Positions 1-64,000 of a DNA stretch of 64,000 nucleotides are shown here, one piece after another (positions within the stretch are counted from its first letter, which is position 1; each line of letters starts with the position of its first letter). This DNA is from Spirochaetia bacterium (GTDB lineage Bacteria; Spirochaetota; Spirochaetia; CADAEX01), in the NCBI GenBank assembly GCA_963662265.2, contig CAXXHA010000001.1, positions 128,001-192,000 on the forward strand, given 5' to 3'. Both the position numbers and the translations under genes were made by a program. The notes beneath the pieces were generated by a model. The model searched no databases and was not told the DNA's origin. It was given only the letters and a program-made list of their open reading frames with translations.

Positions 1-239
1 GAGCTTCTTGAGCCCCCATACATGGCGCCATAAAATATTCCACACATGATAATAAGAGAACCTACCGGCCCCAGCTGATATGTCATTGGCAGCAGTATTG
101 CAACACCGGTTCCTGCGCCTAAACCGGGAAGCATCCCGATTACAGTTCCAAGGATCCCCCCAATCATTACTAAAATCAAATTCTCAGGCTGCATTGCGAC
201 TGATAGACCATATAACAAGTTTTGCATTGTCTCTAACAT
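1..239 (-). CDS. tctA: Tripartite tricarboxylate transporter large permease, 5' part (runs off the window)
   Basis: Manual translation MLETMQNLLYGL...GTVIGMLPGLGAGTGVAILLP...YGAMYGGSRS has the TctA G-x-x-P-G-L and YGAMYGG motifs; lies directly after tctB. Confidence 0.9.
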   Translation of the reverse strand, partial: MLETMQNLLYGLSVAMQPENLILVMIGGILGTVIGMLPGLGAGTGVAILLPMTYQLGPVGSLIIMCGIFYGAMYGGSRS

Positions 240-256
240 TTCATTTCCACCTTATA

Positions 257-733
257 CTAAATCCTGATAAACGGTAAAGCGGGCAAAGGAATCCCCAAGC
301 CATTGACAAAAACAACATAAATACCAATAGAAAATACAAATGTAATTATGCAGTTTGATTTCCACTTTTCAACACCTCTTAATAAAAATAAAACCGATCC
401 TATAAAAAGAATAGTTGATATAACATATCCGGCTCTTTCAAATAAAAAAGCATATAACGAAGCACTTATGCATGTGTATGTTATCAGCCTGATTTGATAA
501 ATTTCTGAAACACTTCTTTGCTGTTTTTTTTCAAACATTTTCTTTTTTACTACTTCAATTATTACTAAGTACAATCCTAAAATTATTAATCCGACAGCAA
601 CTATACCAGGAAAAACAAGCGGAGCAAAAGGATTTCCAACAGTAGCTTTATCTGTATTCATGGTTAAAATTAAATATATTGCTCCGAAAATAAAACTGAA
701 AAAACCAGCAAGCATATTATGACTAAATGCCAT
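257..733 (-). CDS. tctB: Tripartite tricarboxylate transporter small subunit
   Basis: 158 aa hydrophobic protein with P-x-x-F-P and C-terminal L-G-I-P-L-P; lies between tctC and tctA. Confidence 0.85.
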   Translation of the reverse strand: MAFSHNMLAGFFSFIFGAIYLILTMNTDKATVGNPFAPLVFPGIVAVGLIILGLYLVIIEVVKKKMFEKKQQRSVSEIYQIRLITYTCISASLYAFLFERAGYVISTILFIGSVLFLLRGVEKWKSNCIITFVFSIGIYVVFVNGLGIPLPALPFIRI

Positions 734-803
734 TGTTAATTCTCCTCAAATTAAAAACTATACAGTGGTTTAATTTTTTAGCCACTGTATAGTTTTAGTA
801 AAA

Positions 804-1799
804 TTATTTTCCAAGCATTCCAAGTTCTTTTAATAAAACTTTATAGTCTTCATTGTTCTTCTCAATAAACGGAATATAGTCTTCCTGTGATATAAACATT
901 GCATTCCATCCGTTCTTTTTACAAATAGATTTCCATGCATCAGTTTCTACCATCTTTGAAAGAGTTTCTTCCCAATATTTCTGTACATCTTCAGACATTT
1001 CAGGAGGTCCGAAAATACCTCTCCAGTTAATAAAAGTAGCATCTATTCCCGATTCAATACATGTAGGGATTTCTGCCATTATTCCTGTTCCGATTCTGTC
1101 TTCTGAAGTAACTGCCAATGGTATTAAGTCTTTACTTTCAATCAGGCCTCTGGCATCAGCAATTCCTGATGAGAAAAGATCAGCATGTCCTCCAAGGACC
1201 ATAGCACCGCCAGCATTATCCTGCGCAGCTACATAGTCAATTTTACTCACGTTTTCAACACCTGCAGCTTTTGCAATCTTCAGGAACTGTAAATGGTCCA
1301 TACTCCCAATTGAAGATGTTCCTACAATTTTTACGCTTTTTATATCTTTTTTAAGAGCATCCATAACATCATTTATGGATTTATATTTTGAATCTTTGGA
1401 TACTGTAAAACATGCATAATCTGCAATAAGATTTGCAATCGGAGTAGTGTCTTTATAACTCAGTTCAGTTGATCCATTAAGATTTATCAGCAAAAGAGGT
1501 GGCGAGTAAACAGTGATCATATAATCATTTCCAGAATTCTGATTAGCAAGATAAGCCAAACCAACTCCGCCGCCGCCACCTGTCTTATTTGTAACAGGCA
1601 TTGGTTTATCAACAAGATTTTCTTTCTCAAGAACATTAGCTACAGATCTTATAGTTGTATCCCAACCGCCGCCGGCTCCTCCACCGCACAGAAAATCAAT
1701 TTTTTTCGATGGGTACTGAGAGTTGTCAGCACATGAAGCAATTAATAATAAAATAATTGTTACAATACATGCTTTAACAGCATTTTTCCTTTTAAACAT
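804..1799 (-). CDS. tctC: TTT substrate-binding lipoprotein (Bug/TctC)
   Basis: Lipobox IASC; motifs GGGWDT, NKTGGGG and NWRGIFGP. Confidence 0.92.
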   Translation of the reverse strand: MFKRKNAVKACIVTIILLLIASCADNSQYPSKKIDFLCGGGAGGGWDTTIRSVANVLEKENLVDKPMPVTNKTGGGGGVGLAYLANQNSGNDYMITVYSPPLLLINLNGSTELSYKDTTPIANLIADYACFTVSKDSKYKSINDVMDALKKDIKSVKIVGTSSIGSMDHLQFLKIAKAAGVENVSKIDYVAAQDNAGGAMVLGGHADLFSSGIADARGLIESKDLIPLAVTSEDRIGTGIMAEIPTCIESGIDATFINWRGIFGPPEMSEDVQKYWEETLSKMVETDAWKSICKKNGWNAMFISQEDYIPFIEKNNEDYKVLLKELGMLGK

Positions 1800-1827
1800 A
1801 ATTCAAATCCCTCCTGATTTTATTATA

Positions 1828-2151
1828 TTAACCAGATACCTCTACAAACATTAGAGGAACATGCTGCTGAGCAGCATGCATATCTGTTTCACCAACACTC
1901 CCCTGCATCCTGGGTCGCGGCAGTGTTATTTTTATTCCGTTTGCAATGTCGAAGTAAACAAAAGATATTATTTTTTCAATTGGAATATTATATAACTCTG
2001 AAATCAATTCCTTTGTTATTATCTTTTTATCCTTAACAGCCTGATAATCTTTTGAATCTTTAAATATTATATCCATGGTCATTTCAAAAGGTCCGGCATT
2101 TTTACTTCGGATAACTTTAGCAATATCCTTTAAATAAAGCTTTTTACTCAT
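1828..2151 (-). CDS. DUF4387 family protein
   Basis: IRSKNAGPFEMTMDIIF and ETDMHAAQQH motifs; likely start MSKK at 2151, abutting the upstream gene. Confidence 0.8.
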   Translation of the reverse strand: MSKKLYLKDIAKVIRSKNAGPFEMTMDIIFKDSKDYQAVKDKKIITKELISELYNIPIEKIISFVYFDIANGIKITLPRPRMQGSVGETDMHAAQQHVPLMFVEVSG

Positions 2152-2152
2152 C

Positions 2153-3514
2153 TTAAATCTCCACAACTTTAATTGGAAATACTTCTGCAGGATCATCAAT
2201 TTCCATTAAATGATAAATATTGAATTTACATACCTTACCCAGTGGTATTTCCAAAGGGGTAAAAGGTAATGCAACATTACCAGCAGTAGCAATTCGTCCC
2301 TCATACGGATTGTGCAATAAAGAAATACGGGCCTTATTACAAACAGCATCAGCCCTTTCTTTAGTTTCAGCAACAGCTTCTATAATGATACACAGCTCCA
2401 TTGGAGGATTATCCGATAAAGTCTCTAATTCCCCCATAACTCCGTTTTTGCCATAAACATGAAAAATAAGCTGAATTTTTTCTTCCAGTTCTTTAAAATA
2501 ATCTTTTACATCTGTCTCAATTTGTGTAATTACTTCATCGATTTGAGATATAAGGATGGGATCTCTAACACCTGCAATACTGATGCTGCGATAACCAATT
2601 ATTGAAGCACCTTCCAGTTTTACAGTATAATTACTTGAGGGTTTAAATTTACTGCCTGTTACTTTAACAGCTCTTTCTGAAAATTGTTCAAAGCTGCATT
2701 CGGACAGATCCAGACTTCCCCCCGGACCTGGCAATAAATAGGGATGAGTTTTTTCATACATTGTATGTGCAGCAACCGAATAGGTCTTACATTTCTGTTT
2801 TTCACTTAATGGTTCAATGACAAATCCATCTTTTTTAAGTGTTCCGAAAATTGTCCGTCCTGAAGGTTCTGCACAAAGAGCACCACATTCCATAATTTTA
2901 CCCATGTGCCAGCACAATCCAGGATCAAAACCTTTCTTAATACCCAGAACAGCTATAGGAACGGGATCATATGCTCTTCCGGATATTATTATATCAAAAT
3001 ACCCATGTTCATCCAGCGCCTTTATATAAGGTTCAATCCCCATCTGTGCAACAATTGCTTCAGCATCATCAACATCCTGTTCTGTTAAATCGGGAACAGG
3101 ACCACAGGGGGTTATTTTCCCTTCTTCCATCTTTTTCTTTATAAGAGATTTATCAATATCACTGTAAATCAAGCACATCTTTACTTTGTAATCTTTCTTT
3201 GATGCTATTGCCCTTACAATTTCTGCAAATAAATCAACATGAATATTAGTTCCATCGCCACCTGCAGAACTTATATAAACTGGAATCTTATGTTTTAGTC
3301 CCGCAGATAATAGAATGTCAATTTCCCTATAATAAGATTCATATGAACAGGTCATATCACCAAGAGCTAATTTATGCGGACCGCTATCTGTCGATCCGGA
3401 ATCAACAGAGATAACGTCCGGATTCTTACTTAAGCCTCTTTTAAAATCTTCTATAGGAAAGCCGTAACCCAGCATACTAGTCGGAGTAAGTATTCTTATC
3501 TCTTCTTTATCCAT
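2153..3514 (-). CDS. AtuA-like (DUF1446) protein
   Basis: Motifs MLGYGF, DSGSTDSGP, GRAYDP, WHMGKIMECGALCAEP and HTMYEK; likely start MDKEE after an AGGAGG RBS. Confidence 0.8.
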   Translation of the reverse strand: MDKEEIRILTPTSMLGYGFPIEDFKRGLSKNPDVISVDSGSTDSGPHKLALGDMTCSYESYYREIDILLSAGLKHKIPVYISSAGGDGTNIHVDLFAEIVRAIASKKDYKVKMCLIYSDIDKSLIKKKMEEGKITPCGPVPDLTEQDVDDAEAIVAQMGIEPYIKALDEHGYFDIIISGRAYDPVPIAVLGIKKGFDPGLCWHMGKIMECGALCAEPSGRTIFGTLKKDGFVIEPLSEKQKCKTYSVAAHTMYEKTHPYLLPGPGGSLDLSECSFEQFSERAVKVTGSKFKPSSNYTVKLEGASIIGYRSISIAGVRDPILISQIDEVITQIETDVKDYFKELEEKIQLIFHVYGKNGVMGELETLSDNPPMELCIIIEAVAETKERADAVCNKARISLLHNPYEGRIATAGNVALPFTPLEIPLGKVCKFNIYHLMEIDDPAEVFPIKVVEI

Positions 3515-3614
3515 ATTAGTTAACCTCCTACTCGAGTAATGTATTACCTTAATTAAGTAGGTCAATTATACAGGAAGAAGGTCATAAGCCCTAATACTAT
3601 TATCATGTAGTATC

Positions 3615-3632
3615 TATAGGCAAACGCCTATA
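3615..3632. promoter_or_regulatory. LysR-type T-N11-A palindrome upstream of the atuA-like operon
   Basis: TATAGGCAAACGCCTATA, about 100 bp upstream of the start codon. Confidence 0.45.
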
Positions 3633-3849
3633 TTGTCAATAAAAGTGATTGTTAGAAGCAGGATAATGGAATTTCAACAGGGACACTTAAAATTATTTTT
3701 ACAGACTTTTTTTGATAGTATACTTTTTCAACAATTGACTTTTAAATCTTGTACATCGCCAAAAATTTCAGACTAGAGGTCTTAATTCTGAAGCGATACT
3801 TTTTGTAATTATGGCACATTAAAACAGATTCTTCTCTTCAAAAATATTA

Positions 3850-4130
3850 TTCAGAAGGAGTAATATTCAAAATTGCTTGCTGACGAACTTATCTTATGAA
3901 TCCTTTCATCATGAGCATTCATGTTTGGAGCTCATATTCCAGTTCGAACACCAGTTATTCCATAAACTGAATAATATAAAGTTGTATATTTAGATTCATT
4001 ATCATGAATCTAATAAGCTTCTTCAGAATCAAGAAAATCTTAAAAGCCTATTATTTGCTGCTGACAAACTCTCTTGTCGGTTGTTCTGTTATTCACCACT
4101 GTACTAATCTGCGGGATTTTAATGTTACTG
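3850..4130 (-). mobile_element. Eroded integrase-core (rve-type) transposase fragment
   Basis: Translation with stops and one shift: KSRRLVQW*ITEQPTREFV.QQI...IHDNESKY...GVRTGI*APNMNAHDER. Confidence 0.7.
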
Positions 4131-4190
4131 CAGGTCAATTTGCAATGGAATGTAGGATGTGATGTCCAATATTAACAATATAATACATTT

Positions 4191-4700
4191 GTGTTAAAAT
4201 ATTACCTTATTAAAAATAAAGAGAAATCTTTGTCTATTAAAAAATTATTATTACTAATTATTGTACATACATTATTCTTATCATGTGAATCATCAACTTC
4301 AGGAAAAGATGGAACAATTACACTAACTGTATTAAATTCACCCGATACCAGCTCCAAATTTATTTATAAAATCTATAATGCTGATGATGTAGATTTCACA
4401 GGTACATATCCAGCAGCTAAATCAGGAACAACACCAATTATTGAAGGTGATTTTATTCTCTCAGATACAACTTCATTTAATTCAACATTAAAAGATCCAA
4501 ATAATTTATCTGTGGAATACACATTCCCGACAGGAGAATATGCAGTTCTTTTTACAATTGATTCCTTACCAGTTACTATTGATTTAAATAACATGGCAGG
4601 GACTGTTGAGACAGGTGATGGCGGTGATGGTCCAAAAATTACTGTCGATGGAGACAGCTCACTGACAATTAATTATAATTCACTTGCATGGAAAATCTAA
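4191..4700 (+). CDS. Hypothetical lipoprotein
   Basis: Signal KKLLLLIIVHTLFLSC followed by a Ser/Thr-rich, beta-strand-like body; start codon uncertain. Confidence 0.6.
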   Translation: MLKYYLIKNKEKSLSIKKLLLLIIVHTLFLSCESSTSGKDGTITLTVLNSPDTSSKFIYKIYNADDVDFTGTYPAAKSGTTPIIEGDFILSDTTSFNSTLKDPNNLSVEYTFPTGEYAVLFTIDSLPVTIDLNNMAGTVETGDGGDGPKITVDGDSSLTINYNSLAWKI

Positions 4701-5009
4701 ATATGTGGAAATGATAAGCAGGATTCTTATAATAGATTTTACGTTATCATTTCCCATATCATTGCACAACTAAGTCTATAAAAAATCATTCATGGGTATT
4801 GTGAGGATGTCAGTCAGAAACTAATTCAATAATACTCCCCTCTCCAGAGTGAGTATTATAAAGATTTCAAATATACAGAAACCACCTGGTGTAATTATTT
4901 TTGTTAAAACAGCATTCAACCTGCAGATCCTGATCTTTTATAAAAAAACAACCGCAGATATAGTGTTGCAACAATATGATCCTGAAACTGAATACATTGA
5001 AAATTAGAG

Positions 5010-5357
5010 TTATCCGAAGTATTTCCCCTTATAAAAATTCTCATTTCCAAATTTCTTTGCAGTCATCCTAAACATAATGCAACCATCCGGGCATACTATT
5101 TCCTTGCAATATTTACTATTACCACCGATTTTTTCTAAATCACCGCCACTTCTGACCGCCTCCATGATTGAGAACATCATCATCATTACTTTTGAACAAA
5201 TACCGTAACCGTCTTTATTTACAAGGCAGCCATAAGTACAGGTGTACTTATCTCCTATTTCTTCACCGTTTCAGCAATACCGTTCTGTTTGATTACCTCA
5301 AAGAAAACCTGTTACCTCGATTTCCCATTCATACGCCTCATCATACCATTTCTTCAT
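5010..5357 (-). pseudogene. TIGR04076-family protein, disrupted
   Basis: MKKWYDEAYEWEIEVTGFL*...GDKYTCTYGC.VNKDGYGICSK...EAVRSGGDLE...CPDGC...GNENFYKGKYFG*; two in-frame TGA codons plus indels; GGAGG RBS present. Confidence 0.7.
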
Positions 5358-5441
5358 GATAAACCTCCAAATAACTTTTCGTTTGCTGATAAAAGATTAT
5401 TAATAGGTATATTGATAATCGCTGATATATTTCTATAAAAA

Positions 5442-6683
5442 TCAATTATTCTTCTTTGCCCTTGCACTGATAATTTTCCTAATAAAGGACTCAGATATGT
5501 TTTCTTCTGAAGATTCTGACTCAACAAGAAATCTAGCAGATTCATCGTTCCAGTTCCATGAGCTAAGCTGTACTATTTCAGGTTTTTTATCAACTCCATA
5601 TATCTGCATAGCCCATTGATCTGTTTTTTTGACTGTTTTCCCCAAATCAATATATTTTTCCATTATTATCCAGTCAGGTTTTTCATAGACCTCTGGATTT
5701 GCAGAAACAGGAGAAAGTATCACATTAATCATTGATGGATTGGAAAGTTCCGATGCTTCATCCTTATATGATATATGAAGCTTTCTACTCAGAACACCTG
5801 AAGAGTAATATTCTTCAATAGTTTTTGTAAATATTTTGAAAACCTTAGTGGGATTTTCAGTATGTATAATTTCAGGAAGATATATATCAAATCCAAGCTC
5901 CTTTTCCAGTTTTGTATTCTTTGTCATTCCCCTGTATTTAAATATTGAAACAGGAGAGGATTTCATCTTATTTAATTCTTCAGGAGCTGCCGCCCTTCTA
6001 ACAAGTACTGGTTTCTTATCCTGTTCATCAGAACTGTTTCCTGATTCAAGAAACCAGAAAGCTTCCTGACTGTCATACCATGAATCCAGATATTTTTTTC
6101 TGTGCTCAGCTTCAAAATAAGCCATCTGGTCCTGATTTTCAGGTTTCCAATCACCTATTGAAGCTCCCCCATCGGAAGTAGAATAGGAGATATACCAATC
6201 AACTTTTTTTAGATTAAGGTCATTTCGAAAAACAAGCGATTTTTCGGCTTTATCAAAATAATAGTCATATCTATCTATACCAAGTCTGTTATCAAGAATT
6301 ACAAGGATATCATTATCTTTATCAATGTTGTTTAATATAAATGTATTTGGGAAATTAATATTACCTTCAACAGTGATAATATAATCTGAAAAAGAAATAT
6401 CACTCAAAAGGATTAATTCGGTAGTAGTCTCATTGTATTTCCAGTCCCCGGGAGAGAGTTCAGTTTTTCTTGAACGATCAGAACTGTTTGTTATTATTAC
6501 TTTCTGGATATCACTGAAAAGCCATGTTGTGTATATTTCCCCTTTTGTATTCTTTCCTGTGTTAAGAGAGACTGATGTGTCTTTATGCATTCCCGGAGCT
6601 GTTGCGCAGGATATGACTACACTTCCTGTTACAAGCATAAGCATTCCCAAAAAGCAGATTGATCTTAGAATTATTTTCTTCAT
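5442..6683 (-). CDS. Hypothetical lipoprotein
   Basis: Long ORF; likely start MKKIIL after GAGG; lipobox VVISC; no recognisable domain. Confidence 0.65.
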   Translation of the reverse strand: MKKIILRSICFLGMLMLVTGSVVISCATAPGMHKDTSVSLNTGKNTKGEIYTTWLFSDIQKVIITNSSDRSRKTELSPGDWKYNETTTELILLSDISFSDYIITVEGNINFPNTFILNNIDKDNDILVILDNRLGIDRYDYYFDKAEKSLVFRNDLNLKKVDWYISYSTSDGGASIGDWKPENQDQMAYFEAEHRKKYLDSWYDSQEAFWFLESGNSSDEQDKKPVLVRRAAAPEELNKMKSSPVSIFKYRGMTKNTKLEKELGFDIYLPEIIHTENPTKVFKIFTKTIEEYYSSGVLSRKLHISYKDEASELSNPSMINVILSPVSANPEVYEKPDWIIMEKYIDLGKTVKKTDQWAMQIYGVDKKPEIVQLSSWNWNDESARFLVESESSEENISESFIRKIISARAKKNN

Positions 6684-6735
6684 AGAATTATACCTCTTGT
6701 CAGATATGTTATCTCCCTTGTCAGTTATTCTGGTA

Positions 6736-7554
6736 TCAGTCAAAAGTATGGTTTTCATCTTTTTTATACAAAGTAGATGCCTGAAGACGGTTTCTTGATC
6801 CGGTTTTTCTGAAAATTGCGGAAATATGAGTTTTTACAGTTGAAACAGAAATATAAAGACTATCTGCAATTTCATCATTGGTTTTTCCACTGGCAATCAG
6901 AGACAATACTTCCGTTTCTCTTTTGGAAAGCTTACAACGCTCAGCCACATTAAATTTATTGGGGGGGAGATGCTTTGAAAACTTGTAAATAGTATCGAAA
7001 AAACATACTCCAAAAACTGACAATCGGATAACTGTAGATATGAAACCGGGTATTATTTCTACTGCAAAAAGAACTCCCAAAAAAAACTGAACTGCAGATA
7101 ACCAGAACCATATTAATCCTGACTGTCTGTTTCTTTTTTCATCATCTGCCCTGAGCTGGTCTCTATATATAAGAAACATAAGAAATATCCAGATCAGTAT
7201 GTCAACAAATCCTGTGAACAACTGTAATTTCTGAAGAGACATATTCAATATCACCATGGCTGAGAACATTAAGACAGGAAGAAATGCAATTGAAAACTCT
7301 TTCAGAAAAAACTCCTTTCTCCCTGATTGCAACAATATAGCTCTATTATAAAAATAGGCTGTACAGCAAATAAAATAAATCTTTATAGCCTGTATAAATC
7401 TGTATCCCGATGCATTGGGCAAATTGCTCAGCCATTTTGGAGTACTCCACGTATAAAGGAGAGTTGTTATCATGTAAAAAAACACTGAAGTTGAAAAACA
7501 AAGAAACAGGATAATAAATGTATTTTTTTTATTTTCATTGTTTGTGAATAACAT
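6736..7554 (-). CDS. Membrane-anchored LuxR-family regulator
   Basis: About six hydrophobic segments, then LSKRETEVL...GKTNDEIADSLYISVSTVKTH (LuxR HTH). Confidence 0.85.
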   Translation of the reverse strand: MLFTNNENKKNTFIILFLCFSTSVFFYMITTLLYTWSTPKWLSNLPNASGYRFIQAIKIYFICCTAYFYNRAILLQSGRKEFFLKEFSIAFLPVLMFSAMVILNMSLQKLQLFTGFVDILIWIFLMFLIYRDQLRADDEKRNRQSGLIWFWLSAVQFFLGVLFAVEIIPGFISTVIRLSVFGVCFFDTIYKFSKHLPPNKFNVAERCKLSKRETEVLSLIASGKTNDEIADSLYISVSTVKTHISAIFRKTGSRNRLQASTLYKKDENHTFD

Positions 7555-7699
7555 ATTTCACACCTTTCATAAGGAGTTATAACAATAATTTCAATCTGTT
7601 GGAATAAGAGTATTGCATCCAGAGTCAATGCTTTTATAAAATTATCGACAGACATGAATATGCAATATTACAATGATCATGAAGTCTGTTTCAGTTCAA

Positions 7700-8188
7700 T
7701 TATTCCAGAACAGTCTCTTCTGATATTACTATTCCATCTTTATAAATTACTATTTTCTTATACTTCATTTCATTGCTGCTTACATTGATCAGAGATGGAT
7801 CATGAAATGTTATCTCTTTCACTAATTGATTTTTTAAATAATATGAAAGGCTTTTATAAACACCTTGCATCTTGGTAGCTTCAGATAACTTGAAAAATCT
7901 TTCAACAGATATCAAATCCCTATTTTTCTTGCTGAAATATGTTATATGAAGAAAATAGGGAACTTCTTTAAGAGTAGCAAATCCATATTTTTCTTCAATC
8001 ATTATGAGATTATTTTCTTTATCATAGACTTTTTTAATATATTCACGATATGATTTATCATCAGGAACCATAACTATTGTCTGTCCACCAAGACTATTCT
8101 TTTTTACGATTTCCTCGGCAAATACGCCAGGTATCCTCATAACAAGCAACAAAATTATTATTACTTTCACATTCTGTAGAATACCCAT
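7700..8188 (-). CDS. Hypothetical secreted protein
   Basis: 162 aa ORF with signal-like N-terminus ending VFA; overlaps the upstream ORF. Confidence 0.5.
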   Translation of the reverse strand: MGILQNVKVIIILLLVMRIPGVFAEEIVKKNSLGGQTIVMVPDDKSYREYIKKVYDKENNLIMIEEKYGFATLKEVPYFLHITYFSKKNRDLISVERFFKLSEATKMQGVYKSLSYYLKNQLVKEITFHDPSLINVSSNEMKYKKIVIYKDGIVISEETVLE

Positions 8189-8529
8189 TCAAGATCCTCT
8201 GGAGAATTCATTCTTTTATATATTTTATACATACGCAATTCATAGTTACCATTGAGATACATAACCAGATCCTCAGTTTCATCGTAATTAATTCTCAAAC
8301 AGTCATCTATTATTTCGCCATTTCTTTGATAATTATAATTATCATGAAATAAAGTTACGTTATAAGATGTATCTCCTTTTTTTGTAATTAATATTTTACG
8401 TATAATAAAATTATCAGACCAATATTCATATTCACCGACCAGAGGATCATTTCCCTGACACAATGTTGTAAAAAGAAAAAACAGTAATAAATATTTAAAA
8501 ATATTAAGACTTTTGAACTTTTTATGCAT
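8167..8529 (-). CDS. Hypothetical secreted or lipoprotein
   Basis: Likely start MHKKF at 8529, because the longer extension lies inside an IS remnant; hydrophobic signal followed by C. Confidence 0.5.
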   Translation of the reverse strand: MHKKFKSLNIFKYLLLFFLFTTLCQGNDPLVGEYEYWSDNFIIRKILITKKGDTSYNVTLFHDNYNYQRNGEIIDDCLRINYDETEDLVMYLNGNYELRMYKIYKRMNSPEDLEWVFYRM

Positions 8530-8545
8530 ATTTAACCTACAAATA

Positions 8546-8815
8546 CCCGTATCGATGAAAAACCACATCCACACCTTTTCAATGTAGAACATCTATAATA
8601 ACGGTGATTTAATTCTAATAAAACAGAGTCATACACCACTTTTATCATATTCATTAACAAGCTTCGTCGGGAATATCATCAATACTCTTACGATGCCTGT
8701 ATTCATTATAGGAGTTAAAGCATTCATCCACAATCCTTTTTATCTGTTGCTTTACAAACTCTCTTGCAAGATATTCTGTTATTATCGATTGTACGAATCT
8801 ACAGGATTTAAGCAG
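8546..8815 (-). mobile_element. Internally deleted remnant of the same rve-type IS, with a putative right end
   Basis: ITEYLAREFVKQQI joined to KRIVDECFNSYNEYRHRKSI and KVVYDSVLLELNHRYYRCST; DNA similarity to the copies near 4060, 10450 and 45540. Confidence 0.65.
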
Positions 8816-9135
8816 TAATATTATCTTTGTCAAAATAAACTATCTATTACGAAAAATCTGTTTCAAATGATAATTCAGGTGGATTATTATAATTTATTTT
8901 TCGATCAGACTTAATAAAATTCTAAAATGAAATAATAAGTACAAACTAAAAACTTAAACAATAACGCTAACAATTACCATATTAGTTATATGCAATTATA
9001 TAAGCGTCACATAACCTTTACTTATTAATTATAGAAAATTAATAACTTTAAATTATGTAAAGTTATTAATTTTTATATTTTAATATCTCATAGTTATGGT
9101 ACAATAGATAATTAATATGAAATGAGGATTACATC

Positions 9136-10284
9136 ATGGAAATTACTAATCTAAAAAAAAATACATATCATCAGATACAGTATATCTGTATAATTATTTA
9201 TACAGTTTTAAACAATGCTCATAATCTAGCTCATTTGATTACCCGAGATTATTTTTCTCCAGGAATTGTTGTTTTCAATTCATTAAATGTTTTAATCCTA
9301 TTTGTAATTAAACTTCGTAATAAAAACTATCATCATGTAGCAGATCATCTATTTTTTTCTGTTTTTATTGTTACAGTAATGGCTATGAACTTTTTTGAGA
9401 AAAATCTTTTCTATCAGAATAATTTACTCTTAGCTTATCCAATAATAATATCAATTATGTTTTCAAGAAAAAGAAACATAATTATATATAGCTCGGTTGT
9501 AGTGATTTATTTTTCTATTACCCAATTTTTTTTCAGAGATAGCATTTCAAAAGAGTTTTTTTCAATTTTGCTAATATTTATCATTTTTATTGTTTCAGGA
9601 TATATTTATTCAGATTTTGTTCACAATCTTGAAAAAAAAGATAAAAAAGCTTCAACAGAGCTTTTTAATACTTCACTTACCCTTCTGGGGAGGGTTGCTG
9701 AATTAAAAGATGTTGAAACTCACAACCATCTGGTGAGAGTTCCTATTATCATAGAATTAATCACACAACGCCTTAAAAATCACTCCAAATATAATAAAAT
9801 ATTAAGTGGAAGCTATATTGAGAACATTATTAAAGCTTCTATCCTTCACGACATCGGAAAAATTGCTATTGATGATTCTATACTTTTAAAGAGAGGAAAG
9901 TTAAGTGATAAAGAATTCGACAAAATGAAATTGCATACAATTGTAGGTGCTGAATTATTACAGGATGCCCAGTTAAATGTAGAAAAAAAGGAATTATTTT
10001 CAGTTGCAATAGAAATTGCAAAATATCACCATGAACGATGGGATGGTCATGGCTATCCTGAAGGATTAACAGGAACAGAAATCCCCCTTGCCGCAAGAAT
10101 TATGGCAGTTGCTGATGTATATGATGCACTTATTTCAAAACGCCCCTATAAAAATGCGTTATCAGATGATGAAGCTTTAAATATTATAAAAGCAGGATCA
10201 GGTACACAGTTCGATCCTGCCATTGTAAAAAGCTTTACAAAAATTCATCATAAAATATATCCAAAAGTTAAAAAACTTTTATAA
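9136..10284 (+). CDS. Membrane-bound HD-GYP c-di-GMP phosphodiesterase
   Basis: N-terminal TM helices; LHDIGK, HHERWDGHGYP, ADVYDAL and QFDP motifs. Confidence 0.92.
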   Translation: MEITNLKKNTYHQIQYICIIIYTVLNNAHNLAHLITRDYFSPGIVVFNSLNVLILFVIKLRNKNYHHVADHLFFSVFIVTVMAMNFFEKNLFYQNNLLLAYPIIISIMFSRKRNIIIYSSVVVIYFSITQFFFRDSISKEFFSILLIFIIFIVSGYIYSDFVHNLEKKDKKASTELFNTSLTLLGRVAELKDVETHNHLVRVPIIIELITQRLKNHSKYNKILSGSYIENIIKASILHDIGKIAIDDSILLKRGKLSDKEFDKMKLHTIVGAELLQDAQLNVEKKELFSVAIEIAKYHHERWDGHGYPEGLTGTEIPLAARIMAVADVYDALISKRPYKNALSDDEALNIIKAGSGTQFDPAIVKSFTKIHHKIYPKVKKLL

Positions 10285-10415
10285 TTATTTAATCTTATTA
10301 AGGTTGTAATGGAACAAAAGGATTCTTTGATTCAATAAACACTGTAAAAGTTAATATTGCCTAAAGTTTCCATCCTTTTTTACCTTTCTATGATATTTAT
10401 TCAATCAGCCTGGAT

Positions 10416-10570
10416 CCCGTAGTGTCGCTTTATTATGTCCGAACCTTGTCCTATGTAGAACTTCTATAAAAATGAGGATTCAATCCCAATAAAACATCAT
10501 CACACACCACCTTACCACGGCCAATATTCACAGGCATAACAGTTAACACATTCATCCACAATCATTTTAT
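10416..10570 (-). mobile_element. 3' end remnant of the rve-type IS
   Basis: IVDECVNCY...GKVVCDDVLLGLNPHFYRSST*, then a putative end GCGACACTACGGG similar to CATCGATACGGG at 8546. Confidence 0.6.
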
Positions 10571-10673
10571 TACTTCTTAGAAATCAGAATAGGCGTTCCT
10601 GTACCGTAGTAAAATTATGTCTATTAAAATATTTATGCATGTTGGGTTATAGATGCACAAGGGATTTATAATA

Positions 10674-10718
10674 AATATAGGTATTTCTCTCTCAAACAGA
10701 GAAAGTAATACCTATATT
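10674..10718. terminator. Long hairpin downstream of the CMD 3' remnant
   Basis: AATATAGGTATT...AATACCTATATT inverted repeat. Confidence 0.5.
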
Positions 10719-10815
10719 AAATAATGATTGAAACAAATTGTTTTTTTAATATAATTGCAATAATAAAATACTAAAAATTCCTTGTTAACAACTTTTCTAA
10801 ATTACTATTTCACGT

Positions 10816-10871
10816 TTAATTCTCATCATCAATCATGCCAACATCTTTTAACAGCTCCATGACAATTGATA
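10816..10871 (-). pseudogene. Detached 3' end of the CMD/AhpD gene
   Basis: Reads IVMELLKDVGMIDDEN*, in frame with the 13646 ORF once the IS21 is removed. Confidence 0.85.
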
Positions 10872-10934
10872 TGGAAATGGCAAGTCATTTTCCCCACATT
10901 TAGGAAATTAAAAATCCCCCACCTGCAGAAAAAA

Positions 10935-11675
10935 TTATACCCCCTTTTTCTCCTGAATTCTATATGAATCTCCCTCAAGGGAGAAAACATGCGCATGATG
11001 TAAAAGCCTATCAAGCATTGCTGTTGTCATGATTTCATCACCCATCATTTCAGACCACTGATCAAAACCTTTATTTGAAGTAATTATTACTGACGATCTT
11101 TCATAGAGTTCGCTGATAAGATTAAAAAAAAGATTGGCCTCTTTTCTGTCGATAGGCGTATAGCCTATTTCATCAATAATTAGTAACGAAGATCTGAGAA
11201 TCCTGTTTATTCTGAATGAACTTGATCTCATAGTTTCCATTGTTTTCAACAGTTTTATTAGTGAAGTTATCCTTTCAAAACAGACAGTGTATCCGGCTTC
11301 AATTGCCTTGTACCCGAGAGCAATTGATAGATGTGTTTTCCCAAGGCCGGGAGGTCCAAAGAACATGATATTTTCAGATTTATCTATCCACCTGAAATCC
11401 TTGAGATTATTTAACTGTTCTTCAGTTATCCCTTTTATTCTTGAAAAATTGAATGTCTCAAGTTCCTTAATTACAGGAAAATGGGCACCTGTAAGATTTC
11501 TATGAAGACGTCTTTCATTTCTGAAATGTACTTCTTCTGTAAGAAGGATGCTTAAAAAATCAAGATGAGATATTTTCTCCTTTGTTGCTTTTTCAAGTGC
11601 CTCATCAAGATTAACAGATATTCCTTTAAGCTTTAGACTATCAAGTATTCCTGTACAGTAATCAAAACAGCTCAT
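10935..11675 (-). CDS. istB: IS21 helper ATPase
   Basis: GPPGLGKTHL, LLIIDEIGY, TSNK, LDRLLHH and GDSYR motifs. Confidence 0.97.
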   Translation of the reverse strand: MSCFDYCTGILDSLKLKGISVNLDEALEKATKEKISHLDFLSILLTEEVHFRNERRLHRNLTGAHFPVIKELETFNFSRIKGITEEQLNNLKDFRWIDKSENIMFFGPPGLGKTHLSIALGYKAIEAGYTVCFERITSLIKLLKTMETMRSSSFRINRILRSSLLIIDEIGYTPIDRKEANLFFNLISELYERSSVIITSNKGFDQWSEMMGDEIMTTAMLDRLLHHAHVFSLEGDSYRIQEKKGV

Positions 11676-13234
11676 AAAGCACCTCCTAAAAGACTTACAA
11701 GTGAGGTGTAGTAACTTAAATCCCTTTTCTTTACTTCTATGTTTTTATTCTCATGTTTTACAGCTTTTATTCCTGTAAGAAGCTGTGGCAGAATATCCGG
11801 ATAATTTTCAGTTTCACAGCTTCTTACATAAAGATAAGACTCTTCAAAATTCCTTGCAGATAGTGTTCCGTTTTCAATGCATAAATCTGCAGTTTTTGCT
11901 ATTAACTTATCATCAGGATTTGAGTTTATGAAAGCATAAAGCTCGCGCTGCTGATCTCTGTAATACCTGCTGTATTTTTTGTAATTCTGATCAACATATT
12001 GTTTCCATGAGTTACTGCTAAATCTGTTCTTTAATTTTTTGATAACTTCATCGGGCTTGGAATCATAATTCCTGAAATGATTATGTTTGGTTATTTTTTT
12101 CCCCTTTATCGGTGAGATTTTGTGCCTGGCAATCTCTTCTCCATCTATTTTGTCATAGATAAAAAGGTCTGTATCTGTTTGGTAAATCCAGACAGTTTTT
12201 TTTCTGAACCTGTTAGGGACAGAGTAAAATGAAGATGAAACACTTATCAATGATTTACTATTTACTTCCCTTGATTCTTTATTTATGATGCTTTCCCTTC
12301 TGAAAATAGACGGCTTTAATTTTTTAAAATGTGGAATCTCTTTAAGCAAAGCTTCTTGAGGAATTATTCCAGTTGCCTGGCATATTTTACCGTTAGCTCT
12401 TCTTGAAAGCCAATTATTTAATGCCTCCTGTATTTGATCAAAGGATGTGAAATGTCTTGCTGAAAAGAAACTGCTTTTGATGAATTTCACAAAGTTTTCG
12501 ACTTTACCTTTGCTCTCAGGGTCTGCTTTTCTGCAGACATACATCTTAAACCCCTGCTCATCCTTGAAGGCTTTAAATTCTTTTGTATACTTAATATCTC
12601 CGCTGTTTTCTTTAACAACCATGACTTTGTCCTGATCAATCACGATTTCTTCAGGTACCCCTCCTATTATTTCAAAGGTATCAAGTAAATGATTTATCAC
12701 ATCTATGGATTTAAACGGCCTCTTCTGTACTGCTGCATACTTGAATCTGCTTACAGATAGAATGACTCCAAAGATATATACTTTCTCACCGGTTTCTATT
12801 TCAGTTTCTCCGAAATCAAGCTGTAGTTGTTTTCCATGTGGAAGTTCTTCAACCGGTGTATAGATTCTCTTGTATTCGTAATTATCTACTTCTCCTGTTT
12901 TCTTTAAGAAAATGAGATAATTTCTCAAAGTCCTTTCAGTGCCGGGAAGTTCTCCATATTTTTCTTCAAGAACATCATAGATTGATGAAGTGTATATTTT
13001 ATTGTTATTTAAATTAAAAATATTCAGTATTTCATCTTTGAAAGGAGCAAAAATCTTTTCCTTTTCTACACTGTTTATCTGGTATTCAAGATACTCTGCT
13101 TCCGACATTTCAAAGTATTTTCTAACTGTTTTTCTGTCGATTTTTAATTCTCTGGATATTTTCCTTTTTGAATATCCTCTATTCTTGAAAACTCTTATTT
13201 TTTGGTACATATTCATAGTAATCATTTGAGTCAT
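11672..13234 (-). CDS. istA: IS21 transposase
   Basis: N-terminal HTH (IDRKTVRKY), QLDFG, GGVP...DQ and KGKVE motifs; 4-bp overlap with istB. Confidence 0.96.
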   Translation of the reverse strand: MTQMITMNMYQKIRVFKNRGYSKRKISRELKIDRKTVRKYFEMSEAEYLEYQINSVEKEKIFAPFKDEILNIFNLNNNKIYTSSIYDVLEEKYGELPGTERTLRNYLIFLKKTGEVDNYEYKRIYTPVEELPHGKQLQLDFGETEIETGEKVYIFGVILSVSRFKYAAVQKRPFKSIDVINHLLDTFEIIGGVPEEIVIDQDKVMVVKENSGDIKYTKEFKAFKDEQGFKMYVCRKADPESKGKVENFVKFIKSSFFSARHFTSFDQIQEALNNWLSRRANGKICQATGIIPQEALLKEIPHFKKLKPSIFRRESIINKESREVNSKSLISVSSSFYSVPNRFRKKTVWIYQTDTDLFIYDKIDGEEIARHKISPIKGKKITKHNHFRNYDSKPDEVIKKLKNRFSSNSWKQYVDQNYKKYSRYYRDQQRELYAFINSNPDDKLIAKTADLCIENGTLSARNFEESYLYVRSCETENYPDILPQLLTGIKAVKHENKNIEVKKRDLSYYTSLVSLLGGAL

Positions 13235-13342
13235 TCCTGGTAGTTTTTGTCGTGATTACATACTAAGGTTTGACTCTTTTTTTTCCTATAGGGTGGGGAA
13301 TTTTATTTTCCATCCTATGGGGATTTCATGTTACCATTTCCA

Positions 13343-13646
13343 TTGATATTTTAGATCCAGCCATTGATCCGCCAAGGGAAATCATTACAGAGCAGGTTTC
13401 CATAATCTCATTTATTGTTGCTCCCTCATCAATAGCCTTTTTTAATTGCCCGAGAATACACCCCTTACACCCCATAACAATAGCAGCCCCCATTGCCATA
13501 AGACGTTTAGTCTTAGTGTCAAGGACTCCTGGCTCATAAGTTTTATTGTAATGTGCCTGGTAAACTTCCCCCAGTTCCCCTTGCATCTCGATTACTTTCC
13601 AGAAATTATCACTTATCTGATTATACTCTTCACTGATATTTCCCAT
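13343..13646 (-). pseudogene. Carboxymuconolactone decarboxylase/AhpD-like gene truncated by IS21
   Basis: LDTKTKRLMA, CKGC (CxxC) and GATINEI motifs; the last codons of the listed ORF come from the IS end. Confidence 0.85.
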
Positions 13647-13801
13647 TATAATTCCTCCTTTGGGTATAAAACCTTATTTATAAAATTTTTAAAAAAGACT
13701 GATTCCGGGTATTGTATTTTTCATTTTATCCCCCAGTTGACTTTAATCTTAAGATAGACCATTTTTATTCATAAGGGAAACGAATAATATTGATATCAAA
13801 C

Positions 13802-13816
13802 ATCAATATTATTGAT
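13802..13816. promoter_or_regulatory. LysR recognition site
   Basis: ATCAATATTATTGAT palindrome between the divergent CMD and lysR genes. Confidence 0.6.
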
Positions 13817-13834
13817 ACTAAATAAGGAGGAGGC

Positions 13835-14707
13835 ATGGAATTACCTTCTGATTTGTTAAGAACCTTCATTACAGCCGCCGACATGCAAAGCTATACAACT
13901 GCTGCTTCAATTGTGCACCGTACACAATCTGCGGTGAGTATGCAAATAAAACGTTTGGAAGAAATCACAGGAAAACAGTTATTTTTGCGCAATGGACGGT
14001 CCATGATACTCACAGAAGAGGGCCGAACCTTGCTTCATTATGCTCGTCGAATTCTAAAACTTCAAGATGAAGCTGTTGCAGCTATATTCCAGCCGGAAAT
14101 TTCAGGCAGTGTGCGGCTTGGCGCACCTGATGATTTTTCTGATAGACTGTTACCGGAAGTTCTTTCACGTTTTTCTGAGGCTTACTCCCAGGTTCAGCTT
14201 AATGTGTACTGTGATTCAAGTTCTAAGCTGCTTAAAGCTATGAATCATGGAGAGCTTGATCTGGTTATACATATAAACAATGATATTCAATCACGTGGAA
14301 TTATTATACATCATGAACCAGTGGTCTGGATTACATCAACCAAGCATTTAACACATGAAAAGGAACCACTGCCTTTGGCTGTTTATAATAAAGAGTGTAT
14401 TTACCGCCAATGGGCAACTAAATCTCTGGACAATCAAAGTAGAGATTATCGTATTGCATTCAGCAGTCCCAGCACCTCCGGAATTCTTGCAGCAGTCAGG
14501 GGGGGATTAGCAATAGCTGCAGTCGGGAAAAACAGCATCCCTGAAAATGTTCAGATTTTGGGACCTGATGAAGGTTTTCCAGAACTACCATCAGCTGTTG
14601 TCTCCCTGATCAAGGCCCCAGGATTACAATCCAAAACTGTTGATTTCCTATCAGATCATATTAGAAACAGATTTCATGAATTAAGCGTTATTGGGATTGA
14701 TAAATAG
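13835..14707 (+). CDS. LysR-family transcriptional regulator
   Basis: N-terminal HTH (RTQSAVSMQIKRLEE) plus substrate-binding domain. Confidence 0.95.
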   Translation: MELPSDLLRTFITAADMQSYTTAASIVHRTQSAVSMQIKRLEEITGKQLFLRNGRSMILTEEGRTLLHYARRILKLQDEAVAAIFQPEISGSVRLGAPDDFSDRLLPEVLSRFSEAYSQVQLNVYCDSSSKLLKAMNHGELDLVIHINNDIQSRGIIIHHEPVVWITSTKHLTHEKEPLPLAVYNKECIYRQWATKSLDNQSRDYRIAFSSPSTSGILAAVRGGLAIAAVGKNSIPENVQILGPDEGFPELPSAVVSLIKAPGLQSKTVDFLSDHIRNRFHELSVIGIDK

Positions 14708-15023
14708 ATCAAATAAGATCTGATACTGAATATATTTTCATCAAACAACAGTTTATACTTTAACTCTTATAGTAGTAAAACTACTTCAATAAAAATATTC
14801 ATGACTGGAGATTTGTGGGGATAACAAACATTTTCGCAGTCTGTAACAGAAATTAAACATATAATACATGGATAAACAAGAGAAATATTTTTTATTTTTC
14901 TCCACTGACGACTTATGCAACAGAAGGGGAACATACATTTTAATGAACATATATTTTCGTTATTGATATAATATATCCCTTATTATAAAATAATTTATTA
15001 TAAAAAAAATTGGAGAATGAAAA

Positions 15024-15536
15024 ATGAAAAAAAGCCTTATTTTACTGTTATTATTAGTATTATTTTCATGTTCAACAACTGAAGAGAATATCTCAAATAA
15101 TGAGAATATTGCCATAGATAATTACTATGGTGAATGCTATAAATCAGATGAAGATCTGAACCTTAAAGTAACAATAAATAAGAACATTATGACATTCTAT
15201 ATTCTTGATGAAAACAAAAAAGTCATTTCTCCTATGATGGAAGCAACAATATCAAAAATATCAGATTCTGAAGCAGAAATTAATATCAATTCTGTATACT
15301 TTTCTGATTTTGAAATGGGAAAAGGCAGCGAATCTCCCTACAAATATAGCAAATTCACAAAAAAATCTTTAATAAATTATTATGTAGAGCAATTTGGCGA
15401 ATCAAAAGAAAAAGCGGAAAAAGAAGTTGAAGATCTATTTTATACAATTGATTATGAATATAAAATTTCTGAAGATGGTATATTAACTATAGATCCTTTT
15501 TCTGATGATAAAATGATATTTACAATAACAAATTAA
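15024..15536 (+). CDS. Hypothetical lipoprotein
   Basis: MKKSLILLLLLVLFSC lipobox; GGAG RBS. Confidence 0.7.
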   Translation: MKKSLILLLLLVLFSCSTTEENISNNENIAIDNYYGECYKSDEDLNLKVTINKNIMTFYILDENKKVISPMMEATISKISDSEAEININSVYFSDFEMGKGSESPYKYSKFTKKSLINYYVEQFGESKEKAEKEVEDLFYTIDYEYKISEDGILTIDPFSDDKMIFTITN

Positions 15537-15608
15537 AAAAATCATGTATAATTCCTTTTCCGGATTACTGGAATTTAATAAAATATTCTTCTGTTTATAT
15601 ATAAAGGG

Positions 15609-16274
15609 ATGATTATGAGGGACTATGGTGTTGTTTTTGATTTTAACGGAACTCTTTTCTGGGATACAATCTATCAAAATAATTCATGGCATGAATACTT
15701 GAAAATACATGATGTGACTCTTAGCCAAAAAGAACTTGAAGAACATGCTCATGGACGAAATGCTATCGATACATTTGAATATATTTTTAAAAGAAAAGTA
15801 TCACAATCTGAAGCTGACAGAATGACTGAAGAGAAAGAAGTATTATACAGACAGGCTTGTGAGAAAGTTAATGTAGAATTAGCCCCGGGATGTATATCAC
15901 TTTTCAACTATCTGCTTGAAAAAAATATTAAGATTGCTATTGCAACAGCATCAGGTAAATCAAATATGAATTACTTCATTAAAAAGTTTGATTTGTTAAA
16001 ATACTTCAAGAAAGAGAATATTATCTACAACGATGGTACATCAAGGGGAAAACCATATCCCGATCTTTTTCTAAAAGCAATTAATTCATTAAATATTCCC
16101 AATGAAAATGTTATAATATTTGAAGATTCAAAATCTGGAATTGAAGCAGCAAACAGAGCAAATGTCATGGATGTAATAATTGTAGATTCAAATAATGATC
16201 AGTTTGATATGTATAATTACAAGAGAATTACTCATTACGATCAGTTTGACAGGTCGGTATTTGGTAGAGATTAA
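15609..16274 (+). CDS. HAD-superfamily phosphatase (beta-PGM-like)
   Basis: FDFNGTL, ATAS, GKPYPD and FEDS motifs. Confidence 0.88.
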   Translation: MIMRDYGVVFDFNGTLFWDTIYQNNSWHEYLKIHDVTLSQKELEEHAHGRNAIDTFEYIFKRKVSQSEADRMTEEKEVLYRQACEKVNVELAPGCISLFNYLLEKNIKIAIATASGKSNMNYFIKKFDLLKYFKKENIIYNDGTSRGKPYPDLFLKAINSLNIPNENVIIFEDSKSGIEAANRANVMDVIIVDSNNDQFDMYNYKRITHYDQFDRSVFGRD

Positions 16275-16350
16275 AGCTTATAACAGAACTAAACGATACG
16301 TTCATTGAAGTACTGACTATATTACAGTAAAGTTTTTCGAGGTATGAAAC

Positions 16351-16935
16351 ATGACAAATGAACAAACTGGAAAATTGATTCGACGTTTACGATTGGAAAA
16401 AGAGATGACTCAAAAAGACCTGGCAAATATTCTCAATGTAACTGAACAAGCTGTATCAAAATGGGAACGGGGATTGGGGCTTCCAGATATTTCAATACTG
16501 CCTAAATTATCAGAATACCTGGAAGTCAATTTGAATGATATGCTGCTTGGAAGTTTGGATGAAAATGATATAGAAAAAAGTAAAATAAAGGAAATTAATT
16601 TTTATATTTGTCAATCATGCAACAACCTGATTTTCAGTACCGGGATACCTAAAATTTCATGTTGCGGAAGGACATTACAGAAATGTTTACCTGAGGAAGC
16701 AAAAGAGAAGGAAAAAATGATAATTCAGGAAGTTGAATATGACTGGTACATCACTTCTAATCATCCAATGAAAAAAGATAATTATATTTCATTTTCTGCC
16801 TTTATAGTAAATGGTAAGATTGAAATCTTTTCTCATTATCCTGAATGGAATTATGAATTAAGACTTCCAAGAATAAGTAAAGGAAAACTGTACTGGTATT
16901 CACAAAAAGAAGGTCTTAAATATCAATTATTATAG
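16351..16935 (+). CDS. XRE HTH regulator fused to a desulfoferrodoxin-like domain
   Basis: XRE HTH (QAVSKWERG); CQSCNN...SCCG and HPM motifs. Confidence 0.8.
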   Translation: MTNEQTGKLIRRLRLEKEMTQKDLANILNVTEQAVSKWERGLGLPDISILPKLSEYLEVNLNDMLLGSLDENDIEKSKIKEINFYICQSCNNLIFSTGIPKISCCGRTLQKCLPEEAKEKEKMIIQEVEYDWYITSNHPMKKDNYISFSAFIVNGKIEIFSHYPEWNYELRLPRISKGKLYWYSQKEGLKYQLL

Positions 16936-17115
16936 ATTTATTAATTAGCTAATGTAATTCAAATTATTCCAGCCCGATAAAGACAAGTTGAAGATTTTTT
17001 GAGTTTACCCCACAAAACTGGACAGTGAGAATCAATTGTATAAGACAAAACTTATCTATTGCTGCTGATTAAAGTTCTTCGAGATATTTTTCTACTTTAT
17101 CATCTTTCATAATTC

Positions 17116-17502
17116 TTATTTATAATATTGAACAAATTCTTCAGAAGGTTCCCTATCCGAATAAACATATACAGAGTTACCAATAGGATCAACAACAGAA
17201 AAACCACGGTCCCCCCAGGAGTGGTCTTCCAACGGCATGGCAATAGTTATGCCCAGGGATACCAGGCGGTTATATTCTGCATCAACATCATCAACATTTA
17301 TATTTATCATTATTCCATTCTCGGAAAAAAGCGCTTGTGTCCCCTTCGGCTGCATGAATTGAAGTGAAAAATCAGTTTCCAAAAGGGAGATATTTATATA
17401 CCATCCACAATCAAAAGTCACTTTACCGGAAAAATATTCCTTATAAAAAGAAATACATTCCTCAACCTTATTGGTAAAAAAACAGAAAGATAAGCTGTTC
17501 AT
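17116..17502 (-). CDS. VOC/glyoxalase family protein
   Basis: VDDVD, WGDRGF and DPIGN motifs. Confidence 0.88.
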   Translation of the reverse strand: MNSLSFCFFTNKVEECISFYKEYFSGKVTFDCGWYINISLLETDFSLQFMQPKGTQALFSENGIMININVDDVDAEYNRLVSLGITIAMPLEDHSWGDRGFSVVDPIGNSVYVYSDREPSEEFVQYYK

Positions 17503-17575
17503 AATCGCGCCCCCATTTCAGTAATATAGAAAAATGATAATAGAAATATTTTTTTTTGTATTGTAAAAATGCGAA

Positions 17576-18262
17576 CTAAGAGAGAATTTCCGAAGGGAGC
17601 ATCCCTGTCAGCATTTTAAACTCTTTTATCATATGAGACTGGTCATAGTAATTCATTACATACAGGCTATCCTTGTTTTTAATAAATGCATTTAACCGTT
17701 CTATTTGTGCAAAACGTTTTGGGGTTTTACCAAGATTTTTAATAAACTTTTTTTCCAGCATTCTACGGCTTATACCGACAGCTTCAGCCAGGATTTCAAT
17801 CTTAATATTTCCAGATGTTTTTTTTATTAATTTAATTGATTCAGAAATATACGGATCCTGTTTAAATCCATCAAAGCATGTAAATAAATTACTTGAAATA
17901 GCTTCAAAGGGAAATTTTCCATATTTAATATATTCTGTTTTGATTTTATCAAATGTATGTTTTTGTATTGCAGATAATTCAACAACTTTATCTGTAAGTT
18001 TAGACATTTCTTCCCGGATAAAAGCAACAGAATACCCGGGCTTTAATCTCAACCCCAGAAGTTTCTCATTTGATTTCGGATTGTGGACAAGATAAGATGT
18101 CATATGGCCAACATATTTTACCGGATCAGAACTATCAAGCGGAATAATAATATCAGAGTAATTATCAGGTAAAATTATTCTTGAGTCAGAGGAATTATCA
18201 GAAAACCAGATGTTTTCAAGAAAAGATGAACAATCAGCCGTTGGCAAATACTCTGTAAACAA
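17576..18262 (-). CDS. AraC-family regulator
   Basis: IILPD N-terminal domain; C-terminal YYDQSHMIKEFK; upstream of the VOC gene. Confidence 0.85.
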   Translation of the reverse strand: MFTEYLPTADCSSFLENIWFSDNSSDSRIILPDNYSDIIIPLDSSDPVKYVGHMTSYLVHNPKSNEKLLGLRLKPGYSVAFIREEMSKLTDKVVELSAIQKHTFDKIKTEYIKYGKFPFEAISSNLFTCFDGFKQDPYISESIKLIKKTSGNIKIEILAEAVGISRRMLEKKFIKNLGKTPKRFAQIERLNAFIKNKDSLYVMNYYDQSHMIKEFKMLTGMLPSEILS

Positions 18263-18545
18263 ATCTTCCTCCGCACAAAAAATATTTATAAATAATGTAA
18301 TTAAACTCAGTCGAAGATATCTGATTATATCAAATTAACTGCTGATTGAATATTATTTACTGTTCCATATAAAAAATGGATCAAAAAAACTGAAGACATA
18401 ATAAATCTATACAACATTCAATATCAGCATTTACAGCAGACAACAACAGAAATTAAACTTATAATATATTAAGTAAACAGTAATATTTTTATACTTCATC
18501 TGTTATAACATTTGAAGTAAAAAAACTTTTTAAGGGATAAATAAT

Positions 18546-18995
18546 ATGAAAAAAACAATTTTCTTTTTAATAATAATTACAGCTATTTTAATCGGTTGTA
18601 CCACAGAGAATAAAAATGTTCCACAATCTGCTGATCCCGAGATAACTGAAATTACCGGAATATACTGGAAATTAATAGAATTGAACGGAAGAGCAATAAC
18701 AGAAAATAACAAATTCAATAAGGAACCTCATTTTATATTGTTAAAAGAAAACAACAGGATTACAGGATCAGGAGGATGTAATATTTTCAATGGCAGCTAC
18801 ACAATTGAAAAAGGGAGCAGAATCATTTTTTCAGAAATGATGACTACCATGATGTCATGTCCAGGTATTGATATTGAAAGGGAATTTCTTGACATACTTG
18901 CAAAGTGCGACAATTTTTCTTTATCAGGAGATATTCTGCATTTGAATAAAGCAAGAATGGCCCCCCTTGCAAAGTTTCAGGCTGTCCCGCAATAG
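18546..18995 (+). CDS. META/HslJ domain lipoprotein
   Basis: Lipobox LIGC; WKLIELNG, GSGGCN and TMMSC motifs. Confidence 0.88.
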   Translation: MKKTIFFLIIITAILIGCTTENKNVPQSADPEITEITGIYWKLIELNGRAITENNKFNKEPHFILLKENNRITGSGGCNIFNGSYTIEKGSRIIFSEMMTTMMSCPGIDIEREFLDILAKCDNFSLSGDILHLNKARMAPLAKFQAVPQ

Positions 18996-19057
18996 CAGTG
19001 TTGCTGAAATCCGGCCGCACAGCAGTACAAAGGTTTCAAGTTGATAACGATTATATA

Positions 19058-20530
19058 TTATGTTCTTAAAACAACGACTGTGTTACGCCCTTTTTCTTTT
19101 GCTTTATATAATGCCTGATCAGCACTGTTGGTGAATTGGCGGACATCAACATTTTTGCTGTGTTTCATAGATGCAACACCGATACTTAATGTGATTCTTC
19201 CATTCGGAGAAGAACTGTTTTCAATATTAGCCTGATAAACAGCCAGAACAATTTTCCCTGCTATTTTTTCAGCATCGCTTTCAGACACCTGATCGAGTAC
19301 CAGTATAAATTCCTCTCCCCCATACCTGGCAAAGACATCCTGTTTTCTTATCGTATTATTGATGAGATTTGTAACAGATATCAGTACTTCATCCCCTTTA
19401 ATATGGCCGTAAGTATCATTATAACCTTTGAAGTGATCGATATCCATCATCAGAAGACTTATTTCAGAGCAACCATCTGCAGACTTCCACAGGTTTTCCA
19501 TATACAGGTTGAAATATCTCCTGTTGAAAATACCTGTAAGGAAATCTCTTTCATTGTCTAATGTAAGAAGCTGGTTTTTCTTTTCCAGTTCCTGTTTAAT
19601 GCGGATTATCAGCTGAAGAAGCATCAGGATAATTCCCAGCATCAGCAAGTTGAATATAATGCTTTTATTATTCAGTTTGATGAAATGAATAATATCATGG
19701 TTTTCAACAGCTGCTACAGAAAGATACCATTCACCATCTTCTATTTTTCTGATGATGCCTCTGGTCTTTTTGCCGGCAGCAACATATTCCATCCGTACAA
19801 TTTGGTTTGTATTCTTAACCTCTTCAATGTAACTGAGGAATAAATCCTGCCGTGCAAAGTAGGATTCGTAATGCTGTTTTTCAAATATATTTGTACCAAC
19901 AAGGTCCTGTCTCAGTGTATGAACAATAACTGTTCCTTCAGAGTTCAGCAGGTATGTATATATATTTTTGCCGCTTATCTGATTTGCAAGCCATTTACTG
20001 ATATTATTCATGAAGACATCAGCTGATATGACACCGACAAATCTACTGTCCAGGTAAAGAGGAGAACTTATAGTTACTGTCCTGTCTCCGGTTTCCAGGT
20101 CAATATAAACATCAGAAATAATTGTATCATTTGCCTGAATAGCTTCCTTGTACCATATACGGGTCCTCGGATCATAATCATCAGGAGGTATCCACTCACC
20201 TCCGGTTATAAATTCACCGGATGCAAAACCTATATATATCTGGGAAATATCAGGATCATCATTATTTATATTGAGATACGGGTTCAATGTATTCCAGCCG
20301 GTAATTTCTTCATAACTGAAGTTATCAACAAAATCTTTTGCTGTATTCAGGATTTCCTTTTTGTTGCTGATCCATGAAGTAAAATCAGTTGTATCTTTAT
20401 GTAAGTCATTAACCAGTTTATTGTATTGGTTTTCACTGCTTTTATTACTGAGATCATGAACATTGTAAATAATAAATATTATTATTGAGATAACTAGTAA
20501 TAATATGATTAAGCTGAATTTTTTTCTCAT
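19058..20530 (-). CDS. dCache-sensor diguanylate cyclase
   Basis: TM helix, YDPRTRIWY, second TM helix, then DIDHFK...RYGGEEF. Confidence 0.92.
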   Translation of the reverse strand: MRKKFSLIILLLVISIIIFIIYNVHDLSNKSSENQYNKLVNDLHKDTTDFTSWISNKKEILNTAKDFVDNFSYEEITGWNTLNPYLNINNDDPDISQIYIGFASGEFITGGEWIPPDDYDPRTRIWYKEAIQANDTIISDVYIDLETGDRTVTISSPLYLDSRFVGVISADVFMNNISKWLANQISGKNIYTYLLNSEGTVIVHTLRQDLVGTNIFEKQHYESYFARQDLFLSYIEEVKNTNQIVRMEYVAAGKKTRGIIRKIEDGEWYLSVAAVENHDIIHFIKLNNKSIIFNLLMLGIILMLLQLIIRIKQELEKKNQLLTLDNERDFLTGIFNRRYFNLYMENLWKSADGCSEISLLMMDIDHFKGYNDTYGHIKGDEVLISVTNLINNTIRKQDVFARYGGEEFILVLDQVSESDAEKIAGKIVLAVYQANIENSSSPNGRITLSIGVASMKHSKNVDVRQFTNSADQALYKAKEKGRNTVVVLRT

Positions 20531-20769
20531 TATATATGCCTTTAATAATTATATAACAGATTATTATAAAACCCCATAAGACTATAACATGTTCAAACAT
20601 TTATTCGATAGTGATTCAGCATAATATTCAGTTAAAGAGATATAAAATGATTAATATTAATAATATACCCTGTCTTTTTCACTTGCCCATAGAGCCGGAA
20701 AATAATTTTTAATAACAATTTCAGTAATTCACTTACAGATAAACAAAATAAATACTTTATTCTGAAATT

Positions 20770-22155
20770 CTACATGCCCGGAATATTCAGAGGTTTCTTA
20801 AAAAAGAAATCTGAAACTTTTTCAGAAAAACTGTCAAGCAGACCAATATCGTCAAGCAGCTGAAGAATTGTATATCTTGTTCGGATCTCCTTTGACATTC
20901 TGATTCCGCTGCAAAGTGAATCCCTGCTGATTCCAATCTGGGCCGGAGTATGAGATGCACCGAGATCTTTCAGGATTTTTTCAATAATTCCGTTTTCGGG
21001 AATTACTATTTTTATTGTAGAAAGAATATCATCCCAGTTATTTTCTATAGCATTTACCCTTTTTATATATTCACTTTTATTGTATTTGTTTTCTTTTAAA
21101 TTCTGCTCTACTATTGCGTTTGATGCCTTTCCGAAAACGCCATGTACAGCATCAGTCCAGTTTCTGATATTTTTTCTGTTTATTTTGTCCCGTGCTTCAT
21201 TAAAATCAACATGTGCTGACAGCAGCATATCATACAGCTTCAGAATAACAACAGCTGTTACACCTACTTCAATACCATGCAGAACAGGAGTTTTATTATT
21301 CATTAATGACATCATTTCAAAATAGTGCGACAGATGATGTTCAGATCCGGAAGCCGGCCTGGAATTCCTGACAAACCCCATTGCAATACCGATCAATACA
21401 AGTCCTGCCACCAGGTTTTCTATTGATTCAATTTTTCTATTCTTGATTCCTTCGGTGTCTCCAATACACTTTTTTACCGATTCTCTTACCATTTCAATAA
21501 CACTGGGACAGTAGTATTCATTATTTATTATCCGGCCCAATTCCCAATCACACAAAGAAGTATACTTCCCAAGCATATCACCCAATCCTGCAAAAATCAT
21601 ATTCAGGGGGGCATTTTTAATGATATCGGTATCAGCAATAATTACTTTCGGAAATCCAGCCTCATAAGTAGTCTTGAGGTTGTCAATTATCAGAGCAGAT
21701 CCTACAGAAGCAAATCCATCCATCGAAGGTGCAGTAATCACTATTATATAAGGTATTTTACATCTGTTGCTTACATATTTGCAAAGATCATTGATTGTTC
21801 CGCTGCCGACAGCAATTATCAGATCCACCGAATCATCTATCTTTGCCATTACTGAGCCGATTGTAAATTCGTCAGGCACAATTGAGTTACTGCTTTTCAG
21901 TATGCATGTTTCAAGTTTTTCAATTTTTGCAGAGAGAACACTATCCACCTGTTTTCCGGCAGCTTTATAACAGTTATCATCAGTAACCATTAAAGCTTTT
22001 TTAAAACCATTTTTCTCCAAAACTCCCGGCAACAAATTAACAGCACCGCTTGATATCAGAATATCATCAATATCAATCTTATGTTCTCTGCCGCAACTGC
22101 ATTTAATACTGTTACCAAGTAATTCATTAATTTCAAGTTCACTCATTTTCTTCAT
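20770..22155 (-). CDS. egsA: sn-glycerol-1-phosphate dehydrogenase, AraM/EgsA type
   Basis: CSCGREH, AVGSGTINDLCK, TAPSMDGFAS, GLGDMLGK, SRPASGSEHHLSH and LHG motifs; likely start MKKMSE. Confidence 0.85.
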   Translation of the reverse strand: MKKMSELEINELLGNSIKCSCGREHKIDIDDILISSGAVNLLPGVLEKNGFKKALMVTDDNCYKAAGKQVDSVLSAKIEKLETCILKSSNSIVPDEFTIGSVMAKIDDSVDLIIAVGSGTINDLCKYVSNRCKIPYIIVITAPSMDGFASVGSALIIDNLKTTYEAGFPKVIIADTDIIKNAPLNMIFAGLGDMLGKYTSLCDWELGRIINNEYYCPSVIEMVRESVKKCIGDTEGIKNRKIESIENLVAGLVLIGIAMGFVRNSRPASGSEHHLSHYFEMMSLMNNKTPVLHGIEVGVTAVVILKLYDMLLSAHVDFNEARDKINRKNIRNWTDAVHGVFGKASNAIVEQNLKENKYNKSEYIKRVNAIENNWDDILSTIKIVIPENGIIEKILKDLGASHTPAQIGISRDSLCSGIRMSKEIRTRYTILQLLDDIGLLDSFSEKVSDFFFKKPLNIPGM

Positions 22156-22262
22156 TTTAGACCCTGTTCCTGTTTGTTGAGAATTTCGCAGCTGGTAATA
22201 AACAGCATTATATAAAGGGAACTGCAGACTGCTTGACACACCCTGCAATCCCCTGATTTATT

Positions 22263-23318
22263 CTATTCTTTTATTGCATTATTCCATGCTTCAACCAGAC
22301 GGCCCTTGTTTGCGCCTGACCAGCTGAAATCATAATTGATGAGTTTTGTACTTTTTAACGGGGCAGCTTCTGCCGGAGGATTGGCATCTACATTAGTCAG
22401 GAAATGATATGAACCATGTTTCTGTCCAATTTCCTGAGTTTCTTTTGTAAGTGACCAGTCAACAAATATTTTGGCAGCTTCAAATTCAGGAGCTCCCTTT
22501 ATTATTCCGACTGCACCTATTTCATACCCTGTGCCTTCTTCAGGAGCAGATATCTTGACATTTTCAAAGCCTTCCTTAATATGTCTCAAGCCGTTCTGAA
22601 GAAATGTGATACCTATTGCACATTCTCCAAGTGCTGCTGATTTTGCAGGAGCTGAACCGGATTTTGTATACTGTTTTATCTGCTTGTGCAGTTTTCCCAT
22701 ATAGCTGAGAGCCTTTTCTTCCCCTGTAAGCTGAACCATTGTTGAGAGGAAAGTATAGGCAGTTCCTGACGAACCTGGATTGGCAACAATTATATTTCCC
22801 TTGAATTCCGGTTTCAGAAGATCGTCCCATGATTTTGGAAGGTCGATGTTATTTTCATCAAAATATCTTCCGTCACAGACAAATCCCAGATATCCCTGAT
22901 AAATACCTGTCCAGTAGCCTTCAGGATCTTTAAACTGTTCAGATATTTTAGGTGAAGTTTTTGATACATATTTTTCCAGCAAGCCCTCATTAGCAGCTGC
23001 TATAAAAGAATCAGCAGGACCGCCGTACCATACACTGGCTTTCGGATTTTCTTTTTCAGCTCTAATTCTGCTCAGAATTTCTCCACCGCTCATCCTTACA
23101 AAATCAACCCGGATCCCTGTTTCTTTTTCAAATTCCTGGGCTTTGATAATTGCCTCTTCTTCGAGAACTCCCATATAAACAGTAACATGATCTGATACAG
23201 CTTTTTCAGCAGAACCTGTATCATTCTTACTGCCTGCTGAGGAACCCTTATCACTGCATCCTGCCAGCAATAACATAAACACCACACAAATTAAAACATT
23301 TCTCATAATAATCTTCAT
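22263..23318 (-). CDS. ABC substrate-binding lipoprotein, AfuA/FbpA-like
   Basis: Lipobox LAGC; WYGGPAD, PKSWDDLL, GSSGTAY and EGTGYEIG motifs. Confidence 0.88.
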   Translation of the reverse strand: MKIIMRNVLICVVFMLLLAGCSDKGSSAGSKNDTGSAEKAVSDHVTVYMGVLEEEAIIKAQEFEKETGIRVDFVRMSGGEILSRIRAEKENPKASVWYGGPADSFIAAANEGLLEKYVSKTSPKISEQFKDPEGYWTGIYQGYLGFVCDGRYFDENNIDLPKSWDDLLKPEFKGNIIVANPGSSGTAYTFLSTMVQLTGEEKALSYMGKLHKQIKQYTKSGSAPAKSAALGECAIGITFLQNGLRHIKEGFENVKISAPEEGTGYEIGAVGIIKGAPEFEAAKIFVDWSLTKETQEIGQKHGSYHFLTNVDANPPAEAAPLKSTKLINYDFSWSGANKGRLVEAWNNAIKE

Positions 23319-23489
23319 AACCTACTCCTATAATTAAAAATGACTTCTTTACTTCCTATCCTGTATTCCAGTTTTCAGGCAAAAATATTAAAGAACATGC
23401 ATCCTGGTATTAAGTGATAGCTTTTTAACAAGTAATACATATTTTTTTATCTGCTGAACGACACCTCCTTAAACCGATTCATTATTTTT

Positions 23490-24578
23490 TCAAATAATGT
23501 GAATGCATTCTTCCTGAACACTGAGCTTGACTTTTTCATCATCAAAAAATATTTCCTTTCCGACAGGATTTGCCTCTTCGATAAAAAGGGGATAACCGTT
23601 AACTGATACCGAATACTCCTGTCTGGATCCCATATAAGTTGACATTGTAACAACGCCGTCAAGCTGACCTTTTTTTCCGACTGATATTGATTCAGGTCTT
23701 ATAACCAGTTTTACTTTCTGGTCTATTTCATATTCTTTTTCTGCAGCGGCCGGAATTCTGAGAGTATTTCCAAACAAGTCGACATTTACAGTTTCACTTT
23801 CAATTTTCCTGACTGTTCCCTCAACAATATTGGCCCGCCCGATAAAATCAGCAACAAAGGATGTCTTCGGATGCTGATAAATTTCCTGGGGAGTTCCCAC
23901 CTGCTCAATCCGCCCTTTGTTCATGATGATTATCTTGTCAGACATACTCATAGCTTCAACCTGATCATGGGTAACATAGATACTAGTCAAATTCAGTCTC
24001 CGCTGAATTTTCCTTATTTCTGTTCTCATATAAGCACGCAGTTTTGCATCAAGATTTGAAAGCGGTTCATCAAAAAGCAGCACCTCGGGTTCCATTACAA
24101 GGGCACGGGCAAGAGCAACACGCTGCTGCTGACCTCCTGAAAGCTGGTTGGGACTCCTTGATTCAAGTCCGTCCAGATTCACAAGACTCAAAACTTCCTC
24201 AACTTTTGATTTAATATTTCCGTTACTGACTTTTGATTTATTCAACCTGAGACCGTAGGCAACATTGTCGAATACACTGTAATGAGGAAACAAAGCATAA
24301 CTCTGGAAAACCATTGCTGTATCCCTGTTGTTGGGCGGCACATTATTAATTTTTTTATTTCCTATATATATTTCACCGCTGGTGGGTATTTCAAATCCGG
24401 CAATCATCCGGAGCGTTGTTGTTTTTCCGCAGCCTGATGGACCAAGCAGGGTAACAAAATCCCCTGCATTAATATCAAGTGAAATATTATCAACAGCCTT
24501 GAAAAGACTTTTCCCGTCATGGGTTATATATTCTTTGGATATATTTTCAAACCTTACATTTTTTGATTTCTGTTCCAA
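23490..24578 (-). CDS. ABC ATPase, AfuC/PotA-like
   Basis: GPSGCGKT, LSGGQQQR and DEPLSNLD motifs; C-terminal TOBE-like region. Confidence 0.93.
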   Translation of the reverse strand: MEQKSKNVRFENISKEYITHDGKSLFKAVDNISLDINAGDFVTLLGPSGCGKTTTLRMIAGFEIPTSGEIYIGNKKINNVPPNNRDTAMVFQSYALFPHYSVFDNVAYGLRLNKSKVSNGNIKSKVEEVLSLVNLDGLESRSPNQLSGGQQQRVALARALVMEPEVLLFDEPLSNLDAKLRAYMRTEIRKIQRRLNLTSIYVTHDQVEAMSMSDKIIIMNKGRIEQVGTPQEIYQHPKTSFVADFIGRANIVEGTVRKIESETVNVDLFGNTLRIPAAAEKEYEIDQKVKLVIRPESISVGKKGQLDGVVTMSTYMGSRQEYSVSVNGYPLFIEEANPVGKEIFFDDEKVKLSVQEECIHII

Positions 24579-24595
24579 TTATTTCTCCTTCAAAC

Positions 24596-26314
24596 CTAAA
24601 CAAATTTAACATCTTTTTTACTGACGCCGACAAACCCGATTAACTTGTATAAAATCAAAATCATTAAATATACTATAAGAATCAGAATTGTAGAAAATGC
24701 TGATGCAACACCAAATTTTCCTGTTTCAACCTGATCAAGAATCTGCACTGTAAGAAAATTATACCTGGCAGAAATCAGAAAGATTACGCCGCTTATAGCT
24801 GTCATGCTTCTTATAAAGGAATAGACAAGTCCTCCGAAAAAAGCTGTTTTTATAAGGGGGATGGTAACAGAAGTAAATACTTTCGCGGACCCGGCTCCAA
24901 GATCTGCTGCAGCTTCTTCAATTCCCGGATCAATCTGCTGCAGAGAAGATATTCCCGCCCTTATACTCAAAGGTATACTCCTGGCAACCAGAGCAATAAC
25001 CAGAATTGCGGCTGTTCCTGTAATTGCTATAGGTTTTGAATTAAAAGCAAGAATATATCCAATTCCAATAATTGTGCCCGGAACAGCAATACAGAGCATG
25101 GATGTAAAATCAATCAGATTCCTTCCTATAAATCTTTTCCGGACAATAAGAAAAGCGATTACCATACCAAGTATACCGGTTATAGGCATTGCAATAAGGG
25201 ACAGCCAGGTAGTTTGGAGAATAGCCTTTGTTCCGACAGACAGTGCATATTTATAATGATCAAGTGTCAAACTGTAATTAATTCCCCACAGCTTCACAAA
25301 GGAGCCGAGAGGAATAAGAACATAAAGAAGAAGCACAATTCCCGACAGCAGGTAAACACCGGCAGCAATAGGATAACGTATGTGCTTTTCCTCAATCATG
25401 ACTCTTTCCCTTGCTGCCTTTCCTGTCACAGTTATATATACTTTTTTCTCAATCCAGTATTTCGAAACTATGAAAAGTATAATAGAAATATTAAGAAGTA
25501 CAGTTGCAATTGCAGCCCCGCCCTGCATGTCATAATTCCCTATAGCCTGCAGATAAACCTGGGTAGCCATGGTCGGAAAATTGCCTCCAATTGTCATTGG
25601 ATTTCCGAAATCAGCTATTGAAGAAATAAAAACAAGGATAAATGAATTGATTAGTCCCGGTGAAACAAGAGGCACTGTTACTTTTCTGAAAGTTTCCCAC
25701 CTGCTTCCCCCCAGATTCATTGATGCCTCTTCCATTGAAGGATCAATACCCCGGATCATTCCATTCAGAAGAAGATAGGAAATAGGGAAAAAGGTTAATG
25801 TCTGAACAAATATAAGCCCTTTTAAACCATATATATTAAAATTTCTTATTCCGAGCACATTATATGTAATAAGCCCCCTGCTGCCGAAAAGAAGGATTAT
25901 TGAAAGAGCCACAGCAAACGGAGGAGATATGATCGGGAGCATTGCAACAAGGTCAAAAATCTTTTTCCCCGACATTTTTATATAGACACTTGAGTATGAA
26001 AAGAGAAACCCAATCATTGTGGCAAGGATTCCTACAACACATCCAAGAAATACGGAATTCCAGATTGCCCTGATATTGTCAGAGTATTTAAAAACCCTTA
26101 GATACCCTTCCAGGGTAAAAGAACCATTTTCACTGATAACACTCTGTATTATTACTTTATACAGAGGAAGAACTATAAATAAAAAAACAGTGACAAATAC
26201 AAGCAAAATAAAAAAAACAAGAACAGGATCCCTGATTATTTTTTTCATATCTTTTATCTGATTTTTTATCTTTAAGAAATGATTCGTTGTTACACATCTT
26301 GCAGCTAAATCCAT
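24596..26314 (-). CDS. ABC permease with two fused domains, AfuB/FbpB-like
   Basis: Two EAA loops (EEASMNLGG and EEAAADLGA); DFGNP motif. Confidence 0.9.
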   Translation of the reverse strand: MDLAARCVTTNHFLKIKNQIKDMKKIIRDPVLVFFILLVFVTVFLFIVLPLYKVIIQSVISENGSFTLEGYLRVFKYSDNIRAIWNSVFLGCVVGILATMIGFLFSYSSVYIKMSGKKIFDLVAMLPIISPPFAVALSIILLFGSRGLITYNVLGIRNFNIYGLKGLIFVQTLTFFPISYLLLNGMIRGIDPSMEEASMNLGGSRWETFRKVTVPLVSPGLINSFILVFISSIADFGNPMTIGGNFPTMATQVYLQAIGNYDMQGGAAIATVLLNISIILFIVSKYWIEKKVYITVTGKAARERVMIEEKHIRYPIAAGVYLLSGIVLLLYVLIPLGSFVKLWGINYSLTLDHYKYALSVGTKAILQTTWLSLIAMPITGILGMVIAFLIVRKRFIGRNLIDFTSMLCIAVPGTIIGIGYILAFNSKPIAITGTAAILVIALVARSIPLSIRAGISSLQQIDPGIEEAAADLGAGSAKVFTSVTIPLIKTAFFGGLVYSFIRSMTAISGVIFLISARYNFLTVQILDQVETGKFGVASAFSTILILIVYLMILILYKLIGFVGVSKKDVKFV

Positions 26315-26373
26315 TCAACTCCCCTTGATCAGAAACATTTTTATCATTTAACAACATATTGACACTGTCATTA

Positions 26374-26430
26374 TTACATACTTTTACATTTTGTCAACAT
26401 TTTTTAACATTTTTTAACATTTAATAACGT
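26374..26430. promoter_or_regulatory. Phased direct repeats, putative DeoR operator
   Basis: TTACAT/CAACAT/TAACAT-like units at 26374, 26384, 26395, 26405, 26415 and 26425. Confidence 0.55.
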
Positions 26431-26522
26431 AAATAATTACATACAGCGTCAGAACAGCTGTATGTTTTTCAGTGAGTAAATATTATTTATGATAAGTTTT
26501 GATTAAAAAAACAGACTGTATA

Positions 26523-27326
26523 TTATGAAAGATCAGAAATATCAGCTATATGAACTCTTATCCCCATATTCCTGATTTTACAAACATACATTTCATCAAG
26601 ATCACTGTCTGTAACCAGATCAGTTACTTTATCTATTTCTGAAGTGAGAAAATTTGACACTTTTCCGATTTTGGAAGAATCAGCAACTACAATAACAAGC
26701 CCGGTTGTCTGTTTTATCATAAGGTTGTTAAGCATTGCTTCTGCATAGACAGGTGTTGTAAGACCATGAGTCAGGCTGAATCCGTCAACACCTATTACTG
26801 CTTTTGATCCATACACTTCCCTCACTGTTCTGAAAGCAGTTTCCCCGACAAGAGAGAAAGATTCTCTCCTCAGTTCCCCCCCTATCATAATAACCTTGAC
26901 CTTTTCTGAAAGGGTTTCAGAAGGAGCTTTGGCATTGTTTGTAATAATTTTAACCCTTTCTTTGGAAACAAACCTGAGAAACTGAAGTGTTGTGGAGCCT
27001 GAATTGACAAAAACAGTATCATCCTCATCTATCAGGGTTGCAACAAGACGCCCGATAGCTTCTTTTTTTATTTTGTTTTTCTGACTTTTCTGTGCATATA
27101 AAGGTTCAAGGCTTATATGATCAGATATCAATGCACCTCCATGTGTTCTTTCAAGTAATCCGTCTTTTTCCATAACTTCAAGATCACGTCTTATTGTCAT
27201 TTCAGTAACATTAAACTGTTTGCTTAATTCGCCGATGCTTACAATCTTCTTTTCCTGTATTATGCTGAAAATAGTATCCCGGCGTTTTGCTGGAATTAAT
27301 CCGTCTTTCTGAATCTGATTATTCAT
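26523..27326 (-). CDS. DeoR/GlpR-family regulator
   Basis: VTEMTIRRDL, RTHGGA, SGST and ADSSK motifs; likely start MNNQ after GGAGG. Confidence 0.93.
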   Translation of the reverse strand: MNNQIQKDGLIPAKRRDTIFSIIQEKKIVSIGELSKQFNVTEMTIRRDLEVMEKDGLLERTHGGALISDHISLEPLYAQKSQKNKIKKEAIGRLVATLIDEDDTVFVNSGSTTLQFLRFVSKERVKIITNNAKAPSETLSEKVKVIMIGGELRRESFSLVGETAFRTVREVYGSKAVIGVDGFSLTHGLTTPVYAEAMLNNLMIKQTTGLVIVVADSSKIGKVSNFLTSEIDKVTDLVTDSDLDEMYVCKIRNMGIRVHIADISDLS

Positions 27327-27667
27327 ATTGTATCCTCCAGGAAAAGCCTGCAATACTGATATTTAAATATAATATTTCCATGATATTACTGACAGAATAG
27401 TGGCCAAAGATAACATTGTCAATAATTTTATAACATTTTCCAACATCACAATCAGATACAGCTTTATTCACGCTTTTAGAATACAAGACAGTTCAAGACT
27501 GATAGCGACTTTATCAAACATGTACTAGCTGAAGCAGCCCCTTTTATTTTTTATGGTAACTAACAACACTCTTGTAATTTAAATAAAGAACAACTATAAT
27601 CATTATAATTACTTTGAAAATTATTTTTCTTTGTATATTTCTGGAATAAAAACTGTATAGGTCTATT

Positions 27668-29453
27668 ATGCACTCATATTTGAAGCTACTTCAACCAAAA
27701 ATACAGGATCTTTCCGAACTCGTTTCTTCAACTTTAAACATGGATATCACTGTAGTTGATTCAAATTTCCGCAGGATTGCAGGGACAGGTGATTTCTTTG
27801 AACAAATTGATACACAAAGCCCAAAAATTTCAATCTTTGGAGAAGTCCTGAAAACAGGACTCCCTGCTGTCAATAATGATAAGCATCAGAATAAAATTTG
27901 CCGCAAATGCCCAAGTTTTCCAACCTGCTTTGAAAAAAAAAATATAACCCTCCCCATTCTGATACGAGAGATACCGATCGGTGTTGTGAGTCTGGCCTGT
28001 TTCACTGAAGATCAACTTCAGAGTATTTACGGAAGAGAAAGTGAATGTCAGTCAATGCTGAGACATATGAAAAAAGTCATTGAAAACGAAATTGTTGGAC
28101 TTGAACTCCACAATAAAATCATCAGTCACAAAGCAGAACTCAACGAAGTCATTAATTGCATTGATAAGGGAATTATTGTTATTGGAGAAGATTTCGCTAT
28201 AAATCATATAAATTCCGCCGCCATTACAAATCTGGATTTAAATATGTCGAAAGAGACTATTATCAATTCAAAACTTAATAAAATTATTTCAGGTATCAAA
28301 CTTGGAATTCATGAAAACGTTGAATCTCTGGCATACTGGAATCTTAAAAATAAACAGTACAAAGTTATTTATAAAATAAACCGTATAATTCTTGAAAGTA
28401 AAAACCATTTCACAATTATAACCTTTGATACTATTAAAGAAATGATAAACAAGGTTATAGACTATAAAGATAAAAAATGTTATTACTTTTTCTTCAATAA
28501 TAGGTAAAAGCGATACTTTTAAAAGTGCAATAAAAGCAGCACAGATAGCAGCAAACTCCGATTCGAATGTTCTGCTATCCGGAGAAAGCGGAACAGGAAA
28601 AGAGCTTTTTGCCCGCTCTATTTCACAATGAAAGCTATCGCAGAAACGGGCCATTTATTGCAGTAAACTGTGCAAGTATTCCGGAATCACTTATTGAATC
28701 CGAGTTGTTCGGATATGAAAAGGGATCATTTTACAGGTGCTGATCCTCTGGGAAGAAAGGGAAAGTTTGAAGCAGCTGAAGGGGGCACGCTATTTCTTGA
28801 TGAAATCACAGAAATACCCATTAATTGGCAGGCAAAATTATTAAGAGTTCTACAGGAAAAAACAGTCAGCAGAATCGGCAGCATAAAACCAGTAAATCTG
28901 AATTGTTCGCATTATTGCTGCAAGCAATAGCAATTTACAGGAAAAAGTTATCAATAAAGAGTTCCGGCTGGATCTATTTTTTCAGATTACATATTATTCC
29001 AGTTTATCTGCCGGCCCTGAGAGAACGAGAAGATGATGTCCTGATTCTTGCAGATTACTTACTGTGAGAATAATTACAAAAAAAACTTCATAAACGGAGT
29101 AAACAACTAAGTCAGGAAGTAAAAAAATGTTTTTTACAAAAATATCACTGGCCCGGTAATATTCGTGAACTTGAAAATCTGATAGAATATGGAATAAATT
29201 TCTGCTTTTTCCGATGAGATTCAGATTCAACACCTGCCCGATTATATAACAAACAGAGACATACAGCTTCCCTGCCAGCATTTTGTGAGAGAAAAAAACA
29301 GGATATAAAATCGGTGATTACTGAAATAGAAAAAAAAGGTAATCAAACAATATCTTTGATGAATATGGAAATTCAACAGAAAGTAAGAAAAAAATTGCCA
29401 AAGAGCTTAACATCAGCCTGACAACTCTGTATAGAAAACTGGGCAAATTATAA
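27668..29453 (+). CDS. Sigma54-dependent activator (YgeV-like), with multiple frameshifts
   Basis: Fragments carry [41 protein letters not shown] and a Fis-type HTH (ISLTTLYRK). Confidence 0.8.
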
Positions 29454-29530
29454 ACCAATCTGCCTCCTGCCCCCCAGGACAAAACTGCAGACAGGTTTAT
29501 AAAATTCCAGAATGAAGAATATGTAAATAA

Positions 29531-30814
29531 TCAATAAGATGATAGTATATCAATCACATCACTATCCACATTTTTTTAATGAATTCTGACTGATTATTCC
29601 CAGATTTCGAAATGCTTTCCTCAGCATCATGACCAATAATCCCGTCAAAATTTTCAATAGAGATATTATTCTTTGCCATAAGAGCCTGATAGTAAGCCTC
29701 GCATAGCTTGCAGTTGCAACCTTGTATGAACAACTTCCCTTTGCCCCGTCACAAATCATTCCGGCCAGACTGCCTATCATGTTGTTGATTGCACACTCAA
29801 TCTCTGTTTCCTTACCCCCTAAAAGCCAGGTAATAGCTGTTGAGGCCCCAATCCCTGCCGCTACTGCACATCCGCATATCGGAGAAAGTGTACCTGTATG
29901 CTGTTTAATATATGCAGTTATAAGATGACTTATTACAAGTGCCCGTTCAAGCTCTTCATCAGATTTATCCAGTTCACGGGCAACAATGGCAACAGGCAAT
30001 ATTGCGGTAATTCCGTGATTACCGCTTCCTGCACTGCTCATAACAGGAACTTTTACTCCAGCCATTCTTGCATCACACGCAGCAGCTGTAATTGCCCGGA
30101 TTTTATTTGATATATCATTTGATAGTTTCTTCTGATGAATAAGAGAAAATAACTTATTACCAAGACCTGAACTGTATGGTGTATCTGAGCCGATATTTGC
30201 CATATTCATATTCATCTTGACACCATCAATAAGAAAAGAAAGATCTGCTGGATTTGCAGTTTCTGCAAATTCAAGAATAGATGAAATATTCAGATACTTA
30301 TATTTATCAGATATTTCTTCACTCTCATTTTCCTGAGCATTTTTCAAACACTGCCTGTTTATTTTTTTTTATGCTTACTATATTGGGTATGGCCTGATCT
30401 AATTGTACATTCACCCTGACCGGAATCAGATTCTACAAGGGCATGGATGTAAAAATCCCCCTCTTTATCTGTCGCTTTAATATCAATTATATCTGAAGCC
30501 AGTATTTTCCTTGCCTTTTCAACACAGTCTGCATCAACATTTTTAAATACTTCAAGTCCAGGCATCAGCTTCCCCGCAGACAATTGCAAGTGCACTTGCA
30601 AAAGCAATTCCTTTATCATCAGTACCGGGAATTCCAACACGCATTCCATTTTTATATATATTACAGGCTTGTCTCAATACTTATTTTAAGGATCTCTCCT
30701 TCAATCTGCTTATATGAATTAACAACAGCTATTGCAACTGCAACAGGTTCTGTACAGCCAATAGCAGGGACTCACTTGCGATTTAAGAAGATTTACCCAT
30801 TTTTCGGTTTCCAA
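29531..30814 (-). CDS. cyuA: L-cysteine desulfidase-like (serine dehydratase alpha family), frameshifted
   Basis: Fragments PAIGCTEP, DARMAG..PVMSSAGSGNHG, LSPICGC and GMICDGAK..C. Confidence 0.8.
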
Positions 30815-30903
30815 ATCTTACCCCTTACAACTGTTATATATAGAAATGTATTTTTAGATAGCCGGACACCACAATCAAGCATCCGGCATATAAAAAAAAT
30901 TCT

Positions 30904-32328
30904 TTAAGATTCTGCAACCTGGTCTTTGATTTTAGCAATTCCGAATCCTGTAAACCCATAGATAATTGCAAAAATAAATCCTGAATAACAGAGAACTGCC
31001 CATGGAAGATAAGAGAGTGTCGGAACACCCTAATGTTCCAGCCATAAAAGTACCTGCAACTTGACCATGGAATTATAGGAACCACACATGTCCCGGAATC
31101 TTCAAGTGTACGGGAAAGGTTTTTAGCTTCAAGCCCTTTCTGTCTATATAAATCCTGTAAAAAGTTCACCGGGAATGAGGATCGCCATATAAGAACTTCC
31201 AGTAGCAAGACTCATGAGAATTGTCGAGGCAACAGTGGATGAAATAAGATGTCCGACAGAACGGATCTTCTGACGGAGTCTGTCGAGGATAACTTCAATT
31301 GCGCCATACTTGCTTAAAATTCCTGCAAAAGAAAGTGCACAGATAATCAGGAGCACGGTCCCCATCATTCCTCTCATACCACCACGATTGAGAAGAGTAG
31401 CAACCTCTTTCATTACATCTGCATTATCAAAACCAGCCACCTGAATAAGTTTCACATTGAATCCTTTTACAATTCCTGTAAATGCATTTTTCAGTGAAAA
31501 TCCCTGGAATATGATTCCAAGCACTCCTGCAACCATTGCAGAGAGCAGCATAAAAGGAACAGTTGGTCGTTTCCTGATAGCTCCATAAAAAATAATTACA
31601 GGGGGAATAAGCAGAAAAACATTCCAGTTAAACATGGTTTCAAGTTGAGAAAGAAGCATTGTAACTCTTTCAGGACTTGTCATTGATGAAGCAGGTGTTG
31701 CAAAACCGGTAACAAGATAAACAACAATTGCAAGAATAGCAGCAGGAACTGTAGTATAAAGCATATGCTTAATATGATCATAGAGATCCGCACCAGCTGC
31801 TGTAGGCGCCAGAATTGTTGTATCTGAAAATGGAGACAACTTATCGCCAAAAACAGCACCAGCAATTACCGCTCCTGCTGCTGCTGGAAGAGGAGTGCCA
31901 AGAGCTCCTGCAATTCCCATTATAGCAACCCCAATTGTTCCAGCAGATCCGAAAGAAGTACCTGTAAAAGTTGAAACAACAGCAGTTACCAGAAAAGCAG
32001 TCACAAGAAGATACTGAGGACTGATTATTTTTATTCCAAAATAAATCATCATAGGGATAGTCCCTGCAACAATCCAGGATCCTATCACAGCCCCAACTGA
32101 AATCATTACAAAAATCGATGTCAGTGATGAAGATATTTTTTCTTTTATTCCATCAAACATTTCGTCCCATGTATAACCAATCCTTTTTGCCACTACTGCT
32201 GCAATAAATGCGGCAAGTACAAGCAAGCCGTGAGTGGAAAGACCATACACTCCATATCCAATTCCAAGTAATGCAAATACACCAATTATCGGGATAACTG
32301 CCTCAATCAAAGTCGGTTGTCTTTTCAT
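30904..32328 (-). CDS. nhaC: NhaC-family transporter, frameshifted near the 3' end
   Basis: GTSFGSAGTIG, FGDKLSPFSDT and LLNRGG motifs; continues as LSRTLEDSGT...IPW in another frame. Confidence 0.85.
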
Positions 32329-32355
32329 ATTCTTTTCTCCAATAATATTCTGAAT

Positions 32356-32910
32356 TTATTTTTTTCGGGTTATTGTCATTGCACAGCCATGACCTTCACC
32401 ATCAGCAACAGTAGTGGGAAAATCAATTTCCACATCTTCAAAAGGGGCACATATACCATAATCACAATGACCAAGCATGTCCCGGCAGAACATTTTTATC
32501 TCTTTTTGTTCAAGGCCAAGTTCAGTAAGAGCCTCCGCGTGGGGGCACTGATGAAAAATCTTTACTGCTTTTTTGTCATTCAATTCAGTAATTTCCTGCT
32601 TGAATACGAACCACCCGCCCTTTGATGTCTGACCGAGGACAGCTTCTTTGGGGCCAATACTTTTACCGGTATATTTTTTTTTGATCTGCTCACCCTGGAA
32701 TACACCAAAATCCCAGGATCCTTCAGCAATAACTTTATTTGCATCAACTTCGGGATAAAGTTCCTTCAATTTTTTCCAGATAAAATAGACCTGACGAGTC
32801 CTGTCCTTGTAAGCTGATTTAACTGCCTCATAGTAATCCTGTGGAGAAACAGATTCGTTGAGCTTCAAACTGTCAACAAAGAACTTGATCTCTCGCTGTT
32901 CATTTTCCAT
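32356..32910 (-). CDS. L-2-amino-thiazoline-4-carboxylate hydrolase-like protein
   Basis: 184 aa; FHQCP...EI..FCRD...CD.G...T.ADG...C pattern; start MENEQ after AGGAGG. Confidence 0.7.
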   Translation of the reverse strand: MENEQREIKFFVDSLKLNESVSPQDYYEAVKSAYKDRTRQVYFIWKKLKELYPEVDANKVIAEGSWDFGVFQGEQIKKKYTGKSIGPKEAVLGQTSKGGWFVFKQEITELNDKKAVKIFHQCPHAEALTELGLEQKEIKMFCRDMLGHCDYGICAPFEDVEIDFPTTVADGEGHGCAMTITRKK

Positions 32911-32945
32911 AAAAATAATCCTCCTAAATGAATTTACAAAACTTA

Positions 32946-32961
32946 TGCAATAATCATACCA
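32946..32961 (-). promoter_or_regulatory. Sigma54 -24/-12 promoter
   Basis: TGGTATGATTATTGCA, 35 bp upstream of the ATG. Confidence 0.8.
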
Positions 32962-33488
32962 ATGAACAGTATTTCCAATTTTAAACGCAAAATATCCGAT
33001 TACATCTGGTTTATGATAGTTATTCAAACAAAAAACCAGTTTGACTAATTATTATTTTTTTCAGAAATAATAACTTTTTCAAAAATGATAAAGCATCTCC
33101 AGGGGATCAAATCATTCCTCAGAAATATATATAAAATAATTTTCACTTGTAACTGATCTGGTAGAGATATTACCTACAACCACATAAAGGGAAGCTATAT
33201 TTTCCCTTGAATATTGCTTTTTGCCTTAAGGATAAAGTAATAAATTATGAGTATTTCTATATAATTGGTGATTTAATATATGGGGTTCTCAGGGATAATA
33301 ATTCATTTTAATAAAACTAGCTCTGCTAGCCAGGGGCCAGTTAGTATGTAAAATCTATTGACATTTCTGCTGACGTAATTTGGCTTCAACAAAGAAAGAA
33401 TATTCAGGTAAAAATCAATTTCCTGTAAAATAAATATATAAAGACTAAAGATTCATATTTACCAGCCTCATTATACTCCAGAAGATAT

Positions 33489-34571
33489 TTATAAGCGCTT
33501 TATTATTTTTCGGGATGTACTCAGGTAAATTCTCATGAGATTGGAAGTTAAACATGAATGTACAGGTAAGAAGCAGATAATATCTCCTGGTTTGTATTTG
33601 TCAATTTCACTGTCAGGAACATTCACAATTCCATGTTCCTGGGAAAGCTTGCTGATATATACATTATCAATAAGACCTTTCCATCTTAAGTTGTCATATT
33701 CAACTGCTTTACCGTAAATTGTGCCGTACTCATCATCCTTAATACTGTCCTTTGAAAAATGGACACCGCCGCCATATATGACAACTTCATTTCTTTCACG
33801 GTGTACAGCAATAACAGGACATACAAGTGCAACTGCAATATTCTCAATCCCGGTCGATCCGATCTGATTTTGCGTAAGGTCATAGAATACAAAATTTCCG
33901 GGGCGTATTTCATCAGCAACCCGGAATTTATCTGTAATGCTGCATCCCGGTGTATCACCGAGAGAAATAATCAGTTCAGGGAACTTTTTAATATAGTGTT
34001 TTTTTAAAACATCCATTATATCAAATGATCTTTCTGTAATTTCAATAATATCCTCTCTTCTTCTGCAGTCATATGTGTGACCAGCATGGCTCAAAAACCC
34101 TTTGAAGATAAGTTTTTCAGAAGATTCCAGAACATTGAGAATCCTGTCAATTAATATTAAATTGTCAGGATCAACACCTGTTCTCTTATAACCGGAATCA
34201 ACCTTTATAAAAATACCGGCACTGTGGCTGAGGTTCTCCTTCAGAAATAATGCTGCCTCTTCTGATTCAACAAGCAAGTTGAGATTAATTCTCTCTGCCA
34301 GGGAATTAATCTCATCAATTTCAAGCAGATTAACAGAAAAAGCAATTGTAATATCATCCCATTCTGCAGAAAAATATTCAGCCATTGTTACTGATGAAAC
34401 AGTAATTTTATCAACGCCGAAATCCTTATACCATCTTCCTATTTCCAGTGACTGGTGTGTTTTAAAATGCGGCCTAAAAATAAGATTGTTTTTGGATGCT
34501 TTATCAGCCATGTTTTTTATGTTATTCCTGCATTTACCTTCATCAACAATTAAAGCCGGTTTTTTTATCAT
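33489..34571 (-). CDS. Fold-type III PLP enzyme (D-threonine aldolase/D-serine dehydratase-like)
   Basis: RPHFKTH, SHAGHTY, EIRPGNFVFYD, LSQEHG and PVHSC motifs. Confidence 0.85.
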   Translation of the reverse strand: MIKKPALIVDEGKCRNNIKNMADKASKNNLIFRPHFKTHQSLEIGRWYKDFGVDKITVSSVTMAEYFSAEWDDITIAFSVNLLEIDEINSLAERINLNLLVESEEAALFLKENLSHSAGIFIKVDSGYKRTGVDPDNLILIDRILNVLESSEKLIFKGFLSHAGHTYDCRRREDIIEITERSFDIMDVLKKHYIKKFPELIISLGDTPGCSITDKFRVADEIRPGNFVFYDLTQNQIGSTGIENIAVALVCPVIAVHRERNEVVIYGGGVHFSKDSIKDDEYGTIYGKAVEYDNLRWKGLIDNVYISKLSQEHGIVNVPDSEIDKYKPGDIICFLPVHSCLTSNLMRIYLSTSRKIIKRL

Positions 34572-34711
34572 ATTGTCTCTCCAATTGGGAATTGAATCTG
34601 TACATAATCATCTCTAAAAAGAAAAAGGCCAGAAGAACTGTTATCCCTCTGAAATATTTTATTACACTGAAAGAGAAAAAACAAAACTGTTTTAAACAAT
34701 AATACGGTTAT

Positions 34712-35746
34712 CTATGCATCACTGAAAACCCTGGATATTGACTTCTTTATCACTCCCGGTAAAATTGATTTCTTCTGGTTGAGAAGGTAGATCAGAAAAA
34801 GTTCTTCAATTGTCTGCCTGGGCCCTTCTGTATTTTTAATTTCTCTTTTTACAGTATTTCCAAGACGCATCTGAAAAAAGGAATATATTTCCCTGGCATC
34901 TCCATTAATAAATATCTTATGTTTTTCTTCATAGATTTTATCTTTTTTAAGAATTTCAATAGATTGTTCTCTGTTTACTGCAGGGATCTTAAGACTTTTC
35001 ATCCTGCTGCGTAAATGTTTAATTTCCTCATGTTTTAACCCGAAAACAAATTCTTCTAGAGCAGATTCCAAACCAGCATTGCCGGGAGCAGATGACAGAA
35101 ATTTCCCCCATGTTTCAGAAAGATTTATGGAAAGCTTCAGGATTTCTGATGTCCCCTGTAATGTACCAAGAACAGGGATCAAATTACATCGTTCTTTCCA
35201 GAGAGCCATCAGGGGAGGAGAAAATGAATCAAGGTTTCGATCCATTCTGAATTCCCAGAGATGAGCAAGTTCATCAGAAGCAATCTGCTTAAATTTCCTG
35301 TGTGTAACATTATTCTTTATTATTGCTTCATAAGTCTCTTCCGCCATTAATGAAAAAACAAGACTGTTGCATGTATTTTGGATTTCATTTACAAGAACAG
35401 AGTCTGTTTTATAATCTGATATTACCTTGAGAAGAAAATAGAAGAAATTTATTTTTGAAAGTATAAAACTCCTCCCCATTATAGCCCGTGTAGGTAAAAG
35501 CAGGGGATTCGAAGTACTGAACTGAATTATTGTATTTGACATGGTTTTTATGTCTCTTTTATTCAATCCATATCTTTTCCTGCTTTTAAGCGATGGTGTT
35601 TTGGAAACCAGAACTGCAAGGGATATAAGAGTTTTTTTCTGGTTCATAAATGTAGCATATATATCTTTTCCTGAGTTCTGTAATATCTCCTCAGATTTAT
35701 CAACCAGACGTAATTCTTTATCAGAAAAAGCAGTAATCTTGTACAT
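34712..35746 (-). CDS. Hypothetical protein
   Basis: 344 aa helical-looking ORF; no recognised motif. Confidence 0.65.
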   Translation of the reverse strand: MYKITAFSDKELRLVDKSEEILQNSGKDIYATFMNQKKTLISLAVLVSKTPSLKSRKRYGLNKRDIKTMSNTIIQFSTSNPLLLPTRAIMGRSFILSKINFFYFLLKVISDYKTDSVLVNEIQNTCNSLVFSLMAEETYEAIIKNNVTHRKFKQIASDELAHLWEFRMDRNLDSFSPPLMALWKERCNLIPVLGTLQGTSEILKLSINLSETWGKFLSSAPGNAGLESALEEFVFGLKHEEIKHLRSRMKSLKIPAVNREQSIEILKKDKIYEEKHKIFINGDAREIYSFFQMRLGNTVKREIKNTEGPRQTIEELFLIYLLNQKKSILPGVIKKSISRVFSDA

Positions 35747-35971
35747 AGTCTGAATACTATATATTAAAGATTTTTCTGAACAACCTGAAAAAAACAGAAA
35801 CAGATACTACATATTTACTACACATTTTCCGGAAGATATCATAATCCCCCTGACCTTTCATAAGTCATAAATACACGTTTTTTAAACAGTTCTTCAGTTA
35901 CATCCCCCTGATCTAATAAATATTTTTATAGAGTTCCCTGTCCCTGAATAAATCTTTGAAGAGGTTTTATA

Positions 35972-36928
35972 TTAATCTGAAAGAAGGTCCCTTACATTGT
36001 CACTGTCTGTATTGCCGCCTGACAGCACAATTATATTTTTCTTTCCTTTTTTCAGGTTTATTTTTCCTGAAATAATACCTGCAAGACCTATTGCTCCCGA
36101 TGGTTCTGCGAGGAGTTTTCCATGTAACAGTATTTCCCGGAAAGCCTGTCTGATACTGTCATCAGAAACACAGACAATATCATCAACATATTTTTCTGTC
36201 ATTTCATAAAGAAGTGGAAATGTTTTTGTCATTTTCAGCCCGTCCGCAATTGTATGGATGAAAGGGACATCAACAGGTCTGCCGGCCTTCATGCTTGCTG
36301 TAAAGCGGGGGATGGCTTCTGTTTCAACTCCTATTACCCGGATACTGCCGTTGTTTTTTTTGACAGCACATCCTATTCCTGATACAAGGGCTCCCGCCCC
36401 GAGAGGCACTATGACAGTGTCTGCATCACCTGCCTCCTCGGTAATTTCAAGGCCCAGAGTACCATGGCCTGCAATTATCTTACTGTCATTGCATGAATGA
36501 ACAAGGGTGCATCCCCTTTCCCTGATTATTTCAGATACTTTTTCATATCTCTGAACAGGAGTCTCCCCGTATAAAACAACTTCAGCGCCCAGTTTTTTTA
36601 CCAGTTCAATTTTTGTTTTCCTGGCATTTTCAGGCATGACTACTATTGCTTTTATTCCGCAGAGTTTTGCTCCATAGGCTACCCCCAGAGCATGGTTTCC
36701 GGATGAAGCTGTAATTATTCCAGATTTCTTTTCATCTTCTGTAAGCGAAAGGATTTTATTGAGAGCACCCCTGATTTTAAATGAACCTGTCAGCTGAAGG
36801 TTTTCAGGCTTGAAGATAATCTCTGTATTGAATTTACTGCTTAGAAAATAATTTTCAATAAGAGGAGTTTTTTTTACATAGGGACCTATTTGTTTTCCAG
36901 CTGATACAATATCTTCAAAATTGACCAA
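35972..36928 (-). CDS. Threonine/serine dehydratase, catalytic domain only
   Basis: KPENLQLTGSFKIRGA, ASSGNHA and SGGN motifs; TTG start after AGGAG. Confidence 0.88.
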   Translation of the reverse strand: MVNFEDIVSAGKQIGPYVKKTPLIENYFLSSKFNTEIIFKPENLQLTGSFKIRGALNKILSLTEDEKKSGIITASSGNHALGVAYGAKLCGIKAIVVMPENARKTKIELVKKLGAEVVLYGETPVQRYEKVSEIIRERGCTLVHSCNDSKIIAGHGTLGLEITEEAGDADTVIVPLGAGALVSGIGCAVKKNNGSIRVIGVETEAIPRFTASMKAGRPVDVPFIHTIADGLKMTKTFPLLYEMTEKYVDDIVCVSDDSIRQAFREILLHGKLLAEPSGAIGLAGIISGKINLKKGKKNIIVLSGGNTDSDNVRDLLSD

Positions 36929-36999
36929 GATACTTACTCCTGCTGCAGCTACTGATTTTCTTTACAATATATATTAAAAATAAGTTCTCTCACAGATAT

Positions 37000-37027
37000 A
37001 AAAGCCCCGCCTGTACAGGCAGGGCTG
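37000..37027 (-). terminator. Intrinsic terminator after the DAACS gene
   Basis: AGCCCTGCCTGTACAGGCGGGGCT followed by a T run on the minus strand. Confidence 0.65.
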
Positions 37028-37032
37028 TAAAA

Positions 37033-38253
37033 TTATGCTACTTTTTCTTTCTTTTTTTCTTCCAGTTTATCGATTATAACAGCTCCTGCAAGGTCTCCTG
37101 TACAGTTGAGTGTTGTTATTCCCATGTCAACTAGCCTGTAAAGACCAGCCATTATAGGTACAATCTCAAGAGGAAGGTTGAATGTTGCAACAAGAACTGC
37201 AATTTTTACAATTCCTGATCCGGGGATTCCTCCACCGCCGAGTGTTACAAGAACTGCAAATCCCACCATGAGGAACATCTGGGGTATTGAAATTGGAATA
37301 CCTGAAGCCTGTGCTGTAAAGATAAGCACTATCGGAAGAAGGACCCCGTTACCATCCTTGTTTATCTGTGATCCGAGAGGAATTGTAAAATTAGATACTG
37401 TTTCTGAAAGTTTGAAATCTTCTTTTGCTATCTTGAGTCCCATCGGAATAGATGCTGTACTGCTGCAAGTACTCAGGGTATAAATCATAAGAGGTGCTGC
37501 TTTTTTAATAAATGTCCATGGAGAGATTTTTGTCACAATCCAGAGCAGGAGTATGTAAACAAGGAAGAAGTGAACAATTGCACCGAAATAGAATGTTCCG
37601 AGCAGTTTTGCTATTGGTCCAAAGAGGTCTGATCCGTATTTTCCGAAAGTTGCTGCCATCAGACAGAAAACCCCTATTGGTGAGAATGAAATAATTATTC
37701 CGACAAGGGACTGGACAAGGTTTGAAAGATGTTCAAGTCCTTTTCTGATTGGTTCACCCTTTTCACCCATATAAACAGCAGCAAGACCGAGAAATATTGA
37801 GAATACAGCTACATGGAGAACATTTCCCTTTGTCATTGATGCAATTATGTTTTTCGGAAAGAGGTCAAGGACAAATTTCTGGAAAGATGTGAATTCGGCA
37901 AGTTTTACACCTTCGGTAGATACTCCTGCAAAAGAAAACCCGACTCCCGGCTGAAGGACTTTACCCACAACAAGCCCGATCACTGCTGCGAGCACAGTTG
38001 TAAGCATGTAATAACCAATTACCTTTCCTCCAATGCTTCCCAGTGTTTTAGGATTTTTTGCACTGCAGATTGCAGAACTCATTACAAATAAAACAATTGG
38101 AATAAGTGTCATTTTCAGCAGGTTGATAAAAATATCTCCAATAAATTTGATTTGTACTGCGCCTGGTCCCCAAATCAAACCAACTACAATACCGGAAATC
38201 ATTCCGATAAGTACTTTCATGGAAAGCGACTGCTTTTTCCACCATGTAAACAT
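37033..38253 (-). CDS. Dicarboxylate/amino acid:cation symporter (DAACS)
   Basis: STCSSTAS, PLGSQINKDG, GIPGSG and DMGITTLNCTGD motifs. Confidence 0.92.
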   Translation of the reverse strand: MFTWWKKQSLSMKVLIGMISGIVVGLIWGPGAVQIKFIGDIFINLLKMTLIPIVLFVMSSAICSAKNPKTLGSIGGKVIGYYMLTTVLAAVIGLVVGKVLQPGVGFSFAGVSTEGVKLAEFTSFQKFVLDLFPKNIIASMTKGNVLHVAVFSIFLGLAAVYMGEKGEPIRKGLEHLSNLVQSLVGIIISFSPIGVFCLMAATFGKYGSDLFGPIAKLLGTFYFGAIVHFFLVYILLLWIVTKISPWTFIKKAAPLMIYTLSTCSSTASIPMGLKIAKEDFKLSETVSNFTIPLGSQINKDGNGVLLPIVLIFTAQASGIPISIPQMFLMVGFAVLVTLGGGGIPGSGIVKIAVLVATFNLPLEIVPIMAGLYRLVDMGITTLNCTGDLAGAVIIDKLEEKKKEKVA

Positions 38254-38305
38254 ATAATACTCCTCTTTATATTTTTAAAGGATTTAAAATCCTTTCATAA
38301 ACAAC

Positions 38306-39349
38306 CTAGTTTGCCAGCTTCCTGAATATACCGGCAGCTTCCGCTGTCATTTCACTGCTGATTCCCCTGTAGAGGACTGCCCTTATGCAGTTTTTATCAA
38401 CTGCATTTACTAGTACTCCGAGTTTTCTCAGCTCAGATGAAAAAGTTTCTGCATCCATTCCTGTTTCAGAAACATCAACTTTAAGAATATTTGTCTGAAC
38501 TGATTTCATATCGATTTTCAGGGATTTTATTCCGCTTAATTCAACAGCAAGGGCTTTTGCATTTTTATGATCTGCCTTAAGCTGCTGCGGACCTGTTTCC
38601 AGCGCAACAATACCTGCAGCAGCAGCAATACCTCCCTGCCTGAGTACACCGCCGAGATATTTCTTGTTTGTTCTTGCTTTTGATATAAAATCTCTGCTGC
38701 TGCACAGGAGGGAACCCATAGGAGCCCCAAGTCCTTTTGAAATACAGAACATCACTGAGTCTGTATGCTTTGTAAACTCCCTGACATCGGTATTGAGAGC
38801 GACCGATGCATTAAAAAGTCTTGCTCCGTCCATGTGTACCGGCACATTATGTTTTTTTACTGTTCTTGATATTTCAGCCATATAATCAGGAGAAAGACAT
38901 GTACCTCCGTAAAAGTTGTTTGTATTCTCAATACACAGGGCTTTTACCCTGCTATCTTTAAGCAGTTTGTCTATTGAAGATATGTCGGGAGATCCAAGGG
39001 AATCTGTCTTATAATAAAGCGGCTTTATTCCTCCAGGCCTTTCAGCAAAAATTCCTTTTTCACTTTTGCATACATGAAGATATTCATTTGCCGCGCAGTA
39101 ATCACCGTAATTTGTATATGTAATGAGGGCCAGAAGATTTCCCATTGTTCCACTTACACAGAAAAGGGCAGATTCCATGCCGGTTATTTCTGCTGCTTTA
39201 TCTTCAAGCAGTCTTATGGTGGGGTCGCCTCCCCTGTTGTCATCTGTAAGACGTCCTTCATCTCCCAGCTCTGCTTCTGATATAGCTTCATACATAGCTT
39301 TTGTAGGTTTTGTTAAAGTATCGCTTCGTAAATCAATCACTGTTGTCAC
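38306..39349 (-). CDS. ltaE: Low-specificity L-threonine aldolase
   Basis: IDLRSDT, SGTMGN, ENT.N, HMDGARLFNA and SKGLGAP.GS motifs. Confidence 0.88.
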   Translation of the reverse strand: MTTVIDLRSDTLTKPTKAMYEAISEAELGDEGRLTDDNRGGDPTIRLLEDKAAEITGMESALFCVSGTMGNLLALITYTNYGDYCAANEYLHVCKSEKGIFAERPGGIKPLYYKTDSLGSPDISSIDKLLKDSRVKALCIENTNNFYGGTCLSPDYMAEISRTVKKHNVPVHMDGARLFNASVALNTDVREFTKHTDSVMFCISKGLGAPMGSLLCSSRDFISKARTNKKYLGGVLRQGGIAAAAGIVALETGPQQLKADHKNAKALAVELSGIKSLKIDMKSVQTNILKVDVSETGMDAETFSSELRKLGVLVNAVDKNCIRAVLYRGISSEMTAEAAGIFRKLAN

Positions 39350-39379
39350 CTCAATTTTATGGATAATTAACAGTAATAA

Positions 39380-39395
39380 TGCAAAGCTTGTGCCA
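39380..39395 (-). promoter_or_regulatory. Sigma54 -24/-12 promoter
   Basis: TGGCACAAGCTTTGCA matches the consensus TGGCAC-N5-TTGC. Confidence 0.9.
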
Positions 39396-39502
39396 GATCT
39401 GTTTTTTTATAAAAAATCAGGGGATTAAGATTGGTTTTTACAGAATTTGCAGGTTTTTGCGGTATTATATTGCAAAAATGAATTATTGAAGTGATTATTC
39501 AG

Positions 39503-39549
39503 TGTCGCTCATGTCGCAAACGCAACAACAGATATGTTGCAATGCAACT
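39503..39549. promoter_or_regulatory. Putative enhancer (UAS) for the PrpR-like activator
   Basis: Imperfect palindromes TGTCGCAAACGCAACA and TGTTGCAATGCAAC, about 110-155 bp upstream of the sigma54 site. Confidence 0.6.
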
Positions 39550-39553
39550 ACAT

Positions 39554-41416
39554 TTAAATATTGAATTTTCTGCACAGCCTCCAGAAAGTGCTTCTGTGAA
39601 TACCGAGAAGTTCTGCAGCCTTTGTCTGGTTGCCTCCGGATGAATCAAGAGCTTTAATCAGATCCTCTTTTGCTACAGGGCTGATTTTCCTCTTGAAAAT
39701 TTCTTCACAGCTGTCTTCGTCGCATGGTTCATATGTTGTTATCATATTCCGTATAGTTTCTGGTGTAATAATCTTGTCTGTGTTGATTATGCTCAGTTTT
39801 GATATAAAATTCTTCAGCTGCCTTATATTTCCCGGCCATGAGTAATTTTTCATTTCATTAACCGCTGCTTCCAGTATTTCAGGCGCAGAGTTTTTTGTCT
39901 GCATCCAGAAAAAAATGAACAGCTCATAGATATCCTCTTTTCTCTCACGCAACGGGGGAATAAAAAGAGTAAGCACATTAAGACGGTAAAAAAGATCATC
40001 CCTGAATTTTCTCTCACTCACCATGTTGCGAAGTTTTTTATTGGTCGCAGCTATAACCCTTACATCGACAGGAATAAAACTGTCGCTTCCAAGTCTCATT
40101 ACTTTCCGTTCCTGCAGAACACGGAGGAGCCGCCCCTGCAGAGTCAACGGCATTTCGCTTATTTCATCCAGAAATATTGTTCCATTGTGGGCAAGTTCGA
40201 AGAGTCCGGTTTTCCCTTTTTTCTTTGCGCCGGTGAACGCCCCTTCCTCGTAGCCGAACAGTTCGCTTTCAAGAATACTTTCCGGAAGAGAAGCACAGTT
40301 GACAGCAACAAAGGGACCGTTTTTTCTTTTCCCTGCATTATGCATGCTCTGTGCGAAAAGCTCTTTTCCTGTTCCAGTCTCTCCGGTTATCAGAACAGTC
40401 ATATCTGTTTCTGAAAAAAGTCCTGCATTCTCAATACAATCCCTGATTGAACTGCTTTTACCCTTTATATCCTTGAACCTGAAGGAAGCAAAAAGGCCTT
40501 TATTCAGCAGCCTGTTCCTTATTTTATGCTCCCCCCTGGTGATTGTGTTGATATCATTGAATGTTGCTATTGCACCTATTATTTCATTGTTGTTTATCTT
40601 GAGCGGAATGAGATCGCACAGCACAGATGTATCTTTGAGACGGGTAATTTCCTGGAGCCTGCTGTTCCCTGTTTTAAGAACAGTGTTAAGCTCTTTGAGT
40701 TCAGGAAAAATATCCTCCAGGGTCTGCCCTTCAGGACTTATGCTGTCTGGAAGTAAAGCTGTAGCTGTCCTGTTTATAAGAGTTATTTTCCCCTCATTGT
40801 CTACTGCAATATATCCTTCATGTGTATTATTTAGAACAGCATTAAGCTCTTCATTTTTTCTTACATTGCTGATTATTGTATCAAGTAGTGCTTCTGCTTC
40901 ACTTATTGCATGAGAAAGAGCCTTTTCACTGAAATCAATCCTTACATAGTTCATGTTCAGCTTTTTTGCAATTCTTGCCTGGAGTTTCCCCCCGACAAAA
41001 ACATCAGTCCCTTCATTCTTCAGTTTAAGCATCTGCTCAATTGTATCTTTTTCATCGCTTGTTCTTATCTGTTTTATATTGATATTTAAAAGGGGATTGA
41101 GTTTTTCAAGCCCCTGGAGAAGGTTTCCGAATCCGATGACTGCTATCTGGGTTCCGAATTTTCTGGCATCGTTTAATGCCTGGATCAAATCTTCAAAAGG
41201 GACAGGAATTTCAACAACAGGAAGGGAAGTGGTTTTTCGGATTTTCATCGCAGTTCTTCCCCTTGCAATTATTACCCTGAGTCCTTCCTGTATAAGTTCC
41301 TCCGGCTTTTCAGGATTGTAAATCTGGATATCAACAGATTTTCCGAGTTTTTCAAAGATCCCTCCTGCAAGTTCTATAAAATCTTCATTATATGCTGCAT
41401 AGCAAATCCTGTTCAT
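39554..41416 (-). CDS. PrpR-like sigma54-dependent activator
   Basis: PrpR_N-like start (IIARG, PVVEI), PAS-like region, [14 protein letters not shown] and Fis HTH. Confidence 0.92.
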
Positions 41417-41666
41417 AGCGGACCTCTTATTAAGCTTTGGATGATAATCATGGGATTATATCACAGATTCTGAATATTTTAGTATTTATGCTGTAATATG
41501 CTGACAGCTATCTTTATGCACAGCAGTATTTTTTTATAGACACACATCTTTATTTAATGGATTTTTTAGAACAAATCTCTCATATAACCACTAACGTATA
41601 ATATTAACAAAATAAGACAGGATTCTGCAGAGAGAGGACATTAAATATAAGAATAATTTTTTGGAT

Positions 41667-42425
41667 TCAACTATGGGCAATCAGGTCGAAAAGGTATGGA
41701 GAATACTCAATCTCCAGTTCAGCAACAGAGACACCTGGTATTTTATTCAGTTCATTGATTGTTTTCGTTGAACCATTGATATAAAACGAAGTATCTTTTG
41801 CAAACAGTTTTACAGTTACAATGCTATCTTTGAGATCATTCAAGACTATGGAATGCTTGTTTATCAATAAATATATTTTTTCAAGAGATATTTTCAAAAT
41901 CAGACATTTTTCATTGTTGATAGAAGCAATTTCCTTTAAACATAATTCATTAAAACTGCTTCTTTTATATAATTTTGATTTTTTATTATGATATATATCC
42001 ATGTTTGTTTTCTGTTTTAGAAAGTATTTAATTATTACTTCATGATATATACATGATATGGAATTAATCTCAAAATCAACCTTCCAGCCATTTTTCAGAG
42101 ACATTATTTTTTCTGCATTTATATATTTAATCCATAAAAAGAATGATGCTTCTTTACTGGGAAGAAACTCATTGTCAAATTTCAGATGCAATCGTAATTT
42201 GTTTTTTTTGTCTTTAAAAATTGAAATCTCTTTTTCATTAAGTATCAATATTATTTTGCATTTTTTAAGAGACAGTTCTACAGGAATACAATATATGTAT
42301 AAATCATCTACTCTTATAAAGGTGTTTATCTTTTTTAGACCTAGCTTATCCCTTACATAATTATCAACTATGATATTTTTATTTTCAAATTCAGTAAAAT
42401 ATTTATCAAAAAGGTATTTGTCCAT
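41667..42425 (-). CDS. Probable PilZN3/PlzA-like protein
   Basis: Recalled resemblance of the N-terminus (KLGL...CIPVELSL..CKIILIL..KE) to spirochaete PilZN3 proteins. Confidence 0.4.
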   Translation of the reverse strand: MDKYLFDKYFTEFENKNIIVDNYVRDKLGLKKINTFIRVDDLYIYCIPVELSLKKCKIILILNEKEISIFKDKKNKLRLHLKFDNEFLPSKEASFFLWIKYINAEKIMSLKNGWKVDFEINSISCIYHEVIIKYFLKQKTNMDIYHNKKSKLYKRSSFNELCLKEIASINNEKCLILKISLEKIYLLINKHSIVLNDLKDSIVTVKLFAKDTSFYINGSTKTINELNKIPGVSVAELEIEYSPYLFDLIAHS

Positions 42426-42782
42426 CTTCCCGCTTTCAAATAATCAGGTATTTTATTTATTCTCCTGTTAATTTCAGACTTTATAAAATCACATGTCCCT
42501 GCAGCTGCAAAACCACCTGTTTTACCTGGCCGGATTTTACAACAAGACAAACAAATAAATCGACTTTAAGCAACAACTGTTTTTTTACATTTTCCTGAAT
42601 GAATTATATTAATATCAGATAACGTATATAATTGTTAGACCATTCATCATATTCATTCACAATCTTTTTATACAAACTATTCTGCCGGATTATGTACAGA
42701 CTTCCATTGTATCAATATTCAGAGTTTCAGCAGATTTATAGTAAATTTCATGAAGGATCTCTATGATATAACCCCATTATTC

Positions 42783-43724
42783 TTATAGATATTTTATATC
42801 CAGAGGATGCCTGTAATTCATAATTTCAAGATCTGCTGTTGAAGCATTAAGTCTCACCTGCTCGGGAGACTTGCACCCGGGGATTACAGAACTGACAGCA
42901 TTATGCTTCAGGACCCAGTAAAGAGCGTATTGAGCTAATGTTATGTTTTCCGGAAGTTCATTCGCTATAATATCATCAATAGTTTTCTGCATTGATGTAA
43001 TCATCTCAGGCGGATACTTTTTGGCTCTTGATTCACTGGAACTGAATTCCCTTATGTTCTGATATTTGCCGCTTAAAAGTCCGCTGGCAAGGGCAACCCG
43101 TGCTATTACGCCGATATTGTCACTAAGGCATACCGGAAGAACATCTATTTCAGCATTTTTTTCCAGACGGTTGTATTTTACCTGTATTACATCAGCACCA
43201 ACATTTCTTGCATTTTTAATCTGGTGTTCCCGCCATTCCTTTTTCTTTCTGGACATTGATATTCCAAGATATCGTATTTTTCCATCACGCTTCTGCTTGT
43301 CAAGCATTGTCCAGAGTTCCTGATTATCAAAATCCTCATTTGACCCGGAATGGAATTTATATATATCAATATAATCTGTTTTCAAATATTCAAGTGATTC
43401 TTCCAGCTGCAGCTTTATTTCCTCAATGCTCCATGCATCAGAATTCTTCAGAGTTTCTATTCTCCTATGGCCGAATTTTGTTGAAATAATCCATTTATCT
43501 CTTGGCCCTGGTAATGTTTTCCCGATAAGCTTTTCTGCATAGTGATCAACCCCGTAACATTCTGCTGTATCAATAAAATTTATCCCGCAATCATCTGCAG
43601 CTTCAAGGATCTCTTTAACATCTTTTTCATAGAAGTTTTTGCCCCAGCTTCCTCCAAACTGATAAGTTCCAAGTCCTATAACTGAAACATTTAAATCTGT
43701 ATTCCCGAGTTTTCTGAATTTCAT
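42783..43724 (-). CDS. Aldo/keto reductase
   Basis: MKFRKLG, GINFIDTAECYG, STKFG, DYIDIY..H and VIPG motifs. Confidence 0.92.
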   Translation of the reverse strand: MKFRKLGNTDLNVSVIGLGTYQFGGSWGKNFYEKDVKEILEAADDCGINFIDTAECYGVDHYAEKLIGKTLPGPRDKWIISTKFGHRRIETLKNSDAWSIEEIKLQLEESLEYLKTDYIDIYKFHSGSNEDFDNQELWTMLDKQKRDGKIRYLGISMSRKKKEWREHQIKNARNVGADVIQVKYNRLEKNAEIDVLPVCLSDNIGVIARVALASGLLSGKYQNIREFSSSESRAKKYPPEMITSMQKTIDDIIANELPENITLAQYALYWVLKHNAVSSVIPGCKSPEQVRLNASTADLEIMNYRHPLDIKYL

Positions 43725-43918
43725 ATTTAATAATATCACAACTGTTAAATAATTTGAAAAAAAAATGACAAGATGTTTTATCTGATATCTGTTGCTTTTA
43801 TTATAATTAAAAATAATCTGTTTATTAAAGAGACAGTCTGCTATGACCATCCTCTCCACAGATTATTAAGAACAACTAATTTTCAAATGAAATTTACACT
43901 AAACAGCTTAAAAACTCA

Positions 43919-45427
43919 TCATTGAATTACAACCTTGTTTCTTCCGCTTTTTTTCGCCTGATACAAGGCATCATCGGCACGTTTGATTATCTGTGTTAAA
44001 TTCTCATTTTCCCTGAATACTGTCCCGCCAAAACTTGCAGTAGATTTTTTAATTTCCGGAAAATTATAGCTCTCAATCGTATTCCGCAATTTTTCAGCCA
44101 TTTTCCCAATGCCTTCCCTGTCTGTACCGGGACAGATTATCAGAAATTCCTCGCCCCCCCATCTGCCGAGAATATCTGTAATACGGATGCTGGACTGCAT
44201 CAGTTTTGAAATTGTTACTAAAATCATATCGCCTACAAGATGACCATATGTATCATTCACTGTTTTGAAAAAATCAATATCCATCAATATTATACCAAAT
44301 GGACGGCTGTAACGTTCATAATAAGCCACTTCATTATTAAGTGCTTCATTCAGCTTGCCGCGGTTATAAAGCCCTGTCAGCTGATCTGTAATTGCCAGCT
44401 TATTTAACTCGCAGTTTTTGACTTCCAATTCATTTTTCAAAATATTGAGATCATTGAATAACTGCTGTATTTGTTTTTTTTCTTTTGACAATCGCCTGTA
44501 CCTGTATATTATTATAATAATTATGGCAATCGAACTGAGAAGGATCTTCCACACAAGAGAGTAATCAGGTGTTTCAACATTCATTTTGATCCATCTGTTA
44601 TAGATCCTGTTATGTTCCTCTGGTGTTATTTCTTCAAGAACTTTATTGATAATAGAAACAGTCAGTTCATGCTCAGGAGGAAGTCCAATTCGATGTTCAA
44701 ATACATATTCAGTTTTACCGGCAATGCTGAGATCCATATCAGATTTTCTAATAGCATCCATGACAACAGCCATGTGGCCGACAAATGCATCTATTTTTCC
44801 ATTGTGCAGCATTTTAAGACCTTCAACTACATTACTTGAAGTAACAAGTTCAATATCAGGATAGTTGGTATTTAAAAAATGATAACTTGTATACCCTTCC
44901 CCAACACCGACTTTTTTCCCGACAAGTTCATTAGTGTTGCTGATAAAATCAATATCAGGCCTGGTTGCGATTATCAGAGGGAAGGAAATATACGGCTCTG
45001 TTAAAAGCACATCGGTACCGATATAGTCATCACTTGATAATGCCGGTATAAGATCAATATCCTTACTGACAAACTTATCAAGAACTTCCTGCCAGGTTTT
45101 ACTCTGAATAAAATCCATTTCAATCCCGGTTGCTTCACTTATAATCTTAAGGTAATCTGCTATGATTCCCTTGTATACAGGATATTCATCTACATAAGAA
45201 AGAGGTTCCCATTCTACCTCACTGAACTTCAGCTTTTCTACATGATAAATCCACTCTGTTTCCTGGCTGGAAAACTCAAGACATGAAGTTTCTTCAGGCA
45301 TAATAAGCACTACGAATAACTGCAAAGCTAAGGCAAAATAATAAATATTCTTCATATCCTTTAATTTCCTTTCAAGGTTTATATATTTCATATTAAATAA
45401 TTCAATCAATTTCAATTGAAAAACCAT
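43919..45427 (-). CDS. Diguanylate cyclase with a periplasmic-binding-protein (BvgS-like) sensor domain
   Basis: WEPLSY...GIIADY sensor domain, TM helix, then RWGGEEF; start may be further downstream. Confidence 0.9.
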   Translation of the reverse strand: MVFQLKLIELFNMKYINLERKLKDMKNIYYFALALQLFVVLIMPEETSCLEFSSQETEWIYHVEKLKFSEVEWEPLSYVDEYPVYKGIIADYLKIISEATGIEMDFIQSKTWQEVLDKFVSKDIDLIPALSSDDYIGTDVLLTEPYISFPLIIATRPDIDFISNTNELVGKKVGVGEGYTSYHFLNTNYPDIELVTSSNVVEGLKMLHNGKIDAFVGHMAVVMDAIRKSDMDLSIAGKTEYVFEHRIGLPPEHELTVSIINKVLEEITPEEHNRIYNRWIKMNVETPDYSLVWKILLSSIAIIIIIIYRYRRLSKEKKQIQQLFNDLNILKNELEVKNCELNKLAITDQLTGLYNRGKLNEALNNEVAYYERYSRPFGIILMDIDFFKTVNDTYGHLVGDMILVTISKLMQSSIRITDILGRWGGEEFLIICPGTDREGIGKMAEKLRNTIESYNFPEIKKSTASFGGTVFRENENLTQIIKRADDALYQAKKSGRNKVVIQ

Positions 45428-45439
45428 GTTTACATATAT

Positions 45440-45635
45440 TTTATGCTGAACTCATATTTAAATTGTTATACATGTCCGAATTAAATATATTCACAGATAA
45501 CTTTACCATAGTTTATGCCTGCAGTCATTCAGGGAATATCAATAATTACTTATTATGCCTGTATTTATTATAGGAGCTAACAAACTCTTTCACAATCTTT
45601 TTTATCAGATTCACTGAGATCAAAATTAAATTACC
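45440..45635 (-). mobile_element. Remnant of the rve-type IS
   Basis: IKKIVKEFVSSYNKYRHNK*...YGKVICE; DNA matches 8670-8745 (ATGCCTGTATT.ATTATAGGAG.TAA). Confidence 0.6.
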
Positions 45636-45798
45636 AGGTTAATCTACCTAATTATTACAAACCGTTCATTGTTAATTATAAGAGGAACCTGTATCTTTCT
45701 GCCAGTAAACTCTCAGGATATTGTCCATTAAAATATTTCCTTGTCTTCTGTTAATTATCCCCTATAATAAAAAAAGATAAAAATTCAAGGAGATAAAA

Positions 45799-46619
45799 AT
45801 GTTAAAAAATATTACAAAGCTTCAGCCAGGTATCCAGTGCTTTGAGATTGAATCAGAAAATACAGGAGACAACCTCACTGTAAGAGTACAGCTTCCGGGA
45901 AGCTATGAGTTTTCAGACTCATCATATCCTGTACTTTATGTTCTTGACGGTGATGCTGCTTTCGGCCTTGCAACTACAATTATGTCCTATATAAATCTGG
46001 GGGCCAATTTCGGAATGGGTAAAAATTATTCCTGAAATGATTGTAGTCAGCATTGGTTACGAAAGAGGGGGGCATTCCATGGCTTTTGACCCGTGTAAGG
46101 GATTTCACACCTACAGAAGATCCCTCTTTTAATTACAATAATCCCAATTTTAATGTGCCTGCAAGCGGAAAGGCAGAATTGTTTTATAATTTTATTCTTG
46201 ATGAATTGAATCCCGAACTTGAATCAATGTTCCGGATTGATCCTTCATTGAATGTACTTGCCACCCATTCCATGGGGGGTGTTTTTGCAGCCTACACAAT
46301 GCTTAATCAGAAACAGTATTTTAATAAATTCCTTATGGTATCACCATTTGTCGGTTGGGACAGCAAGGCTGTTTTCGGGATGATGAACTCCTGTAAGGAC
46401 AAGAATAAAAAACTTAATTCAGATGTTTTTATTTCATGTACACCAGTAGAGCCTACACCTTCGTATATTGAAGAAGTAAGTGATTTTTACGAAAACCTTG
46501 TTAACTGCGGATTTGAAGGTTTAAACTGCCACTTTGAAAATTACCCTGATGATAACCATTTCTCTGTCATAAGCAAGGCTTTTATTGATGGCCTTGTATA
46601 TTTGTTTAATGCAGTTTGA
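45799..46619 (+). CDS. IroE/BesA-like alpha/beta hydrolase, one frameshift near 46025
   Basis: YPVLYVLDGD in the first fragment; RVRDFTP, HSMGG and a C-terminal His in the second. Confidence 0.8.
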
Positions 46620-46901
46620 TTTCAAAAAAGATATCTGTGTTTACAACAGTATAGTAAATTATGACAAGTTATCAGGTTTTTCTTTATAATTGTTATCTAT
46701 TTTAGATACCTTGTACTTTTCCTCCACGGGAGTGGAGCTGCAAAACAACAAAAGCATCCACATTTCAGCGGCACTACCCCCTGTTTTCACAGAAATTTTC
46801 AGCATAAGCACATATTTCAGGGACTTGCATTGTGCACCAGGGAGGAACTGCAGGGTTTTGTATCTTTTACTTGATTTTTTTATTATGATTTATTATTATA
46901 T

Positions 46902-46917
46902 ATGCGTGCGCATGCAT
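46902..46917. promoter_or_regulatory. Putative MarR operator
   Basis: Imperfect palindrome ATGCGTGCGCATGCAT about 40 bp before marR. Confidence 0.5.
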
Positions 46918-46956
46918 TTATAATAATAAATCATATACAGATTAGAGAATAAAAAC

Positions 46957-47418
46957 ATGAATGAAGAAGAAGATTTTTTTGTGCTTCTGCACAGCATAAT
47001 GAAAAAAATACGGACAATTGCCAACAGAGAACTTATCCCCCTGGGAATGAATCATATCGAGATGAGGATACTCATGATGATGTACCTTTATTATCCCGAT
47101 GGATGCAGCCAGGAAGAACTGATCTCAAAACTTGAGATTGACAGGAGCAATGTCGGAAGGTCTCTTAAAAAGCTGGAGCAGCTTGGCTACATTGAAAGGG
47201 AAACTGACTCACAGGATCGCCGTGCCTACAGAGTTTTTTTGACAGAAAACAGCGATTCAATCCGTATGCCGCTGTATCAAATGAGAGAGACACTTTATAC
47301 AACCATCTCAACGGCAATGACACAACAGGAATTCACATTACTGCTTCAGTTGTTAAAAAAAACTGACAAGCATATATCTGAAGAAAATTACAGGAATATC
47401 AAATATTCCAAAATATAA
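46957..47418 (+). CDS. MarR-family regulator
   Basis: SQEEL...LKKLEQLGYIER...DRRAYRVFLT winged-helix pattern. Confidence 0.92.
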   Translation: MNEEEDFFVLLHSIMKKIRTIANRELIPLGMNHIEMRILMMMYLYYPDGCSQEELISKLEIDRSNVGRSLKKLEQLGYIERETDSQDRRAYRVFLTENSDSIRMPLYQMRETLYTTISTAMTQQEFTLLLQLLKKTDKHISEENYRNIKYSKI

Positions 47419-47508
47419 TCAGAGTTTTTCCAATTAAAAGTGATACATCTCAGCAGAGAAAATAATTTGCTCTGCAGCATTACGTATTTACAGAAAGGAG
47501 ACTTCTAC

Positions 47509-48873
47509 ATGAACATGAAAACTGCACGTTTAACTGACGGTCCGATAACCCAAATATTACTAAGACTCACCTTCCCTACAATACTGGGCGGGATTGGCAT
47601 GGTTATATTCAATATCACTGATACATACTTTGTTGGCCGGCTGGGAACGATTCAGCTGGCAGCTTTAAGTTTTACATTTCCAGTAGTTCTTTTTGCAACA
47701 AGTATAGCGCATGGTGTAGGCATCGGGGTCTCTGCAATCGTCTCCCGTGCCATCGGAGAAGGGAACCATCTTAAAGCATCGCGAATCACGACAGACAGCC
47801 TGAGCCTGTCTCTCCTTCTGGTAGGGATTATATCAGTCACCGGATTGGCTACAATCGATGATTTGTTCCGGCTGCTTGGAGCAACACCTGAAACCATGCC
47901 TTATATAAGGCAGTACATGACTGTATGGTACCGGGGGGCAGTATTCATGGTTGTTCCAATGGTAGCTAACAATGCTATTCGTGCATCCGGTGATACAAAA
48001 ACTCCCGGTTTAATTGTACTCTGCGCTGCTTTAATTAATATTATCATGGATCCCCTTCTGATATTCGGTATCGGTCCGTTTCCGGAAATGGGTGTTACAG
48101 GGGCTGCAATATCAACAGTGTTGTCACGCGCTATAATGATGCTGTTATCCTTCATAATAATACAGTTTAAAGAGAAGATGATAATCTATGAGAAACCGGA
48201 TATTCATTCAATTCTTGATTCATGGCGTCAAATCCTCTACATTGGTGCTCCCTCAGCACTGACAAAAATTGCACTCCCTTTTGCCGCTGGAATCATGACA
48301 AGCATTGTTTCCTTATATGGCTCAGCAGCTGTTGCCGGATTTGGCGTAGCAACCCGAATCGAAGTATTTGTCCTGATGGTGATTTTATCCCTTTCCGCAG
48401 TGATGGGGCCCTTTGTAGGCCAGAATTACGGAGCTGGAAAATTTGACAGGATCAAATCAGGCATAAGAATCAGCAATCAAATTTCACTGATATGGGGAAT
48501 GACAGCAGTCATCGCCCTGATTATATTTGCCTCCCGCATATGTTCAGTATTCAGCAGTGATCCCGAAGTAATCTCAGCTGTAAAAATATATCTGCTGATT
48601 GTTCCTGCAGGATATGGGGTATATGGAATTGTTTTGATTGCAAGCTCTGCAATGACTGTCCTTCAGAAACCCATTAATGCGGCAGCAGTGACAATTGTAC
48701 AGACATTTCTCCTTTCCATCCCTTTTGCCTATATCGGCTCTTATCTTGCAGGATTGCGGGGTATATTTCTGGCCATGCCTCTCTCTTATTTAATTTCATC
48801 CCTGATTGCCCGCCCTATGCTTAATAAAATTATTAATGAAAGGGAGGAATTACTGAAGCTGAAGAGGGATTGA
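47509..48873 (+). CDS. MATE efflux transporter
   Basis: LTDGPI, DTYFVGRLG, RASGDTKTP and GQNYGAG motifs; start after AAGGAG. Confidence 0.93.
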   Translation: MNMKTARLTDGPITQILLRLTFPTILGGIGMVIFNITDTYFVGRLGTIQLAALSFTFPVVLFATSIAHGVGIGVSAIVSRAIGEGNHLKASRITTDSLSLSLLLVGIISVTGLATIDDLFRLLGATPETMPYIRQYMTVWYRGAVFMVVPMVANNAIRASGDTKTPGLIVLCAALINIIMDPLLIFGIGPFPEMGVTGAAISTVLSRAIMMLLSFIIIQFKEKMIIYEKPDIHSILDSWRQILYIGAPSALTKIALPFAAGIMTSIVSLYGSAAVAGFGVATRIEVFVLMVILSLSAVMGPFVGQNYGAGKFDRIKSGIRISNQISLIWGMTAVIALIIFASRICSVFSSDPEVISAVKIYLLIVPAGYGVYGIVLIASSAMTVLQKPINAAAVTIVQTFLLSIPFAYIGSYLAGLRGIFLAMPLSYLISSLIARPMLNKIINEREELLKLKRD

Positions 48874-48916
48874 ATTATTTTTAATCTCTTTTCATGAAAT
48901 CGTTGAATTACCAGGA

Positions 48917-49387
48917 TCAGTCCCAGTTTTTGCAGACATCAACCCAGTCTTCATATCCTGAATACTTTTCAAGTTCATCAAGTGTAAGTTCTATTGCGCT
49001 GTTGCTGCTTCCGCATGCGGGAAAAACAGTCTCAAATCTTTTAAGTGATTCATCAAGATAAATATCAAGGCCTTCCTTGACAGCAAAAGGACACACTCCC
49101 CCCACCTTGTGGCCGGTGAATGTTTCAACCTGCTCAGCGTTGAGCATTTTCGCCTTTTTCCCGAACTGATTCTTGTATTTTGAATTATCTATTTTAGCAT
49201 CGCCTGCTGCAACAACAAGGATACAATCATCATTAACTGTAAACGATAATGTCTTTGCAATCCTTTCAGGTGCACAGTTAAGCGCCTGAGCTGCCAGTTC
49301 AACTGTGGCGCTGGATACATCAAATTCAAGGATTTTTTCATCCATTCCGAACTGACTGAAATACTCCCTTACTGCTTCAATTGCCAT
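48917..49387 (-). CDS. YbaK/EbsC (INS superfamily) aminoacyl-tRNA deacylase
   Basis: IAKTL, GGVCPF and CGSSNS motifs. Confidence 0.88.
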   Translation of the reverse strand: MAIEAVREYFSQFGMDEKILEFDVSSATVELAAQALNCAPERIAKTLSFTVNDDCILVVAAGDAKIDNSKYKNQFGKKAKMLNAEQVETFTGHKVGGVCPFAVKEGLDIYLDESLKRFETVFPACGSSNSAIELTLDELEKYSGYEDWVDVCKNWD

Positions 49388-49589
49388 TTTGCCTATCCTC
49401 CGGGATGTTTTATATTTTCTAAAATATCAGAAAAACAGGTAATTTTCAATTAAACTTAAGCCTGAGTTTATGAACATTTGTAAAATAATACACACACTCC
49501 TTTCCAGACAGAAGTTCCGGAATAACTGAGATACAGACTTAATAAATAATCCTTATTCATAGAAAATTATTCACAGCAATATATAATAT

Positions 49590-49634
49590 AAAAACCGCAG
49601 AGATAAACACCTGCTTTCTCCGCGGTCGATTTTT
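49590..49634 (-). terminator. Hairpin downstream of the MCP gene
   Basis: ACCGCAGAGA...TCTCCGCGGT stem flanked by A/T runs. Confidence 0.5.
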
Positions 49635-49707
49635 ATAACAATATGAATGATACATCACATTACATTACATTACATCAATTCACTTCAGTATAAAAATATT
49701 ATCAATA

Positions 49708-51684
49708 TTAAAATTCACTAAACCCGTCATTATTGTCATAATCATATGATTTTTCAGTTTCCGGCTTCTTTGTTTTTCCGGCAGATGAATTTTTCTTTTC
49801 TTCTGTCTCTTTTACAGTTTCAGGAACGGCTGAATATATCTGTTCACTTCCGGATAACTTGAAAAAATCCACATTACTTTTCATAAGTTCTGACTGGCTG
49901 CTCAATTCTTCTGCCATGGAAGCCATTTCTTCTGATGATGAAGCATTCTGCTGAATAACAGTATCCAGCTGCTGCAGTGCCTGATTTATCTGGTCAGCCC
50001 CGCGGTTCTGTTCAATACTGGAAGTGTTAATTTCCTGAATTAATTCCGCTGTGTTCTGTATCTGGGGAACAAGATCATTGATTAAGTTACCTGCCTTTTC
50101 AGCAGCCTTTACGCTGTTAATGGAAATATCAATAATCTCGGCAGCCGCGCTTCCGGAATTCTCTGCTAGTTTTCGAACTTCGCTTGCAACAACTGCAAAT
50201 CCCTTACCAGCATCGCCGGCTCTTGCAGCTTCAATTGCAGCATTAAGAGCAAGCATATTGGTATTCCTTGCAATATCTTCAATAATGGTTATTTTTTCCG
50301 CAATACTCTTCATCGCAGCTACTGTTTCATTTACAGCCTCTCCTCCCTCTGCAGCTTCTACAGCAACTTTCTTTGAAATGTCATCTGCAGATTTGGAACT
50401 TTCTGTATTCTGCTGAATATTAGCCACCAGCTCTTCCATTGCACTGGAAACCTCTTCTGTACTTGAAGCCTGTTCAGTTGCTCCGGATGAAATCTGCTGG
50501 GATGTAGATGATATCTGCTGAGATCCTGAAGCTACCTGGTTTGAAGCGTTTTGAATATCCAGTAATATTCTGTTAAGATTTTCTGCCATATCTTTTAAAG
50601 AATTTGCAAGCTGTCCGATTTCATCTTTCTGGTCAATGTCCATACTTGCAGAAAGATCGCCTGAAGCAATTTTTGACGCAAAATCAACACTTGCCCTCAG
50701 TTTTGTGGAAATGCTTCTTGCAAATAAAAGTGATACGGCAATACCGATAATTAAGGCTGAAATTCCTACCAAAGCTACAATATTTCGAACAAGAACTACA
50801 GGTGCAAGAAATTCCGAATCCGGCAGAGTAAGCGCAAGACTCCACCCTGTTGATTTAACAGGTGCATAGCCGCAGCTTTTTGAATCCCCTTCAAATATAT
50901 ATTTCTCTACGCCGCTCTTTCCGGCAATCATATTTGCTGCATACTGCTCCATTCCTTCAAGCTCTGTAATATTTAATTTCAAATTCAGTTTTGAATCCGG
51001 ATGGGCAATCACCAATCCGGTATTATCAATAATAAAAGCATAACCGGTATCACCGATTTTTGAATTTGTGATGATATTATTGAGAAAAGAGATTTCAACA
51101 ATTGTCGCAACAGCTCCAATAACAGAGCCTTCAGTAGAATAGACAGGCACAGCAAAAGGAATAAAAGGTTCTCCTGTTACTTTGTTTATTCCTACTGCTC
51201 CTATATTGGGTTTTCCCTTAAGAGCATTTACTATATAATCCCTGTCTTTAACAGACACTCCCAGATAATTATTTTCACTGGCAGCAAATACAATTCCGGA
51301 TTTATCTGCAGCAAGAAGAACCTGATAATGCTCTCCAAGCCCTTCTGTCTTTAATATTTTAGAAAAAGTCTTATTTAAAGCATTAATTTTATTTGATTTT
51401 TCAGATGAATCGTCTTTATATACAGATACAGAAGCATCAATAGAAACATCAAGAAGCGCCAGATTCTTTACAATCTTCATTTCATCTGAAATAACATAGT
51501 CAACAAGAAGGGCAAGCTCCTTTGCTCTTTCAGACATCTGCTCTTCTGCGAGTCTTGTAAGCCCTTTTCCGGCAATTGATACAGAAGAAATCCCAACAGT
51601 TATAAGCGGAATTATCATAACTGAAATACCGAATAACAATAATTTTGTAGCTATTTTAAGATTTTTAAACATATAGACCTCCAT
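49708..51684 (-). CDS. Methyl-accepting chemotaxis protein (dCache-HAMP-MA)
   Basis: Two TM helices; DEIGQL HAMP; TNMLALNAAIEAARAG..GKGFAVVA.EVRKLA. Confidence 0.96.
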   Translation of the reverse strand: MEVYMFKNLKIATKLLLFGISVMIIPLITVGISSVSIAGKGLTRLAEEQMSERAKELALLVDYVISDEMKIVKNLALLDVSIDASVSVYKDDSSEKSNKINALNKTFSKILKTEGLGEHYQVLLAADKSGIVFAASENNYLGVSVKDRDYIVNALKGKPNIGAVGINKVTGEPFIPFAVPVYSTEGSVIGAVATIVEISFLNNIITNSKIGDTGYAFIIDNTGLVIAHPDSKLNLKLNITELEGMEQYAANMIAGKSGVEKYIFEGDSKSCGYAPVKSTGWSLALTLPDSEFLAPVVLVRNIVALVGISALIIGIAVSLLFARSISTKLRASVDFASKIASGDLSASMDIDQKDEIGQLANSLKDMAENLNRILLDIQNASNQVASGSQQISSTSQQISSGATEQASSTEEVSSAMEELVANIQQNTESSKSADDISKKVAVEAAEGGEAVNETVAAMKSIAEKITIIEDIARNTNMLALNAAIEAARAGDAGKGFAVVASEVRKLAENSGSAAAEIIDISINSVKAAEKAGNLINDLVPQIQNTAELIQEINTSSIEQNRGADQINQALQQLDTVIQQNASSSEEMASMAEELSSQSELMKSNVDFFKLSGSEQIYSAVPETVKETEEKKNSSAGKTKKPETEKSYDYDNNDGFSEF

Positions 51685-51821
51685 AACTGCCTGTCAATTC
51701 ACCTTAAAAAGCTTTTTTGGGCAGTGCCCATATTCTATTATCTGTGTTATAATCTGTCAAGATAAATCAATGGAATATTGAATTATGTAAATAAAAATCA
51801 TAAATTGAAAACATAAGGAAA

Positions 51822-52427
51822 GTGATCATGCCGAGAAAACCAATCTTTGATAACACAGATATAATTATTGATACTGCGTTTAACATTATAAGAGAGGAAG
51901 GGTTTTACAACTTTTCGACAAGAAGACTGGCGTCAAAACTGGAAGTTTCAAAAAATGCTGTCTTTAATTACTTAAAAACCAAGGAAGATATTATCAATAA
52001 AGTTGTTGAAAAATTTTATACAATTTTTGTCGAAAATGTTTTAAAAATGATTAAAAACAATGAAGATCATTATAAAAAGAACCTTTTTGATATCTACCTG
52101 ATTATTGCTGATGTTCTCTATGATATGGTTTTGGAATATGGCGATGTATACAAAATAGCAATCAGGGATTTCAACAAAACATTTGAACCGGAAACAACGA
52201 CTGAGAACAAATTTAAACTTTTATTTCCTGTATTTACATTTCTTATTGACGATTTCAAGTATACAGAATACAAGGAATTTACTGAACAGGATTTTCTTGA
52301 CAAGCATCATCTTCTTATCGTTTTAATTATAAACATGAACACTATTGAATTAAACAGAGAAACTAAAATCGGAAAAGATGAATACATGAGGTTATTCAGG
52401 AAAGCATATTCTCTTGTAATGGAATAG
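51822..52427 (+). CDS. TetR-family regulator
   Basis: N-terminal HTH FSTRRLASKLEVSKNAVFNY..TKEDI. Confidence 0.85.
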   Translation: MIMPRKPIFDNTDIIIDTAFNIIREEGFYNFSTRRLASKLEVSKNAVFNYLKTKEDIINKVVEKFYTIFVENVLKMIKNNEDHYKKNLFDIYLIIADVLYDMVLEYGDVYKIAIRDFNKTFEPETTTENKFKLLFPVFTFLIDDFKYTEYKEFTEQDFLDKHHLLIVLIINMNTIELNRETKIGKDEYMRLFRKAYSLVME

Positions 52428-52648
52428 ACAAAACAGGGCAATTTGATACTTGAAATATAAAATTTACACAAAAGCTCAAAGCGGCTCTTATATATTACTG
52501 CAACAGCATTTTCTAGCTGAACTTATGCAGCAGCAACACCCCATTCAATAATTCAGCGTGTTTATCTTTCCATTTATGAAAAATAAACACATCAAAGAAA
52601 GACACCAATTTCATGACAACTCAAGGACACTGTAGATGAAAAACTTGT

Positions 52649-53752
52649 TTACCCGCAGCAGCAGCGATTCCTCCCCTCCTCCTTGGCCTGGTACAGAAGT
52701 TTATCTGCCCTTTTCAAAAGATCGTCCTCAACATCGCCGCTTTCTGCTTCAGTTACACCGAAACTGGCTGTTAATTTTCTACCAACTGTATTGAAATCCG
52801 TTGTTTCAATCGTATTACGTATCCTTTCCGCAATTTTACATGCTTCATTCAGCTGTGTATCATTTAAAACAATAATAAACTCTTCACCTCCGAATCGTAT
52901 AACAGCATCTGATTCTCTTGATGCATAAAGCAGGACTTCGGCAAATTGTTTTAAAACTTTATCCCCCGTATCATGTCCGTAAGTATCGTTGACAGATTTA
53001 AAATGATCTATATCTGTAAAAATACAGCAGAATGGAGTGGTTTGTTGTATTTTCATGGAAAACCTGTCTTTTAAAATAATTGACAGGTATCTACGGTTAT
53101 ATACTTGGGTCAAACTGTCTATAATTGACTGGTTTTCAAAAATGGATTTATCATGATACAGATTTCGATAATATTTTTCCCTTGAATATGAAAAGTAGAG
53201 AGATAATATATTTATAATCAGCAAGGGGAAAATTGATTGAAAAGATATAATAGAATGAGTATATAAATTATAAACAGAAACAAATAATGCCATCCCGCTG
53301 AAAAAAATTGCAGAAGATATTTTCCAGCTAATCCTCAAAGTAAATGCCACAAGTACCAAGCCGAAAATATATGCTGTGTAATTATGGTCATTCACATATT
53401 TATAATCCTTGATACTAACTGAATCTAGAATGGAAATAATGACCAATGAATAGAAAATATATGCACATGAAAGAATAATCAGCATATTTGAAATGCGGTA
53501 ATATTGTTTTCTATAGAATAAAGGCAGGACTATTCGGGTACCCAGAACTATTACAGCACCTGTCAAGTAAATCAGGAAGTAGTAAACAGCTATGTCATAA
53601 ACAAACAGGAAAAATAAATAATTTCTTACCAGAAAACCAAGAGCAGCGATTCCGAGAATGATTAAGATTCTTTTATATAAAAAAACATTACACTCCAGTT
53701 TATGAAGGAAAAAAGAAGAAGTATCTGGAGATTTATTTTTATTCTCAGCCAT
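52649..53752 (-). CDS. Membrane diguanylate cyclase
   Basis: About six TM helices; DIDHFK, RESD I-site and RFGGEEF. Confidence 0.92.
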   Translation of the reverse strand: MAENKNKSPDTSSFFLHKLECNVFLYKRILIILGIAALGFLVRNYLFFLFVYDIAVYYFLIYLTGAVIVLGTRIVLPLFYRKQYYRISNMLIILSCAYIFYSLVIISILDSVSIKDYKYVNDHNYTAYIFGLVLVAFTLRISWKISSAIFFSGMALFVSVYNLYTHSIISFQSIFPLLIINILSLYFSYSREKYYRNLYHDKSIFENQSIIDSLTQVYNRRYLSIILKDRFSMKIQQTTPFCCIFTDIDHFKSVNDTYGHDTGDKVLKQFAEVLLYASRESDAVIRFGGEEFIIVLNDTQLNEACKIAERIRNTIETTDFNTVGRKLTASFGVTEAESGDVEDDLLKRADKLLYQAKEEGRNRCCCG

Positions 53753-54022
53753 TGTCGCCTTATTCAGTTGATCTATTTAAACCGGATTATACACCATAAT
53801 AAGGATACGATAAAGCAATACAATGAATTTTAGAGCAATGAAAAAATATAGTTTTTTATTATTCTAAATTTTCTCTGATTCATTCAAAATATATCATGAT
53901 TATTTTCCAGCTTAATAACTGCACATAACTCTTAATTTTAAAATCTCATTATTTGCCTGTTAACGTTATATTCTGCAAATTTGACATATGCAATATCAGG
54001 TTGTATATTAATATCATACTTT

Positions 54023-54922
54023 ATGATTTTAATATTTGGAGAGATTCTTTATGACATGTTTCCCGGAGGTAAAAGACTGGGGGGCGCACCTTTTAATTTT
54101 GCCTATCACCTTAAAAAACTTGGTTTTGATGTCAGATTTATATCAAGAGTTGCCAGAGATGAAAATGGATTGGAAATTCTTGATTTCCTGTCAAATAATA
54201 ATTTCAATATAGATGATATACAAATCGAGAAAAATAATAAAACCGGAATTGTAAAAATAGTAATGTCGGATAATGGAGAACATTATTTTGATATTATTAA
54301 AAATGTCGCTTATGACAATTTGGAATTTACCGACAGTATCAGAGAATTGATTAACAAATCTCCTGAATTGATTTATTTTGGAACATTACTGCAAAGATCA
54401 GAAAATGGTTTTAAAACAATAGATTCAATACTAAAAACATCGTACAGGAAAACTGAATTATTCTGCGATCTGAATCTGAGACCAGACTGTTATAATAAAG
54501 AAATAATTAAACGATCTTTATTATATTCAAACCTTCTTAAAATTAACAATGATGAACTTCAGGAAATCAATGATTTATTACTGGAAGAAAAGATTCAGGA
54601 TCCGGCTGTTCTTTTAGATAAATATGACATTTCTAATTTAATTATCACCAAAGGTGAAAATGGAAGTTTATGGTTAAATAAACAATACAAACAGCAAAAC
54701 GAGGCGGTAAAAGTAAAGAATATTGCAGATACTGTCGGAGCAGGAGATGCTTTTTCAGCTGTTGCAGCTGCAGGATATTTAAAGAAGCTACCGGAAAAAC
54801 AAATACTTAATTTAAGCTCAGAGTTTGCTTCTTATATTTGTTCTATAAATGGCGCCCTGCCGGAAACAGACGATTTTTATAGATATTTAAAAAGAGAAAT
54901 GGAGAAAAAGAATGAAAAATAA
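54023..54922 (+). CDS. PfkB-family fructokinase
   Basis: GEIL.D, GGAPFN, DLNLR and DTVGAGDAF motifs. Confidence 0.88.
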   Translation: MILIFGEILYDMFPGGKRLGGAPFNFAYHLKKLGFDVRFISRVARDENGLEILDFLSNNNFNIDDIQIEKNNKTGIVKIVMSDNGEHYFDIIKNVAYDNLEFTDSIRELINKSPELIYFGTLLQRSENGFKTIDSILKTSYRKTELFCDLNLRPDCYNKEIIKRSLLYSNLLKINNDELQEINDLLLEEKIQDPAVLLDKYDISNLIITKGENGSLWLNKQYKQQNEAVKVKNIADTVGAGDAFSAVAAAGYLKKLPEKQILNLSSEFASYICSINGALPETDDFYRYLKREMEKKNEK

Positions 54923-57114
54923 AGGTTTATATATTCAAATGTTCAGTATACATGGACTTGTACGCGCGGAAAACATGCAGCTTGGACATGATGCAGATAC
55001 AGGGGGACAGATTAAATATGTTATTGAACTTTGCAATGAACTTTCCAAAAACAAGAATGTAGAACGTGTTGATTTATTCACAAGACTGATTTCCGATAAA
55101 AGAGTTTCAGATGATTACAGTATTAAAGAGGAGATTATCAACGATAAATTCCGTATTAACAGAATACAGTGCGGCGGACGTAAATATTTAAGAAAAGAAC
55201 TGCTGTGGCCTCATCTGGATGAATTTATAGACAAAACAATTAAGTATATAAAAAAAGAAAACAGAGTTCCTGATGTTGTTCATGGACATTATGCAGACGG
55301 AGGATATATAGCCGGAGAAATTTCCAGAATATTTGATATACCTTTTATTTTCACAGGGCATTCACTTGGAAGAGTAAAAAAAGAAAAACTGATCAATGAT
55401 GGATTATCTGAACAGGAAATAAATAAACTTTATAAAATTGACTGGCGAATAGATGTTGAAGAATCTGTTTTAAACAAAGCAGATTTAGTTGTAACAAGCA
55501 CAAATCAGGAAGTAAACGAGCAGTATATATTATACACCAATAATCAGAAAACAGATTATAAAGTTATTCCGCCGGGGATTGATCTGTCGAAATTTTATCC
55601 GTATTATGAAGCTCAATTTACAGAACAGGAAAACAGAGATGAGCAGTATTTTGCTAAATCTGCAATATTAAAAGAGCTTAATCATTTTTTCCAATACCCG
55701 GACAAACCTCTCGTCCTTGCTCTCTGCAGACCTGATAAGAGAAAAAATATCGAAGGTCTTATTAAAGCTTATGGAGAAGACTATGATCTTCAGGCTATAG
55801 CAAATCTTGCAATCTATGCAGGGATAAGAAAAGATATTTCAGATAAAGAAGAAAATGAAAGAGAAGTTCTTACAAAGATGCTTCTCCTCATGGATAAATA
55901 CAATCTGTACGGAAAAATGGCAATACCGAAAAAACATGATTTTGAATTCGAGGTTCCGGAATTATACAGAATTGCAGCAGAAAAGGGAGGCGTGTTTGTT
56001 AATGCAGCCTTAACCGAACCTTTTGGAATCACACTCCTGGAAGCTTCAGCTACAGGCCTTCCGCTGGTCGCAACTAAAGATGGTGGCCCGAACGATATTA
56101 TCGGCAATTGTAAAAGCGGTATTCTAGTAGATCCGTCAGATATTAATGCTATTTCATCAGCAGTTAAAAAAATAATGGTTCATGAAGATCTATGGAACAA
56201 ATTCTCACGAAACGGGGTTCTCAAAACACGGGAATATTATTCCTGGGATAATCATGTGAACAATTACTTAAAACAGTTATATGAAATATCAAAAAAAACA
56301 TTTGAATCCGGAAGTAAAAACTATTAACAGAAAAAAACAGGTTGGGAAACGGCTCACAGACCTGGAATACATGCTTGTAACTGATATTGATAATACCCTT
56401 ATTGGCGGTCCGGAAGGTAATATAAAAAGACTAATGACAATACTTAAGGAAAATGAAAATAAAATAGGTTTTGCAGTCGCGGACAGGAAGGGATCTTGAA
56501 TCAGCTGTTGAGGTTCTTGAAAAAAACAATGTGATCAAACCGGACATCATTATATCATCAGTCGGATCAGAAATCTTTTACGGTCCGGAACATTACTATG
56601 ATAAGGATGGGAAACCCATATTTCAAAACGGTGGAAACCTGAACAGATTATTAATATTTTGAAAACTTTTGATTTTCTTAAATTTCAAAAAGCTGATGCT
56701 CAGAAAAAATTTAAAATCAGCTGTGAAATACAACCAGTCAAGGATTATCTTACTGCTATTCACAACAAGCTTAATTACAATGGATTACGATATAATCTGA
56801 TATACTCTCACAATAAATTCCTCGATATACTTCCTTTCAGGGCATCAAAAGGAAAAGCGTTAAGATATATCAGTTATAAATGGAATATCCCTTTAAGTAA
56901 TTTTATTGTATGCGGTGATTCCGGAAATGATGAAGAAATGCTCAGAGGCGATACTTCGGCAATTGTCGTAGGTAATTACAGCAGTGAACTTGAAAAACTG
57001 AAGAAATCCAGAAATGTTTATTTTTCCAAAAACAGTTTCGCTTCAGGAATCATTGAAGGACTTGTTTATTACAGAAATAAAAAGAAGAGGGTTGATTATG
57101 GCAATACAAAATAA
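54912..57114 (+). CDS. sps: Bifunctional sucrose-phosphate synthase/HAD phosphatase, frameshifted
   Basis: GT4 SPS motifs IHGLVR, DADTGGQIKYV, HGHYAD and EPFGITLLEA; the HAD part (TDIDNTL, LDILP.RASKG, GDSGND) lies in shifted frames. Confidence 0.88.
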
Positions 57115-58549
57115 AGTACAGATTATAACATATCCAGACAGCCTGGGAGCCAACATTCCTGAAATTACATTATGTGTTAAGAAGATTTTTAAAAAATGCA
57201 ATTGGAGGAGTTCATATTCTTCCTTTTTATCCGTCCTCGTCAGACAGGGGATTTGCCCCAATAACTTATGATGAAGTTGATCCTGTTTTCGGAAAATGGA
57301 GCGATGTTGAAAAAATCGGAAAAGATTTTGATCTTGTTATAGATTTCATGATTAACCATATTTCAAGACAATCTGAGTTTTTTATTGATTATATAGAAAA
57401 AGGTGAAAACAGCGAGTATGCTGATATGTTTTTCAGTTTCAATAAGTTAAGTCCGGATGGATGGATTCCTGACGATGTACTTGAAAAAGTATATACAAGA
57501 AAACCCCGCCCGCCCTACCTTGTTCTGGAGCGCCCCAACGGAGCACTGGAAAAAATCTGGTGTACTTTTGATTATGAGCAGATTGATCTTGATTATAATT
57601 CTGCAAAAACAAAAGAAGTTATGAGAAAGTTTTTGATAAGACTTGCAAGAAACAGGCCTAAAATGATCAGGCTTGATGCTGTCGGGTACACAACCCTGAA
57701 ACTCGGAACAAACTGTTTTTTTGTTGAGCCGGAGATCTGGGAAGTAATTGAATGGTTTGAGGATTATGTTTCTGCCTTTGATACAGAAATCATCCCCGAA
57801 GTGCACGAACACTACAATTACCAGCTTAAGCTTTCAGAGAAAGGGTATTGGGCATATGATTTTGCTCTTCCCATGCTTGTCCTTCATGCACTTTTCTTCA
57901 ACACAAACAAGAACCTTGTCAACTGGTTTAATATATGCCCCAGAAAACAGATAACTACTCTTGATACACATGATGGTATAGGTGTTGTTGATGTTGTGGA
58001 TTTAATGGAAAAAGAAGAAATTGACAATACAATTAATATTTTATATGAGCAGGGATCAAATGTTAAAAAAAAATATTCAGGCCCGGAATACAAGAATCTG
58101 GATATTTATCAGGTTAACTGTACATATTATTCCGCACTGGGAAGTAATGATGACGCATATATTACAGCAAGAACAATTCAGTTCTTCGCCCCCGGCATAC
58201 CTCAGGTCTATTATGTCGGATTACTTGCCGGTGAAAACGATACTGAACTTGCAGAAAAAACACACCAGGGAAGAGACATAAACAGGCACAACTACACACT
58301 TGATGAAATAAGGACAGAAATTGAAAAAACCTGTAGTAAAAAGACTGCTGAAACTGATGGAGTTTAGAAGTAATTATCCTGCTTTTAACGGAGACTTTTC
58401 AGTAGTTGAATCAGATGATGATTCCCTTGTTCTTGACTGGAGCCTTGATGAGTTTTCAGGCTACAGCATATATTGATCTCAAATACTACAAAACAAAGAT
58501 TATTTACAAAGACGAAGAAACCCTGAGAAATATTATTTTTAAGGTGTAG
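57098..58549 (+). CDS. gtfA: Sucrose phosphorylase (GH13_18), frameshifted at both ends
   Basis: NKVQIITYPDSLG, RLDAVGY, EVH, LDTHDGIG and NLDIYQVN motifs; the end coordinate is approximate. Confidence 0.85.
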
Positions 58550-58680
58550 CATCGCAATCTCATGATAGTTCAAAACCTGTACAATTGCCTGCTTGAATGA
58601 TTATTAATTTAATACAAGCAAGCAATGATACAGATAATCAGGCATCCTTTAGAGATTCATTCAATATATTTGCTGTTAAA

Positions 58681-59905
58681 TCAGGCGATCGAACGGTCTT
58701 TGCCGTAATATATTACATTTTTATAATTAACAGGATCTGTATCGCCTTCTGTGCTTATAAACAGAACAACAGAGTCACTGTTCAATCCAAGTGAATTCTT
58801 CAATTCAGACAGTTCACTTTTTCTCATGACAAGATCAATAAGTCCCACGCCGACAGATCCTGATTCTCCTGATACGATTTTTTTATCAAGGCCGACAGGA
58901 TTGGCCAGTATTCTCATTCCATTTGCAGATATGAAATCAGGGCATGATATATATGCAGAAGCAAAATCCCTTAATATTTCCCATGTAACTGTGTTAGGCT
59001 CTCCGCATGCAAGACCTGCCATTGCTGTATTCAGATCCCCTTCCACGCGATGAGGCTTGCCGTCATTGGCAAGAGCTGATTTATATATGCATGCTGCCTC
59101 ATTCGGCTCTACAATAACTGTAATAGGGGGCTCTCCATTGAATCGGTTCACATAATACCCGAGAACTCCACCTGCCATTGCGCCTACCCCGGCCTGCAGA
59201 AAAATATGGGTCGGTTTATCAACACCGGTTTCTTCAAGCTGAGTCTGCATTTCATCAGCCATAGTCATATAGCCCTGGGAAATCCAGTTCGGTATTTTTT
59301 TCATAACCTTCAAACGCTGTGTCCTGTACAAGGATCCATCCGTTCTCTTCACCTTTTTGAGTAGCGAATCTTACAGCATCATCATAGTTCAGATCTGTAA
59401 CATGTGTTTCCGCCCCTGCATTTTTTATAGCATCAACCCTTGACTTTGCAGCCCCCTTCGGTAGAAAGACTACAGATCTGCATCCAAGCTGAGTTGCGGC
59501 CCAGGCTATTCCCCTTCCGTGATTACCATCAGTTGCAGTTACAAATACAACATCCTTTATCTTTTCATTTATTTCCCTTGACTTGAAGTAATCAAAGGAA
59601 ACTTCATCAATATTCTTGCCAAGCCTATCACAGAGAATCCTTGCAATTGAGTAAGTACCTCCAAGACTTTTAAATGCATTAAGGCCGAACCTGTGAGATT
59701 CATCTTTAACATAAATTCCCTTAACACCTATTTCAGCTGCCAGGCTATCAAGTCCCACCAGCGGAGTTTCTTTATATCCTGTCATTGAAGAGTGGAATTT
59801 TCTTACACTTTCAACTTCCTTCATGTTAAAAAGCTCAGGTAAACCATTATTCACAACATTGCTGGCTACTGCTTTAATTCCCAATACTTCGTCAAACACT
59901 TTCAT
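58681..59905 (-). CDS. dpaL: Diaminopropionate ammonia-lyase, frameshift at the homopolymer near 59300
   Basis: KDESHRFGLNAFKSLG, TATDGNHG, QDTA, QAGVG, MAGLACGEP and STEGDTDP motifs. Confidence 0.92.
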
Positions 59906-59938
59906 ATGTTTACCTCCCGGTTATTTTTACAATAATCA

Positions 59939-59954
59939 TGCAACTATCATACCA
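59939..59954 (-). promoter_or_regulatory. Sigma54 -24/-12 promoter
   Basis: TGGTATGATAGTTGCA upstream of dpaL. Confidence 0.8.
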
Positions 59955-60092
59955 ACTTCAGGGATAAGCCATATTTAACTTACATTTCTATAAATACCCC
60001 TGTTTTTATAATATTTTATTTGTCTAATCAGTATTTATGAGAAATTTTATTCGGTTTTTCATTTAAATTATACGATTGATAAGAGGAATAAT

Positions 60093-60128
60093 ATTATCAT
60101 TATGATAATGATATATCATTTTGATAAT
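60093..60128. promoter_or_regulatory. Putative enhancer (UAS) for the dpaL activator
   Basis: Tandem palindromes TTATCATTATGATAA and TATCATTTTGATA, about 140-170 bp upstream of the sigma54 site. Confidence 0.55.
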
Positions 60129-61870
60129 CAGGAGATGCCGTATTTCTTCATTTTCCTGTAAAGAGTTGCTATTCCAATACCTAGTTTATCAGCAGCAATT
60201 TTCTTTGAATCCATATCTGCCCCGCAGAGATCAAGTGCTTTCTGAATAATTTTTCTCTCCATTTTCTCAAGGTTCAAATCCTCAACTTCAAAATTTATAG
60301 GACTTGAAGTTATTTTTTTTGGGAAGGAGATCAGCTTTTATAATTTCAGGGTGACCGAGCATGATTACAACATATTCTATAGTATTCTGAAGCTCCCTGA
60401 TATTCCCGGGCCAGGAATACTTTTCAAGGCAATCATAAAAATCATTTTCAACTTTTATCACTTTTTTATCAAAAAGATCTGAATACTTCTTGATAAAAAT
60501 AATTTGAAAGTTCTTTTACTATCATCTCCCCTTTCACGGAGAGGGGGAAGAACAAGGGGAATAACATTCAGCCTGTAATACAGATCTTCCCTGAATGTTT
60601 TTTCAGATATCATTTCTTCAAGGTTTTTATTTGTTGCAGCAAATAACCCGTACATCAATCTTTATAGTCCGGTTTGAACCGACCCTGACAATTTCCCGCT
60701 CTTCAAGTGCCCTGAGCAGTTTCACCTGCACATACAGAGGCATGTCGCCAATCTCATCAAGAAACAATGTCCCCTTATTTGCAAGTTCAAATTTACCTAT
60801 TTTACCTCTCGGATCTGCGCCGGTAAATGCCCCTTTGTTGTACCCGAACAGTTCACTTTCTATAAGATTCTCAGGAATGGCTCCGCAATTAATTGCGATA
60901 AAAGGTTCATTGGCACGGTCACTTTCTTCATGAAGAGCTCTTGCAAGAAGCTCTTTACCTGTACCGCTTTCGCCATGAATAAAAACAGTTGAATTTGTCT
61001 TTGCAACCATTTTAACCTTGTTTTTCAGTGCTGTTACCCGGGGAGAATTTCCCTGTGTTCTCTCAAGTCCTATCTTTTCCTTTGATGTAGCCAGAGTCCG
61101 TGCCTGCTCCCGAACCATATCGGCATCTTTAAAAATAAATAATTTATGATATTCACCAATATTGATTTGATATATCTTACCTACAAGATTATGCTTTATG
61201 CTGTTTATTTCAAGAATAACTTCTGCTGAATCAAGTATATAGTTGCCGGTAACTTCTATTTTTATTTTTTGCTCTTTTTTCAATTTTTCCGATATCAAGC
61301 ATTTTTTCTGCAATAATATTGGTTTTTGATATTCTAAAATTCCGGTCATATACAATAACGCCCTGATCAATTTTATTAATTATTTTATTAAGGAGATCAA
61401 TAAAAACAATTCTTTTGTCATTTTCAAAAACTTCAAATGCTTTCGATGCAATAAGTTCGGAAATATTATTTGAGAAATCCACAAATGTATTAAAATTCTC
61501 AGTCAGATGTCTTTTCTGCTCTTCTGTAAAACAGATAAAGCCGATAACCCCTATGACCTGATTTTCAAGTTTTATCGGGTGTACTTATTTCATAAACTTC
61601 ATCACAGTTGTCTTTTTTTGAACACTGGCTGCAGACGCTGTCTTTACCGGGGTTTTCAATTATTCTCATTTCACCGGTTTTCTATTACTTCACGGTAGGC
61701 ACATCCTTCATCAGCCTCTATTCCTGTTGATTTTCTTTTCAAACCTGCCGGTTCCGCATATTCTTTCCAGATTACTGTCAGCAACTTCAACATCCACTTT
61801 AAGAACTTCAGACAATACTGCAGCATATTTACCTACAGTATCCTGCATTTTTTTTAAAAACATGTTCCAT
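60128..61870 (-). CDS. YgeV-like sigma54-dependent activator, with multiple frameshifts
   Basis: Fragments [45 protein letters not shown] and GIATLYRK. Confidence 0.82.
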
Positions 61871-62068
61871 TAAGTTACCAGCTCCTCCAAAAAAAAAATA
61901 ATGAATTGTGTACCTGCAGTGCAGCTTTATTATATCTGCATATGCCTTACATCAACAGTACTTTAAATAATACTTCAAATAAGCTGTCAATTGAAGAACA
62001 ACATGAAAATAGTGTTTTCAGATTATGCGTTTTATCAATAATTTACAATGCTTGAGATTCAGCTGAGA

Positions 62069-62869
62069 TCAGTCTTTTGACATGTACCTGTTTTTAAATG
62101 TTATCGGGCTTACTCCGACCTGCTTCTTGAACAGAATACCGAAATACTTGGGATCGTTGTATCCGACTCTTTCAGCTACCTCATAAATTTTTATGCGGTG
62201 ATCTTTTAGAAGCTTGATTGCTTCCCTGATTCTGTAGCTGGTCAGGTATTCAACAAAAGTATATCCCATATAGCTTTTAAACAGCCTGCTTAGATAACTT
62301 TCACTTATCTCAAGCTCAAAAGCTGCATCGCTGATACCTATATTTTCACTGTAGTGATTTTCAATCCATTCCAGTGCCTTTGTTACATATTTCTGCCTGC
62401 TGTCATTATGTGTATCAAAACCCTCTTCCCGGGCAAGGATTTCCTTTCCTTCCTGAATCAGCTGGCTCTGCTCCTGCTGCCTGGCTATACGTTGTTTTTT
62501 TTCTATGTTTAAAATTACCTTTCTCAGTATTCGGTAAAAATCATCATCATCGATAGGCTTGAGCAGGTAGTCCCTGACCCCCAGCTTGATAGCCTGCTGG
62601 GCATAACTGAAATCACTGTATCCCGATATAATTATATACTCGGCATTTGAAACATGCTCCAGTTTTCTTATCATTTCTATACCATCCATTACAGGCATAT
62701 TGACATCAGTAATAACAATGTCAGGCTTCAGTTTTTCAATCAGGTCATACCCTTCCTGCCCGTCACCGGCTTCCCCTATAACTTTGCAGCCGAATTCTTC
62801 CCAGGGAGTTGTAACAACCATCCCTTTCCTGATATAGGATTCATCCTCAACAATTACTATACCGATCAC
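62069..62869 (-). CDS. YesN-like response regulator (REC-AraC)
   Basis: VEDE, ITDVNMP and YLLKP receiver motifs; C-terminal AraC HTH. Confidence 0.93.
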   Translation of the reverse strand: MIGIVIVEDESYIRKGMVVTTPWEEFGCKVIGEAGDGQEGYDLIEKLKPDIVITDVNMPVMDGIEMIRKLEHVSNAEYIIISGYSDFSYAQQAIKLGVRDYLLKPIDDDDFYRILRKVILNIEKKQRIARQQEQSQLIQEGKEILAREEGFDTHNDSRQKYVTKALEWIENHYSENIGISDAAFELEISESYLSRLFKSYMGYTFVEYLTSYRIREAIKLLKDHRIKIYEVAERVGYNDPKYFGILFKKQVGVSPITFKNRYMSKD

Positions 62870-64000
62870 AGCAGGTCTCCTTCCATGGTACTCGGCATCC
62901 TGATTACAACCTCTGTACCATGGGTCTTACTGTTAATGCTTACTCCGAAATCTTTACCGAAATACATTTTAATCCGCTTATCAACATTGTAGATTCCGAT
63001 ATGATTTTCAGGCCTTTCAAAGGTAAGCTCCTCGATTTCCTGTTCAGTCATACCTATTCCATTATCGTAAACCCGGAATTCTATGACTCTGCAATTTCCC
63101 TCTTCTTCAGAACAATCACAGTCACGGAACCTGCCTGTAATGGTTATTATTCCGTCGCTTTTATTTGTCTTGCCGAATCCGTGGATAATAGAGTTCTCAA
63201 TAAACGGCTGAAGAATCAGCCTGGGGATCTTACAGTCCATCAACGCAGGATCTATTTCTGTTATAACTTCAAAACTGTTATTATACTTGATTCTCTGAAT
63301 TGCCAGATAGCTGTTTATAAATTCAATATTGCTCCGTATTGTCAGAAATTCATCAACACTGTCTATGGAAAACCTGAGCAGCCGGGCAAGATTGGTTACA
63401 ACACTTATTGTTTCCTCATTTCGTCCCAGTTTTACACTCCATTTTATTACATCCAGTGTATTGTAAATAAAATGAGGTTTAATCTGGGCCTGAAGCATTT
63501 TAATTTCCGTTGTGCGCAGTTGTTTCTGCTTTTCAAGTACCTGGTCCATATATATATTCAGCCGGTCAAGCATCTGGTTGAAATATTTCCCCAGGTCCCC
63601 GATTTCATCCCTGTTCCTGATATCAGCCCGTATCTCAAGAGCACCTTTTTCAACTTCATTCATAACACTGATAAGCTCTTTAATCGGACGGGATATTGAT
63701 CTTGCCTGCAGGACAGCAAGGATAACAGATGCGAACAAACTGAATACACTTCCGACAATTACAATCAGCGTCAGTATCTGCTTGAAAGCATGAAAGATGT
63801 TTGAGGAAACATTGACGATGGTAACAGTGTTAAGCCTGTTGTCCCTGTGTTCAAGGTGAAGAAATGTATTATTTCCAGTCAGCTGTTTTATAGGTTTGTG
63901 AGTTCTGATTTTCTCAAAATCCATATACGATGCCTGCTGAAATTTCCCTTCCATTTCACTGTTGACAGTATCAAACAGGGTATATCCGTTTTCATCAAGT
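62866..64000 (-). CDS. YesM-like sensor histidine kinase, 5' part outside the window
   Basis: HAMP (DEIGDL), QIKPHFIYNTL, LQPFIENSI.HG and DNGIG motifs. Confidence 0.92.
   Translation of the reverse strand, partial: LDENGYTLFDTVNSEMEGKFQQASYMDFEKIRTHKPIKQLTGNNTFLHLEHRDNRLNTVTIVNVSSNIFHAFKQILTLIVIVGSVFSLFASVILAVLQARSISRPIKELISVMNEVEKGALEIRADIRNRDEIGDLGKYFNQMLDRLNIYMDQVLEKQKQLRTTEIKMLQAQIKPHFIYNTLDVIKWSVKLGRNEETISVVTNLARLLRFSIDSVDEFLTIRSNIEFINSYLAIQRIKYNNSFEVITEIDPALMDCKIPRLILQPFIENSIIHGFGKTNKSDGIITITGRFRDCDCSEEEGNCRVIEFRVYDNGIGMTEQEIEELTFERPENHIGIYNVDKRIKMYFGKDFGVSINSKTHGTEVVIRMPSTMEGDLL

Follow-up and report, generated by a model that had tools for sequence, protein, structure and literature searches.

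The locus consists of five genes on the minus strand of a spirochaete sequence, of which 64 kb were analysed (hereafter the window). In order of transcription they encode a DeoR/GlpR-family regulator, a fused permease, an ATPase, a lipoprotein binding protein of the AfuA/P5PA family and an AraM-type dehydrogenase (Table 1). The co-directional arrangement and the coordinates had been put forward in a sequence-only reading that proposed a system for scavenging sn-glycerol-1-phosphate (G1P), and both were borne out. In the window the cluster is flanked by genes for a HAD_2 hydrolase, HTH regulators, a META protein, a dCache-GGDEF protein, a serine dehydratase and a Na/H antiporter-family protein. 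All five genes are retained in a second sample, with 13 differences over 7.2 kb, and are spanned by fragments at ~95% identity from a third study.

Table 1. Genes and candidate regulatory features of the cluster, with positions counted from the first nucleotide of the window
Feature	Position	Strand	Remarks
DeoR/GlpR-family regulator	26523..27353	-	276-aa ORF from TTG; probable start ATG 27326 behind GGAGG
Fused two-domain ABC permease, AfuB-like	24596..26314	-	572 aa; Pfam BPD_transp_1, two stretches
ABC ATPase	23490..24578	-	362 aa; TTG start behind AAGGAG; Pfam ABC_tran + TOBE_2
Lipoprotein binding protein, AfuA/P5PA family	22263..23318	-	351 aa; lipobox LLAGC; SBP_bac_6
AraM-type Fe-ADH_2 dehydrogenase	20770..22155	-	461 aa from likely ATG 22155; full ORF 20770-22248
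deoR promoter-like site	27422-27394	-	TTGACA-17-TATTCT; promoter scan
Direct repeat near deoR promoter, candidate DeoR operator	27432-27446	-	ATGTT-N5-ATGTT plus further ATGTT; site overall 27394..27446
Transporter-operon promoter-like site	26370..26420	-	TTGACA-16-AATAAT with TG, 11/12; top-scoring promoter-like site of the region
Two direct repeats overlapping transporter promoter, candidate operator of transporter operon	26396-26420	-	ATGTT-N5-ATGTT
Perfect hairpin, possible deoR terminator	26439..26465	-	9 bp, ACATACAGC/GCTGTATGT; 3' of deoR stop
Stable hairpin	22216..22254	-	13 + 3 bp stem, then TTTATATAAT; begins right after binding-protein stop

The regulator combines an N-terminal HTH_DeoR domain (Pfam, 57.9 bits) with a C-terminal DeoRC sensor domain (128.2 bits), as expected of a DeoR/GlpR protein, and scores below every NCBIfam equivalog cut-off, the top model being AgaR (176 of 260 bits). 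It is 44-45% identical to DeoR genes adjoining tandem AraM-like pairs in two class-level relatives, and a DeoR-family gene adjoins the AraM-like gene at 10 of 80 loci located by tblastn. The direct repeat ATGTT-N5-ATGTT has four matches in the 64-kb window against 0.53 expected, a number reached in none of 100 shuffles, and three of the four fall on the deoR and transporter promoters, where the DeoR protein would bind. The hairpin at the end of deoR is not significant by itself (z -1.33 for the 123-nt stretch folded). For the 107-nt spacer that separates the dehydrogenase gene from the binding-protein gene, a folding energy of -31.2 kcal/mol was obtained (z -3.17; matched by none of 200 shuffles), and the hairpin in this spacer occurs once in the genome. 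A perfect TATAAT box with a poor -35 region ahead of it lies 3' of this hairpin, an order of elements that makes separate or attenuated transcription of the dehydrogenase gene possible; the hairpin is a candidate partial terminator, mRNA stabiliser or module junction. Within the cluster's two spacers the promoter scan returned no promoter-like or terminator-like site meeting the tool's criteria, and we infer that genes of the cluster are co-transcribed.

In agreement with the sequence-only reading, the importer is a member of the AfuA organophosphate family, not an iron transporter. The binding protein matches SBP_bac_6 at 101.6 bits (Pfam), with model matches limited to SBP_bac_6/8/11/1, and is a cluster D type II protein nearer to AfuA than to iron binders: the top solved structures are 8x1a (5.7e-69), AfuA (4r72, 4.4e-64) and the pyridoxal-phosphate binder P5PA (6wce, 5.9e-54), and the iron binders YfuA, SfuA and FbpA match at 1e-15 or weaker. 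The three characterised members of this family bind phosphate esters, not iron (PMC4546632, PMC8427247). With AfuA-type structures at the top, the protein falls in neither of the known G1P-binder families, PhnD and CUT1. The layout is also that of AfuABC: next to the binding-protein gene lie one gene for a fused two-domain permease and one for the sole ATPase.

The pocket reads, in AfuA numbering, Y103 Q104 S147 S148 G149 T150 S184 G185 S186 F203 L204 Q205 N206 E229 H269. Alignment with AfuA-type proteins confirmed that SSGT is retained and that FLHD has become FLQN. Phosphate contacts in the AfuA/P5PA family are made by S37/G38, T60, S148-G149-T150 and S184-G185 (PMC8427247); as mapped by sequence alignment, SSGT and SG are kept in the cluster protein, positions 36-38 read S-G-G against G-S-G in AfuA, and T60 is P. 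The phosphate-contact motifs SSGT and KSG are retained along with Y103 and E229. In AfuA, H205 is among three residues essential for binding of glucose-6-phosphate (G6P), and Sit et al. used the sugar-coordinating triad H205, D206, E229 to define AfuA homologues (PMC4546632). The cluster protein reads Q205, N206, E229 at these positions, so it is an AfuA relative and not an AfuA orthologue. Two of the three G6P-essential residues are replaced (H205Q, D206N) and Q269 has become H, in line with the earlier hint of a different ligand. The resulting Q-N-E-H pocket, with its H205Q/Q269H swap, occurs in 2 of the 120 closest homologues listed, the query being one of the two.

The assignment of the last gene to the AraM type likewise stood, with B. 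subtilis AraM (9h4x) being its closest solved relative by sequence and by predicted structure. The dehydrogenase matches Pfam Fe-ADH_2 (PF13685) at 109 bits and 9h4x at 4.2e-56 in a PDB sequence search, and its AF2 model (pLDDT 90.7) retrieves 9h4x in Foldseek with an E of 4e-28 and a TM of 0.87, followed by 3ce9 and the G1P dehydrogenases (G1PDHs) 4rgq, 4rfl and 5fb3, M. jannaschii G1PDH being among the matches, ahead of glycerol dehydrogenases. The fold is that of the Fe-ADH_2/dehydroquinate-synthase-like proteins, with G1PDHs as nearest structures. The motifs APSxDGF, GxGDMLGK, SRPASGxEHHxSH and LHG are common to the enzyme and AraM, and D146, H273, H274, H277 and H293 align with AraM and are invariant in 16 of 16 sequences; an Asp and two His among them are presumably the metal ligands. 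Identity to AraM is ~29% over the structural alignment, and AraM has 394 aa against 461. From these features we predict an sn-glycerol-1-phosphate or polyol-phosphate dehydrogenase. Against the G1P assignment counts the score of 199.4 bits with the G1PDH equivalog NF002022 (cut-off 413), a model we take to be built mainly on archaeal EgsA, with which the second AraM-like paralogue of this genome scores 192.3 bits. In a tree the enzyme shares its clade with enzymes that have a HAD-IIA phosphatase as fusion partner or neighbour, and a HAD-IIA fusion is found in 24 of the 120 closest homologues listed, the query counted among them. AraM sits in the ara operon and feeds PcrB, whereas the cluster enzyme stands beside an importer. 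The claim that ara genes and PcrB are missing was borne out for araA and PcrB, the two searched for: PF02610 (AraA_N) and PF01884 (PcrB) had no match in the whole assembly (90.6% complete). With no PcrB found, the use to which bacteria are known to put G1P is lacking here.

Orthologous transporters were compared at 23 loci (16 in Negativicutes, 4 in Clostridia and 3 in spirochaetes). They are 56-70% identical to that of the cluster (permease 56-66%, ATPase 54-61%), with the gene order of the cluster; among the 16 Negativicutes loci fetched, 12 have the order permease-ATPase-binding protein. A 6-phosphogluconate dehydrogenase (Gnd) is encoded directly 3' of the binding-protein gene at seven of these 12 and 4.5 kb upstream at one more, and both spirochaete orthologues (2/2) have Gnd and RpiR divergently upstream. 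Some orthologous transporters are tied to sugar-phosphate-type two-component systems, and such ties, like those to Gnd, imply C6 ligands. A phrase search of the literature found no description of permease-ATPase-binding protein-Gnd operons. They have three orthologous transporter proteins, an identical order and N206 in common with the cluster, and in both the dehydrogenase gene follows the binding-protein gene, often behind a hairpin in the Gnd operons. They differ in having Gnd as their enzyme, RpiR as their regulator and H205 in the pocket, and the spirochaete operons of this type additionally carry T103, A148, S149 and E186, unlike the cluster. The AraM-like gene fills the slot that the orthologous operons give to Gnd, which would act on their probable cargo; DeoR stands in place of RpiR, and few pocket residues set the binding protein apart from its orthologues.

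The expectation that the linkage would be conserved failed outside this species, an outcome listed in advance by the sequence-only reading as refuting its proposal. None of the 23 orthologous transporter loci has an AraM-like gene, none of the 98 other AraM-like loci compared (80 + 18) has a transporter of the window type, and among the loci examined the exact gene combination is found only in this species. The AraM-like gene was not found in 2 genomes of the same genus and 17 of the same family. In at least three further lineages, AraM-like genes do have another organophosphate-type ABC importer as a neighbour, and the importer-linked enzymes occupy at least three separate places on the tree. 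Afu-like neighbours occur at 3 of the 80 loci, the three being related genomes. An Afu-like importer of another type is flanked by AraM-like genes at L050, L070 and L074 and lies beside one such gene in the spirochaete G692, and a UgpC/UgpB-like importer with a DeoR gene lies beside an AraM-like gene at L109. The second paralogue of this genome belongs to a SorC-SBP_bac_6-permease-ATPase-MBL-HAD-DRL cluster. No common pocket signature was found among the SBP_bac_6 proteins linked to AraM-like genes. Neighbours of AraM-like genes (n=74) include FGGY kinases (11), HAD-IIA (7), CUT1 permeases (6) and PTS-Gat (4), with an AP_endonuc_2 isomerase also present at some loci. Typical surroundings are of the ara or polyol type, which suggests that the family may act on other polyols.

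We consider it probable that the cluster, under the control of DeoR, imports a phosphorylated polyol and then oxidises it. Functional coupling of importer and enzyme is supported by the AraM-like gene in the Gnd slot, the exchange of RpiR for DeoR, the rare pocket swap and the occurrence of AraM-like genes beside other importers. In such an accessory, DeoR-repressed module the AfuABC-family importer would bring in an extracellular phosphate ester, and the NAD(P)-dependent, metal-dependent AraM-type dehydrogenase would oxidise it to a keto-phosphate for use in central metabolism. The module seems to derive from the widespread permease-ATPase-binding protein-Gnd operon, probably a 6-phosphogluconate importer, by three changes: Gnd to AraM-like, RpiR to DeoR, and H205Q with Q269H in the pocket. 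The most economical substrate would be G1P, which would yield DHAP in one step and could come from archaeal lipids, lipoteichoic acid or phosphatidylglycerol head groups. The complete module with G1P as ligand is a plausible reading to which we would give somewhat less than an even chance. The proposal of G1P scavenging is favoured by the organophosphate importer, the altered pocket, the AraM-type enzyme, the lack of PcrB and the enzyme slot; the linkage, unconserved outside the species, speaks against it. NAD-linked oxidation of glycerol phosphate is also thermodynamically uphill, which counts against a catabolic role.

The same mechanism could instead act on a phosphorylated polyol or sugar derivative larger than G1P (C4-C6, such as a tetritol, pentitol or hexitol phosphate). 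The transporter's relatives, seemingly built for C6 phosphates, make such a compound about as likely as G1P, and a C3 ligand would need a larger pocket change than the two substitutions seen, few residues distinguishing the pocket from those of the orthologues. The FGGY kinases, galactitol-type PTS, CUT1 importers and AP_endonuc_2 isomerases near AraM-like genes elsewhere mark typical polyol loci, and the enzyme, under the G1PDH cut-off, is 67 residues longer than AraM. Its catalytic motifs, however, are very near those of AraM, its clade is partnered with HAD-IIA phosphatases, and no additional enzyme (kinase, aldolase or isomerase) is encoded in the cluster, although any 1-phospho-2-ketose except DHAP would require one if oxidation adjoins the phosphate as in G1PDH. 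Taken as a reading of its own, a larger substrate is to us a serious but rather unlikely explanation.

Improbable, in our estimate, is that importer and enzyme are uncoupled, the transporter still bringing in a central sugar phosphate that can be used without an enzyme of its own and the AraM-like gene being transcribed separately to convert DHAP to G1P, for example for lipids (through PlsY/PlsC) or glycerol. The hairpin and TATAAT box between the two genes and the unconserved linkage agree with this, as do the HAD-IIA fusions, which fit a route from DHAP through G1P to glycerol; PlsY and PlsC accept G1P (PMC13400652), and the characterised G1PDHs are all described as biosynthetic (PMC4244643). 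Yet comparable hairpins occur in 4 of 7 binding protein-Gnd spacers of the orthologous operons, where linkage is conserved, and the -35 region is poor. The enzyme moreover sits where orthologous operons keep the one for their cargo, the pocket has changed along with the enzyme, and the second paralogue also adjoins an SBP_bac_6 importer. An importer of iron(III) or of a phosphonate of the 2-aminoethylphosphonate type, with a dehydrogenase acting on a phosphonate alcohol, is highly improbable: homologues are named 'iron(III) transport system substrate-binding protein' in databases and the top NCBIfam models are PhnS2, PhnT2 and PhnU2, but all three fall under their cut-offs (241.8 of 392.75, 378 of 457.7 and 289.9 of 593 bits), solved iron binders match far more weakly than AfuA (1e-15 at best against 4e-64), and a search of the cluster and its flanks found no C-P cleaving enzyme.

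Import of a polyol phosphate with subsequent oxidation, the reading we prefer, has parallels in several known systems. AfuABC is a sugar-phosphate importer of Actinobacillus pleuropneumoniae and Citrobacter rodentium (Sit et al. 2015, PMC4546632), with P5PA as a paralogue (PMC8427247); both have the binding-protein family, the fused permease and one ATPase in common with the cluster, which differs from AfuABC in its permease-ATPase-binding protein order (not binding protein first), its DeoR regulator, its adjacent dehydrogenase and its lipoprotein binding protein. Bacterial uptake of G1P was published in December 2025, via the G1P/glycerol-3-phosphate binding proteins GpxB (PhnD family) and UgpB (CUT1) of marine bacteria (PNAS 2025, PMC12718374). 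These resemble the cluster in their ABC importer type, their proposed cargo and a role in G1P recycling, and belong to families unrelated to its SBP_bac_6 protein; the main text of that article names no intracellular G1P enzyme. The E. coli system for uptake and oxidation of glycerol-3-phosphate (Ugp/GlpT, GlpD/GlpABC and GlpR) follows a similar logic, with a DeoR-family repressor, a glycerol-phosphate importer and a DHAP-yielding dehydrogenase, but handles the other enantiomer through another transporter family and uses flavoprotein dehydrogenases where the cluster has an NAD(P)-linked Fe-ADH fold.

We tentatively propose, as a possibility more doubtful than assured, that the cluster is the first dedicated bacterial route of G1P catabolism, pairing an AfuA-family importer with an oxidative, DHAP-forming G1P dehydrogenase through a recent exchange of enzyme and regulator in an uptake operon of the 6-phosphogluconate type and the retuning of two pocket residues. 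If this is true, its importer would add to GpxB and UgpB a third, unrelated carrier of G1P, and an anaerobic spirochaete could draw nutrition from the glycerophosphate backbone that archaeal lipids and lipoteichoic acid contain. The cluster may in this way let the spirochaete use glycerol-1-phosphate or a similar compound from dead archaea and bacteria.

The five genes of the cluster are co-directional and Pfam confirmed the family assignment of each, from the DeoR-type regulator through the fused permease, ATPase and substrate-binding protein (SBP) to the AraM-like dehydrogenase. None of the five proteins reaches an NCBIfam equivalog cut-off, and so no curated name applies. The whole cluster is present in a second sample from another study, with 13 differences in ~7.2 kb, and fragments ~95% identical from a third study cover all five genes. 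These copies reflect retention within the species and are not independent phylogenetic support.

Coordinates of the cluster, its surroundings and related features elsewhere in the same genome
Feature	Position	Strand	Remarks
deoR	26523-27353	minus	likely start ATG 27326 behind GGAGG
fused permease	24596-26314	minus	
ABC ATPase	23490-24578	minus	
binding protein	22263-23318	minus	lipoprotein signal LLAGC
dehydrogenase ORF	20770-22248	minus	likely start ATG 22155, giving 461 aa
fourth ATGTT-N5-ATGTT repeat	20586-20600	minus	
dCache-GGDEF diguanylate cyclase gene	19058-20530		
second cluster	contig 10, L009:9232-18677	minus	SorC, SBP_bac_6, fused permease, ATPase, MBL-fold, HAD, DRL, AraM-like
binding protein with full AfuA triad	contig 25, 27271-28143		
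binding protein with full AfuA triad	contig 28, 15326-16312		

In sequence searches the nearest solved relatives of the binding protein are of AfuA type (8x1a, 5.7e-69; AfuA itself, 4r72, 4.4e-64); it also matches the pyridoxal-phosphate binder P5PA (5.9e-54), and true ferric binding proteins are far weaker matches at 1e-15 or weaker. The ligand contacts reported for AfuA and P5PA (PMC4546632, PMC8427247) were transferred by sequence alignment, the chain index and the residue numbers of the papers being offset by +2. By this alignment SSGT and KSG, which are phosphate motifs, are kept along with Y103 and E229, and, in AfuA numbering, H205 is replaced by Q, D206 by N, Q269 by H and T60 by P. 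In AfuA, alanine mutants of three residues, including H205 and D206, abolish G6P binding (PMC4546632). Since two of these three essential residues are replaced here, the sequence-only reading was right to remark that FLHD of AfuA has become FLQN, and the window protein is a relative of AfuA rather than its orthologue. Among the 120 best homologues listed (57-71% identity), positions 205/206/229/269 read H-N-E-Q in 62, H-N-S-Q in 26, H-D-E-Q in 17 and H-N-E-H in 11; Q-N-E-H occurs in only two, the window protein and one other. No pocket signature is common to all of the SBP_bac_6 proteins linked to AraM-like genes that were compared. In the genome as a whole, 13 places score above the SBP_bac_6 cut-off and Afu/PhnS-type binding proteins are numerous; two keep the full AfuA triad (see table), and a copy on contig 16 is broken by three TGA codons.

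The closest solved protein to the dehydrogenase is 9h4x (4.2e-56 by sequence search), labelled in its Foldseek entry as the Ni-dependent sn-glycerol-1-phosphate (G1P) dehydrogenase AraM of B. subtilis. The AlphaFold model (pLDDT 90.7) returns the same structure as its top Foldseek match (E 4e-28, TM 0.87), followed by 3ce9 and M. jannaschii G1P dehydrogenase structures, with glycerol dehydrogenases behind them. The window enzyme is longer than AraM, and the two have APSxDGF, GxGDMLGK, SRPASGxEHHxSH and LHG in common, none of which varies among the 16 of 16 subfamily members aligned. It scores 199 of 413 bits, under the cut-off of the G1P dehydrogenase equivalog NF002022, which we take to be an archaeal-type model. 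In a tree of 79 sequences the enzyme falls inside a 30-row clade (SH-aLRT 87) with forms that are fused to a HAD-IIA phosphatase or adjacent to AraL, and the fusion is found in 24 of the 120 closest homologues listed, a list that includes the query. Fusions of this kind (~730 aa) are common in Clostridia, for example in the listed homologue P0002 and at loci L010, L011, L013, L015 and L055, and suggest a route from DHAP through G1P to glycerol, or a G1P-specific phosphatase partner.

Viewed from the transporter, orthologues occur in 4 of 400 Clostridia genomes, where all four flanks show SBP-permease-ATPase, an H-D pocket and no enzyme, with a YesM/YesN-type two-component system at three. Negativicutes carry orthologues in 33 of 301 genomes; among the 16 best loci, 12 combine an H-N pocket with the window order permease-ATPase-SBP, and the other four are AfuA-type, with the SBP gene first and FLHD. 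In seven of the 12 (L199-L205), Gnd (6-phosphogluconate dehydrogenase) directly follows the SBP gene; in one further locus of the 12 it lies 4.5 kb upstream, and four have RpiR close by. The four closest Negativicutes loci are without Gnd; L195 has a UhpBA-like two-component pair upstream (Pfam), and L196 and L197 have similar-sized ORFs there. Of 400 other genomes of the spirochaete phylum three have an orthologue, and two of these three loci (L172, genome G638; L173, genome G561) keep the window gene order at 57-61% identity, both with RpiR and 6-phosphogluconate dehydrogenase divergently upstream and one with an FGGY kinase. The H-N-pocket AfuA-family importers with Gnd look like 6-phosphogluconate uptake operons; no description of 6-phosphogluconate uptake, transport or import was found in the literature searched.

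The pairing seen in the window is not itself conserved outside this species, an outcome that the sequence-only reading had named as one that would refute it: an AraM-like gene is present at none of the 23 orthologous transporter loci (Clostridia 4, Negativicutes 16, spirochaetes 3), and the window-type transporter at none of the best 80 of 599 AraM-like stretches matched in species genomes and none of the 18 AraM-like loci of a metagenome scan. Within those best 80, a permease, ATPase and SBP_bac_6 protein adjoin the AraM-like gene only at L050, L070 and L074, and this transporter differs from the window's (26-29% identity). These three loci come from Oscillospiraceae/Clostridiales MAGs; L074 has tblastn matches to all three transporter proteins, L050 and L070 have the importer flanked by two divergent AraM-like paralogues and DeoR, and a PMM/HAD-like protein also occurs in L050 and L074. 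After clustering (74 loci; L029, L030, L052, L063, L072 and L075 left out), neighbors within four ORFs include FGGY kinase (11), DeoR (8), HAD-IIA (7), LacI (6), CUT1 permeases (6), and GlpD-like, GlpP, GpsA-like and galactitol-type PTS genes (4 each), a context that is mostly ara-like or polyol.

The AraM-like gene was not found in 2 same-genus or 17 same-family genomes; in the rest of the class 5 of 21 families have it, and in the phylum 32 of 401 genomes. DNA comparison with the two same-genus genomes gave no syntenic flank; the matches, at 64-85%, were scattered and fell largely in ABC ATPase genes. An L050-type Afu-like importer adjoins the AraM-like gene in one of the 16 phylum loci fetched (genome G692, L165; identity to the L050 type 68% for the permease and 57% for the binding protein), with the AraM-like gene convergent. 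In two other spirochaete genomes (G824, L153; G786, L154) two AraM-like genes stand in tandem, accompanied by a DeoR that shares 44-45% identity with the one in the window, by an AP_endonuc_2 protein and by a CUT1 importer that has two binding proteins. A fermentation metagenome contig (L109) likewise carries AP_endonuc_2, AraM-like, a UgpC-like ATPase, two permeases and DeoR, with a binding protein distantly like UgpB (6x84, 4.4e-27). This recurrent module of DeoR, AraM-like enzyme, CUT1 importer and AP_endonuc_2 TIM-barrel protein is a hint that the substrates of some AraM-like enzymes are imported polyols or glycerol-phosphate-like compounds.

The only other strong Fe-ADH_2 gene of the window's genome, 31% identical to the window enzyme, also lies beside an SBP_bac_6 importer, in a cluster back to back with carD-ispD-ispF. 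Its MBL-fold hydrolase is distantly phosphodiesterase-like, its HAD hydrolase is Cof-type and its oxidoreductase DRL-type; this second cluster may serve a phosphodiester or more complex polyol phosphate. The DRL oxidoreductase is not the genome's only DXR, a canonical DXR being encoded on contig 34.

In a promoter scan the two best promoter-like sites of the region were those preceding deoR and the permease gene, each with ATGTT-N5-ATGTT direct repeats. Four such repeats occur in the window where 0.53 would be expected (four were reached in 0 of 100 shuffles). Three of them lie on these promoters, at 27432-27446 for deoR and within 26396-26420 for the permease gene, making them candidate DeoR operators. 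The fourth is located within the 240 nt that separate the dehydrogenase stop codon from the gene for the dCache-GGDEF diguanylate cyclase, and this cyclase gene might be a further target of the same regulator. By the scan criteria neither of two spacers scanned contains a promoter-like or terminator-like site. The 107-nt spacer that separates the SBP gene from the dehydrogenase gene (22156-22262) forms a strong hairpin on folding (-31.2 kcal/mol, z -3.17; equalled by 0 of 200 shuffles) followed by TATAAT, and the dehydrogenase may therefore be transcribed separately or attenuated. Hairpins occupy the same spacer in four of the seven SBP-Gnd operons, so that the window hairpin alone is no argument against coupling. 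The hairpin occurs once in the genome and is not a repeated element.

Relative to the Gnd-linked operons, the window has an AraM-like gene in place of Gnd, DeoR in place of RpiR, and two pocket residues swapped. The cluster is unique in this combination, yet fits the pattern of a conserved importer followed by a cargo-processing enzyme, in which the gene after the SBP gene would encode an enzyme for the probable cargo. Because the slot matches, AraM-like genes at other loci repeatedly have a DeoR-family neighbor, and the pocket swap is seen in two of 120 relatives, the dehydrogenase probably acts on the imported compound. That the two are uncoupled is improbable.

Which substrate is imported and oxidized is less clear, and we favor G1P only tentatively. 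Counted for it are the nearest characterized enzyme, a G1P dehydrogenase; the phosphatase partners of the enzyme's clade; a product, DHAP, reachable without further enzyme; and a regulator of DeoR/GlpR type. The lack of PcrB, the bacterial enzyme that consumes G1P, counts as well, and what had been noted for the window holds for the whole assembly, where no match was found. Three points speak against it: relatives of the importer seem adapted to C6 phosphates, the wider enzyme family is found in polyol loci, and the dehydrogenase falls short of the equivalog cut-off. Another phosphorylated polyol is the less likely alternative to G1P.

All archaeal lipids, and lipoteichoic acid as well, are built on a G1P backbone. 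Bacterial uptake of G1P has been in print only since 2025, and the main text of PMC12718374 calls GpxB (PhnD family) and UgpB the only known G1P transporters and names no intracellular or catabolic G1P enzyme. No catabolic or transporter-linked G1P dehydrogenase was found in the literature searched. What the window cluster does is something we infer throughout. If the G1P reading is true, a transporter-linked G1P dehydrogenase would be the missing intracellular step after G1P uptake, and would show that a 'lipid-divide' enzyme can act catabolically. Whatever the substrate, the comparison suggests that AfuA-family systems are modular in design, with a conserved importer and a slot for different dehydrogenases. 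The slot enzyme would then be a practical predictor of ligand for the many transporters wrongly annotated as iron systems, among them a likely 6-phosphogluconate importer.

Follow-up and report, generated by a model that had tools for sequence, protein, structure and literature searches.

Breakdown of cysteine by CyuA/CdsB-type enzymes is a main source of H2S other than sulfate in anaerobes, and in Clostridioides difficile cysteine breakdown is tied to toxin control. To our knowledge, little has been learnt of the entry of cysteine or its adducts into these pathways except in E. coli, whose CyuP belongs to a family other than NhaC.

According to the accessible parts of two reports, the cdsR-cdsB genes of C. 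difficile are cysteine-inducible and sigma-54/SigL-dependent (PMC5767170, PMC6615313). The E. coli cyuPA operon, in the available portion of its description, unites genes for an importer and for CyuA in anaerobic cysteine breakdown (PMC9040844). Excerpts of two further reports name the L-2-amino-thiazoline-4-carboxylate (L-ATC) hydrolase AtcB of Pseudomonas as the founding member of PF14196 (PMC5847659, PMC10821248).

The locus analysed here lies in a 64,000-nucleotide stretch of DNA from a Spirochaetia bacterium (the window), and is most likely a sigma-54-controlled operon for the import and degradation of what we infer to be cysteine or a close relative. The promoter, the PF14196-like gene, the NhaC-family gene and the CyuA-type gene all lie on the minus strand, in the order 184-aa small gene, carrier, cyuA, and the activator gene is convergent. 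This agrees with the promoter and gene content described in a previous sequence-only reading.

27668..29450, plus strand: convergent sigma-54 enhancer-binding activator gene, CdsR-like; at least 11 frame shifts in the window
29442..29464, minus strand: terminator-like hairpin and T run, 3' of cyuA; consensus match only
29521..30814, minus strand: predicted CyuA/CdsB-type [4Fe-4S] L-cysteine desulfidase gene; in the window, about 9-10 surplus letters interrupt it
30904..32328, minus strand: NhaC-family carrier gene; in the window, 3 surplus letters interrupt it (near 31158, 31061 and 31030)
32356..32910, minus strand: small gene (P0001), PF14196-like, predicted Bet3/V4R fold, conserved Cys cluster; 184 aa, intact
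32946..32961, minus strand: sigma-54 (-24/-12) promoter, TGGTATGATTATTGCA
33061..33127, no strand assigned: candidate activator-binding repeats, two copies of TCAGAAATA, 58 nt apart

The genes flanking the operon in the window are other amino-acid catabolic genes.

Sigma-54 control, carrier and desulfidase

The promoter stands 36 nt upstream of an AGGAGG-ATG start at 32910. A loose -24/-12 pattern occurred seven times in the window against 1.79 expected, a count reached in 0 of 100 shuffles. The GG and GC elements are conserved in position in all six aligned upstream regions of the spirochaete type, and also in L070, whereas the exact typed pattern is present in three of the six. Together with an AAA+ activator and an intact rpoN in the genome (393.6 bits, cut-off 277), the -24 GG/-12 GC promoter supplies what a sigma-54 regulon requires. 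The direct repeats lie 100-170 nt upstream of the promoter, where TTTCTSA-like words are likewise found in the aligned related loci; judged from their letters, they are candidate sites for activator binding. In 16 sources, nothing relevant pointed to a riboswitch or other leader RNA ahead of the small gene. Elsewhere, the same RNA search returned tRNAs, RNase P and one sRNA only. A single terminator-like hairpin, a consensus match only, follows cyuA, with 0.1 expected.

Sigma54_activat matches were obtained in two different frames of the activator gene, which encodes sensor, PAS, AAA+ and HTH domains. When frame changes were tolerated, 320 of 584 residues were identical to the activator of the related locus L020, with no in-frame stop. 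The L020 protein is in turn 36% identical over 588 residues, sensor domain included, to a 593-aa activator of Romboutsia, which belongs to the same bacterial family as C. difficile. The Romboutsia gene is directly upstream of CyuA, and this is the published cdsR-cdsB arrangement as far as the accessible text describes it. The NCBIfam PrdR model gave 392 bits, below its cut-off of 795. By sequence comparison with the Romboutsia protein rather than with C. difficile CdsR itself, the window activator is a candidate CdsR-type regulator.

Measured against the available accounts of cdsR-cdsB (PMC5767170, PMC6615313), the locus has the same kind of -24/-12 promoter and an activator of roughly 590 aa (PAS, AAA+, Fis-type HTH) adjoining a CyuA/CdsB desulfidase. 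It differs in that the desulfidase gene is the third, after those for a PF14196-like protein and an NhaC-family carrier, and in the orientation of the activator gene: the window and L020 have it convergent, whereas L003, L004, L005 and L007 have it divergent. With cyuPA, as partially available to us (PMC9040844), it shares importer and CyuA genes in one operon, but it is set apart by sigma-54 control with an enhancer-binding activator and by an extra first gene.

The 261-aa CyuA-like piece matched PF03313 with 162.7 bits. The intact CyuA orthologue of L020 aligned over its full length (residues 7-424) with a solved L-cysteine desulfidase, 9fsl (E 2.9e-35), which bears out the earlier proposal of a link to cysteine desulfidation, and the window cyuA, followed across frames, is identical to that orthologue at 217 of 425 residues without an in-frame stop. 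Both the window pieces and L020 retain the GCTE, CGC (C-x-C) and CDGxKxxC motifs. Furthermore, equivalents of the cluster ligands Cys287, Cys329 and Cys336 and of the catalytic Glu25, as named in the accessible part of a report on CyuA (PMC12647591), are retained. By these features the gene product is a CyuA/CdsB-type L-cysteine desulfidase, its activity being predicted.

The carrier gene gave two PF03553 matches in different frames, one of 172.1 bits on a 394-aa piece and one of 23.9 bits; across frames, 367 of 472 aligned residues are identical to the L020 orthologue, again with no in-frame stop. That orthologue scored 511 bits on TIGR00931 (cut-off 370) and 319 bits on the ArcD model (cut-off 650), and is thus a member of the NhaC family, although TIGR00931 and PF03553 define the family and not the substrate. 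Neither a carbamoylase nor another hydrolase accompanies the small gene, NhaC and cyuA in the operon, so the earlier caution about an absent carbamoylase was warranted. Moreover, no carbamoyl-cysteine amidohydrolase or racemase was found at the operon or following it in related spirochaete-type loci.

The small protein and its neighbourhoods

An HMM search with the small protein gave 26.7 bits on PF14196 (E 1.1e-5), just below the gathering cut-off of 28.1 bits, in keeping with the likeness that the sequence-only reading had suspected. The L020 orthologue had no Pfam match at E 0.01. Across the family, 32 of 35 members matched PF14196 at E <= 0.01 (best 1.9e-9). The nearer relatives P0125 and P0129 scored 35.2 and 36.5 bits, and the family profile recovered clear PF14196 members (43-58 bits) at E 1e-17 to 1e-14. 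R37, C122, C142, D150 and C176 are invariant in all 22 aligned sequences of the family and clear PF14196 members; C122, C142 and C176 constitute the three-Cys cluster of PF14196, which is common to V4R domains (PMC5847659). Within the family, E50, D56, Q94, S96, Q105, K117, H124, T166, T167 and D170 are also invariant. Between records from spirochaetes, Firmicutes and Syntrophobacteraceae, identity of the protein amounts to 55-84%.

As far as the available parts of the reports on AtcB and PF14196 go (PMC5847659, PMC10821248), the family resembles AtcB through an HMM likeness that ranges from borderline to clear, through three Cys, an Asp and an Arg in common, and through a link to cysteine metabolism. 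Unlike AtcB, the window protein falls below the family cut-off and is a predicted relative only; in its subfamily, His124 is invariant and Cys149 nearly so in addition to the shared residues, racemase and carbamoyl-cysteine amidohydrolase genes are absent nearby, and the carriers of the small gene are anaerobes.

The AF2 model of the protein (pLDDT 95.4) has the Bet3/V4R/H-NOX fold. Its matches were Bet3, PoxR, MopR, DmpR, the V4R protein MJ1460 and H-NOX, with modest scores: Foldseek gave E 1e-4 to 1e-2 and TM 0.43-0.54 for V4R/XylR_N sensors and Bet3, and VIA-align Z values ran from 8.8 to 4 (8.8 for Bet3, 8.0 for PoxR, 7.9 for DmpR and 6.0 for MJ1460). The Cys cluster in the C-terminal half is shared with V4R/XylR_N sensors (PoxR, MopR, DmpR) and Bet3 as well, but sequence identity to them is just 11-16%, and the small protein is a stand-alone protein of 184 aa encoded beside transporters, not a domain of a regulator. 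From its Cys-rich site we infer that it holds a metal. The fold is best known for ligand binding rather than catalysis, and the suggestion that the small protein might be a ligand-binding partner was therefore a sound one.

Searches by single sequence and by profile found no solved structure for the small protein (best E 0.38, noise), NCBIfam holds no model for it or for the CyuA-like protein, and the ESM Atlas returned DUF6125 and ATC-hydrolase clusters only (0.90-0.92), nothing beyond Pfam. The literature that we searched contained no description of it. Two fused forms were seen: a 773-aa protein with a glycogen-phosphorylase domain, which is probably an artefact, and a Hydantoinase_B fusion (P0143), a single sequence on one contig that may be a gene-calling artefact. 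Some contexts of the small gene are rich in hydrolases, namely L074, with a creatininase-family gene, an M28 peptidase and an isoaspartyl dipeptidase, and the P0143 fusion.

An amino-acid-type transporter adjoins the small gene in 42 of 47 non-redundant loci (NhaC in 34, polar-amino-acid ABC in 7, Liv-type ABC in 1). The sequence-only reading had made conservation of the trio a condition, which our survey of co-occurrence did not uphold: CyuA and activator are both present in only 7 of the 47 small-gene groups, the gene after NhaC is CyuA in 6 of the 28 NhaC-type groups that extend 3 kb or more downstream, and a search of 5 other genomes carrying the small gene found CyuA anywhere in only 2. 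L070 has a second architecture, with an activator, a sigma-54 promoter, the small gene, a Liv-type ABC transporter and a CyuA-like gene. We conclude that the conserved unit is the small protein with an amino-acid-type transporter, not the full trio. Because the small gene is kept with three unrelated types of amino-acid transporter, the link appears to run via the substrate and not via the structure of one transporter.

Proposed working and its alternatives

The reading that we favour, at a probability of roughly 0.55, is that the operon is intact in the living organism and that a CdsR-like switch, a small cytoplasmic protein, an NhaC carrier and CyuA together process cysteine or a derivative. 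The carrier would import cysteine or a cysteine-derived compound; in the cytoplasm, the small protein would act on it, with hydrolysis or ring opening, as by its distant relative L-ATC hydrolase, the likeliest step; CyuA would split the resulting cysteine into pyruvate, ammonia and H2S; and the convergent activator would switch the operon on in response to a putative inducer. Uptake, ring opening and desulfidation of a thiazoline or thiazolidine had been suggested before. The link to cysteine desulfidation holds, whereas nothing identifies such a substrate, and the CdsR-like activator speaks no less for cysteine as such.

Mere import and fermentation of cysteine, as by E. coli cyuPA but under CdsR/sigma-54 control of the C. 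difficile type, is possible, though we would not bet on it. The small protein would then be a non-enzymatic cytoplasmic accessory that binds a ligand or metal and might, for instance, buffer, sense or carry cysteine, sulfide or iron-sulfur. The CdsR-like activator fits plain cysteine as inducer, in which case a conversion step is unnecessary; importer and desulfidase are already known as a unit in the accessible part of PMC9040844, and the operon is without a partner hydrolase. The ligand-binding fold is consistent with this, as is the Cys cluster, which resembles a structural Zn site common to V4R sensors and the ATC hydrolase domain in the available text of PMC5847659. Nevertheless, the small gene occurs with unrelated transporters, mostly without CyuA, its many invariant polar residues beyond the Cys cluster suit an active site as well as a binding pocket, and the sole biochemically characterised relative named in the literature, again in that text, is an enzyme (PMC5847659).

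It is unlikely that the operon serves a substrate with no relation to cysteine and that its CyuA-like enzyme is specific for another compound, such as serine, D-cysteine or selenocysteine. A second CyuA paralogue in the genome, adjoining NifS and NifU, is nearer the solved enzyme (152.5 bits against 125.2) and only about 40% identical to the operon copy, and the neighbouring catabolic genes could be read the same way; but the operon copy retains the cluster ligands and catalytic Glu, and the activator resembles one that stands beside CyuA in Romboutsia. Still less probable is that the small protein binds to the NhaC-family carrier as a subunit, regulatory or structural, and gates it. Of the 45 groups that extend 600 nt or more downstream, 33 do have the small gene directly upstream of the carrier and on its strand, and in L020 it overlaps NhaC by 4 nt. 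However, in 8 groups the neighbour is an ABC transporter of one of two kinds and no NhaC gene adjoins, the well-flanked L069 and L074 have no adjoining transporter, and no fused forms were found beyond the odd 773-aa protein.

In the window letters, the frame of NhaC is broken at least 3 times, that of cyuA at least 9 times and that of the activator at least 11 times; public-run contigs do not support these breaks. Public-run contigs of X1 (depth 11), which may be the very sample behind the window assembly, and of X3 and X5, from a second, separate study, span 27600-33100 with 0, 5 and 5 substitutions, respectively, and each has 32 gaps against the window. Among the 12 differences listed (of 35 rows), each gap leaves out a single letter of the window, always an A or a T and in 10 cases part of a run, and all lie within 2.7 kb. 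Single-letter A/T gaps over 2.7 kb with no substitution against X1 are the signature of error rather than a mutation spectrum. X6 contigs agree with the window only between gap sites, one covering 31200-33100, small gene included, without a difference. Frame-tolerant alignment gave full-length NhaC, CyuA and activator with no stops. Removal of just the 12 listed letters extended the activator frame from 279 to 357 aa, short of full length because these are only part of the 35 rows; the frames were thus restored from those sites and the alignment, not from contig letters. Genome-wide, median open-frame cover is 0.89, and the broken patch falls in the lowest 1.7% of windows. Thus, the apparent breaks are probably assembly insertions and not the true pseudogenisation that the sequence-only reading had allowed for. 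Searches of two same-genus and 17 other same-family genomes did not find the operon, and synteny with the former gave scattered flanking-gene and generic ABC/AAA+ domain matches, none to the operon. A decaying cluster with the small gene alone intact would fit the many breaks and that absence, which suggests dispensability, but it is very improbable given one-letter gaps without substitutions against X1, the concurring second study, the lack of stop codons and a genome otherwise not fragmented. As a practical lesson, dense frameshifts in one patch can be assembly errors, and public runs serve as a check.

Significance for cysteine use in anaerobes

At this locus, an NhaC-family carrier and a small protein of very high conservation are linked with a CyuA operon. 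Records labelled Phascolarctobacterium, Acidaminococcus, Succiniclasticum, Romboutsia and Yanshouia have the pair of small gene and transporter, and many genomes would therefore gain an annotation from a function established here. More speculatively, and with considerable doubt on our part, the small protein may found a widespread family of cytoplasmic metallo-enzymes of V4R/ATC-hydrolase fold that open an imported cysteine-derived heterocycle or conjugate, or free cysteine from it, such as thiazoline, thiazolidine, oxothiazolidine, or carbamoyl or acyl forms of cysteine. If true, this would be a new salvage and H2S-producing route in anaerobes of gut, rumen and sediment, with interchangeable transporters to supply it and with a coupling to CyuA in spirochaetes that a CdsR-like sigma-54 switch controls.

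Promoter, gene content and frame breaks of the operon

The sequence-only reading had described a -24/-12 promoter, a three-gene operon and a convergent activator gene. This observation was confirmed by gene content (Pfam scores), by the statistics and conservation of the promoter, and by an intact rpoN in the window's genome. The features of the operon and of the neighbouring sigma-54 units are:

32946-32961, minus: sigma-54 -24/-12 element TGGTATGATTATTGCA, 36 nt ahead of an AGGAGG ribosome site and the ATG at 32910
32356-32910, minus: open frame of the small protein, P0001, intact at 184 aa
from 32328, minus: NhaC-family gene (PF03553, 172.1 bits on a 394-aa piece and 23.9 bits on an out-of-frame piece)
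third gene of the operon, minus: CyuA-like gene (PF03313, 162.7 bits on a 261-aa piece)
from 27668, plus, convergent: sigma-54 activator gene, its AAA+ domain split over two frames
39554-41416, minus: PrpR_N-type activator of the second sigma-54 unit
39380-39395, minus: -24/-12 site TGGCACAAGCTTTGCA of the second unit
59939-59954, minus: third -24/-12 match TGGTATGATAGTTGCA, ahead of ORF 59255-59905

The window contains seven occurrences of a loose -24/-12 pattern, where 1.79 are expected; none of 100 shuffles reached that count. The GG and GC elements of the operon promoter lie at the same position in all six related upstream regions and are also kept in L070, a locus of different architecture. 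The second sigma-54 unit (33489-41416, minus) is directly upstream of the operon; its promoter is followed by genes for a beta-eliminating lyase, an SDF-family symporter, a PALP enzyme, an unassigned 344-aa protein and a D-serine-dehydratase-like protein. This region has the appearance of an island of amino-acid catabolism. The third promoter match adjoins an activator-like gene (60327-61869, minus) that may also be frame-broken, because its tblastn matches come in two pieces.

Frame-tolerant alignment to the intact orthologues of L020, a Sphaerochaetaceae chromosome, gave nine extra-letter and two missing-letter events for the activator (320/584 identical), eight and one for cyuA (217/425), and three and none for NhaC (367/472), with no in-frame stop in any of them. 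Sampled words of 27600-33100 were present at 66-85% in each of six public sequencing runs from two studies, and four runs were aligned. A single contig of run X1, possibly the sample from which the window was assembled, covered this whole region at depth 11 with no substitutions and 32 gaps; single contigs of X3 and X5, from the second study, did so with 5 substitutions and 32 gaps each. At each of the 12 gap rows listed, of 35, the run has one letter fewer than the window (12/12 in X1 and in X5, 10/12 in X3); the letters at these 12 are all A or T, and ten lie within runs of a letter. Contigs of X6, the same sample as X1, were identical to the window but fragmentary (27600-28476, 29709-30343, 30386-30561, 30837-31029 and 31200-33100), and the frame-shift sites inferred from the L020 alignment fall between these pieces, all inside 28472-31158.

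Cover by open frames (150 aa or longer) was 0.32 in the operon patch, placing it in the lowest 1.7% of 2.7-kb windows (genome median, 0.89); the genome elsewhere is not fragmented. Removing just the 12 listed letters lengthened the activator frame from 279 to 357 aa, a small gain because 12 of the 35 gap rows were listed. The 32 one-letter gaps, with no substitution and with all those listed being extra letters in the window, are an error signature and not a mutation spectrum. Given this pattern in X1, the lack of in-frame stops and the unfragmented remainder of the genome, real pseudogenisation of the locus is very improbable. What remains is a cluster of one-letter A/T insertions within 2.7 kb (28472-31158), between clean flanks, for which low local cover or failed polishing is our guess.

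Very low open-frame cover was also seen in 14 further patches of the genome, some of which may be rRNA or similar. Overlapping same-strand ORF pairs at 1828-3565, 7700-8592 and 58681-59905 (minus) are possible frame breaks or ordinary overlapping genes. Single frame breaks in other MAG records, in cyuA of locus L004 (~8152) and NhaC of locus L008 (~8532), may be error or real.

Family and fold of the small protein

Of 248 candidates, 182 are relatives of the small protein at E <= 0.001. The 120 listed share its length and are 61-84% identical to it, and those named among the matches listed belong to Spirochaetia, Romboutsia, Tissierellia, Phascolarctobacterium and Succiniclasticum. An alignment of 35 sequences shows C122, P123, H124, C142, D150 and C176 to be invariant, along with many polar residues, and C149 to be nearly invariant. 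Structures similar to the confident AF2 model (pLDDT 95.4) are Bet3, the phenol-sensor domains of PoxR, MopR and DmpR, a V4R protein and H-NOX, with modest but consistent scores (Foldseek E 1e-4 to 2.5e-2, TM 0.39-0.54; VIA-align Z 8.8, 8.0, 7.9, 6.0 and 4-5). HNOB, V4R and ATC-hydrolase domains are described as related, with a Cys cluster in common, in PMC5847659.

The proposed PF14196 assignment is borderline for P0001 itself, at 26.7 bits against the Pfam cut-off of 28.1, but a broader tie to PF14196 is supported: 32 of the 35 relatives matched at E <= 0.01. Five residues (R37, C122, C142, D150 and C176) are invariant across 22 sequences drawn from the small-protein family and clear PF14196 members. 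Searching 1.84 billion proteins with the family profile returned 116 representatives at E <= 0.001; among ten scanned, two nearer relatives exceeded the PF14196 cut-off, and a 160-aa group are clear members. We class the small protein as a peripheral branch within the ATC-hydrolase superfamily, any catalytic activity being putative.

P0143 (844 aa, one 78.8-kb contig) joins a Hydantoinase_B/oxoprolinase domain (475 bits) to a C-terminal small-protein domain (E 2.8e-27 against the family profile); this single sequence is a fusion or a read-through.

Neighbours of the small gene

Loci were found by family peptide patterns, which covered relatives down to ~52% identity only. The 81 loci examined (18 from genomes and 63 from metagenomes) formed 47 groups at >= 97% nucleotide identity of the small gene.

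Transporter genes beside the small gene
NhaC directly downstream, same strand: 33/47 groups
NhaC divergent: 1/47 groups
Polar-amino-acid-type ABC importer directly upstream (SBP_bac_3, two permeases, ATPase): 7/47 groups
Activator, sigma-54 promoter, small gene, Liv-type ABC system and CyuA-like gene (L070): 1/47 groups
No transporter seen: 5/47 groups

Three of the five transporter-less groups are short contigs; the other two are L069, where two aminotransferase genes follow the small gene, and L074. At L074 (2224-6543) the small gene is preceded on the same strand by genes for a creatininase-family protein, an M28 peptidase and an isoaspartyl dipeptidase (420 bits, over cut-off), an arrangement seen, with no transporter, in three near-identical metagenome loci.

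General conservation of the small protein/NhaC/CyuA trio was not borne out. Of the 28 NhaC-type groups having at least 3 kb downstream, six, all spirochaete-like, also have CyuA and the activator, and CyuA was found anywhere in only two of five other genomes that hold the small gene. Because of the neighbour counts over the 47 groups, with CyuA mostly absent, we take the small protein and an amino-acid-type transporter together as the conserved unit. The CyuA link is real but lineage-specific, having arisen in two architectures. In the window's own lineage, searches of two same-genus and 17 further same-family genomes did not find the small gene, and a search of the two same-genus genomes did not find the operon's DNA. 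Just upstream of the small gene, two Negativicutes-type loci carry a GNAT acetyltransferase gene (L008, 6342-6845; L014, 5431-5907).

Cysteine-catabolic partners and a possible role

The L020 NhaC orthologue scored 511 bits against TIGR00931 (cut-off 370), and the activator orthologue has PAS, Sigma54_activat, AAA lid and HTH domains. The L020 CyuA-like protein matches the solved L-cysteine desulfidase 9fsl (residues 7-424, E 2.9e-35). In PMC12647591 the cluster is ligated by Cys287, Cys329 and Cys336, and Glu25 is the proposed base; their equivalents (GCTE, C-x-C and CDGxKxxC) are present in L020 and in the window's cyuA pieces. Over 588 residues that include the N-terminal sensor, the L020 activator shares 36% identity with a 593-aa Romboutsia activator whose gene is directly upstream of a 438-aa CyuA gene. 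This is the arrangement of C. difficile cdsR-cdsB, reported as sigma-54- and CdsR-dependent and cysteine-induced (PMC5767170, PMC6615313), and because of this match the locus is a variation on an already known cysteine-catabolic unit. A further analogue of the operon is E. coli cyuPA (PMC9040844).

A second CyuA paralogue, intact at 427 aa, adjoins NifS-like and NifU-like genes on contig C41 of the window's genome (L086, 1492-2775). It scores 152.5 bits to the solved CyuA, where the operon type reaches 125.2. Its gene neighbours suggest a sulfur-mobilising role apart from the catabolic operon.

Because three unrelated transporter types adjoin one constant small protein, we argue that the tie between the small protein and its neighbours is the transported compound; the same diversity makes a fit to one carrier by protein-protein contact less likely. 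Judging from the transporter classes, this compound is probably amino-acid-like. Judging from CyuA, the CdsR-like activator and a Romboutsia Rrf2-family regulator divergent from the small-gene/transporter pair (only a hint, because its score is far below the CymR cut-off), it is probably cysteine-related. The characterised member of the ATC-hydrolase superfamily opens a cysteine-derived ring, and the L074 context and the single Hydantoinase_B fusion weakly support ring or amide hydrolysis.

On these transporter classes, cysteine links, ring-opening relative and weak hydrolysis hints, we favour (probability about 0.55) a role in which an amino-acid-like, cysteine-related compound would be taken up, converted in the cytoplasm by the small putative metalloprotein and then desulfidated. 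An enzymatic role of the small protein has roughly even odds. The main rival, to us less likely, is simple import of cysteine in which the small protein would be a non-catalytic binder. The fold and the lack of a partner hydrolase fit this rival equally well.

The literature searched contained no work joining ATC hydrolase with NhaC, and none joining at least three of thiazoline/thiazolidine, cysteine desulfidase and gut bacteria; for PF14196, ATC-hydrolase names and DUF6125, the relevant matches listed comprised only a domain census and a review. The module of small protein and transporter is an undescribed, testable lead.
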